This document shows, piece by piece, positions 1 to 64,000 of a stretch of DNA of 64,000 bases. This DNA is from Azolla caroliniana. Its lineage: Eukaryota; Plantae; Polypodiophyta. Location of the stretch: assembly GCA_043228905.1 (NCBI GenBank), contig JBHGNT010000022.1, forward strand, positions 6,696,001-6,760,000, given 5' to 3'. How positions within the stretch are numbered: the stretch's first letter is position 1; every line of letters begins with the position of its first letter. The translations under genes and the position numbers were made by a program. Below the pieces are notes generated by a model. That model worked only from the letters and a program-made list of their open reading frames with translations, did no database searches and was not told the DNA's origin.

Positions 1-30
1 TCCAATAGTCCTAGAATTTATACTTTCTAG

Positions 31-728
31 CATAGATTGACATATTCGCATTCGTGGGGTTTCCCATTCAAATGCATACGAATACGCATACAAATGCATG
101 GTCAAGTATTCGTTTATCTAAAAAAAAAAAAAAAGAGTCCAAGAACTCCCTCCTTTTTTAGTTTACTAGGATAAAAAAAAAGGGGGACTTCACAATAAAA
201 AGGGACATTAAAAGAGGGACTATAAAAAGGAACATTAAGGGGGCCTTGACACTAATAAATTTTTATAATAAATATAAAAGTATTCGTTTTATTTTTAATA
301 AATAAATAAAATACAATAAAGGTTCATTAATTCCTCACTTTTTATTCTCTCAAAAATTATAGATATTTTTATTTTGATATTAAAAATTGGACTTCACACT
401 AATCATATTTCTATAATAAATATACAAATATTCGTTTTTTAAAACAAATTAATTAATTAAAATAAAGGTTCATAAACTTCCCCGTTTTTTATTTGACACT
501 ATAAAAGAGAGTTAATACTAATCATATGTATATAATCTATTAATGAATGATTGTTCTTTTTTTAGTGAAATTAAATTTATTTAAATAAAAAAATGAATTA
601 ATTAATATTTTATATATTTTTGTAAAACGAATGATTTTATAATATTCTTGAGGCCATTTTGTATTCTCGAATATTGAGAATATCACGCATGGAGAATATG
701 ACAAATATCGCGCATGTGTCAATCTATG
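31..728. mobile_element. Non-autonomous hAT-type DNA transposon (MITE-like), AT-rich
   Basis: TIR CATAGATTGACA at 31-42 and TGTCAATCTATG at 717-728 (extends to 19 bp with 2 mismatches). Perfect 8-bp TSD CTTTCTAG at 23-30 and 729-736. No coding capacity; degenerate ~150-bp internal duplication. Confidence 0.78.
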
Positions 729-984
729 CTTTCTAGATAGTAAAAATAGGACGACTATTGTCTATTGCCTGTTAAACCTCAGATAAACCTCACTATCACT
801 GGTTCAATTTGAGTAGAGTTAATCTTTCATTTGCATTGGAGACAATAGATATCAAGCACCGTGGTAGGACTTATGCTTTATCTATCGCCTATAGCCTACT
901 CACGATGGCTCTATACGAACAATGGTCTTATAGATAACGTGGTTTATTCATTTGCTAGCCATTGAGAACAATAGCTAATTTCAA

Positions 985-1166
985 ATCCCAGTTTCAAATT
1001 TTATGTTTTATTGCTTTTTTTTTACATAATCCTCATACATGGAATCAGGTTGCTATTTGAGATGTGTGCATAACCAGTTTCACATACCAATTTCAGATTT
1101 TATGTTTTATTGCTTCTATGTTTTATGTAACCCTCAAGCCATGTAATTGAGTTGCTATTTAAGGTG
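985..1166. repeat. Degenerate ~100-bp tandem duplication
   Basis: Block ttc(a)gattttatgttttattgct...gttgctattt occurs at ~990-1060 and ~1090-1162. Confidence 0.5.
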
Positions 1167-2141
1167 CCAATATATATAAAAAGAACCAAGAGCTAGAACT
1201 TCAATTTTAAGATAAATGTTAAGAAAATCGTAAGGAAATGGAATATTTATAGAATTCAAACATTTTAAAGAAGAGAATGACACTCAATCACAGGTGACAG
1301 AAAATGCAAGTGCAATCCTCACCTCTTGAATTGATCTGCTCTAGAAATGTAAGAACATCAACTTCTTCACAGATACTGAGCAAAAAGATACATCATCACT
1401 AAGTGTAGATTCATAATTCTATTTCATCTTGACATTTGATGCCACAGATGACCATATGGGAACTCACAAAAGAGTAAAGACAAACAAAAACACTATCCAC
1501 AGAAGAAAACAAAGTCGTTTACAAGATAGCTGTCTAAGCATTCGCAACCTCTTAAAATATTACAGTGATCCACGAGCCATGCTACTTGAACAAAAACGTA
1601 TTACAGTGTAGCCAATTAGATCGCCACAGAAGTGGCAGAATACACAAAAACATTGAACTTGCAAATAAATGATAAACGAAGGAAAGAAATGTCACCAAGA
1701 CGAGAGAAAAACAATAGTAAAAAAGTGAAGAAGAAAATTAATAACAACAAAGATATTAAAGATGAATTGAGTGTCATCTTTGCCTCTTTATGTAATGAGC
1801 TCAAGATCATATCAACCTTTTTCTTTGTCTGCTGCTTCCCTACCAATACAGAACAGCCATTCCTTTTTGGACGGAGTATGCCACCATCCAAAGAATGAAA
1901 GCCTAGGGATTTTGGACTCTAAGAGTTATAGGTAATTTGTCCATAATAAATATTGTGACGATGGATAACCTTAGAATGTCTAAACAGTCTCTTATTCTCT
2001 CATTAACATGTCTATTTATGACTAAGTCAAACTGAAAGATACGCAGAAAGAGCAGTCCAATTGGAAAAAGAATAAATGCCTACCGAACAATCATAGATTA
2101 ATGGAGCTGGAAAGTAATATGACAAGATTACAGGTGCATAC

Positions 2142-5100
2142 CAGTAGCAAAGGAGCTTGAGAATGGAGAACATCAACCCATACATAATAAGAAATTTGTA
2201 GCAAGCAAATGAAGTGTGTAAAGCTCCACGTCCTTCTCGGAGCAAGTCAATGGTTGATAAAACCTAGTGTGATGTTTTGCAATATCGCATTAGTAGGTTG
2301 GTATTAAATTTTGAAAAATAGAGGGAGAGTAGTTTTGGTTGAGATGTTGTCATGAAAGGAAGTACCGTTTTATCTTTAGAAGTAAAAGGTGACACTATGG
2401 ATGCCTCAGCTTCACTGAGAGCGATACCCGCATGAGCTGTTCGTAATGCACCGCAGTCGTTACCACCATCACCACACATGCCCACAATTATTCCTCGATC
2501 TCTATACATTTTAGTGATTGATACCTACATTATTGCATGTTCTTTTAGCTCTTTGAATTGGTGCTATTATTGTAAGCAACCTCTGGCCTATTTGGATTCT
2601 ATGCAATTTAACAAGTTTTGAATTTGGCATGTCAATTTGTATAACCCCAGGTTAAGCGAAAACAAGCAGATCTTGCCAAAGTAATATACATAAAAAGACT
2701 ACAATATGAATCCTACAACAAAGAATTTGACTTCCAAAATGGAGCAGCATGTCAGAGGAGTAAAACTCGAATTCTGTAGTCTGAATACCATATGGCTGCT
2801 GATAAAACTGATATTGTGGTATGTTCATCTTCATGCTTCTGTCCAATGAAAATGTGTGAAACAATACATGAAGTATTGACGACCAATCCAATCATATGTA
2901 AGTTTTAGGAGGGACACCATAAGAGACATCATATACTCAGTAAAAATTAGGCAGAAATCGCAAGGAAGCAAGAAGAGGGGACCAGCCTGCTCAGTCATGA
3001 AAGGGCATGTCCCCAACAAGAGACATAGACAGTCAGGTTTAAAGCATGAGAAAATTATAGAATAAAGAAACCTCTGTGAGATGGGGATGCCTGCATCATA
3101 GTATGTGCGCCACAAGGCATATACCATGAGCAAATACAAAGTCCATGCGTCAACTAATTAAATGTAAACTTCCTTCACGAAATCAAGTTATTGAAATGTA
3201 TATTAACCTTATCTTCTGGAGTAAAACGTGCATAGATGCGAATAAAGAAGAGAAGGTCTGCCATTGATTCTGTCCTCCTCAGAATATTGAATGCTTTTCC
3301 AGTCACAGCAAGTTCAACACCACCAGATGAAAGCCCTTTAAGGTGCTGCTGAAATAGTTCCTCAGTAGTCATAGACTTAGAAAGGCTGGTTTGATCCCCA
3401 TTCATTGGCACCCAAAGCACACTGTTCACAAATTCATGCATGCTTCAGGAAGTAAACTTAATGAGCATGAACATCCTTGTGTACCTACAGCAAGGTTTTA
3501 AAAGATATGAACCTATTTTGATCATCACAGTCGCCCAACAAGACTTGCGCGTGTGTAGCCACCATCCCACATTCTTTGGCAATGAAGTGCCCACATTGTG
3601 CATTATCACCAGTAACCATCACAGGACGAACCTGATATTAACATTAAAAATCAGCAGCACGAGAGTTTTTCGACAAAAATATTCTTCAGTTACGTACCAA
3701 TAACAAACATAGTATTGAATTCCACAAAAACAAGACCATTACCTCGCCTTCTTTCAATGATTTGATAGCCAATGCACTCTCCTCCTTCAGCTCATTCCTA
3801 AAAAGTATGAGACACACAAACTGCAACTGTGTCTCTAAAGTTTCTCGTGGTATTTCATTTATTTCTTGCACTGTGAGGCCAGAACCCAGGCTCCTACACA
3901 GACAATTAGCAGATAATTAATAAGGCCCAGAAAGGTCAAAGGATGTTGCATAGATGACACTAATAAATCACCTGTATCCCAATGACAGCACATAGCAGCC
4001 ATCAAGAGCATGAGATCGGGCTACCTCAAGGTAGTTTTGTGGCAAGCTTTCTGCTGAGCAAAGAAGTTGTATTTTTTCGAAGGACCCCTGCGAAATATTT
4101 TCGTTGTATGAGATATAACACAAAAACATACATATAACGGAAGAAGGTTGGCATGGCATGGTCACAATGGATTTAAAATATACAAGTGACATGCAACCAC
4201 CTTGCAAAGAGGAGCAAAATACAAAAATGGCATTAAGCTACCTTGCAATAAACATGGAAACCACCTTCACTATCTTCAATGACTACACTCATTGTTGCCC
4301 TTGTGTGATCGAATTCATTTCGCCTAATAATCTTGATTCTTTCAGAAGATCCACTGTGCACAACGTCTGGTTCATTGTATCCCTCTATGAGGTTCCATCC
4401 AGTTGCCTCAAACATTTTAACCTGTTTACAAAGTCTGAGTTTAGTTGGAAAGGTAAAACAGAAGCGTCAAAAAAGAGGGCAGAATGAAATCTGCAGCACC
4501 TCCACTTGATTTCCAACATATTGACTACCAAATGTTGATACAGCGTGGCAAGTTGCAAGGCCACGTATTGTCATTGAATCAATACTATCAACTTTCTTTG
4601 GTGACAAGACCGGCCCAAATGAAGGATATGTTCCAACCTTCTCCACCAAAGTCTGAGCACCAATAAAGTCAAGGCCATCTCTTGTCAAAGTACCTGTCTT
4701 ATCAAAGCAGAACACTCTAATTTTCCCAGCAATAGCAATGCGCTTAGGATTTATGCAGAAGATGCCACGGTCCTGCGTAACAAGGAAAAACACACTAAAA
4801 GATCAATTTTATTTCACTTGGTGACAGCTCAAATAGAATACCTTGAAGATATTTATTGACCTTGAGACGCTTCACTGCATGCAATTGGCCAACTTCAAGA
4901 GCTACAGGAAGCAAAGGTGACATGATCTGGTTAACTATAGCCATGCAGTAATTCCATTTTGTAATCCAAATCGTTTGTGAACCCGTCAAATTCTGTTACA
5001 AACGGAAGTATGGGATTAAAATTGAAGCTATTTTTTAGCTTAAGGTTTTTGAAAACAGGACAGGATCCAAACCTGGAAGAAGATTGACAACGTAAAGCAA

Positions 5101-7219
5101 ACGATTGCATATAAAAGCAGAAGAATAACAACCACTGGCAACTCCTCATCATATCTAAAAAGCATCTGTTCTGGATATAAAATTGCTGCAAGGACTTTTC
5201 CTTTGGAAGTTGACATACCTTGAAGGCAGCACAAAGAGGCCACTTTATTAATCACACTGCAAATTCCCTAGTAATTTGTCTCTGCTTTATCAGATCAAAA
5301 TATCAAATATACTATAATTACCTGTTGCCATTACAACAGCCAGAACATCATGATTTTGCATACTACCAGCCTGCAGCACCTTGGATCCAGAAAATAGAGT
5401 ATGCCGAGCACCATGTCCTGCAACGTCGTACACGCTTGAAGTGTTTGGTGCACTGTACTTTTGTACAGGTGTAGCTTCACCAGTCAATGAGCTCTCATCA
5501 CAAACACATGACCCTGGTACAAAAACAATAGTGTCATGTGACTTCAATAGTTTAGAAAACAGAAAGGTGATTAAGAGTGGAGCGTACGCATGGTTGCAGC
5601 AGTAGATGCTAAATACCTTTGATTATGATAAGGTCACACGGAAGTAGCCAATCATTAGTAACTCTGACCACATCACCTGGGACGACCTTTCGAGAATCAA
5701 TTTTATGCCAGCTTTTATCACGATAAACTTCAACTTGTGTAACGTGTTTAGTTAACTGCCAATACACATACAACTATTATGCACAGGAAACGGGGCAAAG
5801 TGGTCAGCAATCAGAAACACAGAAGGTAAGTAAACCTTTGCAATAGTCATCTGACTTTGATGCCTAGTATAGATAGTTATGGCAGCACTAAGACACACTA
5901 TAATTGTCAAAAGTGCAGCGACAAAAAGATAACTGTTCCAAAACCATAATAAATACATGACAAGCTGATAAACATGAAAGAGCGAGAACAGTTCCACATA
6001 GACACTGTGTAGCAATGATTCTGGTTTAAAAGGAATCTCATTTTTGCCAATGATTTCATGGCGTTGATCTGCTTCAAGTTGTGTCAACCCTCCTTCACAC
6101 TGCAAGATGGGATACAAACTCAATAACATGTAACCAGTATATTTTCTGCAACTATCCAGTATAAAGTTCATTAATACCTGATAGATATCTGAAAACATGG
6201 TTCCCACACTTATATTAGCCTTGTAAACTGTACTCCCTTTAATCATATAGCGATGTCCTTGAAACACAAAAAAATGCTGACCACTAAAGGTTTTTTGCAC
6301 ATTAATTATTTCGTAATGCCCCAAACTATCAGGAGGGGAAATTCTATCCTGTCACAAGCATAAGATATCAATCTCAAGTTCCAAAAAACATGTCTGATAG
6401 TAAACGCATCAAGTTAATGGGATGCAATATCTCACCTTGATCGATCGTGCCATTGTAATAAAAAAAGAAACATTAACAGAAAGAACCTCTCTCTGATCTC
6501 GCGCCCAGACATAAACAACATGAGCTTGAGATAAGTCACAAGGGATACGAAACCAATTGTGTACTATATCACGGTTCAGAACCCATATTATAAACCATAT
6601 GGCTGTAAGCCACCAAAGCACAAAGAAAATCTATGTAACGAAAAATCAAAAGGAAACAACATCAGCCAAGATATGACAAGTGAATAGACATAAACCATAC
6701 AGATGAGAAAATAGCAGATCTCACCATTGCATTGAAGTCATATGTACCAAATATAACATGATTCCCATAGAAGCAGAGGTTATCAATGCCACCCACTTCA
6801 CATTGATTATAGGTATCAAATAGAATTAATACAAATAAAGCAATCCAATGAACGCAGACCAAGCAACATAAGGTGTAACAGAACTCCCCAAATGCAGTGT
6901 GCAAGTAGCCAGTAACTTGTAGCTCCTGGATATCCATGTCAATCCGTTTCTCTTTACTAGAGAGTTGGTGTCTTCCATCAGATGGTTTGAGATCAAATTT
7001 GGGTTCAATAATAGATGTCCCTTCCTTGAGTATTACCGGCTCCAATTTTTTCTTCACTTGTTGTATTCTTCTTGTGAGCTGAAATAATGTGCAAGTGACT
7101 ATTGTATATCCCCAGAATGCAAAAACCAATACAGGGCCCCAATCTTTGAGGCTATGAATAAGAACATGGCATGAAGAATCTTCTGAACAGAGAGTTGGAC
7201 CATCTGGATACTTCCCCAT
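2142..7219 (-). CDS. P5-type (P5B/ATP13A-like) P-type ATPase, ~16 coding exons, 3' end not found in window
   Basis: Exons joined by GT-AG introns (approx. 7219-6725, 6630-6436, 6348-6178, 6099-5836, 5755-5617, 5513-5322, 5218-5072, 4993-4861, 4772-4500, 4420-4242, 4087-3973, 3893-3743, 3631-3483, 3423-3208, 2524-2366, 2263-2142). Motifs: [19 protein letters not shown] (A domain), SPLLPVAL (M4), [10 protein letters not shown] (phosphorylation site), [56 protein letters not shown]. Confidence 0.9.
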
Positions 7220-8606
7220 CTCTAAAATGTCTTATGACTTTTATCTGCACAGTCATTCAAACATCCAAAACGATGCAATAATTTCTGAAAATCTACATAT
7301 CAAGAAAGAAATATAAAACAATCTAATTAATAGCAGAAAAAATCAATGACACAAAATTAAATCACAAAGCAAGTCTCTTGATCTTTATTTATACATTGAT
7401 GCTGCTCTCCTGTAGAACTAATACATCCATCCTTGATCCTCTTGCCCCACATGCACTCCTCCCTCTTCCGCTACATAACATCATCAGCCATGTACTCTAG
7501 CACTTATAAATGAATGAAAGAAAATAGTTTTTGAGATCTACTAGAAGAGTATCACACTCGAGAATGCTTGCTTTGACCCACAAAAAAATGTCTTCACATG
7601 ACAAGATATGTCACTAGTTACACACACTCCCCCGAGCAAACAGAGCATAAGATAGTTTGATACATCTATGACTGATAACACAAATCGTCACAAGGTACAT
7701 CCAAGTGTTTGTGGGAGAAATTTTAAGCGAAATAACTGAAATGAAATGGAATGTTATATAAACATATTCAAATGGCCAAAATGGCCTCAGAAAGAAAGAG
7801 AGAGATAAAGGGACATCTGATAGGCATGCATTTCAGGATGTCTAAAATTACGGGTTAGTTGGTAACCTAAGCAAGCATTACATTTGAACATCCATGCCTA
7901 TGACTCTACCAACCTTTGTTCTTTCAGAGCTTACTCTGCATTAATCCTGGAGTGATGACTCACATCTTTGTTTCCATGAAATCATATTATCGCAATGACA
8001 TTCTATTCATTGTTTCCTACCCTGGTTGTAGGCTTTACATTTAGTATGATTTAAGGCAAGAGTCCAATATTCGAGTTTGACAGTAGCAGATAGGCAGTCA
8101 CAACAGGTAGGTAAAGACACGTATAAAGTTCAGCCACTGGAATTATTCGGATTAACCATATTTCATTGGTCTCCATAGAGTATTTGATGCATCAATGGAA
8201 TCTTCTAGGTACCAAAATGTCACATAAGTTTGACTATTCATTTGATTGGAACCAAATCCTTGATGCATCTTTCGCTAGCAAAAACAACAGTTATAGTGGC
8301 AATTACTACTCTTACAGTGATATAATGTAAGTTCATGGTAATAATCTAGCTTGACTCAGCACAAAGTTCTGAAAAACATAGAAGCAATGCAAGAAATAGG
8401 CAACATCATCTCTGCAAACGTGTTGAATGCATTGGATAATACGTCAGTGAAGAAAAACAAGATTATTGATGGAGAGAATCACACCACAAAATAAATCCTT
8501 TTTTTCTTCAGAGAAAAATCAATACAAATATGGATGGTGAAGAAGGGTAAAGAAGAACTTGCGTGTTTTTATATAAACAGATTAACACAGAGGGGGGTGG
8601 GGATAC

Positions 8607-8834
8607 CTGTGAAAAGAATCATAGAATGGTGTCAACTGCTACCACAATTACTTCTTCTTTGGGTATGCTCTTGAATTCCTCTGCAACTCTGATTAACAAG
8701 CTGAGTCAGCGTAGCAGGGAAGAAGAAGTAGCAGGAAGAGGGGGCGGAGGGAGACAGGAAATGAATTGGAATCAAAATGTGGGCAGCTAATTCAACGCAA
8801 GAAAACGACAGGAGATTCAGCGTGCCTTTATATA
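8607..8834 (-). promoter_or_regulatory. Putative TATA box and 5' UTR exon of the P5 ATPase gene
   Basis: Minus strand shows TATATAAA at 8834-8827, a pyrimidine-rich leader, donor CAG|GTATCC at 8607/8606, and acceptor TGCAG at ~7245, 25 nt upstream of the ATG. Confidence 0.4.
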
Positions 8835-8960
8835 TGTACATACATACATACATCCATAATACACAGACAGACAGACAGAGAGATAGACAGAGCGCTACCA
8901 TAAGATAATACATACATACATATATACATACATACATATATACATACCTACATAATACAT
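8835..8960. repeat. Compound (TACA)n/(GACA)n microsatellite
   Basis: Directly visible simple repeats. Confidence 0.85.
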
Positions 8961-9290
8961 TCATAGAATATGAATCATACGTATCATACGTGTATTAGCA
9001 TTCGCGAATGATTCAATCAAACGTGTATGGTAAATTTTCCCAAAGTTGGATTGGATTGACTAGGGTCTATATTATATATTGATTCACTCTCAATCCCAAT
9101 AAGTGGACTCTAATCCATTGTGAACCACCAACATAAGTATCCTTGCAATATTTGCATTGTATCACATGCATACTTTTGGGATGCGAATCAAGGCATCTCT
9201 ATCATCCTCACTTTAGAACTTTACAAAAAAATGAGTATGAACTATAGATATTGAATCAAAATATGTCATTATAAATTATAATCAAACATT

Positions 9291-10035
9291 CAAAAACTCA
9301 TAAAACGTATATTCAAGAATATGAAGAAAACATGACATAGGCAATAGTAGCATAACAACTTACCACTAGGGTGACCTAATTTCTAATAACAAAGAAAGAA
9401 AAAAAGAAACGATCAAAAACTCATAAAACGTACATTCGAGAATATGAAGAAAACATGACATAGGCAATAGTAGCATAACAACTTACCACTAGGGTGACCT
9501 AATTTCTAATAACAAAGAAAGAAAAAAAGAAACGATCAAAAACTCATAAAACGTACATTCGAGAATATGAAGAAAACATGACATAGGCAATAGTAGCATA
9601 ACAACTTACCACTAGGGTGACCTAATTTCTAATAACAAAGAAAGAAAAAGGAACATGACACTAACATAAAATTTTGCCATGACATAGGCAGTAGTAGCAT
9701 AACAACTTACCACTTGGGTGACCTAATTTCTAATAACAAAGAAAGAAAAAGGAACATGACACTAACATAAAAATTTGCCATGGCACTAACAAGAGGATAT
9801 GAGAAAGTTGGGAATTGAACCCAAGACACAAGTAATAGTAGCACAACAAGTTATCACTAGGTTGTGCTTAGTTCTAATAATAATAAAAATAAAAGAAAAA
9901 AACTATTATAATACTAACATAAAACTTTGCTATGACATGGTACTAATGAGAGAAAGAGAAAGAGATGAGAAAATTGGAAATCAAACCCAAGACATAGACA
10001 ACAGTACCATGAGTCCTTACCACTAGGGTGAGCAA
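9291..10035. repeat. 123-bp tandem repeat (about 3 near-identical copies, then shorter degenerate units)
   Basis: Unit caaaaactcataaaacgta...catgacataggcaatagtagcataacaacttaccactagggtgacctaatttc... starts at 9291, 9414 and 9537. The core recurs at ~9680, ~9830 and ~10020. Confidence 0.9.
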
Positions 10036-10164
10036 AATTGTAATGATAATAATGAAAAAAATGAAAAAAAAGGGAGCACGTATTTTTCCCATTTCAAACG
10101 TGTTCGTTTCCAAACGTTTGAATGCTTGCACGAACACGAATATTACGTTTTATGCCTACATAAT

Positions 10165-10370
10165 TACATACATACTTACACGGTACATACATACATAGAC
10201 ATAGATATGTATGTATGTGTATGTGTATGTGTATGTGCACACGCACGCACTCACACAATACACATTCACACATACATACAAATATATCATATATGTATGT
10301 ATGTATGTATGTCCAATAAATAGAGAGAAAGAGTGTGTGTGTGTGTGTGTGTGTGGGTGTGGGTGTGAAA
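10165..10370. repeat. Compound (TACA)/(TATG)/(TG) microsatellite
   Basis: Directly visible; it explains the spurious ORFs here. Confidence 0.85.
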
Positions 10371-11304
10371 CCTTGTGAGGGATCCAATCCAATCCATGTA
10401 ATCCCACCTCTTTTTGTTCCTATGATTTACTCATACACGCACGCACATAGACATTGCGCTTTTACTTGCACTCGGGGAAGAAGCAAACCCAAATCCTATC
10501 TCAAAAACTATTGGCAGGTTATCATCTCCTCGAGCATTACATAATTGAGGTACTGGCCATGGCCTTGGCTTGCAAGCAACCGCACACTCTATCGTAACCA
10601 AAACGTACATACATGCATGCATTACATATAATGAATGTTATCTTTTGAACATGCAAGAACACTTTTCCAGATCCCCATCTTCTCCTTCATTTTCGATGTG
10701 CACCCTAGCTAGGGTCTTGTATCTAAAAAAAAACCTTTGACTCTTGTTTTTGTCAATCGGGTGCTCTACTATCTTTGTTTATTATGCTCCCACCTCATTC
10801 ACACTAAACATATAGACCATCAAATATAAAATATCTACCCTCCACTCACGTGGCATCGCACATTATGTGACTTATTCTTATCTCATCAAATTCAAGAATG
10901 AATAGATTCTTTTTTAGGAGCGACATGACCTTCCCAATTTCAAATTTTCAACACACAACTATCAACAAGAATGCCTTCTCCTATTCACTTCTTTCCATGG
11001 CCCCTCCTCCCTCTCTAACAATGAGTATTTGTAGAAATGCTCACATAGAAATTAAGGAGCGGAATTAGAGTAGTGTATTATTGGATAATGTTGATTATAA
11101 GCTTGCTTTTCTTGGCCATGCACTCATTGTATAATTCATGGATACACAAGAAAGTTGAAGCTTAGGGTAGCAAACCACTATCATTGGATCCTCTTAGACA
11201 AGCACTTCTTTATTGTCATTCATTTGTTGGTGAGGAACCATCCTCTACTCAAAGTAGTCATTCATATGATTTCCATTATTGTTCAAAATCTTAAGTTGAT
11301 TTGG

Positions 11305-11338
<34 letters not shown>

Positions 11339-12303
11339 CAATGATTGTTGTGCCCAATATATTTTCTGGATTCTCATATGAAAAAAAATAGTAAACATCG
11401 CCCACCCCTTTGTTTATCATGAATATTGATTTTGTGCTATATCTTGGCATCAATTAGTGAGGTACAAAAGGCTTGTAAATTGGAAATCTTTCATTGATTG
11501 TTTGACTTGTTTCCCAACTTTGTATACATTCTTATAGTGCTTGTGTTTTCCTTTCAAGCTCAATGATATATTTCAGATTCCAAACAACTCTTTTCTGAAA
11601 TTGGTCTTGACTTTATGCTCATGTTTGCATGTTGTCAAATTATTCATACTAAAGACACTTCCATGTGGGATTCTTACTTTGAAAAGATGACATTGTAATG
11701 AATGAGTCACTCACTTTTATGAATTGATGTTTATCCTCCCCTCTCTTCCTAATGAATGAGCTCTTGTCTTATTCCATAACTTTTACTTAACAACAATCCT
11801 CACGAGGTTTAGATTATTATCAAACGAAAGCACTAGGTGTAATATCAGCTCGATCCCTTGTAGTTTTGAAAATATTGGTATTACCATTAGAAGAAGATGT
11901 GAGATTCAAAACAATGGTTTTTCTGGTTCATAGAAGTGTAATCATTTTCAATTCCTTGTATTTGACTTAGATGTCGAAAAATGCTTAACTTGAAATGATT
12001 TGAATATAGTAATTAGGATCATCAATTAATGTGAGCGTTGCTAGTTCAATACGAATTAAATGTCATCATTTGATTTTATCTAAAACATTATGAAATTAAC
12101 ATGAATTAAAACACAAAAACGTGATAATTAAGTTGACTAATTTGAAGCTTTACTAAATTGATTTGATTTTGATGAAACACAATAATTAGGGCTTAATCAC
12201 TTAGTTTTTCAACGCATTAGAATAATAACTAAAAGTTTACATCTTACTTTACTTTTTAATTAGAGACATAATGTTTTTTTAATTTGCTTACACATGATGT
12301 TTC

Positions 12304-12341
<38 letters not shown>

Positions 12342-12376
12342 TCTTCCGCTGCACAGAATCCATTTGATTCTTGACA

Positions 12377-14012
12377 TGGTATCAGAGCATGTGGTTGCTT
12401 GATCAAAGCCCATCACCTTTACATGTGTTGTGCTTAATCCCGTGTTCGGAAAGAATTGGTTGATCGTTGTAGCAACAACCTGCATAGTGAGTTCATATCA
12501 AAGAGGAGAAGAAGAAGAATTTCGACAATGAACACCCAGATGGGAAGCGCTCTTCCTACCGAGAAGCTCGATAGAAACAACTTTGCATCTTGGGAGTACA
12601 AGATGCACTAATACCTTGTCGGCCAAGGATATTGGAGTTATGTCGAAGGAGCAAACGAAAATCAACCCAACCCAACACATGCCGACTACCCAGCTTGGGA
12701 GCAAGCAACGAGTTGTGTGTTGTATTGCCTTGCATCATGCATCCATGATCACATGCTCGGCTACATCCAAGAGGCCAAAACGCCGAAGGAGGCGTGGGGG
12801 AACCTCAAGAAGATTTTCATGGCTAACACGACCACAAGAAAGCTTCAACTCCGTCGAGAGTTGAACGGTATACAACAGAGGGACATGTCAATTGGCAGTT
12901 ACACCTTCAAGATCAAGGAGTTGTGCAATGCCCTCGGGTCAATCAATGTTAGCATTGACAACGATGAAATGGTGCAGATTTGCCTCGAAGGCTTAGCACC
13001 CTGGTTCGGAGCCATTCGGTCGGCAATCCTCATGGGGGAGAATCCTCTCTCCTTCGACCTACAAGCTATGTTACTGGTCGAGGAAAATCATGTTCGAACA
13101 AGAAGCAATGCGCAAGAAGGACAAATGCTCTATTCAAACTTCGATGGAGGAAGAGGCCAAGGTCGTGGAAGAAGAGGCTGATTTGGCCTAAACCCCGAGA
13201 ACACAACTTTTATTACCAACAAGACTTCTCAAACGTGCAAGGCGGAGTGTCTGGAAGAAGGGGGAGCAATCAGGCCGGACCCAGCCGACAAAACAATCCC
13301 GCTCAGTGCAGATATTGTGGTAAATTCAACCACAATGAGGTAGAGTGTCGGAAGAAGAAGAGTGAGTCGGCCTCCACAAGCAGACAACTCACAAACTATG
13401 CCTCCAACTCCAACTACGACAATCGTGGCATAATGTTTGTTATGAGGCAAAAAGTGAACTTGGTGACTACCTCCAACCCGACCAACACCTCCAAACCAGA
13501 ACATGTATGGTTTGTCGACTCGGGCGCATCGAACCACATGACATCCCATGAGGATTGGTTCAAGGAGCTACGAAAGCCTGAACGACCCGGTTATGTGGAA
13601 ATTGGGGATGACACAATTCACCCCATTCAACATGTCGGCAATGTCCCATTTGGAGAAGAAGGCAACCAAACATACATCAAGAACGTCATGCATGTTCCTA
13701 CAATAACAAAGAACTTGGTCTCAGTTGGCCAGATAGTCGAACAAGGCATGCAAGTCTACTTCAACGATGTAGGTTGCTTCATTGAAAAAGAAGGCCGACT
13801 TATCGCTCGTAGTCGGAGAGAAGGTCAGATGTTCATCCTCGACTCTCACGAGATGAACTTGGCAATGTATGCCAAGGGCTAGAGAGCCGATGCCGGCACA
13901 GAGCTGTGGCTGTCATGAAGACAAGGTCAGATTTTCATCCTCGACTCTCACGAGATGAACTCGACAATGTATGCCAAGGGCCAGAGAGCTAACGCCGACA
14001 CAGAGCTGTGGT
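12377..14012 (+). mobile_element. Ty1/copia copy A, 5' fragment (PBS, gag, protease), decayed
   Basis: PBS TGGTATCAGAGC (tRNA-iMet) at 12377 after ...TGACA. gag LPTEKLDRNNFASW, zinc knuckle CRYCGKFNHNEVEC, protease WFVDSGASNHMT. Contains stops and frameshifts; cut by the LTR at 14013. Confidence 0.88.
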
Positions 14013-14023
14013 TGTCATGAAGA
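13821..14023. repeat. 102-bp tandem duplication spanning a copia/LTR junction
   Basis: aaggtcagat...gagctgtgg(c/t)tgtcatgaaga at 13821 and again at 13923. Confidence 0.9.
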
Positions 14024-15563
14024 TATACATTAACCAGGAATCGAACCCACAACTTCTTGGTCTATGTGTTGAACCATTAACCATTGTAATAACATATATG
14101 ATGTGTAATTATAATAATTATATTTTTAGTTATTACGAGATATTTAGAATATTCTAGAATATTCTAGAACATCCTTGAATATTTCATTATTATATTTATT
14201 ATCATAAATATCTAAAATATTCTAGAACATTCTAGAATACTCCATAAGGATCCATAAGGATCTATAAATAAGTGTCCATTCATTCATTCATTCATTCATT
14301 CTAGAATACTCCATAAGGATCTATAAATAAGTGTCCATAAGGATCTATAAATAAGTGTCCATTCATTCATAAGGTTCAACACCTGTCTTTAGCCCTTAGC
14401 CTACTCTTTGTAATCTTGTTTCCTCATAAATAATCTCATTTCCATTTCAAGTCTTATCTTGCTCTCTCTCCTACTCACGAGTCATGATAGTTTGAACTGA
14501 ATTCTTTCTTTTTCCTTTTCCAATAACACTAGCAAGCTTTCTTCTTTTTCCTCCTCAATTATGGAGTCCGTCAGCAAGCAAGAGTATATGTGTGTCCTTT
14601 TTGAGCTCGACATGCTCACGACTAAGTTTGTGGCATTAGAGCAAGAAAATCAAAGGCTACTCAGGGATCTACAACAAGTGAATACCGAGAAAGCTCATCA
14701 ATACGAGGAGCTATCACAACGGGTTCATCAACTCAAGGCTACTATATTAACATTACGAGAACATGTGGCGGGGGTTCAAAACTCCCCAAGGGAACCAAAG
14801 ATTAGCCTCCCCGCCAAGTTTGACCAAATCTCTATTTCGAGGTTTCCTGAATCAAGTTCGTTTGGTGATTCAGTTACATCCCAATTGGTACCCAACTGAT
14901 GCTGCTTGTGTGGGATTGGTAGGAACCTTGCTAAGCAGTACAACATTAGCATGGTTTGCACCACTTCTCGAGAATAAATCACCATTGTTGGAGGATTTTG
15001 AGGCATTCTTTAAGGAGTTTCAAGCTAGTTTGGAGACACCAATAGCACTAGGACGACAATAAACAAGATTTGAAGACTCCCTTGGCATGTGACATCCCTT
15101 GGGATGAGGCATCCTTAATGGATCAATTCCGTCAGGGTTTGCGTAACGATGTCAAAGATCTTCTTCTTACTTTCCACGAAGATCCGAATTCTCTTAAAGA
15201 GGCCATTAGTTGAGCTGTGCGATGTGATAATCATCTATTTGAACGACGTTCTGAACGTCAACAAATGCTATGCCACCAACCGGAATAGACGTATGCTTCA
15301 ATATTCACAACACTGCCACAAGTTCCCAGACCCGTTATGAGGGATGGTCGCACTCTGATGGATATAGAGTCAACACAACGTCGACGACCCTTATCAAATG
15401 CTGAGAAACAACAACATCGGGCGTATCGCCTATGTCTCTATTGTGGTGGTCCAGGACATATAGCCATGAATTGTCCACATAAACCCAAATGTCAAGTTTA
15501 CCAAGTAACTGCACATGACAACCCTACCTCGAGTTCTACTATCACTTCTAATAACTTAAGTAC
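14013..15563 (+). mobile_element. Ty3/gypsy chromovirus (Tcn1-like): 5' LTR 14013-14489 and decayed gag
   Basis: LTR termini TGTCATGA...TCATGATA with repeated CTATAAATA boxes. gag from 14561: coiled coil, EPKISLPAKFD, FRGFLNQVRLVIQLHP, LAWFAPLLE, knuckle LCLYCGGPGHIAMNCP (PEG10/Tf-type gag). No tRNA-type PBS. Confidence 0.8.
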
Positions 15564-18500
15564 TGTTGAGAGACAAGCTCAACATTGGCCGGATCGGTTG
15601 AAGAAGCCGAGGACCGGATCGGTTAGGCCGAATGCGTAAACCGGTACGCAGACCGGTGTGTAGGTAGGGCCGGATCGGTGCGTAAACCGGGAGGCCGTTA
15701 GGAAAGATATTCCGTGAGGAATATATTTGGGAGTTAGTGTAGGAGCTCTTAATGAGCATTGAAGTACTGTCAGTACTTCGGTCAGTCCTTCTAGGACTTG
15801 TATAAAAGTGTTCATTGAACACACATATGTATAGAGTGTGGTGAATAGAGATTTAGTACTGCTGTTGAATATAGTTCTTGTTTTTTTCCTATCTCACTCT
15901 CTCTGTCTCTCCCGCGTATACTGCGTAAGCTCAAGCTCTCCATTAAACCTGAGTCTTCTTCCTTCTGTTCGGTCTTCCTACTTGCTTCCGCACGTTACTC
16001 TTTACATGGTATCAGAGCGCGAGGGTTGAGAACCTCTCTGCAGCCGACACAACTTGATGAAGAAGAATAAGAAGAACGATGGATAGAGGCATGGCGAGCT
16101 CGCTTCCAACAGAGAAGCTCGATAGAACCAAGTACGCGTCTTGGTCCTACAAGATGCACCAGTACCTGCTCGGGCACGGCTACTGGAGTTATGTCGAAGG
16201 AGCTAATGACGCGGCACCCGAATCGACACACAGAGACTTCCCGTCATGGGAGCAATCGGCGAGCAGGGTATTATACTGCTTCGTGTCGTGTGTGGGTGAA
16301 CAACTATTGAGCTATGTTCGGGATGCAAAGACGCCGAAGGGTGCGTGGGAAAATCTGAAGAAGATTTTTGCCGCGAGCACCACAATTAGGAAGCTTCAGC
16401 TCCGACAGGAGTTGAGCAACCTACGACAACGCGACTTGTCGGTGGCGGACTATACCTCGAAGATCAAGGATATCTGCGACTCCCTCACCTCCATAGAGGT
16501 GAACATCGAGGAGAGCGAGATGGTCCAGATCTGTCTCGGAGGTTTGGCGTCGAAGTTCGGAGCGTTCCGAACGACTGTGTGTACCCGGGAGAATACGCCG
16601 TCCTTTTTCGACTTACAGTCAATGCTCCTGGTAGAGGAGAACCACGTGGGTGCCTCTACAAGCACGCACACCGACAACAGAATGTTGTACACGGAGGGAG
16701 ATAGGCCCCGTGGACGTGGAGGACGAGGCGAGTTGGCACGCAATGGAGGCGGCCGACGAGATCAAGGAAGGAGGCACCGAAGTGATGTTGACAGCAACTC
16801 CGGACCCTCCGGAAACAGGGGGAGTCGAAGCGATGAGAACCGGCATGGGAAGGCCATCGTGGAGTGCTGGTACTGTGGCAAGAAAGGCTAGAGGGAAAGT
16901 GAGTGCTGGAAGAAGCGCGCCGATTCGGAGAGAACTGGTTCCGGAAACGGCTCCGGACATATCGGCAAGGGAAATCGGCAACGATCGCACTACGCCGAAG
17001 ACTCCGGGAGAGCCGGAGAAGGGTCTGCCTTCGTGACGAGACACGAAGCAAACTCAATGAAACGGACCACCCCGAGATCGGACAAGGTGTGGTACGTAGA
17101 CTCCGGCGCGTCAAACCACATGACGAGCCATAAGGAGTGGTTCTCGTACCTTGAAAAACCGATACAACCTGGAGTAGTCGCAACTGGAGACGACACTCCG
17201 CATCCGATCACGAATGTCGGAGAAGTTTTCCTTAGCCATCTCGGGCAGAAAGGGAAACTCATGAACGTACTACACGTTCCGACAATCACGAAGAACTTGG
17301 TCTTGGTCGGATAGATCGTCGACCAAGGGATGGAGGTTTGGTTTACACACCTCAGGTGCTTCATTGAGGAAGAAGGCCGTGTGATTGCACAAGGGCGTAG
17401 AGACGGGAGGATGTTCATCCTCGATTCCACTGATGGCGGCACCGCAATGTTCGCGAAGGGACAAAAATCCGAGTCGGACATCGACTTGTGGCACAAACGG
17501 ATAGGCCACGTCAACTACCAGCGGCTTCAAGTCCTGCAATCGAAACAAGTGGTGTTCGGATTGCCCAAATTTAGTGGCCGAAAGACACAAATTTGTGAAG
17601 CCTGCCAGCTCGGGAAGCAACACCGACTTCCTTTCCCCAATGAGCGAAACCAGAGCTAGAACAAGCTCGACCTTATACACTCTGATGTATGGAGGCCAGC
17701 ACAAAACGTTAGTCTTGGCGGGAGCCGATATTTCGTCTCCTTCATCGACAACCACACGCGGCACATGTGGATCTACCTCATTGAGAGGAAGAGCGAAGTC
17801 TTCGACTGTTTCCGGGACCTCAAAGGGTTCGTGGAAACGGAAACGGGACGAAAGATCAAGTGCCTGCGGTCGGATGGCGGGAAAGAGTACTTTTCTGGTC
17901 AATTCAACGGTTATCTACAACAAATGGGAATTCGGTGCGAATTCAGTTGTAGATACATGCCAGAGCAGAATGGGGTGGCCGAGAGGAAGAATCGGTCAGT
18001 TGTGGAAGCGGCACGGGCAATGCTGGAGGAGAAGAGCTTGCCCAAGTTCTACTGGGCCGAGGCGTTAAGGACCGCGGTATACATCCAGAACCGGATCGGA
18101 GACAAAGTGTCGGCGCACGAGCTATATTTCGGAACGAAGCCGAACTTGCGACACTTGAGGGTGTTCGGTAGCATTACGTATGTGCATGTACCGAAGGAGA
18201 AAAGGAGGAAGCTGGACGCAAAGGCCGAGAAATGCATCTTGGTCGGTTACTCGGATGAGCAGAAGGGTTATAAGTGCTATAACCCTCGCACCAAACAAGC
18301 GCGTGTTAGCTGCGACGTTGTGGTTGACGAGTCCGCGTCTTGGTACTAGCCCCCGACTCCGAACCCCGACTCCAATCCGAGTTCTGACGATGAGGTCAGC
18401 GAGGCCGAGATGCCTCTGGATGAGCCCGAAATCGAGACCCGCAAAGAGAGTCCGATTTCACTCCGTTTAACTGGACCGATTGGACGATTGAGTCGGTACG

Positions 18501-20705
18501 ATCAGTCCGATGAAGAGCCAGCGAGTAGTGGAGACTCGGCCGTGCATTCCCCGCACAGGAAGCCGAGGAGACGGTTTACGCGCAAAGAGAAAGGGAAGAA
18601 GAAGGTGTCGGATTCCGGCACGGATAGGAACGAGTCAGACCGACGCGAGTCCGACTCCGAGGGAGCCGGTGACGAGTCTTTAAAGGTGAAGTCCGCGTCG
18701 ACCGAGAAGGCCTCGACATCGGCTAATGTGAGATTACGCCGATCTACCCGCCAGACGAATCCTGTTTTGTGGTTCGGATACAACGAGTACATGGCGCATC
18801 ACTATGCGTACATGACCCGTATAGCGGAAGTGCGTGAGCCGGAGAGCTACGCAGAAGCGGCGAAGGACGTGAATTGGCGCGCCGCGATGGAGGAAGAGAT
18901 GCACGCATTGGCGAAAAACGAGACCTGGGATCTGGTTGACGCACCGAAGGGTGTGAAGCCGATCGGATGTAGGTGGGTGTACAAGGTCAATTACAACACC
19001 GACGGCTCAATCAACCGATACAAGGTCCGGTTAGTGGCAAAAGGTTACGTGCAGAAACATGGCATCGACTACGATGAGATGTTTGCACCGGTCGCGAAAA
19101 TGACGACCGTCCGTGTTTTGCTCGCAGTAGCTGCGGTGAAGGGGTGACACTTACATCAGATGGATGTAAAGAATGCATTCCTGCAAGGTGACCTTGAGGA
19201 ACATGTGTACATGGTACAACCCCCCGGATTTCACTCTGGAACGAACTCCTCGGCAGTATGCCGACTGAAGAAGTCCCTTCACGGACTGAAGCAAGCCCCG
19301 CGTGCCTGGAACGCGAAGATCACGCAACAACTGCGTTGGATGGGCTTCGTCACGTCAAAATCGGACTCTTCCCTGTTCATCCAGAAAGGTCGACTAGGAC
19401 CGGTAGGTATTTTACTATATGTTGATGACTTGGTCATCACCGGCGCCGACCTAGGTGAAATCGACCGCGTGAAGCTCCAGCTTGCGGCATCGTTCGACAT
19501 GAAGGATCTGGGGGACCTTCATTACTTCCTCGGGATCGAAGTGATCCGTTACCCCGAAGGCATATTGATCAGCCAACGTCATTACGTGCTGAGTATGCTC
19601 TTCAAATTCGGGATGGCCGACTGTAAGTCCGTCTCGACTCCTCTTGACAGAATTGTCAAGCTTCGTCCCGATACGGGAAAGGTATGCAACCCGACGAGGT
19701 TCCGACAAATTGTCCGAAGCCTCATATACTTGACCATCACCCGACCCGACCTCAGTTATCCGGTTGGAGTGATCAGTCAGTTCATGGCGCGACCTACCGA
19801 GGAGCACCGCCAGTGTGCGCAACGCATACTTCGGTATGTCAACGGCACTAAGAACCAGGGACTGCTATATCGGACCGGTGCAGCCGCGCAGTTAGTCGGC
19901 TACACCGATGTTGATTGGGCTGGCAACGCCGCCGATTGCCGATCCACATCGGGATACGCGTTCTCCCTCGGGAGTGCCGCGATCGCGTGGAGTAGTAAGA
20001 AGCAGCCGACAGTTGCACTGTCGAGCACCGAAGCTGAGTATCGAGGAGCGGCTGTCGCGACATGCGAAGCCATATGGTTGAAACGACTACTTAGGGACCT
20101 GCAAGAGGAGGTTTCGGATCCGACGACGATCTACTGCGACAACCTCAGCAGCATCCAGCTCGCGAAAAACCCCGTTTTCCACGCACGGACCAAGCACATT
20201 GAGGTGCACTACCATTTCGTCCGTGAGCGTGTCCTTTTCGGTGAAGTCGAACTTCAGTACGTTCCGACGGATCGGCAGACTACCGACATCTTCACCAAGC
20301 CTCTTGGTCTGGACAAGTTGCGGCAATTCTCAGGTGCGCTCAGATTGCGTCATCTCGACGTGCCAAACTTGAGGGGGAGAACAGTCCCGAACGACCAAGC
20401 AAGGGAGCAAGAAAGGAGTGGAAACCGCGACACCGGGTCGGTTGACTCGGTTGTCGAGTACGACTTCAGATCGGCTGAAGAAGCCGAGAGCGGACCCGCG
20501 GAAAAGTCCGGAAGCGGACAGAAGGGGAGCAGCCGAAGGAGAGAGCCAAAGCCAACCACGCATGGGGAAGATGACGCCATCGAGGGCGAGAAGACCGAAG
20601 ACAAGTTGGAGACATCCAACTCGGACGAGAGCGAAAACCGATCGGAGGCAACCGATTCGGTTCGGATGTTTGATTCAGATACGCTGAATCAACCGAGGCC
20701 CAAGT
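15564..20705 (+). mobile_element. Ty1/copia copy B: 5' LTR 15564-16006, PBS, gag-pol; 3' end deleted
   Basis: TG...CA LTR and PBS TGGTATCAGAGC at 16007. gag-PR-IN-RT-RH order from 16079: CWYCGKKG, VDSGASNH, LRSDGGKEY, QNGVAER, MDVKNAFLQG, LYVDDL, TKHIEVHYHF. Confidence 0.93.
16079..20705 (+). pseudogene. copia gag-pol with in-frame stops
   Basis: One frame broken by stops at ~16889, ~17312, ~17657, ~18347 and ~19145. It continues past RNase H into a low-complexity extension. Confidence 0.88.
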
Positions 20706-23700
20706 GGTCATTGATGTGATAGTGCACTCCTGAAGTTTTGATTTCCACGGGATTGCTCCATTGCCGAACTTAAAGTAGTATCCGGTTGTCGATTTTCAAT
20801 TGTCCACACATCCGGCAAAGTCCGAGTCGGGTAGCTGACGACGCCCGAAGTGTCATTCGGACCGAATAGAATGTGCCCACGATATATCTGAACACATGCT
20901 TTACTATGTTCCAGTGCGATCAACTAGGGTTGTGCATGAATCTGTTGACGACTCCTACGGTGTGAGCAATGTCAGGTTGTGTCGTGACCATTGCGTACAT
21001 CAATGAGCCGATTACCGGTGCATACAATACCAACTTCATAATGTCCCCCTCCAAACCGGATGTCGAGCAGTCTCGCCGGAGATTAGCATGTCGTCCACGT
21101 AGATGATGAGGAAGATGGGTGACCCATATCGAGTGGTTTTCGTAAAGAGACAGTGGTCCTCATCGCTCTTCGAGAAGCCGACCGACTAAATGAAGTCATC
21201 GAACTTCTTATACCACTGTCGCGGTGCCTGTTTTAGACCGTAAAGACTCTTCCCGACTCGACAGACTAGATGTTCTTGACCGAGTGCCACGAAGCCTTTC
21301 GACTACTGCATATAAATTTCCTCCTGTAGATCACCATGGAGGAATGCCGTTTTGACATCTAGCTAAATCAGCTTCAAATTCTCGGTTGCCATGATGCTGA
21401 GCATAAAGCGGAGGGTTGTCATTTTCACCACTGGTGAAAAAATTTCGTCGAAATCGACGCCATAGTCCTATCGAAACCCTTTCGCAACTAATCTAGCCTT
21501 AAATTTTGGGGTGGCCGAATCAAACGTCTCTTTAATTCTATAGATCCATTTGCACTGAAGAGCACGTCGATTCTTCGGTAATTTGACCAGGTCCCAAGTT
21601 TTGTTTGCGCGAATGGAGTTCATTTCCGACTCCATGGCAAGATGCCAAATGGCCGAATCGAAAGATGCTGATGGTTCTCTCTGGGGCTGCCACAGTCTCT
21701 CGAATCTTCGAGGTATGACTGGACTAGTCACATTGGGTGTCGTAGCCAGAGGGTCCGAAGCCGAAACATTCGGTTGTGCCGAGTCGGATGCTACCGAGTC
21801 GGGACTAGAGGTTTCGGCTACCCGTGTTGTGTGATGGGCCTTCGTGAAGGGTTGGCACATCTGAAGAATTTACCCTTCGGACTTTGATCAACTTTTCAGT
21901 AAATTTGTGCAAGGTGGACTCATTGAACACTACGTTCGAATTTCGGATGATTTGTCTGTGCTTTGGGTCCCAGAGTTGGTAGCCGATTTCGCCATCTGGT
22001 CCATAACCAAGGAAAATGCATTTCTTGGACCTTAGTGCAAGTTTGCGGGGATCACCTTTTGGGATGAGGGTGTACGCCTCGCACCCAAAAATCCTCAGCT
22101 TATCATAATTCGGCTTACTGCCGGTCTATAATTCCCGAGGTATCCGAAGTCGTAGAGGCCTACTCGGCGACATATTGATTATGTGTATTGTCGTAAGCAA
22201 TGGCTCTGCCCATAAGCCATCTGATAGTCTGGAGTGTTGGAGCATGGTAACTATCCTTCTTGAATTGTCCGATTCATCTGCTCGGCAATTCCGTTCTGCT
22301 CCGGTCTATGGGGCTTCGTATATTCATGTCGTATGCCATGTTGTAGACAGAATCTGACGAATTCTTCAGATTTGAACTCTCCTCCATTACTGGTCCGAAA
22401 GCATTTTAGTTTTCTGCCGGACTGATTCTCGACCATAGTGAGCCAATCGGAGAAAATCGAGAACACTCAATATTTGGTCTTTATCAGATACGCCCACACC
22501 TTCCGAGTCGAGTCGTCAATAAAGCTGACAAAATACAAGGTAACCGCCGAGAGATTGATGTGGCATGGGGCCACAGACGTCCGAGTGGACTCGATTCTCT
22601 CAGTGCTGATGCGGCTATTTGTTTCCTGTATTGGCAATGCTCGCAGATTTGATGATTTGAGAAGGAGACTTTGGGGATGTATCCGACTCTGGATAAATGC
22701 GTGATGCCGGCCTTGTTGAGGTGTCTGAGTCTTCCATTCCAAAGTGGTACCACGGGAATGTCAACCAAGAACAAGTCACCCTCTCTGAGTGTGACATATA
22801 CTGGGTACAACAAGTGTACTTTCGGTCCTCGAGCAAGTAGGAGGTTCCCCCTGTGGAGTATCCACCCTCCTGATGAGAATCCAACACGAATGCCGTCTTT
22901 GTCCAGTTGTCCAACTAAGATCAAAGGTCTTGAGAGCTCAGGTACATGTCAGACATTGTGTAGTACCAATGTAGAGCCACTTGGAAGGTTGAGCTCTATT
23001 GTGCCGATTCCGATAATTGCACAGTGCTGCGAATTTCCAACTCGGATTGAGTCGGAATGTCGGGCTGAGTATTACCGAAATTGTGATCGATGAGGAGTTA
23101 CGTGATATGAAGCGCCCGAGTCCAAGAGCCAAGTGCTTGACTCTTTAGTCGTAAGCAGAACTTCTGATTCGACTGGGTTTTCAATGGATAATATGTTCGG
23201 GTCGTTCGACAATACTTCGGCTCAAGAGCTGACGTAGTTGATCTCCTCATGCCGGTCACTCTTCTGATCCACTCGTTGAGCCTTATCGTTTCTGGCCTTG
23301 AGTGCACGGCAATTGGCTTTGATGTGTCCGGGTTTCTTGCAATAGTTGCAGACCTGATTATCTTGGGACTTGCTCCGACTTCGCTGGTTGTTCGGCTGTT
23401 GTGAAGAACCTCTTCCTCGGCTGTTCGATCAGTCGGTCGAACCTTGTACTACATATACATTATTGGCTGCATCGTTTACAAACTATTTCCTCTGAGGTGC
23501 TTTAGTTAGAATTGCGCTAGTGACTGAGGAGTATTTCACGATCGCAGTTGATGCGTTGCACACAGTTGTGACAAAAGTTTCCCACGAAGGAGGGAGACTA
23601 CTTATAAGCAGCATTGCTCTTAGTTCATCGTTGAAAGTCATCCCTTGAGCCGAAATTTGGGATCTTAGACTTTTGTACTCGTTCAGGTGTGCCTGGACCG

Positions 23701-24892
23701 AATTAGATTCTTTCATCCAAAGGTTATAAAGGCGTCGTATCAAATATATCTTCGTAGCGGTTACCTTCTTTTCGTAGGTGTCTGAGAGTGTCTTCCATTG
23801 TTAGAAGGCAGTCGAACACGATTGCACCATGAAGTACACAGACTCCGATAGGTGCATCCGAATGATGGCTCAGACAATTCTATCGAGCTTCTCCCATCCA
23901 AGTGGCTTGTATCCTTTTGGAGCATTTTCGTTTTCGATGGGGTCGATTTGCCCCTTGACTATTAAATAGTCTTGCATTTGCTCCTTCCAGAAGTTGAAGT
24001 TTGATTCGTCGAACTTCCTTAGACTCACATCTAACAAGTTGGATGTTGATGTCATCTGTGTCGATTTTAGGGGGGGGCTTTGTTCGGGGTTGGCTACAAA
24101 CAGTGGTTGGGTGTAGCAGATTGGCTTGCCCAAATTTGTTCTAGCTGAATTTGAACATAAGCTGAATCTGATTCGAAATTCGGGAGACTCGATCCGAAGT
24201 GACTACGGCTGACTAACCTAGTCGAGTTGGACCCAAGTATGTGGATTCTATTTTGAATGTCGATTTTCGAGATTTTCGAACACAAAGTATGTGCCAATTA
24301 TCCAGGCCGATCCTGCTTCAGGTGACTACGACAATGATAGAAACATATTTAGCTAATCTTTCTGAATGTTGTCTAGCTGAATGAAGCACGAAAGGGGGTT
24401 GTTCCTAGAACCTAGACAAGTACGAGTGATTACGACAAGCGAGTGACTAGCATCAGGTGACCTATCCGAATGTTGTCTAATCCAATGAAGTACAGTTGAG
24501 GCAGAGATGTTGTGAAACGAAACCTCACTCTGAGCGGCTACAATCACAAGAGTGAAGTGCAGCCGATTGGCTCACTTCAATGGTGATTTGGAACAATGGA
24601 GTGCAGATTTTGCCGGTGTCTCTCTTCGCGAAAATGATCTTGTAGAGAGTTGCCAATCAAGATCTTCACGATGTACAGAAGAAGAGTTGCTGATGGAAAC
24701 TAGATAGACGACAACAACTGAATTGAAAGAACCTCGAGCTCTGATACCAGATGTTGAAGCTGCGGTAGTCTAGTGCGGAACAAAATCAACACTCTTCTGT
24801 GTGGGGGTCTTTGATCGATGCAATGAATAGTATTGATTGCAACTAGAGAACCAAAAACAGTATGCAAGCAAGACAATGAGCCATGTAGAACG

Positions 24893-24952
<60 letters not shown>

Positions 24953-25128
24953 GTTGGGCACAAGATGAACTGAATTATTCAACAACTTTCAACCAGGTTA
25001 CAAGGTCAATTTATATACTAACTAACTTAGGGCAACTGCCCTTCTCACTATTTACATAATATATCCTAAACCTAGTGTGTACAAAGGGAGACAGTGTGAA
25101 TACGTCCATTAGAGATCGTCATTCAACA
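20706..25128 (-). mobile_element. Ty1/copia copy C (different family), heavily decayed; 5' LTR 24752-25128
   Basis: PBS reverse complement GCTCTGATACCA at 24738-24749; LTR with (GA)n. gag KFDESNFNFWKEQMQDYL and SSLPPSWETFVT, integrase [22 protein letters not shown]. Truncated in RNase H (GAIPWKSKLQEC). Confidence 0.88.
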
Positions 25129-25235
25129 TGTTCTTCTCAATTGATTATTGTCTACAATGCTCACAAAAATCTAACATACTTCCAAAGTGCTCGAGTCTTG
25201 AATCGTCAGCAAGCTCGTTGGGTGCAGTTCTTAAC
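25129..25235 (+). mobile_element. Chromovirus RNase H remnant (continuation of the Tcn1-like element)
   Basis: IIVYNAHKNLTYFQSARVLNRQQARWVQFL matches the Ty3/gypsy RNase H C-terminal motif (TDHKNL...RQARW). Confidence 0.75.
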
Positions 25236-26694
25236 TGTTGAGCGAGCAAGGTCAACCAAATCCGGATCGGCTGAATAAGCTAGAGCCGGATTGGTGTCCG
25301 GATGATATCCAGAACCAGGAGGCGGATTGGATTGAAACCGGTAGGCCGTTAGAGGCCTACGGATCCAACCTAGTACATAGGCATATTTTTGGGAGTAAGT
25401 GTCAGTCCCTCGTATGAACATTGAAGTACCTGTCAGTACTTTTGTCAGTCCTTAATGGACTTGTATAAAAGTGTTCTATGAGCACATTTTATGTATACAG
25501 AAGATTATTATTATTTGAATACAGTTTATGTTTTGCTTTCTCTTTGTCTATTCCGTGTATGCTAAATACTCTCAAGCTTCCATTGAACCTGTGTTTTTAT
25601 TCTCTGCTGCTACCCGGCTAAACCGGTTTTGTCAAGCTTCCGCACGCTAACTTTGACATGGTATCAGAACGCGAGGGTTGACACTCCTCTGTAGCCGACA
25701 AACTCTTTAGAAGACAAACCCTAACACCCGGTGAAGAACAATAGAGAACCGAAATGGACAAAGGTATGGTAAGTTCGCTTCCCACGGAAAAGCTCGAATG
25801 GAGCAACTATGCATCCTGGTTATACAAAATGCATAAGTACCTACTGGGGCATGGATATTGGAGCTATGTGGAAGGAACTAACGAGGTAGCACCGGAGCCG
25901 GCACACAAAGACTTCCCGACCGAGTATTGTATTGCCTCGCGTCGAGCAAAGAGCAAGCCGGGTATTGTACTGCCTTGCGTCTGGTGTGCACGATCAGATG
26001 CTCAGCTACATGAAGGATGCAAAAACGCCAAAGGAGGCCTGGGAAAATCTACGGAAGATTTTTGCTGCAAGTACCACAACCCATAAGTTGCAGCTCCGGC
26101 AAAAGCTAAACAACATCCGATAGAGAGATATGTCGGTTACGGGCTACACCACCAAGATTAAGGAGATCTACGATACACTCAGATTCATCAATGTAATGGT
26201 GGAAGAAGACGAGATGGTCCAGATCTGTCTTGGTGGTCTAGCACAACAGTATGGGCCAATCTGGACGGTAATTTGCACCCAGGAAAAGCGACCATCCTTC
26301 TTCGACTTGCAATCCATGTTGATGGTCGAAAAAAACCATGTGAGTGGGTCGAGGACCACTCAATCCAATCAATCAGACAACCGGATGCTGTACATGGAGG
26401 CGGATCGGCCCCATGGGCGTGGAGGACGAGGTGGGTTGGCACACAATGGAGGCGGCCAACAAGAGCAGAACCGAAGGCACAAAGATGGTGACGACAATAG
26501 TTCCGAACCCTCCACAAGCAAGGGGAGTCAGTTGGAGCCGGAAACCAGCAGTCGAAAACCGACATGGAATGCTGGTACTGTGGCAAGAAAGGCCACAGAG
26601 AGAGCGAGTGCTAGAAGAAGTGTGCCGATTCAGATAAATCCGTATCCGGCAAGGCCGAACAAGGGAACCGACAAAGCTCACACTATGTAGAAGG
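25236..26694 (+). mobile_element. Ty1/copia copy D, 5' part (LTR 25236-25658, PBS, gag)
   Basis: TGTTGAG...TGACA LTR related to copy B; PBS TGGTATCAGAAC at 25659; gag MDKGMVSSLPTEKLE... Confidence 0.88.
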
Positions 26695-29600
26695 TGTTAG
26701 GAACTAGACGCTCCCGATGAACAACGCTCGGCCACAACCGAGCTTAGAATCAAACACAGAAAACGGGGATGAATGTGCGACACAGTGAAGAGAAGAGTAC
26801 ATAGGATGTTAACGTGGAAAACCCAAACTAGGGAAAAACCACGGCAGCCCACAGACTGCAAACTATCACTATATCAGAATGTACAATAGTGAAGCACCGA
26901 GGCAACGACCTTGAGCTTGCTATCTTCGCCACAGGCGGCGGTTACAACAAAGGCAACGACCTCTTCCTCTCTCTCTCTCTCTCTGTACACAGTTACGCGC
27001 TCTAATCTTGCGCCAACAAAAATGAAAACAACATTAGATAAGGTTTGCCCTAAGTCATATTTATACTAATATGACTTTTCGGCTATTTACAAATATAGTC
27101 CCGATGGACTCTCAGAAACATATTTACGAATATGTCCCTTCATCCGGTGAATACTCCTCACCGGGCCTGCATCATCCGGCGCTTGCTGGGCACTCATCAT
27201 CCTGTTCTTACCGGGTCTTCCGTTTTCGGGTACTCCTCATCCGGTTCTCATCGGTTCTTCACCATCCGACTCTTGCCGGGTACTTGTCATCCAGCGCTTG
27301 CGGGGTACACCACATCCGGTTCTCACTGAGTCTTCCGTTTCCGGGTACTCCACATCCGGTTCTTTTTACTTCTCATCCGGAGGGACTTGTTTCCTAACAA
27401 ACTCCCCCTTCACTCTGGCATAGGATGTCTTACTAGTCTGATCCGCTTCTGACATGCCTCCAGCTTGTCAGGTATCAGTACTTTAGTCAGCATATCTGAC
27501 TCGTTCTCGGCAGTGTGGATCTTTGTCAGCGCGAACTCCTGGTCATCTACTCTTTCCCGGATCCAGTGATACCTACACTGGATATGCTTCGTCCGGAAAT
27601 GGTAGGCTGCATTCTTAGCAAGGTGGATGACACTTTGACTGTCGCAATAGAGCCGTTATTCATCTTGCCGGATACTGAGCTCTCCGATGAAGTCCTTCAT
27701 CCATAATATTTCCTTGCCGGCTTCCACAGCCGCCATGTACTCCGCCTTCGTGGTTGACAACGTAACCGTCTTCTGCAGCCTCAACTGCCACGAAACAACT
27801 CCCCCTGCATATGTCATTACATACTCGGATGTAGACCGGCTGGTATCCACATCAGCTGACATGTCCGAGTTGGTAAAACCGTCACGTTGCTGAATCGGAG
27901 ACACATGTTCGAAGTGCCCTTTAAGTACCGGAGTATCCATTTGACTGCGTTCCAGTGCACCTTGCCGGGATTGCTCATAAATCAGCTCACCACTCCGACT
28001 GCGTATCCTATATCCGGTCGGGTACACACCATTGCGTACATTAAGCTCCCGACGGCAGAGGCATATGGAACCTTCATCATATCCGCCTTCTCTGCTTTCG
28101 TCTTCGGGCTTTGCTTACCGGATAACCTGCAGTTTTCCGGAAGTGTCGATCCGACCGGTTTCGCTTCTACCATGTTGAACCGTTGAAGCACCTTTGTCAC
28201 GTATTTCTCCTGTGACAGCCACAATTGCTTCATTGAACGGTTCCGGATAATATGCATCCCCAACATCTGTCTTGCCGGACCCAAGTCTTTCATTGAGAAG
28301 GTCCGGTTGAGAGCCTTCTTCAGCATCCGTATTTTGGCTCGGTCCCGTCCGACGATCAACATGTCGTCCACGTACAGAAGGAGTATCAGGAAGTCGCCTC
28401 CTTCGAACTTCTTCACAAACACGCAGTGATCGGCCTGCGTCTTGTGGTACCCTTGATCAGTCATGAAGGAGTCAAACTTATGGTACCATTGTCGGGGAGC
28501 CTGCTTCAGTCTGTACAGGCTCTTCTTCAACCGACATACCAGGTGCTCCTTCCCTTTCTCCACTAATCCTTTCGGTTGCTGCATGTAGATCTCCTCTTCG
28601 AGATCACCGTGAAGGGATGCCGTCTTCACGTCCAGCTGTTCTATCTCGAGGTCCATGCTTGCCGCTATACTACCAGGGCAAATATCTCGTCAAAGTCCTT
28701 GCCCTTCTTCTGCTGGAACCCCTTCACCACGATCCTGGCTTTGTATCTCGGGGGGTTGCCGGCATCTCCCGGTTTCAACTTGTACACCCACTTATTTCGG
28801 AGTGCCCGCTTTCCTTTCGGCAACTCCACCAATTCGTACGTATGGTTCTCATGCAGGGAATCCATCTCATCCTGCATGGCACTTAACCATTTACGGTTGT
28901 GGGTGTCATCCTTCGCTTCTTCGAAGCTTTCCGGTTCTCCCTCATCGGTCAGCAGCACATGCTCTGCATCTAGAAATCTTCGGGGGGCCCTTCTCTCTTT
29001 GAGAGGATATCTCCGTCTTTGGCCTTCGGCAACCGGCTCCACTATTTGATCTTCATCCGAATCCGATTGGGGGTCTTGGCCGGTTCCGGTTCCAGCTTCC
29101 TCTACTTCTTCTTCTGCCGGTTCGGTATCCTCACCGTAACCGACGGGTTCATCGAGTGCTAACCGGTCTCTTGCCGGTTGGGTCTGCTCATCGTAGAATC
29201 GATCCTTACCGGTCGACTCAGAGTTCATTACCTTCTTCTCTGACTCCCAGTCGGCGAGCGTCTTGTCCTCCATGAAGATAATATCTCGACTCCGAAATAC
29301 CTTCTTGTTGACCGGGTCCCACACTCGGTAGCCGAACTCATTGTCGCCGTAACCGAGGACTATGCATGGCTGGGTCTTTGGATCTAAATTTCCTCTCCGG
29401 TCCTTAGCAACATGCACATACATGAGACACCCGAACACCTTCAGATGCCGGTAGGACGCTTCCTTACCGGTCCAGATTCTTTGCGGCGTGTCCTCGTCCA
29501 AGGGTACTGAGGGTGATCTGTTTATCACATACGTCGCTGTCGACAACGCCTCAGCCCAAAACGTCTTGGGTAATTTTGCATGCGCCAACATACTCTGGAC

Positions 29601-30958
29601 CCTCTCCATTATGGTTCGGTTCATCCTCTCGGCCAGTCCGTTTAGTTCCACCATCTTCGGCACGGTAAATTCGAGCCGGATTCCCTTCGAGCGGCAGTAC
29701 TCCTCGAACTGCCCCCGGTATTCTCCTCCGTTATCTGCTCGAACCGCCTTCAGCTTCTGGCCGGTTTCTCTTTCCACTCTCGCATGGAGCTCTTTGAAGA
29801 CGGATAACACCTGATCCTTCGTCTTCAATGGTGTGGCCCACAACTTCCGGCTGTGGTCATCTATGAATGTCACGAAATACTGCGATCCTGCATGTGACTT
29901 TGTGTCCACTTGACACACATCAGTATGCACCAACTTCAGTGGCACATTACGTCTCATCGGTGGCCTCGATCGGAAGGTGGTCCGGTTTTGTTTACCGGCC
30001 AGACAATCAATTCACTTTTCCAAGTGCACATTCTTCACTGGAATGAGGTTGTCGTCTGCAAGCCTCTTCATCCCCTTCTCGCTCATGTGACACAACCTCT
30101 TGTGCCACAGCTCACTGGCAGTGTCAGATGCCACGTTCACTTCTTCCGGACATAACTGGGCATTCATCAGGTACAACGTGTTTACCTTCCGGGCCTGAGC
30201 CACAATCAGGCTCCCTTTGCTGAACTTCATAACACCGTTCTGGATGCTACCCGTGTAGCCTTCATCATCTAGCTGACCGGCTGATATCAGGTTCAGACGA
30301 ACCTCTGGAACGTGTCGAACATCCTTCATCAGTAGCTTGCATCCGGTTGGTGTTGTCAACCACACGTCTCCTATGCCGACAATTCGGCATGTACCTTCAT
30401 TCCCCATCCAGACATAGCCGTGATCATCGGCTGAGTAGGATGAGAAGCATTTCCGGTCCAGGGTAAGGTGGAACGATGCTCCGGAGTCGACCACCCAGGT
30501 CATCTCGTCGCCTGCAAGGTTTAGCTCACTCTCCTCGGTGATGAGCATCAACTCTTCTTCACTTGCCGCGATTGCCGTTGTTCCCTTCCGGTCCGTTCCC
30601 CTCCGGTCTTTACCGTTCCGGTCTGGTGTCCGCTTCGAATCGGTACCGTCAGTTTCCTTGTCTTTTCGGAAGTTCCGACAGTTCTTCTGGAAGTGTCCCG
30701 GCTTGCCGCAATAGAAGCAAGTAGGCCTCCCCCTTGACTTTGACCGTGTCCTCGACTTTTCTCGGTTCTGAGGGCTACGGTTCCTTTGTCTTCCGCGTTC
30801 CAATTCGGTAAGGAGCGCTTTGGAGTCGGAGCTCGTATCCTTATCTTTCCGACGCGCCTCCTCATCTAGCAAGCTCGATTTCACTCTTGCTAGGGATAAC
30901 CGTTTCCCTTCCGGCCCGGCGTTGCCCAAAGTGACAACCAACGTCTCCCAGCTATCTA
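26695..30958 (-). mobile_element. Ty1/copia copy F: 3' LTR 26695-27399, PPT, pol, partial gag; 5' end deleted
   Basis: LTR termini TGTTAGGA...TCCTAACA; PPT reverse complement ACTCCCCCTTC at 27401. CFYCGKPGHFQKNC, VVDSGASFH, RADNGGEY, LNGLAERMN, QLDVKTA, LLYVDDMLI. Confidence 0.9.
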
Positions 30959-30959
30959 A

Positions 30960-31845
30960 GTTGATGATTTAGTCATCATCGGATCCGGACTCGATGAAAT
31001 CGGCCGAGTGAAGTCCCACTTGTTGGACGCATTTGAAATGAAGAACCTGGGGGACCTTCATTATTTTCTTGGGATGGAGGTGATCCGGCCCCTCGATGGC
31101 ATATTGCTCTCAGAAAGACACTATGTGCTGAATATACTGTACAAGTTCGGCATGACGAAATGCCGACCGATCTCCACACCCCTGGACTAGAACTTGAAGC
31201 TACGTCCCAACTCCGGCCCGACCTGTGATGAGAAATGGTTCCGACAAATTGTCGGAAGCCTTATATATTGACGATCTCCCGAACCGACATCAGTTATCCA
31301 GTCAGGGTGATCAACCAATTTATGCAGAAGCCGACCGTGGAGCACCTTCAATGCGCGCATCGACTATTGCGATATGTGAGCGGCACGAAGGACCGGGGAT
31401 TGTTATATTGACACAATATAGTTGGGAAGCTAGTCGGATATACGGATGCCGACTGGGCTAGTGATGCATCAGATCCTCTAGTAGTGCGGATGTTGCAAGG
31501 AGTAGCAAAAAGCAGCCAACAGTGGCTCTGTCGAGCACTGAGGCTGCATACCGGGGTGCTACCATTGGCACTTGTGAAGCCATCTCGCTTTTGCGACTGC
31601 TGCAAGACCTCCGGATCGAGGTGCCGAACCCGATCCTAGTTTATTGTGATAACGTAAGAAACACATAGCTCGCTAAGAACCTTGTATGCCATGCTCGGAC
31701 AAAGCACATAGAAGGGCATTATCACTTTGTTCGTGAGCAGGTCCTGCGCGGTGAAGTTGAAGTTCGGTATGTTCACACGGATCGGCAGGTTGCCGACATC
31801 TTCACCAAGCCGCTCGGATCGAACAAGTTGTAGCATTTTTCGGAG
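30960..31845 (+). mobile_element. Ty1/copia RT-RNase H remnant (likely the 3' part of copy D)
   Basis: VDDLVII, FEMKNLGDLHYFLG, GYTDADW, KKQPTVALSSTEA, TKHIE, ADIFTKPL, with stops and frameshifts. Confidence 0.8.
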
Positions 31846-31971
31846 AAGCGCCAAAATGATGAAGAGAGAGAGAAAAAAGATAGATAGATAGATAGATAGA
31901 TAGATTATATTATCGTCTTCGGAGGTCAAATATGACCTATGAGACCAAAAAATTACATTTCACGTGATACG

Positions 31972-32721
31972 TGTGAAAGTGAGTAGTGACTCTCGATGTT
32001 CAAGAACTTTACCAATGAATGTTGCAATTGAGAGTGCACATTTTGGTTGTGAGAGGAATTCATGCAATAGAGAAGAGAGGAGGAGGAAAAAAGAATGCTT
32101 CAATATACTAATAAGAAAAGAATACAATACTCTTATACTCTAAGAGTAACAAAAACCAAATAACTACTTAAATATAATATTAGACAAAAAAGTCTTTCCT
32201 TCTTCACCCTTTCTTCTACTAAGCTTCTTATAACCCTCTTATTCTTTCTCCATTCTTCTTGTAGATAATCTATCCTCTCCCCTATTGCTAAGAATACCCT
32301 CATATTTATAGGTTTCTAGTTGCGTTATTCTTGCATTTTTCTTTTCTTTTCTTTTACATATGCTCGAGTTTATGTGATGCATTTTTCATATCATTATTTT
32401 TATTTTATGTTTCTAAATTTATCATAAAGAAATCTCTCTTTGTTAGCTTTCTTATGAATCTTTTTTTTTGAAATTTGGATAAGAGATGCAGAAGTTATGA
32501 GCTTTTTTCTCTGCCTTGCTTTCTCTACCTTATTATGCGTTTTTTTCCTTCTATCTTTTCTCTTGCTTTTTCTACTTTTGGAAAACGCCTCTAACTTCAT
32601 ATCCCTTCAATTTTCTTCTTCTCTTAACTCTTGAGCCTTTCACATTGTGCTTTATTCTTATAGAGCTTAGTATTCGATGTATTTGCCACGGTTTTTGATT
32701 ACAACAAAAATTGACTTCACA
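31972..32721 (-). mobile_element. 3' LTR of the Tat-type gypsy element H
   Basis: Termini TGTGAA...TTCACA; adjacent PPT (minus strand AAGGAGGGGGGGC, ~32726-32737); minus-strand CTATAAAT at ~32305. Confidence 0.65.
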
Positions 32722-32972
32722 TTTAGCCCCCCTCCTTGCTTGTTGAGCGAACCATTTATGGTGAGCCTAAAAAGGAAAAGAAAATGGGAAAAAATCCTTC
32801 GCCTTATGGGAGGCTATAGACAAAGAAGGAGTATAAATACTAAAAATGTAACAACTTATTGTGTGAGAAAAACCCCCGTTAAGCGATGGGAAAAAAACTC
32901 ACACTCCTACAAAAACATAAATTTAAAATATAACAACGATATTATAATCTCTCCTAAAAGGAGGATCACGAA

Positions 32973-34322
32973 TTAGTTGGGAAATGTGCTTGGGGACAAA
33001 TCCACTTCTTGCTCTCCATGATCATTTTCTTGAATGTCCTTATCCATTATAGAAATGTAGGTAGGTCCCCGATTCACATACTTCTTTAGGCACCATCCAT
33101 TCACACGTAGTTCATGAAGAGTCCCATCCATGTCCTTGAGTTGATAACTTTGAATGTCAAAGCAATCGTGTACCACAAAAGGTCCTTCCCAACGATTTAT
33201 CATCTTTTGTCCTTTTATATTGTCAAAACGATTGTCGTAGCGAAGTAGAAGAGATCCTTTTGAAAAAGTATATTTTCTTGACCTTTTATCATAATACTTC
33301 TTCCTCCTCCAAGCCTGTTGAATATAATGCTCTACTGCTTCCTCCCTTGAATATTGTAGAATATGGTTTTGTGACAACCTATCCATCTTGCAACATTCTT
33401 CGTCACGTAGAGATGATCTTAAGAGTTTATTGCTTCTAACTTGAAGTTCAATTGGAAATAAAGCTTCTTGTCCATATACTAAGAAGAAAGGTGTAAAACC
33501 TAGATGCCTTATATGATATGTGATAGGCCCATAGAGCATCATCAAGGAACTCATCCCATGTTCTTATTCTATCTGAGACAAGTTTTTGAAGATTTTTAAC
33601 CAAAATACCATTTACCTTTTCGATAATAAGGAGTAGAATACCTATGTTTAATCTTTAACCTTTCTAATAAGCAAGACAACACTTCGCCACGAAAACTTGG
33701 ACCGTGATTAGATACAATCTCTAGCGGTACACCGAATCTTGTACAAATATTCCGGTAGATGAATTGGGCCACATCCCTTGCTTAAATCGAGGATGTTGCT
33801 ATTGCTTCTACCCACTTAGTCATGTAATCAGTAGCTACCAATATGAATTCTTTACCGCTTTGGGTTCTTGGAAGGGGACCCACTGCATCGATTCCCCATT
33901 TTTCAAAGGGAGCAAAAACCACAATAGGATGCAAAGGGCCTGCTTGAAGCTGTCTTCTTCCTGCCTTCTGACAAGCATCACACGACTTGCACCATTCATG
34001 TATATCTTTGGGAATAGAAGGCCATGTAAAACCTATTAATAAAATTTTTCTCAACATGATATCATGAGAAAAATGCCCTCCACAAGCCTCCTCATGCATC
34101 TTTTGTAAGATCTCCACAATTTCCTCCTTAATAGGCACTCTTCATAAAACACCATCTTTGCCTTTATGGTAAGTCCTTATCCACCATTATATATTGGGAT
34201 GCTCTCACCACCAATCGTTTTCTTTGTGTAGAATTTAAACCTTTAGGAAAATCACCACCATCAAGAAACTCACATACCTCCTCAAGAGATGTCACATCTT
34301 TACACTCTTCCAAAATGCATAT
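32973..34322 (-). pseudogene. gypsy H integrase region (decayed)
   Basis: HEEACGGHF...FTWP..CDACQ zinc finger, FEKWGIDAVGPLP, ATDYMTKWVEA, TPFFLVYG, RWEGPF (GPY/F). Confidence 0.88.
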
Positions 34323-34473
34323 GGGTCGAAGCATGCTACGGTGTACCAACTTTTGGCCAAAAATTTAGTACTAAATCGAAGAAGAAAATAAACATTAAAA
34401 ATTGTAAATAAGTTTCCAAAAACAAAAAACAAATTCATTACGTCACACTCGAATGCACAAAGATATTGTACGT

Positions 34474-35250
34474 TGTCGAGATTTTACGCAAGTGCGTGTG
34501 GAAACGAGGCAGGACCGCGGGGGTCTCGAACCAAAGAGCAAGCGAGGGAGGAGAAAGGGAGAGAACCGGCTACGCAGGGCCGGGGATACACAGGGACGCG
34601 GCCCTTCAGCACGGTGAACGCGAACAGACACCGACACAGACAGATGCGAATGACTAAATGTGTGTATTAAGAAAAATGGCTAACACGACTACAACCCTCG
34701 ACGGGGCACAGGTTGGTTACAACCGAACAGGCCGGCGAATAGATGCCGATGCCTGTTCACTTCGACGCACAAAGGGGCTGCCGGAAGCACTCGGGCGTTC
34801 CTCGAAACAGCGCGAGCCTCCTCGGAACCCTGCACAGAAAGCTATGGAGCTCAAGAAGGAAGGAAACAGAGAGAGAGAAGCGTCCAGAAACGGTCCGACA
34901 GCACTTCGTCCTCTCCTTGCGAGATACCTGCAACAGCTCTTTCCTGCTCTTATATAGCCCGACGAGCAGGCCGTCCTGTCAGCTTTATTCCCTGTCCCTT
35001 TCGAACAGGGATCCGCTCCGTTCTTCACGCATCCGCGTAGTTACGCCGCCGACTCGTGCCGTCCCTTAGCTCGCGCGCGCGACCGAAAAGACTGTTCGCG
35101 CGGTCTTTGTCTCCACTTGTGTTAGGGCCCGTTCCTGCCGATTATCCTCCTAACTCGCTTCTTCGTACAACTTGGAGCTTGCGCGCGTGAAGAACCGGTT
35201 CCCACGCCTAGGTGCGCCGATCCCGCCTATGGACGGTTTTCTTCACGACA
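34474..35250 (-). mobile_element. Solo LTR of the Trp-primed gypsy family, inserted in the left subterminal region of the DNA transposon
   Basis: Minus strand begins TGTCGTGAAGAAAACCGTCCA and ends CTCGACA, homologous to LTR 58897-59535. ACGT TSD at 34470-34473 and 35251-35254. Confidence 0.88.
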
Positions 35251-35374
35251 ACGTCACACTCGAAATGTCCCTAGGCCATATTTAATACATTAATTGTTGC
35301 CCCAGTCTCCTAGGTAGAGTTGTACGAAAGCACACCTGGAGAAGGTATCCATTGTGACAGTTGGTCAGTCTCAG

Positions 35375-35410
<36 letters not shown>

Positions 35411-35453
35411 ATGGGTAGTCGAACGTGTCAATTGGTATGTCTCTCTCTCTCTC

Positions 35454-35493
<40 letters not shown>

Positions 35494-35540
35494 ATGGGTA
35501 GTCGAACGTGTCAATTGGTATGTCTCTCTCTCTCACTCAC

Positions 35541-35572
<32 letters not shown>
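35375..35572. repeat. (CT)n tracts interleaved with a duplicated ~33-bp unit
   Basis: ggtatgggtagtcgaacgtgtcaattggtatg at ~35408 and ~35491, between CT runs. Confidence 0.85.
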
Positions 35573-35574
<2 letters not shown>

Positions 35575-36179
35575 GTCTCGAAGTTGTCAGACAGACAATG
35601 GCAGAAAGTTAAAGAAAGACGACATATCTATTACAGGTCTATCTCTCTGTTTCTTTCTTTCACTCCACCTTCGATTCTTTCTGTTTCTTTCTTTCAAAGC
35701 TCTGTTTCTTTCTTTCTTTCTGTTTCTCTCTCTCACTCCACCTTCGATTCTCTGTTTCCCCGCGTAGCTGTTCTTGTGTTCCCCTCTGTGCCAGGTTCGA
35801 TCTCTGAACGCAGAGATTTTTGTTTCCCCTGCTCGTTGTATGTGTTGTTGATTTTCCTTCCTTGTGTATGCTCGTTTGTTTCCTTTGTCTATGCTCATTT
35901 GTCTCCTCTGCAGCAGCCTCGTTTGTCGAAATCAACACGGTCTGGTACCTCTGCAAGTTGTACAACCTCCAGGTATTCTCTGTGTTGCATGCCCAACTGG
36001 TATGTTTTCTTTTTCTGAATGTTTCCTGTCTGTCTGTTTTTTATTTGCATGTGTATGGTCATTTTTAGGGTTTGATTATTCATAGTCTATGTGTTGCATG
36101 CCCAACTGGTATGTTTTTGTTTTCTCTGTGTTTCTCTGTGTTTCTTTTAAAAATGTATGAAAATATTTTGATCGAGGTG

Positions 36180-36530
36180 GTTGTGTGTTAGACATGTTTG
36201 TACATGCAACGTAAATGGAGTTGGCTATGATGAGTTGCTATGTTTTCGTTTTGTTCTTGTTTCCTGTCCATCTGTTTTATTTTGTGTGAGTTTGACATGG
36301 ATGAGTGTTTTTCCGACTATTTTGGGTTTTTGTGTGTTTGACATGGCTTGTACATGCGATGTGATGGAGTTGGCTATGATGATTTACAATGTTTTCGTTT
36401 TCTTTGACTTTCCTATCCGTCTGTTTTTATTGTCTGTGTGTTTGACATGGATGAGTTTTTTTCCGACTATTTAGGGTTATTGTGTGTTTGACATGGTTTG
36501 TACATGCAATGAGATGATTTGCTATGTGTT
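36180..36530. repeat. Degenerate ~150-bp tandem repeat in the first cargo-gene intron
   Basis: gtgtgtt(t)gacatg...gtacatgc...gagttggctatgatg recurs at ~36185, ~36333 and ~36482. Confidence 0.7.
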
Positions 36531-38439
36531 GATGGTAATTGCTTGAGTTTTCTTCTAGTACATGCATATTCATTCCCTGAGAATTGTGTTGACTAGGACA
36601 ATGACGAGAAGGACACCCATAAAGAAGACATTGATGAAAGAGAAAGTGAAGACACTAGTGAAGGAAGGAAGAAGGACACCCATGAAAGAAAGCAAGAAGA
36701 CACCCACAAGAGAAAGGGTGATGAATTCATCAACACAGAGAAAGAAGATGTACCACTCCATCAGTCGAGACACACCTCTTGGATGGAATTATTTCCTTCG
36801 AGCACGACCTGACGTGTATCCAGAGCTGAGAGAGTGGTTGTTAAAAACCTGGGGGTCAGTACATCCCGACACAAGGCGAGGATTCCACATAAGTGGTTTG
36901 AAGAGGGAATACATGAATTTATTGAAGACGAGATACGAACCTGTTTATGATACAAATCAAATCACTAACAATGAGGTGGGTACTGTTTTTGCACGTGCTT
37001 TTGCATGTGAAGTTCAAGGTGGCATTGACGTAAATTGGGAAGATTTTAATCGGCACCGGTCAGAACATTACAAAGGGTCCTCCAGTACCAACACTGGCTT
37101 GAAGTCATCTGGAACCTCTCATGTGGATATTCTAGCTATAACACCTATCCACCAAGTTCTAGAGGCAAAGGTACGGGCCACAATGACTGAAAAGCATGAA
37201 CAGATGATGGCCGGTTGCATAGCTTCTATGAGCTCAAGAATACAAACACTACTTGCTGATTTGGAAGCAGTTAAATCAGCTGAGATACAGGCAGAAAAGA
37301 AATTTTCGTCAATAAAAACTACATATGAATGGATTGCATCGACAATCCAAAATTCAGAAAGTGAGGTGTTGAAAGAGGAGTTGAAGAAAGAGCTAAACAA
37401 TATGGGCACTCAATTAGGTTCACAGATGAGAGACCTTGATACTTGCAGGAATGCACATGAAGAAATAGATAATAAGTTGTCAGCCTTAAAGTTGCATTCT
37501 GAGAACCTTGCATGCTTGATGCAGGATTTAAAACAAAATGGTTTTGATACTTTGTGTCCATCTGTAATTGAGCACCCAAGTGGTATAGAAAGTACCATTA
37601 TTAGTATAGCTATATCACGGTATTGGCTTTAAAAGTTATTTATTTCTACTTCTTTGGTATAAATAAGTGAGCAACTAATATATTATAACTTGTGTTTGCA
37701 ATCTTCCAGGTGTATATTTTGTGGCCTCGGATTCAAGCTGGAGGCTATGGATGTTGTGATTACACCATGCTTGCACACATATCATGTGCTATGTGCTAAG
37801 TATCATTTTGAGAAAGAGAATACATGTATGGACTGTAAAACTACAATTGCGGCTGAGTGGTACTATGCTTGGGGTTTAAAAGTACACCCGTACGGTATGT
37901 GGCTCTACTATTCTATTGTTTGTATTATATGATGTCAATTAACATTTGGACTAGAACTAGTGTATGCCACAATTCATACTTCAAATTTAGTGTAATCTCT
38001 AACAACTATTATGTGGAACCCTAATTATGTGGGTTAGTATTGGCAGTACTCTTAATATATAATTGGTATGTGTAGTTGAAGGGATATTTTCCACAATTAG
38101 TAGTACTAAAAGGGAACCAGGTACAACATCGTCCAATCTATATTGCAACTTGCCTAGTATTAGTTTAGTAAACACTATACTTATAGTACACTGTTGACTG
38201 TTAAGATTGTTTGTGTAACTTGGGAATTAGTACTAGTAATGTAATTTGGGAACAAGGTGTATAGTAAATTGTTGAATAATAGTACAATTATTGTAATTTG
38301 GAAATGAGGTGTGTCAAACACATATCACGTTTAGTACTAATACTGTTCAAGATTAATACTGTTGGTGTAATTAGTACAAGTTATGTAACTAGGTGTGTAG
38401 AAGACATATCATGTTTAGTATTACTTGTGTGCAAAATAC

Positions 38440-39660
38440 CAATCTACATTTGTTGGATTAGTACTTAGTAAGTACTACATGGTTCATGATTAGTACTAGT
38501 TCTGTACTTTGTGAACTAAGTTACTAGTACATTGCTCATGATTAATACTAGTTTTGTAATTTGGGAACTGAGTAGTACTTTGTTCCTTATTAGTACTAGT
38601 TTTGTACCTTATTAGTACTAGATCAGTAATCTAGAAAATAAGTGAGTAGTACATTTTGTAGGATTAGTACTAATTGTGTAATTTGACTAAGTCAGTGGTA
38701 CATTGTTGAGTAGTACATTGTTCAGGATTAGTACTAATTGTGTAATTTGACTAAGTCAGTGGTACATTGTTGAGTAGTACATTGTTCAGGATTAGTACTA
38801 ATTGTGTAATTTGACTAAGTCAGTGGTACATTGTTCGGGATTAGTACTCCTTGTGTAATTTGCTAACTAAGTGAGTAGTATATTGTGCATGATTAGTACT
38901 ACTTGTGTAAATTGGGAACTAAGTGAGCATTACATTGTTCGGGATTAGTACTCCTTGTGTAATTTGGTAACTAAGTGAGTAGTATATTGTGCATGATTAG
39001 TATTACTTGTGTAAATTGGGAACTAAGTGAGCAGTACATTGTTCGGGATTAGTACTCCTTGTGTAATTTGCTAACTAAGTGAATAGTATATTGTGCATGA
39101 TTAGTACTACTTGTGTAAATTGGGAACTAAGTGAGCATTACATTGTTCGGGATTAGTACTCCTTGTGTAATTTGCTAACTAAGTGAGTAGTATATTGTGC
39201 ATGATTAGTACTACTTGTGTAAATTGGGAACTAAGTGAGCATTACGTTGTTCGGGATTAGTACTCCTTGTGTAATTTGGTAACTAAGTGAGTAGTATATT
39301 GTGCATGATTAGTACTACTTGTGTAAATTGGGAACTAAGTGAGCAGTACATTGTTCGGGATTAGTACTAGTTTAGTGATTTAGGAAATAAGTGAGTAGTA
39401 CATTGTTCAAGATTAGTACTACTTATTAATTTGACTAAGTCAGTGGTACATTTTTCGGGATTAGTACTTGTGTAATTTGGTAACTAAGTGAGTAGTATAT
39501 TGTGCATGATTAGTACTACTTGTGTATATTGTGCATGATTAGTACTAATCGTGTAAATTGGGAACTAAGTGAGCAGTACAGTGTTCCTTATTAGTACTAG
39601 TTCAGTAATTTAGGAACTATGTGAGTAGTACATTGTTCATGACTGGTACATTGTGTAAAA
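38440..39660. repeat. 52-bp AGTACT-rich tandem array with 104-bp higher-order unit (cargo-gene intron)
   Basis: c(a/g)ttgttcgggattagtact starts at 38829, 38933, 39037, 39141, 39245 and 39349, alternating with tattgtgcatgattagtact; degenerate flanks. Confidence 0.9.
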
Positions 39661-42645
39661 TGGGAAGCAGCTCTTGTGACCTACATTATATATTTTAGAT
39701 GATGGTACTAACATTCAAGGTTTTTTTGTTTCTTGCAATGAATGTTGTAGTGTCAAGCAACTCCACGCCAGGGAAGGTAATGGAACAACCAGCCCCTGTG
39801 CCTAAACCCTCAATATCTGCTGCACATTCCAAGGTTTAGGGACCATCATTACCAATAACCTATGATTTTTATGATGAGGATGAATGTATGAGAAGGGCCA
39901 TTGGAGCAGTGGAACATATGCTTCTACAAACAAATTCCCCAAGCTCCGGTCAACATCAAGAAATAGAGCCCACTAAGAAGAGAAATGCAGTTTCTTTACA
40001 AATAGAGCCCAGTAAGAAGAGAAATGCTGCAAGAATGTTGTATGGAAACAGCAAGAAAGGCAAAGTTGAATGCAATGGTGAGTCATATAAGTTCTCACCT
40101 GTCTGGAGCATTGTCAACCTAATCCATTGTCTAATACCATGTACTTGTGTTAGTAGCTGATGATGAAATGATATTTGGTGACGGAGATACGAGTCCAAAA
40201 CCTGATCATGAAGACGAATTTATCACACTCCCAGGTACACGTCAAAAGCCAGACTTTGAAAACAATGATTTAGCTCATAACAACCCTATTTTTGTTGTTA
40301 TTATAGATCATAACAACACTGTTGAGCACCTAGATGTTGTGGAGAAGATGACCGAGCCCACCACTTGCAATGGGGTATCTACGACTGTATAGTATGACGA
40401 TGTAACATTAGGTAAAAATGTGGCCCTAAACCCTATGTTCATTGTTTGCAAACTTTTGAGTATGTGAGTTCATACCAATATTCTTTGGAATCCCATTAAT
40501 TAGGTTTACAAGAGCAGTCTGATTCCCAACTGCAATCAAATGAATCGGGAACTTCATGGAGCACAAGTGCAGAATCAGATTCCCATCAGAGTCAGAATCA
40601 AATTAACCTTTGCAAGGAGGCAGACTCTGGAAGCACATCTTCCACACATGAGGATTGTGAGAAAAACGAAGCATTCATATGTGAAGAGCAGCTGGCATGT
40701 ACAAACAACACTATGTCTAAAGAAGCCTATGAGTGTGGAAAGAATATGGCAAGTACTGAAGAGAAGATTGAAGCCCATGAAGAGTGTGGAAAGAATATGG
40801 CAAGTACTGAAGAGAAGACTGATTGTACTGATAATGTGGCAAGTGCTGAAGAGAAGACTGATTGTACTGATAATGTGCTAGTACTATCTAAAGATTCCCA
40901 TGAGGATCATGGAAAGAACATTGCTAGTAATGAAGAGGAGCTTGATTGTACTAAGAATGTGCTAGTAGTGTCTTGTGAAGCCCATGAGGATCGTGGAAAG
41001 AACATTGCTTTCCCTGAAGATAAGCCTGATTGTACAGAATCCCATGAGGAGTGTAGAGCGAACAACGTTACTAATGAAGGTGGGCATGATTGTACTCAGA
41101 GCGAACAACGTTGTCTTAAGAATGAGGTGACATCCATCGTACAAGAGGAGTTGACCATGACTACTGCCACGGTCCACATACAGGAGTCTAATAAGAACGA
41201 GTGTATAGGCATCGGTGATGATGATAGGGCAATAAAGATCGCTAGGAGTACAAGCATTCAGGAGATGAGTGATAATTTGTCTATCGACAACACCTTTGTG
41301 GATTTGTGTACAAGCATTGCAGTTGCAGAAAACATTGTTGCTCTCTCAAGCTTGCCACCAGTACAAGGTGCCCGCGCATCCACGCCTGTCTCTGATGCCT
41401 CTGATGATGAAGTGCCACTTAGTCAGGTCATACCTAAAGGCTTTAAGATAAAGAAAAATGTAAAATCAGAAAAATCTGGCACCAACAACAAGCGCATTAC
41501 AAGATCGGCCAAGTTACCCTCTAGTGCCTGATTGTCTTTCGATTGTACTTGAACTTTAGTTGTTAGTGATGTCTGAAATTGAACTATTTGGATACCAAAA
41601 TACTGTTTCAATTGCCAATGTAAAAAATCCAGTTCATGAATTTGAAATAGTTATACCAGTGTGAAATCAAGTTCATGTTTAAGGATTGCTTCTATATTTT
41701 GCTCATCAACATATATCAAAAACAATGGGAATATACTTTTTGATCTAAGTATTCTTATTTTACAACGTTTTGTTTCTTTTTTGAGATCATCTCCTAATCC
41801 TCGCAAAGTCTTTCAGTCTATTGTAGATAAAATGCTTGAAAGTCTTCTTAGCTTGCTAGGAAAATTTAGGTTTTTAGGTGTTGATGATGAGAAACAGAAA
41901 ATATCGGGTATCGGGTGTTATTGAAGATATACTGAAGTATAAACTGTTTCATCAATCCCATTTGGACGGTAACCAGAATGTGTGCAAATTGTTGAAGCAA
42001 TGTGGGCCATATTTTGATGATATCATCCCAAAGGATGAATCATCCACTAACAGTAGTAAGGAAACACTTACCTTTTTGAGCTATCACAAATTATTGTTTC
42101 AGAAGTTGGATTATTTTGTTAAGGAAAGGAAGGTCTGTACTTTAAAATCCATAGCCTGGATATTCAGGACTTATATACAAGAAGTAAAAACTCAGATGGC
42201 TTCACAGGACATATCATGAAACAAAAAAGGATTCTGAGAAAATAATTTTCATTGTTGTCTTCACAGAATTCATCGCCCCCTTTGAAAAATGAACTTACAG
42301 TAGAAAATCTTACAATATTAAAGTCTTTAATGAATTCAACTAACAATCTTCTCTTGGTAGCAAAAGAAGAGCAGATTTATGTGCCAACAGAGGACACACC
42401 AACTCTGCAAAACTCCTATGCTCAAATAACATCAGGAAACATGAGCAATATCGGCAATGAAGAAATCCAAGTCCTGTTGACAACAACTAATATATTATGA
42501 AAGATAAGTACAAGTGGTTGAGAGGCATAAACCCTTTGGAAGAAAGACGAAATATATCAATTCATTTGTCAATCATCAAAATTAATAGTGAACTCCAAGT
42601 GGATGTTTTTCAGTTTTCTAGTACAATGTATTGATAGGGTGACTT

Positions 42646-45600
42646 TCAAGCATTAAATAGAGAGACCTCCCCTAATATGTGCTCATGAACCTCTTGGGGG
42701 ACCTTGTAGACAGTGTTGTATCCCTTAACCTTGTGCTTTGCTTGAGTCATATTGAATTTGATCGCAAGAATGGCATCAACGTAGATTATTGCGATGGGTG
42801 CTTCTTTTAGTAATGCATATGTGTTCTTGCACTGCGGCAACTTTGCATAATAGTTTCCATACACGACAGACTCACCAACGTTGAAATTGTTGCCCCAACC
42901 ATCCCTCACCACTTCTTTCAATAATGTCTTTCCTTGCTTGCACACCACAATGTAGTAGTCTTCTAAATCTTCATTCTGAGAATATTTGAGCACTGCAAAA
43001 TGATCTCCAACTTCCAATAAAACTGCCAAGTCTTGATTTTGGTTGTAGTATACAATATCGTTTGAATGCACATCCTCTTCAATATCATCTTGTCGTTCAG
43101 GCTCAAGCTTCTGCAGCTTCCAGGGCTCCACGATTGATAGGTTGATGCATTTATCCCAAGCTTCATCTAGACACATGGAACAAAAGCATGATAAACTACG
43201 GAGTAACAATTGGGTTGTGTCCTTGCGGCTAAACCCTAACACACAATGGGTGCTGTGTGTGCCTTTCACGGTTTTACAACCATATGATTTAGTTCTATCG
43301 ACCTCATCAGCGCGAACTTCAACAAACAATCTGTTCTTACCATCATTTGACATCTTCCATGTTAGCCACTGCACAACATCATGTGCATTTTGTAACTTAG
43401 CGCCATTATTATCCAACTGCTCACTTGTAAGGGCACGTTTGATCACAGCCCCCGCGCCATCATGCTCTCCTTTTCCATGTCCAGACCCGAAGTAATTCCA
43501 TTGCATACGAATATTGAATAAGGAGAAATACCTGCTTTGGTGAGTACAAGATGAGTACAATACTATGAGTACAACATGAGTAAATACTGATTTAGTACAA
43601 TTCTCTTAAGGACGGACAATACTATGAGTACAAGATGAGTACTTTATATCCTCCTGTAAACACAACATAGTACAGATACAACACACAACATAGTACAATG
43701 TGTCTATGGAGAACCCTTCACATGGATTAAAACATAATTAGTACAATTCTCTTAAGGACGGACAATACTATAAGTACAAGATGAGTACTTTACATCCTTT
43801 TGTAAACACAACATAGTACAAAACCAACACACAACATAGTACAATGTGTCTATGGAGAACCCTTCACATGGATTAATCGATACTTAGTACAATTCTCTTA
43901 AGGACGGACAATACTATGAGTACAAGATGAGTACTTTACATCCTCCTGTAAACACAACATAGTACAAATACAACACACAACATAGTACAATGTGTCTATG
44001 GAGAACCCTTCACATGGATTAAAACATAATTAGTACAATTCTCTTAAGGACGGACAATACTATAAGTACAAGATGAGTACTTTACATCCTTTTGTAAACA
44101 CAACATAGTACAAAACCAACACACAACATAGTACAATGTGTCTATGGAGAACCCTTCACATGGATTAATCGATACTTAGTACAATTCTCTTAAGGACGGA
44201 CAATACTATGAGTACAAGATGAGTACTTTACATCCTTTTGTAAACACAACATAGTACAGAACCAACACACAACATAGTACAATGTGTATATGGAGAACCC
44301 TTCACATGGATTAAAACATAATTAGTACAATTCTCTTAAGGACGGACAATACTCTAAGTACAAGATGAGTACTTTACATCCTTTTGTAAACACAACATAG
44401 TACAATGTGTCTATGGAGAACACTTCACATGGATAAAAAGATCATTAGTACAATTCTCTTAAGGACGGACAATACTATGAGTACAAGATGAGTACTTTAA
44501 ATCCTTCTGTAAACACAACATAGTACAATGTGTCTATGGAGAGCACTTCACATGGATTAAAAGTTACTTAGTACAACATAATACAAACAAAATTAGTATG
44601 CATGCATCCATTCACAAGTGCAAGATTCAAATAGTTAGAAACATAATTAGTATGCATCGATGTGACTAGTATTGTTTGTTAATAGTTACAAACATAATTA
44701 GTATGCATCCACTAACACAAGATTTACTTCCTTACACATTGCATGATAAGTATTAAACATATGGATTAAAAATTACCTGGCGATAAAGTAGAACGATCGC
44801 GTCGCCTTAAACTGCGAGGCAGCACCATTAGACCAAACCCAATGACGGTTAAAGGTTAACCCTAGAGAAAATAAATCTGCATGGTGAAGCTTAAAACAAT
44901 GTTGAACAAATAGTGTATCATGCTTTTTATCATCTGAAATGTAAAATATTGATTTCTTATGTAACTCACCGTCTTGCCTCCAATAGCAAATATGTACAAG
45001 TATTGTACATTGATCATTGTACCAATGCATTGATTGAACCTCATTTTGAACTTTAAATGTATAGTTTTCTGCAAAATCAATAACGGATACAATGACACCC
45101 GTTGGTAAGTTATTAATACATTCCTTGAACTGTGAATTTTGCCAATAACTCCGGAAGTTATGTGGAATAAACTCCCCAAGTTGTTTCTTAAATTCTGAGA
45201 CAAGGGTAGCAGCACATGTCTCCTTATATACTTCCTTGATACGCTTAGTTACAACTCCCTTGCCAATATTTTCAGTCACATACTCCAAATATTTCCATTT
45301 CACGATATGACTATTTCCCATATCAAGCTCCTGCCTACAAAATAATGGTAGCGGACAAACCTTACATGTTCTTAATAGACATGTACGACGATGCCACTCA
45401 CATGATGGTTCTTTTTCACAAACACAAGACCTCCATAGCTCAGAAACGGATGCATAAGTCATGTTTCATGCATTACACCTATTATCCTCCCCATTTGGTC
45501 TACAAATCTCACAAGTGCAGACACATAATTCCCCATGTATACCCTTAGAATCAGTACGCATTGCATTCACTGCTAGCCTTAACATGTCCATCTTCACATG

Positions 45601-46424
45601 GTACACACAACAACATGTATTCCTCTCATTTAATTTTCTAACATAAAATGGTTTCAAACCTTGGAACTTGCGGAATCCGACAGTCAAGCTTGGATGTTGG
45701 TCTTTAAAGTTCATGTATAATTCAGCCTACATCAACCAATATATATAGCAAACATTAATATACACTTGGTCAAAACACAAAGTTATGGAATGTGAATTGA
45801 TATAAAAAAATGGAATACCTCTGTCATCTCCAAGAAGTGTCTAGGGTGAATCTGGTACTTACCCTGACTTATTCGTTGTCTACACACGTCCTTCTTATTT
45901 GGTGAGACACGTGTATTTTTGGCCCAAAATGAATCCACTTTCTCAATAATCTCTTGAGATAAGGCATCACATCGTTGTCTACGTCCCGACCCCAGCCACT
46001 TGAATTTGCTTGAGTGTATATTTCGGCGATGTTTCCTCAAGTTCCTTCTTTGAATACCCAGGGCTAAGGCAACTTTAGTATCACTATATTTTTTTTCTCT
46101 CGCACCGTTCACAACCATGTGTAGGGCTGCCCTCTTTGCAGTAAGTTTGTCTAAGCTCTCTACACCTTTCACTAAGTCTAGGGATGACTTCATAGACTCC
46201 ACAATCTCTTCTGAAACACATTGGTCCCTAAATTTTATTCTCTCCATGTCTTCATTCAAACTTTGATGGTGTAACACTCTACAAATAATATCCCTACGAT
46301 CCTCTTCACTAAATCTCTTCGTTATTTCTACCAAATAACGAACTATGTGAAGAACCACTCGTCTCTTAGTCCTTTCAGATATGCATGAGTTACTTGACAA
46401 CTCACTCTCGTTAGGAACCCCCAT
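42646..46424 (-). pseudogene. Sola2-like DDD transposase, 3 exons, ~813 aa, inactivated
   Basis: Exons 46424-45819, 45726-44777 and 43531-42646 join in phase. Motifs: CCCVYH and Cys clusters, IDFAENY, EVQSMHW, ISDDKKHD, WSNGAASQFK (normally WSDG), YFGSGHGKGEHDGAGAVIKR, SCFCSMC. In-frame TGA at 45463-45465. Confidence 0.85.
43593..44580. repeat. 146-bp tandem array filling most of transposase intron 2
   Basis: tagtacaa(ttctcttaaggacggac) starts at 43593, 43739, 43885, 44031, 44177 and 44323 (period 146), then 44446 and 44569 (period 123); A/B alternation. Confidence 0.93.
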
Positions 46425-46479
46425 TCGGTCACTAGATTTATCCACAAAAATTAAGTGTCTTGCGAAAGTAGTTAATGTT

Positions 46480-47240
46480 ATATAGACTCAAGCAAGAAAA
46501 CACAATCAAATGTTTTTAAATGTGGCCTGCAAAGTGAGAAATATTTTGTTTCAAACATTAGAATTACATATCAAATATGACATGTCAATTCTAAAAATTT
46601 AGTACTTAAATATGAAGAAATGAAACATTTTAGTACTGAAAATAAAAAAAATGGATGGAAGGAACCTCCAATGGTGGAGGGAGCGTGGATATATAGACTC
46701 AACCAAGAAAACACAATCAAATGTTTTTAAATGTGGCCTGCAAAGTGAGAAATATTTTGTTTCAAACATTAGAATTACATATCAAATATGGCAAATGTCA
46801 ATTCTAAAAATTTAGTACTGAAATATGAAGAAATGAAACATTTTAGTACTGAAAATAAAAAAATGGATGGAAGGAACCTCCAATGGTGGAGGGAGCGTGG
46901 ATATATAGACTCAACCAAGAAAACACAATCAAATGTTTTTAAATGTGGCCTGCAAAGTGAGAAATATTTTGTTTCAAACATTAGAATTACATATCAAATA
47001 TGGCAAATGTCAATTCTAAAAATTTAGTACTGAAATATGAAGAAATGAAACATTTTAGTACTGAAAATAAAAAAATGGATGGAAGGAACCTCCAATGGTG
47101 GAGGGAGCGTTGGATATGCCGCCTCGATTTGGTGGAAGGAACCTCCAATGGTGGAGGGAGCGTGGATATACAGCCTCGATTTGGTGGAAGGAACCTCCAA
47201 TGGTGGAGGGAGTGTTGGATATGCCGCCTCGATTTGGTGT
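46480..47240. repeat. ~212-bp tandem repeat (x3) followed by 52-53-bp subrepeats, upstream of the transposase
   Basis: atatagactcaa at 46480, 46691 and 46903; ggaaggaacctccaatggtggagggag at 47081, 47134 and 47186. Confidence 0.9.
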
Positions 47241-47787
47241 AAAAAGCCCCAAATCACCACGACATCAACTGCAATCGGTGGAAGTACGAAAGTCGTTGTC
47301 GAAGAAGTGACTATTGGCTGCTACCTAAACCCTCAGAACAGTCTCTGTACCTCAACCGAAACCTAACAAAAACAGAAACCCTAAAAAAATCAGAAATCCT
47401 CAACTCAAACTCTCCAACCAGACATGGATGTCTGAGATTTAGATTGAAGGAAAATAAAAAACGTGACATGGATGTCTGTGATGAAAAGCTCAGAGAGATA
47501 GAGGAAGAACAGTATGAGGGGAATCGCCAAAACGACGTGAGGGGAAGCGCCAAAATCGACGTGAGGGGAAAATAGCCCCCAAAATGGAAGAACATCTCCT
47601 CACGTGTTCCCCCCACTCCTTCTACAGTAAATGACACTTGTACTACAGTCACCCCACTCTCCAAAATCGATTTTCTTTTTCTCTAATTTTTTTTCTGAAT
47701 TATTCAGTACTAACAGTATTGAAAGTACTGACAATTTTTGTGGCCAAAAACAGTACTTTTTTGGTACACCGTAGCTTGCTTCGACCC

Positions 47788-47927
47788 ATATTGTCTCAAG
47801 TTTTAATTTCTTTAGTTGATCTTGAGCAAGTGCATCAGCCTCTTTATTGTCTAAATGACTTACATGTTTCAATTGAACTTTATGGAAACACTTAATTAAA
47901 GTTAGTGCCTCCTTAAAAAACATACAT
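47788..47927 (-). pseudogene. 140-bp island of gypsy H pol (end of the additional RNase H)
   Basis: MFFKEALTLIKCFHKVQLKHVSHLDNKEADALA (RNase HI H...N..AD.LA motif), in frame with both neighbouring H fragments. Confidence 0.85.
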
Positions 47928-47983
47928 TATCGTGAAGGATTCTGGCTATAGTGTGAAACCGCGGTGGAATAGGGCAAGACGGT

Positions 47984-48023
47984 CGTGAACGTAAGTGTTT
48001 GCGGAAGCGTAAAACAGAGAACA

Positions 48024-48078
<55 letters not shown>

Positions 48079-51000
48079 AGAACACAATTTCAAAATTATA
48101 TCAAAACTCTATGTATACACTGTGCTAAGTAGCACTATTTATACAAGTCCTCTTGGGACTGACAGAAGTACCATGTACTTCAATGCTCACACGAGCATTT
48201 GACACTTACTACGAGACTATAGCTACCTAGTAGTCTATCCTATACTAGGCTTCCGATTGGACTTCCGGTTACGGATTGCACCCGGGCTCCACTGCTTGCT
48301 GGTTCGGTTGCTCACCGTCATACCGATCCGTTTCGCCCGATCCGTCTCGCTTACCGGCTCCGGCTTATTCAGCCGATCCGGCTCCGGTTGAGCTTGCCGC
48401 TCAACACTCCCCCTCAAGCTCAACCTGAGGTGGGGTGGTAGTGTCGACACCTCTGTGGCAGTCGGTTCTTCCAACCGACTTCTCCTGGCGTCACTCCGCC
48501 TTGCTCGCGCTCCTCGTCCGGTCCGGTCCCGTTTGCCGCGACCCCTTTGGTTCTGCGCGCCTCGACCCTCTCGGTCGGCATGTCTGCTCAATAGGCCCAT
48601 CTCAACACTCACGTTGCTGTGACTCTGGCCCTTGCCGATCCGTCGGTTCTCCCACGATGGCATCGACTTCCACTGTGTCCGTGTCCCCTTGGCCTTCAGT
48701 CGATCCGACTCATCCGGATCCATCTGTTGATCCGAGTTAGCTGTCTCTGACTCGTTCCAGCTCTTGTCCGAATCGGTACACTCCGATTCGACTTCCGGCT
48801 TTAGGCCTCTCACCACATCGGACCACTTCTGAGTCTTGGCCTTCTCCATGCTTCCCTCGGCTTCTTTAGCCGGTGAACCGAAATCGAATTCTTCATTCGA
48901 CTCTGTATCATGGTCAGTACCGTCGTGATGACCTCCGCACAACATGCACTTCTCTTCCTGAGTGCACAACTCTTCTTCACAGCCGTTTGCTCCGACCTGT
49001 TCGAATGTGTCGACTTCCTTCGTCGACTCGGCTTCCTTCATCTTCGTGTCTGCTCTTCTTCCGGCTCTCCTCTTACCGACGGGTTCAACAGTTTTTTGGC
49101 CTTTGCCCGTTTCGATAGAGCTCGTTTCGATAGACTTTGCCCTTGCTTCTCCCCCTCAAGTGCGGCACGTCGAGATGCTAAATACCAAGCATGTCGGTAA
49201 AGTGCTGCAACTTGTCCGATCTGAGCGGCTTGGTGAAGATGTTGGCAACTTGCCGATCCGTATGAACATACCGTAGGTCAACCTCACCGCTCAGGACCTG
49301 CTCACGCACGAAGTGGTAATGCACCTCGATGTGCTTTGTGCGAGCATGGAACACAGGGTTCCTGGCGAGCTGCAGGCTGCTCATGTTATCGCAGTAAATC
49401 GGGATCGGGGTCTGTACCTCGATTCGCAAGTCTCGCAGTAGTCGCCGAAGCCAGATGGCTTCACAAGTGGCAACGATAGCGGCCCGGTACTCAGCCTTAG
49501 TGCTTGACAAAGCCACTGTGGGCTGCTTCTTGCTGCTCCACGCAACGGCCGCGCTACCTATGGAGAACATGTATCCGGAAGTGGAGTGGCGATCAGACGC
49601 ATCGCCGGCCCAGTCAGCATCTGTGTAACCAACAAGCTCTTCGGGTATACCTCGCCGGTATAGCAGTCCCCGGTCCTTAGTGCCGCTAACATACCGTAAT
49701 ATTCGTTGCGCGCACTGAAGGTGCTCCACGATCGGCTTCTGCATGAACTGACTTACCATGCCGATCGGATAGCTGATGTCGGGTCGGGTGATGGTTAAGT
49801 AGATCAGGCTTCCGACAACCTGTCGGAACCGTTTCTCATTGCAGGCCGGTCCGGAGTTGGGACGGAGCTTCTGGTTCCAGTCCAGGGGTGTGGAGACAGG
49901 TCGGCAATCCGTCATGCCGAACTTGTACAACATATTGAACACGTAATGTCGTTGTGAGAGCAATATGTCGTCCGGGGTCCGGATCACATCGATCCCAAGA
50001 AAATAATGAAGGTTCCCCAGGTCCTTCATTTCGAATGCGTCCGACAACTGGGACTTGACGCGGTTGATTTCGGGAAGACCCGGTCCGGTGATGACTAAAT
50101 CATCCACATACAAGAGTATACATACCGGACCGTCAGAGCCTTGCTGGATGAACAACGAAGAGTTCGACTTAGAGACAGCAAACCCCAGCTTACGCAACCG
50201 GTGCGTGATCTTCGCATTCCAAGCTCGGGGGGCTTGCTTCAAGCCGTAAAGCGACTTCTTCAGTTGGCATACCGCCGACTTGTTCATCTCCGAGTGAAAT
50301 CCGGGGCGCTGAGTCATAAAGACTTCTTCTTCAAGCTCTCCTTGAAGGAAGGCGTTCTTCACATCCATCTGGTGAAGATGCCACCCCCTTGCCGCAGCAA
50401 CCGCCAGTACCACACGAACCGTCGTCATCTTCACCACAGGTGCGAAGGTCTCGTCGTAGTCGATTCCGTGGGTTTGCGCGTATCCCTTCGCCACTAACCG
50501 GGCTTTGTACCGGTTAACAGAACCGTCGGCGTTGTACTTGACCTTGTACACCCACTTGCATCGGATCGGTTTACAGTGACGGGGAGCATCAACTAGGTCC
50601 CAAGTTTCGTTGGCATCGAGTGCCCGCATTTCTTCGTCCATAGCGGCACGCCAATTTGCGTCCTTTGATGCTTCTACGTAGCTCTCCGGCTCACGCACTT
50701 TTGTCACCTTAGTCATGTATGCATAATGATGCGCCATGTATTCATTGTACCCGTACCGTATGACGGGATCCTTCTGGCGGGTTGATCGGCGCAACGCACT
50801 GTCACCTGATTTGAGGCCCTTCTTGGCCAGTTCGGTCTTCGTTGCCGAAGATCCACCTTTCTCCTTTCCGGAGTCGGATACGCACCGATCCGACTCATCG
50901 TTGCCGGTTTCGAATTCCGGCATCTTCCTCTTCCCCTTCTCTTTGCGCGTGAACCGTTTCCTCGGTTCCTTGCGCGGGGAGAGCACGGCAGAGTCTCCAC

Positions 51001-53594
51001 CACTTGCCGTCTCTTCATCCGACTGGTCCAACCGACTCAGTCGCTCGTTCGGTCCACTCAACCGAAACGATTCCGGACTCTCATCTTGAGTCCCGGCTTC
51101 ATCATCCTCTGCCAGGGCTGATTCAGGCTCACTGGCCTGATCTTCTGGCATTGGGTTGGGATCGGAAGTCAGAGTCGGTACGGAGTACCAGGATGCCGAT
51201 TCTTCGAACTCGACATCCCGGCTAACTTGGACTTCGTTCGTCCGGGGGTTATAGCACTTATACCCCTTTTCCTCTTGAGCATAGCCGACTAGGATGCATT
51301 TTTCCGATTTTGCATCCAGCTTTCTCCGCTTCTAATCCGGCACATGCACATACGCTATGCTGCCGAATATCCGAAGGTGTCTTAAGTTCGGCTTGCGCCC
51401 GAAATACAGCTCATGAGCTGACACCTTGTCACCAACGCAGTTTTGTATGTAGACGGCCGTCTGAACCGCCTCCGCCTAGTAGAACCGGGGCATGCTCTTT
51501 TCCTCCAGCATTGCCCTTGCCGCTTCGACGAGTGTCTGGCTCTTCCTTTCGGCCACACCGTTTTGCTCCGGTGTGTATCTGCAGCTGAACTCTCGCCGAA
51601 TTCCCTTTTGCTGCAGATAACAAGTGAATTGGCCGGAAAAATATTCCTTTCCGCCATCCGACCGAAGGCATTTGATCTTCCTCTCCGATTCCCGTTCCAC
51701 CATCTTCTGGAGGCTCCGGAAACAGTCGAAGAATTCGCTTTTCCACTCAATGAGGTAGATCCAAGTATGTCGGGTATAGTCGTCGATGAAGGAGACGAAG
51801 TATCGGCTCCCGCCAAGGCTTACACTTTGTGCCGGTCCCCACACATCCGAATGGATGAGATCGAGCTTGTTACGGCTCCGGTTCCGTTCGGTGGGGAATG
51901 GAAGCCGGTGTTGCTTCCCAAGTTGGCAGGCTTCACAAATTTCGGCTCTCCGGCCGCTGAACTTCGGCAAACCGAAAACGACTTGTCTCGTTCGTAGGTC
52001 TTGAAGCCTCCGGTAGTTGACGTGGCCTTTCCGCTTGTGCCACAAGTCGATGTCCGACTCGACCTTCTGTCATTTCGCGAACAGAGCGGTGCCAAAGTCA
52101 TTGGTGTCGAGGATAAACATCCTCTTGTCTCTGCGCCCTTGCGCAATGACTTCGCCCTCATCCTCAATGAAGCACTCGAGGTGCATAAACCGCACCTGCA
52201 TCCCCTGGTCGACAATCTGACCGACGGACACCAGGTTCTTCGTGATCGTCGGAACGTGTAATACGTTCATCAGCTTCCCTTTCTGTCCGACGTGGCTTAG
52301 AGGGACTTCTCCGACGTGCACGATTGGGTGAGGAGTGTCGTCTCTGGTTTCGACTACTCCTAGTTGATTCGGTTTTTCCAGAAAGGAGAACCACTCTTTG
52401 TGGCTCGTCATGTGGTTCGACGCGCTGGAATCAACATACCACACTTCCTCCATTTTGGAAGTGGTCTTCTTCATTGAGTTTGCCTTGTGATTCATCACCA
52501 AGGCTGGCCCCTTACCGGCCTTTCCGGTTCCGGATCCTTCTGATCCGTTTGCATAGTGCGAGTTTTACCGGCCATCCTTATCGGTCTTGCCGGATCCAGA
52601 TTTGTCCGAATCGGCACGCTTTCTCCAGCACTCGCTTTCCCTGTGGCCTTTTTTGGCACAATACCAGCATTCCGTAGCGGATTTGTCTTGCCGGCCTCCG
52701 GCGCCGCCTTGACTCCCCCTACTTGTGGAAGTCCCGGAACTGCTGTCGGCACGTTCATAGTGCCTCCGTTCCTGCTCTTGCCGGCCGCCTCCATTGCGTG
52801 CCGACCCACCTCTTCCACCACACCCATGGAACCGATCCGTTCCCGTGTACAACATTCGGTTGTCCGGGGATGCACTGGTAGATGCACCGGCGTGGTTCTC
52901 CTCTACAAGGAGCATCGACTGTAAGTCGAAGAATGAGGGGGTATTCTCCCTTGTAGACACCGCAGTCCGGAACGCTCCGAACTTGGACGCCAGGCCTCCG
53001 AGACATACCTGCACCATCTCTTCTTCCTCTACGGTAACATTGATAGAGGCGAGCGAGTCGCAGATCTCCTTTATCCGGCCCGTGTAGTCTGCCACAGACA
53101 TGTTCTTCTGTCGAACATTGCTGAACTCCTGTCTGAGTTGCAGCTTCCGGGCAATGGTGCTTGCGGCGAAAACCTTTTTTAGGTTCCCCCAAGCATCCTT
53201 CGGTGTCTTGGCGTCACGGATGTGGCTGAGCAGCTGATCGCCAACACTGGACGCGAAGCAGTACATCACCCTGCTTGCCGCCTGTTCCCATACCGGGAAG
53301 TTGTTGTGTGCCGAGTCGGGTGCCGCATCATTCGCTCCTTCGACATAACTCCAGTACCCGTGTCCAAGCAGGTACCGGTGCATCTTGTAAGACCAGGATG
53401 CGTAGTTGCTCCTGTCGAGCTTCTCCACCGAGAGCGACGTAGCCATGCCTCTCTCCATGTCTTCTACTCTGTCTGTTTTCGAACTGTTAGGGTTTTCTTC
53501 TCAAGAGTAAATGTCTGCAGCAGAGGTTCTCAACCCTCTCGCTCTGATACCATGTGAACGTAAGTGTTTGCGGAAGCGTCAAATAGAGAACAAC

Positions 53595-53627
<33 letters not shown>

Positions 53628-53955
53628 AGAACGCAATTTCAAAATTATATCAAAACTCTATGTATACATTGTGCTAAGTAGCACTATTTATACAAGTCCT
53701 CCTGGGACTGACAGAAGTACCATGTACTTCAATGCTCACATGAGCATCTGACACTTACTACGAGACTATAGCTACCTAGTAGTCTATCCTATACTAGGCT
53801 TCCGATTGGACTTCCGGTTACGGATTGCATCCGGCCTCCATTGCTTGCTGGTTCGGTTGCTCACCGTCATACCGATCCATTTCGCCCAATCCGTCTCGCT
53901 TACCGGCTCCGGCTTATTCAGCCGATCCGGCTCCGGTTGAGCTTGCCGCTCAACA
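47984..53955 (-). mobile_element. Full-length Ty1/copia copy E (5972 bp) inserted in the 5' LTR of gypsy I
   Basis: LTRs 47984-48406 and 53553-53955 (about 14 substitutions by manual count, plus a (GA)n length change). PBS at 53541-53552; PPT at 48407-48418; TSD ACGGT/ATGGT. gag-pol 53458 to ~49180 with several stops and a frameshift. Confidence 0.95.
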
Positions 53956-56313
53956 ATGGTGGTGTGCAACATGTGCACATGTATAGTAGGAAACGATATA
54001 TAGAAAAAGGGGAGTATTGATCCCACATTGTAACGCTCCTCCCTCCTTGGGCTATAAAAGGAAGGGAGGGGGTTTCTTGTATGGGGTTGCCCATTTTGAG
54101 TCGTAAGGGTATACCATTTTGTAGAGGGTCATTTTGTTAAGAATTCCTAGGGTTAGTAACTGTCTTGTGATCTTCTTCTTCTTCTCCTTCTTGAGAAGCT
54201 GGCCGAGTAGCCATGGCAGCAAAGCTCTATCAGGGTTAACGTCTTTTTCTTCTGAGCGTAGCCCGGCTCGAAGTCGGGGTTGTATCTTTTCCTTTGTAAT
54301 ATATATGCTTGTATCTGCTTGTGCATATTGGTGTATCCGGTGGTATCGGGAGCATAGCCCTTCATTCCCTGTGCATAAGAGTCGGTGTCGTGCACACACA
54401 CTCTCTCTCTTGTGTTCGGTTGCCTCCGGGTCGTGTCTTGAGTCGGTTTTCTTGGCATCCCTTTTTCCCTCGTCCAAGACCCCCTGTGGTCCCGCCCCTT
54501 TCTACATGCATGCGTGTAATAACGCGACATATTTGGTGAACTCGACGTGAAAGGGCGGCAAGGGAGAATGGAGTTGGAAGAAGACGATTTCGCGCAACTT
54601 TTTGTTGAAGCGGTGAGGGAGTTTGGACGAGCAACAACAAGAAGGGAGATAGTGCAACAAGCTGTTGAGCGAGTGGTCGAAAGAGTCGGTCGTTACAACG
54701 GGGACAAGTTCCCATTCTACTTGGAAGCCTACAACACGGAAATGGAGGAGCGAGACATAGATGAGGCGTTGAGGCTGGAGTTCTTTTGTCAGGTCGTCAT
54801 CGTTCGTATGCACGCGGAAGTGAAGGAGCTCTGAGAAGCTCATAGTTCGTGGGAGGCACTCCTACAGGCATATGGAGGACGACGGAAGAGCCGGGGATGA
54901 TGCGGCTTCGACCAGTGGGTGGCATCGGCGAAGACCTACCGGGGCGCAACGAAGGAGTTCTGAGAGTTTGCTTGGCTCCCGGAGTGGGAACAAGGTTTGA
55001 TGGGGGTGGACAAAATCTTGTTGTTCGTTAAGTCGATCGACCGAGCGGAACGGGAGGCCATTGGGATTGAGCTCGAAGATGAGGACGGAGCGAATGGCCT
55101 TGTGGAGGACTGGTTGAAGGTTGAAAGGATATGCCAACGGCTAGATGACAAGCGGGCCAAGAAGGCTAGGAGGAAGGCGCGCGGCGGCGTGCAATCTTAG
55201 CGGGAAGAGGCCGAACAACAAAGAGAGTCGGCAAGGCTCAGCTTCGGGGCCATGTTTGCGAAGGTGTATGCAGCTCTTGAGGCAATGCTCAAAGCAGAGG
55301 AAAGAACGAGACCGCAAGCCGACGTTGAGGAGATGGACTTGCCCAACGAGATGGTAGGAGATTGGTACGACGGTACCACGGGAGAGGGTGCGGAACAAAA
55401 CGCCCTCTTGGCTTATGGAGATGGAACGACCAAGGACAAGGTCGAGATATCGATCGTAGAATTGGAACGTTGGGACCGGCGGTTTCGGGCACGTCAGCCC
55501 GAAACGCCGGACATTGGAGAAGCAAGCCCAGGCGGGGCTTGCGCGATCGGTAAGGAGTCGACCACCGACTACGAGGAGCCGGTGGCTACGAACAAGGGCG
55601 TAAATAGGACAGGCGGTTCTACACGTCTTCCCACGCTTGCTCCCAAGACGATGGCAGTCGGGCCCAAGTGCCCACGTGAGTCCCAAGAGGAGGAAGGCGG
55701 CGGCGTGAGACGGAGAATCGTTGGCGAGACGATACGAGGAAGGAGCGAACAAAAGCTCTAGGAGCCGATTCCGGAGAACTCGGCATTCGGGCCCTTATGC
55801 CCACGTGAGACCGAGGAGAAGGATGAAAATATCGAGGAGTCCTGGCACGATGCCAGAGAAGATGGATGGGAAATGGCCTGCGAGGAGGTCGGTGAAGGAA
55901 CCATGAAACGACCTGACCGGGGACCGAACTGCGTGGCACTCCGATTCGGGTGGGGCGCGATCCGGTCATGGATTGTTCGACCGGGTCCAGAATCGGCATG
56001 AGGGTGTCGATACGGGAGAGGGTGTAGAATGAGCGGCCCTCTTTTATGTGGGGAGAAAGATCGACCGGGCGAAGGTCGGGAATCGAAAGGAAGGTGATGA
56101 AGGGTTCAAAACGAATCCGGCGGGATCGACATCGGAGCCGAAACTCTGGACATTGGAGAATCAAGCCCAGGCAGGGCTTGGTTGATCACAGAGTGGATGC
56201 TATCCACTGACACCATTAAAAGGGTCGGTGGTCTGGGATGAGTCGCCGGAGGACGTTACGAAATCGGTTACCCACATCTTGACCGGAGACTTCAGCAGTT
56301 CAAGCCAACAAGG

Positions 56314-56525
56314 TGTTGGGTGACAGGTCCCTCCGGATGGGAAGGGAGAAGAACAGTGCTGATGAACAAACTCGGCCGAGGCCAAAACCGTATGAGGAGG
56401 ACCCAGCTACGGAGAGCCGGATGGTGCAGACCCGGTATGAACCGGATGAGGAGTACCCGACTACGGAAAACCGGATGGTGCAGACCCGGTATGAACCGGA
56501 TGAGGAGTACCCGGCTACGGAGACA
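56314..56525 (+). mobile_element. 5' fragment of a copia-F-family LTR embedded in gypsy I
   Basis: TGTTGGGTGACAGGTCCCTCCGGATG matches the F LTR start TGTTAGGAAACAAGTCCCTCCGGATG; shares the GAACCGGATGAGGAGTACCCG ~54-bp repeats. Confidence 0.75.
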
Positions 56526-57641
56526 GTCCCGATCAAGGGGTGCCCGGTGGAGGAGAAGGACGAGACAGTCGGGCCGGACGGATGCCGGCGATTCGTGGCG
56601 ACACACATCGACGACTGCGAGAAGGTGCTACAAAGGCTAGAGGATGCGAGGCTCACCTTCGGGCAATCAGAAATCCTGGTGGTCGGACACCTATGTGGAC
56701 CATATGGCCGGAAGCCGTCTCCGGCAAAGGTAGAAGCCATCTCCGCGATGAAGACCGATTGTAGCTCGGTTACGGAAGTTCGGAGGTTCTTGGGGGCATG
56801 CGCGTTCTACCACATATGGATCCCGCATTACGCCCACGTGGCGGAGCCGCTATACAGGTTGCTGAAGAAAGGGCGAAAATTCGAGTGGCGAGACGAGCAG
56901 ACGGAGTCGGTCCGGAAGCTGAAGGAAGCTCTTGCGGCAGCACCGGCGCTCCGGAAGGCTGTCTACGAGAAGGGTACCCCAGTATACATAACGGTGGATA
57001 CGAGTCCGACCGGGATCGGGTGGGTCGTCAACCAAGAAGACGAGGACGGCATTCGGTTCCCGATCCGATTCGGCGCGAAGGTCCTCAGTGAGCGACAGCG
57101 AGGGTACGCCCAGGTTAAACGAGAACTCTGGGGTATCGTTTCGGTAGTAAAGGCCGACAAAGACTACCTGATCGGGACAAAAGTGATTATCGAGACGGAT
57201 TTCCTGCCAATTCTCGGCATGGTTTCCGGATGCGCGACACCGGACCTGGCGATGCTCAGGTGGATAGCGTACATCAAGTCCCTGGACCCGGAAATACGGC
57301 ACATTTCCGGAAAGGACAACGCCATGGCCGACATGCTTTCGAGGGCGAGGTTTGATGACGAGGGCGGCATGGTTTCGGAGGACGAAGAAGTCGGCGTGGA
57401 CTTCTTCGAGGCAGCGTACGTGACGACCGACGGGACAAGCACTCCGGCACTTAACGACTTCGACGAGAGCAAGTACGACGGCGAGTGGCTCCAGATTGGT
57501 GGATTTTTGAGGACGATGACGCCGGATGCATCGTGGACGAAGGACGAGGCCAACCAGATCCGGAAGAAAGCTTAACGATTCTTTCTCCGGGACGGATACT
57601 TATGGAAGCACCCGAAGAAGAGGAACGGCGTCCCGCTCCGG

Positions 57642-58823
57642 GTGGTGGCGATGAAGGAAGAACAGGAGGAGCTGCTGACGGGCTACCATGACAGCCCTTG
57701 GGCCGGACACCGTGGAACGTGGGCCACGTTCGAGAAGATAAAGGGGAAGTACTGGTGGCCGGGACTGTACCGGGACGTGCATCAGTTCGTGACAACTTGC
57801 GAGAGCTGTCAGATGCACTCCATAGTCCGGCATCGGGATGAGCTTCGCCCTACGTACCCTCCAACCATCCACTTCAAATGGATGGTAGATCTGGTGACGA
57901 TGCCGATGGGCGTAGGACAAATGCGGTATCTGGTCCTGGCTCGGGAAGATCTGACGAACCAGGTGGAAGGCCGAGCCCTTCAGAACAAAACGACTGCGGC
58001 CGTATGTCGGTTCCTGATCGAGGACGTGATATGCCGGTACGGGTGCGTCGGGAAGATCATGGCTGATCGCGGGGAGTTGGACGCCGAAGAGGCCGAGGAG
58101 CTGTTCGACCGGCTAGGAGTCAAGCTCTCGCTCACCACTGCGTACAATCCGGAGGCAAATGGGAAGGTGGAGCGCGGACACGGACCGATCGTCAAGGCGT
58201 TAGTTCGGGCATGCGGAGGTCAAGTCGGGAACTGGCCGCGGCTATTGCCTTACGCGTTGTGGGCGGACCGAACTACGCACAGTTCGGTAACCGGATTCAT
58301 GCCGGTAGAGCTCATGTTTGGGCATAAGCCGATCATGCCGATGGAACGTACGATCTCCTCATGGGAAACCGTGGACTGGAGAGACGAGATGAGCCGGGAG
58401 GAACTGTTGACGGTGCGCATACGGCAACTCGAGCGAAGTCCGGAGGACATGGAGCAGGCTGCGGAAAAGCTTCGGGTGGCAAGGACGAGGAACAAAGCCC
58501 GGTTCGACCGGACGCGCCGGCTCCGACCAAAGAAGATCGAGGAAGGCGACTGGGTGCTAGTCTACGACAACATCCTCGACAACCAGCACCGAGCGACACG
58601 GAAGTTCGCAAGAAGGTGGTTCGGGCCTTACGTGGTACAAAGCGCCAACGACAACGGGACGTACCATCTGGCGGAACTCGACGACACAAGAATGGTGATA
58701 CCAGTAGCTGGGAAGCGGATCAAAGCGTTCAAGAAGCGTCACGACGACGAGCCGGATCCGGATAATCTGGACCGGGATGACGAACGATCCGAAACCGAGG
58801 AAGAACAAATGGGCGGGGAATGA
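57642..58823 (+). CDS. gypsy integrase (open frame, 393 aa, part of decayed pol)
   Basis: HDSPWAGHRG...YWWP..CESCQ, WMVDLV, ADRGE, YNPEANGKVERGH, RWFGPY. Confidence 0.85.
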   Translation: MVAMKEEQEELLTGYHDSPWAGHRGTWATFEKIKGKYWWPGLYRDVHQFVTTCESCQMHSIVRHRDELRPTYPPTIHFKWMVDLVTMPMGVGQMRYLVLAREDLTNQVEGRALQNKTTAAVCRFLIEDVICRYGCVGKIMADRGELDAEEAEELFDRLGVKLSLTTAYNPEANGKVERGHGPIVKALVRACGGQVGNWPRLLPYALWADRTTHSSVTGFMPVELMFGHKPIMPMERTISSWETVDWRDEMSREELLTVRIRQLERSPEDMEQAAEKLRVARTRNKARFDRTRRLRPKKIEEGDWVLVYDNILDNQHRATRKFARRWFGPYVVQSANDNGTYHLAELDDTRMVIPVAGKRIKAFKKRHDDEPDPDNLDRDDERSETEEEQMGGE

Positions 58824-59535
58824 AGGCTGGACCGGTTTTCTCCGTCCCAACTCAATTTGGCGCATGCCGGAGGATGCGCGGTTAGATGGGGGCGGATGTC
58901 GTGAAGAAAACCGTCCACAAGCGGAATCGGTGCACCGGGGCGTAGGAACCGGCTCTTCATGCCCGTACGCCTTATATTGTACATAAGGGAGAATTAGGTA
59001 CATAGGAGATCCTAGGTAGGTAGATTTAGTGGGTAGGAAGTAAAGGGGAAACGGCTCCTTCCTTGCCTATAAAAGGAGGGAGACGAGAAGGGGGATGGGA
59101 TCGCGGAATCAGAGAGGACGAAGTGTTGTCGGATTGCGTGCCGAAGGCTTCTCTCTCTTCCATACTCTGTAGTTCCTTTCTGTGCAGGTTTCGGGAGGCT
59201 CGCGCTGCTCTGAGGAATGCCCGAGTGCTTCCGGAAGCACCTCCATCCTACTCCTTTCTTTCTGTGCGTTTACGAACAGGCGTCGGCATCTATTCGCCGG
59301 CCTGTTCGGTTGTAACGAACTTCGTGTCTTGTTGTTAGTCTTTGTTAATAGATACATACATTCGTGTCTCTCTATGTCGCTGTCCCACTCGCGTCTTTGT
59401 GTCGAAGGGCCGTGTCCTTGTGAATCTACGGTCGCACCTAGTGGGTCTCTTCCCTTCTCCTTTCTCTCTTGCTCTTCGGTACAAGACCCCCGAGGTCCCG
59501 CCTCGTTCCACGCATCCGCGAGGAATACCTCGACA

Positions 59536-61195
59536 ACGTAAACCATCACTTTGACATTTCCACACTCCTTGAATTTGTTTGATTACTAGAAGAGAATCAC
59601 CTTTTACGATCAATCTTCTAATATCCCTTGCCTTACAAATTCGAAGGCCATAACACAAAGTGGCGTACTCTACTTCATTGTTGGTATTGGCATTGGATAA
59701 AATAATACCCTCCGTGTGCACAGTCTCTCCATTAGGGTCTCTTATAACGAGGCCTCCAACCGTTGAATGTGTCACCTTATGAAATGCCCCATCAAAGAAT
59801 AACGTGAAAGCATCCTCCATATCTGGTTCAGGAAGTGCATCTCTTATCTTTGTCAATTCCTCCTCACAAAGGTTTTCTCTAAAGGTGAGGAGATCCACCA
59901 ACTCCGCACACATGGTAGACTCAAGCTTAACCTCAAAATCATATTCAACTAATTGGAGAGCCCATTTCATAATCCTAGCTAACACACTAACATGTTGGAG
60001 AATATATGGTAGTAAGGGCATACTAGTGATGATTATGAAGTGTTGGGAAATTAGAAAACTCCTAAACTTTTTGCATGCATAAATTAGGGTTAACATCCAC
60101 TTCTCTATATCCATGGAAGTCTTTTCCACATCACTTATGGCTCTACTAATAAAGTAAATAGGATACATAAGTTTATTATGAGGATCTTGTTGCATAAGAA
60201 TAGCACCAATAGCATGAGAACTAACACTAAGAGAAAGGAAGAAAGTGGAGCTACTATTAGGAGGCTTAAGGATAGGAGCTTTCGATAATAGATCTCTTAT
60301 TGTATCAAAATTTTCTTCTAGAAAACGATTCCATACAAAGACGTTGGTGCGTAGGATGACTCTAAACGGATAAAGTACTTGGGCTAGCATATGGATAAAC
60401 CTTTCAAAATAACGCACCTTTTGTACAAATGTTTCCAATGACTTAATATCTTTCGGGTAAGGTAGAGCTTCTAGTGCTTTAACCTTTGATGGATCCACCT
60501 TAATCCCTTGAAGAGATACCACATGACTAGGCATCACCACTTCTTTTTCACCAATGCGACACTTGTCGAGGTTGAGTTGTCCTTTGCACTCATCGAGTCT
60601 TTTGAAAGTTGCCCGCGCCTTCTCTAGATGATCAATCTTTTTGCTATATATAGCAAAATCATCTATAAACACCCTTACAAACTTTCCAAAAAAGGGTTGA
60701 AATACATGAATAGCCAAACGATTAAAGGTAAAAAGAACATTAGTTAATCCAAAAGGCATACACCTATATGCAAAACAACCCCAAGGACTAATAAATGTGG
60801 TTTTTCTTTGGTCGTCTTCGGCGATTCTTATTTGAAAATAACCAGAATAACCATTGGAAATGGTGTATAGTTCGTGCCCAACAATCTCATCCAAAATCTC
60901 ATCTTGGAAAGGAAGTGGAAAATGATCTCGTTTGGTTGAAGCATTCAAGGGTTTGAAGTCGACACATACCTGCCATTTCCCATTCATTTTTGGAACTACC
61001 ACAACTGGTGACACCTAGTCAGAATCCTCCACTGGGTAAATAAAACCTGCTCTCAACAATGCTTTAACTTACTTTAAAAGAGCTTCCTTTTGTACCATAC
61101 CTAACCGGCAAAGCTTTTGAGCAACCGGTACACTTTTTTCCTTTAGATTGATGTGATGCTTGATGACATCTACTCCTCTTATATGCTAATAGTCA
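59536..61195 (-). pseudogene. gypsy H pol: RT, RNase H and additional (archaeal-type) RNase H; Tat lineage
   Basis: SPVVVVPK, CVDFKPLN, MPFGLTN, FIDDF, and a degenerate native RH. Then TLFFDGA...TNNEVEY...IVKGDSLLVIKQ (aRH). Domain order RT-RH-aRH-INT. Confidence 0.9.
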
Positions 61196-61217
61196 TTTAT
61201 GAATAATTTTGGAAACT

Positions 61218-63855
61218 TAGAAAGAAGAAGATGCTAGAGTACGGCACGGATAGGAACGAGTCGGATCGATGCGAATCCGACTTCGAGAAGAGCGATGACG
61301 GGCCTTCAAAAGCGAAGTCTGTGTCGGCCAGAACGGCCTCAACATCGGCTAATGCGCAATTAGGCCGATCTACCCGCCAGAAGAACCCTGTTGTGCGGTT
61401 CGGATACAACGAGTACATGGCGCATCACTATGCGTACATGACACACGTAGCAGAAGTGTGTGAGCTAGAAAGCTACACAGAAGCGGCAAAGGACGTGAAT
61501 TGGCGTGCCGCCATGGAGGAAGACATGAACGCACTTGCTGAGAATAAAACTTGGGACCTGGTTGACGTAAAGCCGATTAGATGCAGGTGGGTGTACAAAG
61601 GTCAAGTACAACATCGACGGCTCGGTCAACTGATACAAAGCCCGGTTAGTAGCAAAAGGCTACGCGCAACAACACGGCATCGATTACGAGACGTTTGCGC
61701 CGGTCGCAAAGATGATGATTGTCCGTGTTTTGCTTGCGGTAGCCGCGGCAAAGGGGTGGTACTTACATTAGATGGATGTGAAGAATGTGTTCCTACAAGG
61801 TGATCTTGAGGAACAAGTGTACATGGTACAACCCCCCGGATTTCACTCCGGAACGAACACTTCGGCGGTATGTCAGTTGAATAAATCCCTTTATGGAATA
61901 AAGCAAGCCCCGCAGCTTGGAACGTGAAGATCATGAAACGATTGCGTCAAATGGGATTTGCGACGTCCAAATCGGACTCTTCATTGTTAGTCCTGCAAGG
62001 TCGACTTGGACCGGTTAGTATTTTACTTTATGTTGATGACTTGGTCATTGCCGGCGTTGACCTCGGTGAAATTGACGACGTAAAGCTCCAGCTTGGGGCA
62101 TCATTTGATATGAAGGACCTAGGGGACCTTCATTACTTTCTCGGGATCGAAGTGATCCAAACCCCCGAAGGCATACTGATCAGCTAACAACATTATGTGT
62201 TGAGTACGCTGTTCAAGTTCGGGATGGTATACTGTAAGTCCGTCTCACTCTTTTGGATAGAACCATGAAGCTTCGCCCCGACTCTGGAAAGGTCTGCGAC
62301 CCGAAAAGGTTTTGACAGATTGTCGAAAGCCTCATATACTTGACTATCACCCGACCGGACCTCAGTTACCCGGTCGGCTTGATTAGTCAGTTCATGGCGC
62401 GGCCAACCGAGGAGCACATCCAGTGCGCACAACGTGTACTCAGGTACGTCAGTGGCACTAAGGACCAGGGGCTACTATATCAGACCGATACTACCACGCA
62501 ATTAGTTGGCTATATAGATGCCGACTGGGCTAGAAACGTTGGCGATCGCCGATCCACATCCGGATTCGCGTTCTCCCTTGGGAGCGCCGCGATCGCGTGG
62601 AGTAGCAAGAAGCAGCCGACAGTTGCACTATCCAGCACAAAGGCTGAGTATCGAGGAGCAGCTGTCGCAACATGTGAAGCCCTATGGATCTTTAGGTGGA
62701 GGTGTCCGATTTGATGATGATCTACTACGACAACCTCAGCAACATCCAACTTGCGAAGAACCCCATCTTCCACACCCAGACTACGCACATTAAGATGCAC
62801 TACCACTTTGTCTGTGAGCGTGTACACAAACCGCCGACATTTTCACCAAGCCCCTTGGTCTAGACAAGTTGCGGCAATTCTTGGGTGCACTTGGGTTGCG
62901 GCACCTCGATGTGCCGAACTTGAGGGGAAGAAAAGTCCCACAAGACCACAGAAAGGAGTAGGAAAGGAGCGGAAGTGACCGCGACATCAAATCGGACAAC
63001 GAATTCGATTTTGTGTAGGTTAAAGAAGCCAAAGGTGGATCCACGGAAGAGTCCAGAAGCGGACGAGAGGGCAGCAGCCGAAAGAAAGAGCCGGAGCCAA
63101 CCAAACATGGGGGAGATGAAGCCAACAAGGGCGAGAAGGCCAAGATTGAGGATGAATTGGAGACAACCAATTCGGATAGAAGCAGAGACGAATCGAAGGC
63201 AGCCGATTCGGTTCGGATGTTTGATTCAGAGATGCCAAATCAATTGAAGGCCAAGTAGAATAAAGGGCAGGCGAATAGGCGCCAACACCGTGATAGCAAG
63301 GGAGTTGAAAAAGGCCGCACGAGCAGACAGGCCGACCTTAAGCGTCAAGGCACACGGAATCGAACGGGTCAAGGAGCGCGAGCGAGGTGTGAAGCCAAGA
63401 CAAACTAGAGCGAAGGACCGGAAGAGCCTCAAGTTGAGCTTGATTGGGAGTGTTGAGATACAAGCTCAACATTGACCAAATCGGTGCGTAAACCAGTGCG
63501 TAAACTAGTGCGCAAACCAGTGCGCAACAAGAGGCTCGGTCGGTGCGGAAACCGAGAGGCCGTTGAACAAATATTCCACGAGGGAATATATTTGGGAGTT
63601 AATGTAGGAGCTCAGTTATGAGCATTGAAGTATGTGTCAGTACTTCTTTCAGTCCGTATGGACTTGTATAGAAGTTCTCTCTGAGCACATCCTATGTACA
63701 TAGTTTTTACACATTATTTTGAATTTTAGTTTTTCTGTGTGTTTTCCCTCTCTGTCTCTCTTGCGTACATTGTGTCTTAAGCTCTCCATTAAACTTGTTT
63801 TTTTCCTCTGTTGGTATTTTGTGTTTCCTATAGCCTCCGCACGTAACATTTCACA
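61218..63855 (+). mobile_element. Ty1/copia copy G, 3' half (RT, RNase H, extension, 3' LTR 63451-63855)
   Basis: [31 protein letters not shown]; degenerate PPT TTGATTGGGAG; LTR TGTTGAGA...TTCACA similar to the copy B LTR. Confidence 0.9.
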
Positions 63856-64000
63856 GCGACCATGTGCGGTCCTCATCGAACGGGCGTGATCGACCATGCA
63901 ACCCTCACCGAGAACTGGAACACGAACAGATGGGAGCGACCATGTCTGGCCCTCATCGAGAACTGGAAATGTGAGCGACCATGTGTAGTCCTCATCGAAA
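63856..64000. repeat. Degenerate ~40-bp minisatellite running off the window
   Basis: (g)cgaccatg...cctca(t/c)cga recurs at ~63856, 63891, 63936 and 63975. Confidence 0.7.

What the first reader, a model, noticed from the sequence alone, without database searches (positions are those of the whole stretch)
34323..47787. Two-gene DNA transposon: Sola2-like transposase plus a convergent RING-H2 (putative E3 ligase) cargo gene
Seen: within one TIR/TSD-defined element, a minus-strand transposase faces a plus-strand gene of at least six exons whose five splice junctions are all phase-compatible. The predicted protein has a basic N-terminus with repeated RRTP/KKTP motifs, a W/F-rich globular segment (YEPVYD..NNEVGTVFARAFACE....VNWEDF), a coiled coil, a canonical C3H2C3 RING-H2 and a long acidic repeat tail. 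Established: RING-H2 domains usually act as E3 ubiquitin ligases; some plant DNA transposons encode accessory proteins (VANC anti-silencing factors in VANDAL Mutators, ULP1 proteases in MULEs, Myb/SANT in Harbinger). To my knowledge Sola elements were described as transposase-only. Inference: this may be an undescribed transposon-encoded ubiquitin ligase module, for example for counter-silencing or transposase turnover. The only lesions seen are two TAGs, each one C>T step from CAG, so the gene may have been intact until recently.
Basis: partly seen in the sequence, partly recalled or inferred. Interest (0 to 1): 0.82.

Follow-up and report, generated by a model that had tools for sequence, protein, structure and literature searches.

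The report
Plant Sola2 transposon carrying RING gene
This is one dead copy of a multi-copy jumping gene, likely from a fern, whose family has long carried and conserved a second gene for a RING-finger protein (a likely ubiquitin ligase) that is predicted to bind the element's own repeated DNA palindrome and would help it escape silencing by the host.

Summary
Confirmed. 34323-47787 is a Sola2-type transposon (27-bp TIR, 4-bp TSD) with an 813-aa transposase facing a 937-aa gene: novel folded N-domain, coiled coil, RING-H2, acidic tail. The genome holds at least 119 cargo copies; 20 of 27 modelled copies (picked for similarity) have it intact. Pack-type capture is refuted. Between subfamilies dN/dS is 0.30-0.38 (exon 1) and 0.07-0.23 (RING). 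A second family (transposase 42% identical) carries an intact homolog. 15 of 25 metagenome relatives with enough flank carry it convergently, against 0 of 30 upstream flanks. RING and transposase co-diverge (Mantel 0.89). PolyA reads from a related plant show both genes transcribed, with two cargo introns spliced. Each fern family keeps its own palindrome in introns and ends, as VANDAL/VANC does. Best reading: a self-targeted anti-silencing E3 ligase; ligase activity, DNA binding and role are untested. Sola elements with second genes are known (Fanzor, ParB-methylase); I found no report of this one. The scan noted a similar element earlier in this genome (e1-10618503).

The parts
34323..47787 (.). 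Whole Sola2-type DNA transposon copy (family 1, young subfamily A); dead in both genes
34319..34322 (.). Left 4-bp target-site duplication ATAT
47788..47791 (.). Right 4-bp target-site duplication ATAT
34323..34349 (+). Left 27-bp TIR, starts GGG
47761..47787 (-). Right 27-bp TIR
34474..35250 (.). Foreign 777-bp TG...CA insertion with a 4-bp duplication, solo-LTR-like; not part of the family
35913..35972 (+). Candidate non-coding 5' exon of the cargo gene (donor conserved in 4 of 4 copies checked; 5' edge uncertain; not seen in RNA)
36597..37619 (+). Cargo coding exon 1 (ATG at 36601): basic N-terminus, N-domain, coiled coil
36751..37074 (+). Novel globular N-domain (aa 51-158, NNE..FARAF..E...V.W motif); no Pfam or fold match; candidate DNA-binding domain (inferred)
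37147..37536 (+). Coiled coil (aa 183-312)
37710..37894 (+). Cargo coding exon 2 with the C3H2C3 RING-H2 (37711-37836)
37895..39750 (+). Large cargo intron with a 52-bp tandem array; 28 AGTACT palindrome cores
39751..40077 (+). Cargo coding exon 3; premature TAG at 39837-39839 in this copy
40157..40411 (+). Cargo coding exon 4 (acceptor corrected by 3 nt); premature TAG at 40390-40392 in this copy
40504..41531 (+). Cargo coding exon 5: acidic repeat tail ending in an acidic-PL plus basic/TRS motif shared with homologs
41626..42527 (.). Segment between the two 3' ends, present in young subfamilies and absent in 3 of 3 older copies; no Pfam match
42646..43531 (-). Transposase exon 3 (HGKGEHDG motif)
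43532..44776 (-). Large transposase intron with a 146-bp tandem array; 7 AGTACT cores
44777..45726 (-). Transposase exon 2 (Cys cluster, DFAEN, SDG); TGA at 45466-45468 and D502N in this copy
45819..46424 (-). Transposase exon 1 (ATG at 46424)
   Evidence: the intron after it is spliced in a relative
46425..47760 (.). Transposase-side subterminal region with 212-bp and 52-bp repeats; 9 AGTACT cores

Best explanation
This is a dead copy of a two-gene Sola2 DNA transposon family whose second gene is inherited and selected with the transposase across seed-free-plant lineages and likely encodes a self-targeted ubiquitin ligase, predicted to bind the family's own palindrome arrays and to relieve host silencing of the element. 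Shown: element structure, multi-copy intact gene, purifying selection, co-divergence with the transposase, transcription and splicing in a relative, family-specific palindromes in introns and ends. Inferred: the N-domain with the basic N-terminus reads the palindrome; the coiled coil makes a dimer that suits a palindrome; the RING recruits an E2 and ubiquitinates a silencing protein or histone on the element, so the transposase gene stays expressible. My odds by step: real selected accessory gene 0.95; RING is an active E3 0.65; the protein binds the arrays 0.5; the outcome is anti-silencing 0.4.
For: Multi-copy: 119 cargo-exon and 151 transposase matches, both lower bounds; 80 of 119 cargo hits face one of the 150 listed transposase hits. 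Intact: 20 of 27 modelled copies; 5 of 5 family-2 copies, 599 aa. Selection: dN/dS between subfamily consensuses A-O, A-C, A-D and C-D is 0.30-0.38 for exon 1 and 0.07-0.23 for the RING, against 0.64-0.85 in neutral simulation and 0.75-0.83 for exon-1 decay within old subfamilies. Depth: family 2 has a transposase 42% identical and a cargo 27% identical over coiled coil plus RING, E 2e-11. Adiantum nelumboides proteins match. 15 of 25 metagenome loci carry the gene convergently, 0 on the same strand, 0 of 30 upstream. Mantel rho 0.89, n=12, and L176 encloses both genes in TIRs with a 4-bp TSD. RNA. Motifs: AGTACTAA 25-46 times per element against about 1 expected in all 8 family-1 elements tested; family 2 has a different palindrome, 83 and 90 times in its two large introns. 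The large cargo introns of subfamily A and of C or D do not align, yet all keep the core, 28, 9 and 12 times. VANC precedent: motifs in introns and ends, spread by tandem repeats, with tandem peptide repeats in the protein (PMC5735166 passages).
Against: Nothing here shows DNA binding, ubiquitin transfer or an effect on silencing. The N-domain is charge-neutral (15 K+R, 14 D+E). The transposase changes between families along with the motif, so it could be the binder. Motif enrichment is weak in most of the more distant cargo-positive loci (top 8-mer 2-12 copies). The RING scores under Pfam cut-offs and lacks the helix Trp and the Pro after Cys7 of many RING-H2 ligases (alignments; their role in E2 binding is recalled), although RNF4, its best PDB hit, also lacks the Trp. 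10 of 25 metagenome loci and 7 of 20 divergent G000 transposase loci showed no cargo within the flank held. The RNA comes from a relative: the expressed cargo is of the P0076 type, whose best G000 match is 67%, and only 2 of 96 reads on the window stretch were 99% or more alike.
Confidence: 0.4

Rival explanations
1. Transposition cofactor or brake: the second protein works with the transposase, as CACTA TnpA or Harbinger Myb/SANT proteins do. It binds the arrays or the transposase to build the transpososome, or ubiquitinates the transposase to limit activity.
For: Tight co-divergence with the transposase. The palindrome also sits next to both TIRs. TnpA-TnpD complexes are modelled in PMC13547354 (passages).
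Against: Most motif copies lie in introns kilobases from the ends, the VANC pattern, not a subterminal one. Related transposases in a basal clade showed no cargo, though their flanks are short.
Confidence: 0.3
2. The transposase binds the arrays; the RING protein does not bind DNA but acts in trans as a ligase or scaffold against a host protein such as a silencing, repair or cell-cycle factor.
For: Neutral N-domain; weak arrays in distant loci that still carry the RING gene. A bioRxiv abstract in the listing (10.64898/2026.08.24.746577) says a Mutator transposase activates its own copies. NIF-phosphatase-like ORFs beside the gene in family 2, L118 and L119 point to action on proteins.
Against: The largest array lies inside the cargo gene's own intron in both G000 families, and the cargo has a strongly basic N-terminus (18 K+R, 4 D+E).
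Confidence: 0.22
3. Pack-type capture of a host RING gene that drifts neutrally, or a host gene that merely sits beside the transposon.
For: The cargo evolves faster than the transposase (dN/dS 0.3-0.4 against 0.12-0.18 in deep comparisons). One basal copy, L105, showed no TIR or transposase in 23 kb. The copy expressed in organism A could be domesticated.
Against: Purifying selection, in-frame indels, intact copies in two families, co-divergence at 32-46% transposase identity. Searches with a distant homolog scored only family-1 copies (top candidates only).
Confidence: 0.03

Closest known systems
Sola2 DNA transposons (Repbase group; alignment in PMC3627910 Additional file 10, part 1 of 2 read)
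   Same: Transposase motifs in the same order: Cys cluster, DFAENY..Q.E.QS.HW..Q, SD...H, SDG.A.Q(F/Y)K, HGK...DG.G...KR; TIRs; 4-bp TSD.
   Different: 12-13 kb, intron-bearing, with a second convergent RING gene and palindrome arrays. TSDs are not limited to AT-rich sites (GGGG, CTCT, AGCA seen), unlike the Dictyostelium Sola2 elements of that paper.
Sola2-Fanzor1 elements (PMC3627910) and Sola1-1_Ec32 with a ParB-methyltransferase gene (PMC12477816)
   Same: Large Sola elements with a second gene; in Sola1-1_Ec32 it is on the strand opposite to the transposase.
   Different: The second gene is unrelated: a nuclease or a methyltransferase there, N-domain/coiled coil/RING-H2/acidic tail here.
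VANDAL Mutator elements and VANC anti-silencing proteins (PMC5735166, passages read)
   Same: Accessory gene; family-specific short motif in introns and terminal regions, spread by tandem repeats; tandem peptide repeats in the protein.
   Different: Different superfamily. No Pfam match to VANC domains or any other family. A RING finger is present. Binding and demethylation are proven for VANC and untested here.
CACTA TnpA and Harbinger Myb/SANT accessory proteins (TnpA from PMC13547354 passages; Harbinger recalled)
   Same: Stable two-gene cut-and-paste element with a likely DNA-binding partner protein.
   Different: No Myb/SANT or TnpA domain match here, and a RING-H2 is present.
RING domains in other mobile elements: Burro retrotransposons (PMC6431247 passage) and RAG1-like transposases (recalled; PMC1131882 seen as listing only)
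   Same: A transposon-encoded RING finger.
   Different: There the RING is part of a polyprotein or transposase; here it is in a separate, convergent gene.

Membership tests
Sola2 transposon | TIRs and 4-bp TSD | tested here: met
   Window copy plus 7 of 7 family-1 copies with both ends found (10 fetched), 5 of 5 family-2 copies, and L176; the 4-bp TSD as a Sola2 feature is from PMC3627910
Sola2 transposon | Sola2-type catalytic motifs (DF.EN, SDG, HGK..DG) | tested here: met
   By eye against the Sola2 alignment; conserved at 90% or more in alignment A4 or intact copies; the second Asp is mutated in the window copy
Sola2 transposon | Termini starting 5'-GRG (recalled from the original description, which was not held) | tested here: met
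   GGG ends in family 1, family 2 and L176; the rule itself is recalled
Sola2 transposon | Clusters with Repbase Sola2 rather than Sola1 or Sola3 in a tree | not tested
   No reference Sola sequences were in the tree; Pfam has no matching model
RING-H2 E3 ligase | Eight Zn ligands in C3H2C3 spacing | tested here: met
   All eight kept in consensuses A, B, O, C, D and in family 2; Pfam E 3.7e-5 but under the gathering score
RING-H2 E3 ligase | E2-binding hydrophobic surface (helix Trp, Pro after Cys7) | tested here: inconclusive
   Hydrophobic residue after Cys1 present; Trp and Pro absent; RNF4 also lacks the Trp; the importance of these residues is recalled
RING-H2 E3 ligase | E2-dependent ubiquitin transfer | not testable with these tools
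   Needs an in vitro assay
VANC-like anti-silencing system | Family-specific short motif enriched in introns and ends through tandem repeats | tested here: met
   Both G000 families and L116, L118, L119; weak in most distant loci
VANC-like anti-silencing system | Homology to VANC proteins | tested here: inconclusive
   No Pfam hit above cut-off for exon 1; no direct comparison with a VANC sequence was run
VANC-like anti-silencing system | Protein binds the motif and removes silencing marks | not testable with these tools
   Needs EMSA or ChIP and methylome data
Pack-type captured host fragment | Few copies, neutral decay, recent host donor | tested here: not met

The most novel reading that the evidence does not exclude
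Sola2 transposons of seed-free land plants have carried since before the moss-fern split a sequence-programmed ubiquitin ligase: a new DNA-binding fold fused to a coiled coil and RING that finds its own family's palindrome arrays and ubiquitinates chromatin or silencing proteins there, helped in some families by a pseudophosphatase. This would be an anti-silencing system that evolved independently of VANC and the first with a built-in enzyme.
Probability: 0.35. Interest if true: 0.9.

Novelty: new variant of a known kind. Interest (0 to 1): 0.74.

Why it matters
How DNA transposons survive plant silencing is known in detail for VANDAL/VANC, and how VANC removes silencing is described as an open question in the passages I read. 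Here an unrelated superfamily shows the same DNA pattern, and its accessory protein carries a recognisable enzyme domain, so the mechanism can be tested directly: E2 assay, motif binding, substrate capture. Two young families with different motifs in one genome give a ready swap experiment. The N-domain is an uncharacterised fold and, if it reads short motifs, a possible tool for targeting chromatin. For annotation, over a hundred such 'RING genes' per fern genome are transposon genes.

Tried and rejected
Protein searches with cargo exon 1 or alignment A1 among longer proteins found nothing (weak evidence). The ESM Atlas gave no usable hit for the N-domain and only generic RING clusters under 0.9 for P0071. 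Fold searches: the exon-1 model hit only coiled coils; the N-domain model had no match in PDB by Foldseek, in BFVD, or by VIA-wide (best Z 3.0); no PDB sequence match. This shows neither a new fold nor a function. My recalled lead that the N-domain is a plant-mobile-domain or Transposase_32 relative got no Pfam support. No RNA holder was listed for the window stretch. The junctions at 40077/40157 and 40411/40504 were not shown by any joint. No TIR pair was found in 12 of 13 cargo-positive metagenome loci. One first-round RING hit (L176, upstream, E 0.01) lacks the Zn ligands and was taken as false. The family-2 row of the NIF alignment was out of frame; the NIF calls rest on Pfam. The first family-2 gene model lacked an exon and was corrected. 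Searches for further Sola2 families in G000 were saturated by family 2, so other families may exist. No complex prediction was available, so dimer formation has no verdict. The original Sola paper was not held, and Repbase was not available. Paper searches that found no description of this gene.
Full report
1. Observation. The element runs from 34323 to 47787, with 27-bp TIRs starting GGG and the TSD ATAT. The minus-strand gene has three GT-AG exons for 813 aa. Exon 2 of the plus gene holds a C3H2C3 RING (Pfam E 3.7e-5, under cut-off). The element interrupts a decayed Ty3/gypsy-like pol remnant (integrase Zn domain).

2. The family. The TIR pattern matches 124 places, the control 0. Cargo exon 1 gave 119 matches and the transposase core 151, both lower bounds. 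80 of the 119 face one of the 150 listed transposase hits within 35 kb. Of 10 copies fetched with flanks, 7 had both ends in view and all 7 had their own 4-bp TSD. Of 27 copies modelled, chosen mostly for high similarity and so biased to young ones, 20 have an intact 924-950 aa cargo frame with GT-AG introns, 17 of these have intact transposase exons 2-3, and 11 were verified whole in both genes. Both TAGs of the window copy are CAG there. Length differences between young subfamilies A and B keep the frame. Among 20 loci picked by more divergent transposase hits, 13 had cargo within 10 kb and 7 did not. Trees of cargo exon 1 (36 copies) and transposase exon 2 (33 copies) show the same subfamilies.

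3. Selection. NG86 dN/dS between subfamily consensuses A-O, A-C, A-D and C-D: exon 1 0.30-0.38 (upper 95% bound 0.56 at most), RING 0.07-0.23, transposase exons 0.12-0.29. The shallow A-B pair is not significant for exon 1 (0.42, 0.15-1.17), nor is the basic N-terminus in any pair. Neutral simulation gives 0.64-0.85; copies against their consensus in old subfamilies C and D give 0.75-0.83 for exon 1, with stops. The gene was selected while the element was copying itself.

4. Depth. A second Sola2 family in G000 (at least 58 transposase and 150 cargo matches) has a transposase 42% identical, related TIRs, 4-bp TSDs in 5 of 5 copies and an intact convergent 599-aa gene of the same layout in 5 of 5, 27% identical over coiled coil and RING. 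It also has an ORF with a NIF/FCP1-like phosphatase domain and a degenerate catalytic motif. phmmer found 35 relatives of exon 1; of 10 looked up, 5 are Adiantum nelumboides proteins and 5 are unnamed. Named transposase relatives come from Klebsormidium, Ceratodon and Calypogeia. The host is therefore likely a fern. In 80 metagenome loci, profiles built without them hit 14 loci on the opposite strand downstream of the transposase at E 0.02 or better, three pairs of them near-duplicates, plus one false upstream hit. After adding those hits to the profiles, which makes their scores circular, 15 of 25 loci with 3 kb or more downstream were positive, none on the same strand and 0 of 30 upstream. 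Most of these copies carry stops; the ORFs in L125, L131 and L132 are open. These transposases are 32-46% identical to the two G000 families. RING-region and transposase identities correlate (Mantel rho 0.89, p 1e-4, 12 elements, near-duplicates L143, L169, L190 dropped), and L176 has both genes inside TIRs with a 4-bp TSD; 12 other loci gave no TIR pair. A basal clade showed no cargo, but only 3 of its loci had 3 kb downstream. The hosts of the metagenome loci are not named; a bryophyte origin is inferred from their place near Ceratodon in the tree.

5. RNA. No listed holder is on record as RNA. In three stranded polyA runs of organism A (one study, about 12% read), 96 reads lay on 35800-38150, all in the direction expected for cargo-sense RNA. 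23 reads leave the stretch at 37709 with sequence that encodes the end of exon 1 of the P0076-type homolog, so intron 1 is spliced. On copy L051, 380 reads lay: transposase region on one strand, cargo region almost wholly on the other. Transposase intron 1 is skipped in 14 reads (GT..AG); the RING exon joins the next exon in 5 reads, with 19 further loose ends. This is a relative's gene: its best G000 match is 67%, and only 2 of 96 reads were 99% or more alike. Expression of this copy or of the young family is not shown.

6. Anatomy. AlphaFold2 gives a disordered basic N-terminus, a compact domain at aa 51-158 (pLDDT 84, pTM 0.80 alone) and long helices at aa 183-312. The RING's best PDB sequence hits are RNF4, synoviolin and Arkadia, at E 0.003-0.015. 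The acidic tail ends in an acidic-PL and basic/TRS motif, seen in whole or part in 8 of 8 C-termini compared by eye. After finding e1-10618503 suggested a VANC parallel, I counted motifs. AGTACT occurs 28 times in the large cargo intron, 7 in the large transposase intron, 9 in the transposase-side end, once near the left end and 3 times in exons (all in exon 5). AGTACTAA tops the list in all 8 family-1 elements tested, including this copy. Family 2 uses TAGCTA, 83 and 90 times in its two large introns; family 1 has 2. Subfamily A's intron does not align with those of C or D, yet all keep the core. L116, L118 and L119 have motifs of their own; enrichment is weak in most distant loci.

7. How it likely works. 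Shown: a co-inherited, selected, spliced accessory gene and family-specific palindrome arrays. Inferred: a coiled-coil dimer binds the palindrome through the N-terminal half, and the RING ubiquitinates something on the element's chromatin, relieving silencing of that family only (0.4). Rivals: transposition cofactor or transposase brake (0.3); trans-acting ligase while the transposase binds the arrays (0.22); neutral capture (0.03). The data cannot tell which protein reads the motif, because both change between the families.

8. Known and new. Sola2 membership rests on TSD length, termini and motif order, not on a tree with reference sequences. Sola elements with other second genes are published. 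The plant table of PMC9033089 lists only Physcomitrella Sola1 and Capsicum. Eight paper searches turned up no description of this gene. What I saw of papers: passages of PMC3627910 plus two supplements (file S5, not relevant; file S10, part 1 of 2) and a supplement search; passages of PMC9033089, PMC3845634, PMC13547354, PMC12477816, PMC5735166 and PMC6431247; listings only for the rest. The original Sola paper, Repbase entries and unseen supplements could hold an annotation of this ORF. The scan itself noted a similar element on another piece of this genome, probably family 2; that is not independent support.

9. Verdict. A real feature; a new variant of a known kind (accessory gene of a DNA transposon); interest 0.74.

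Noticed in passing
L071:7427-8602 (minus), L118:2767-3972, L119:5322-6104: Family 2 and two metagenome relatives have a further ORF with a NIF/FCP1-like phosphatase domain lacking the DxDxT motif, just downstream of the RING gene; a separate gene or an alternative last exon. None seen in family 1.
   Followed up: partly
window 34474-35250: 777-bp TG...CA solo-LTR-like insertion with a 4-bp duplication; a 70% relative lies at about 58897-59539, others in L057, L090, L093, L102.
   Followed up: partly
window 39960-40010; L037, L039, L049: Older copies seem to have an extra intron of about 69 nt inside coding exon 3; young subfamilies have a duplicated peptide there, which suggests intron loss during the family's life.
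   Followed up: partly
window 41626-42527: Segment of about 900 bp gained by young subfamilies between the two 3' ends, with a 113-aa ORF without Pfam match.
   Followed up: partly
window 32973-34322 and 47788-47930: The element sits inside a decayed Ty3/gypsy-like pol remnant (integrase Zn-binding domain, E 5.5e-13).
   Followed up: partly
window 30957-31849 and 49189-50110: Two inverted copies of a repeat of about 900 bp, 76-84% alike, flank the region; probably independent LTR-type insertions.
   Followed up: no
G000:C19:16656781-16691170: Two family-1 copies with equal scores lie in mirror orientation about 15 kb apart; a local inverted duplication or an assembly artefact.
   Followed up: no
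G000:C7:10909254-10913584: A family-2 cargo hit lies within about 2 kb of a family-1 copy's left end, so the two families may neighbour or nest here.
   Followed up: no
P0016 (Klebsormidium): An annotated 1180-aa protein joins leucine-rich repeats to a Sola2-type transposase; a real fusion or a merged gene model.
   Followed up: no
runs X6-X8; P0076 cluster: In organism A one uniform cargo variant dominates the reads; it may be one active subfamily or a domesticated copy.
   Followed up: partly
L105 (G000:C6:17553746-17554729): Basal cargo copy with no TIR or transposase found in 23 kb; it carries stops, so probably a relic.
   Followed up: partly
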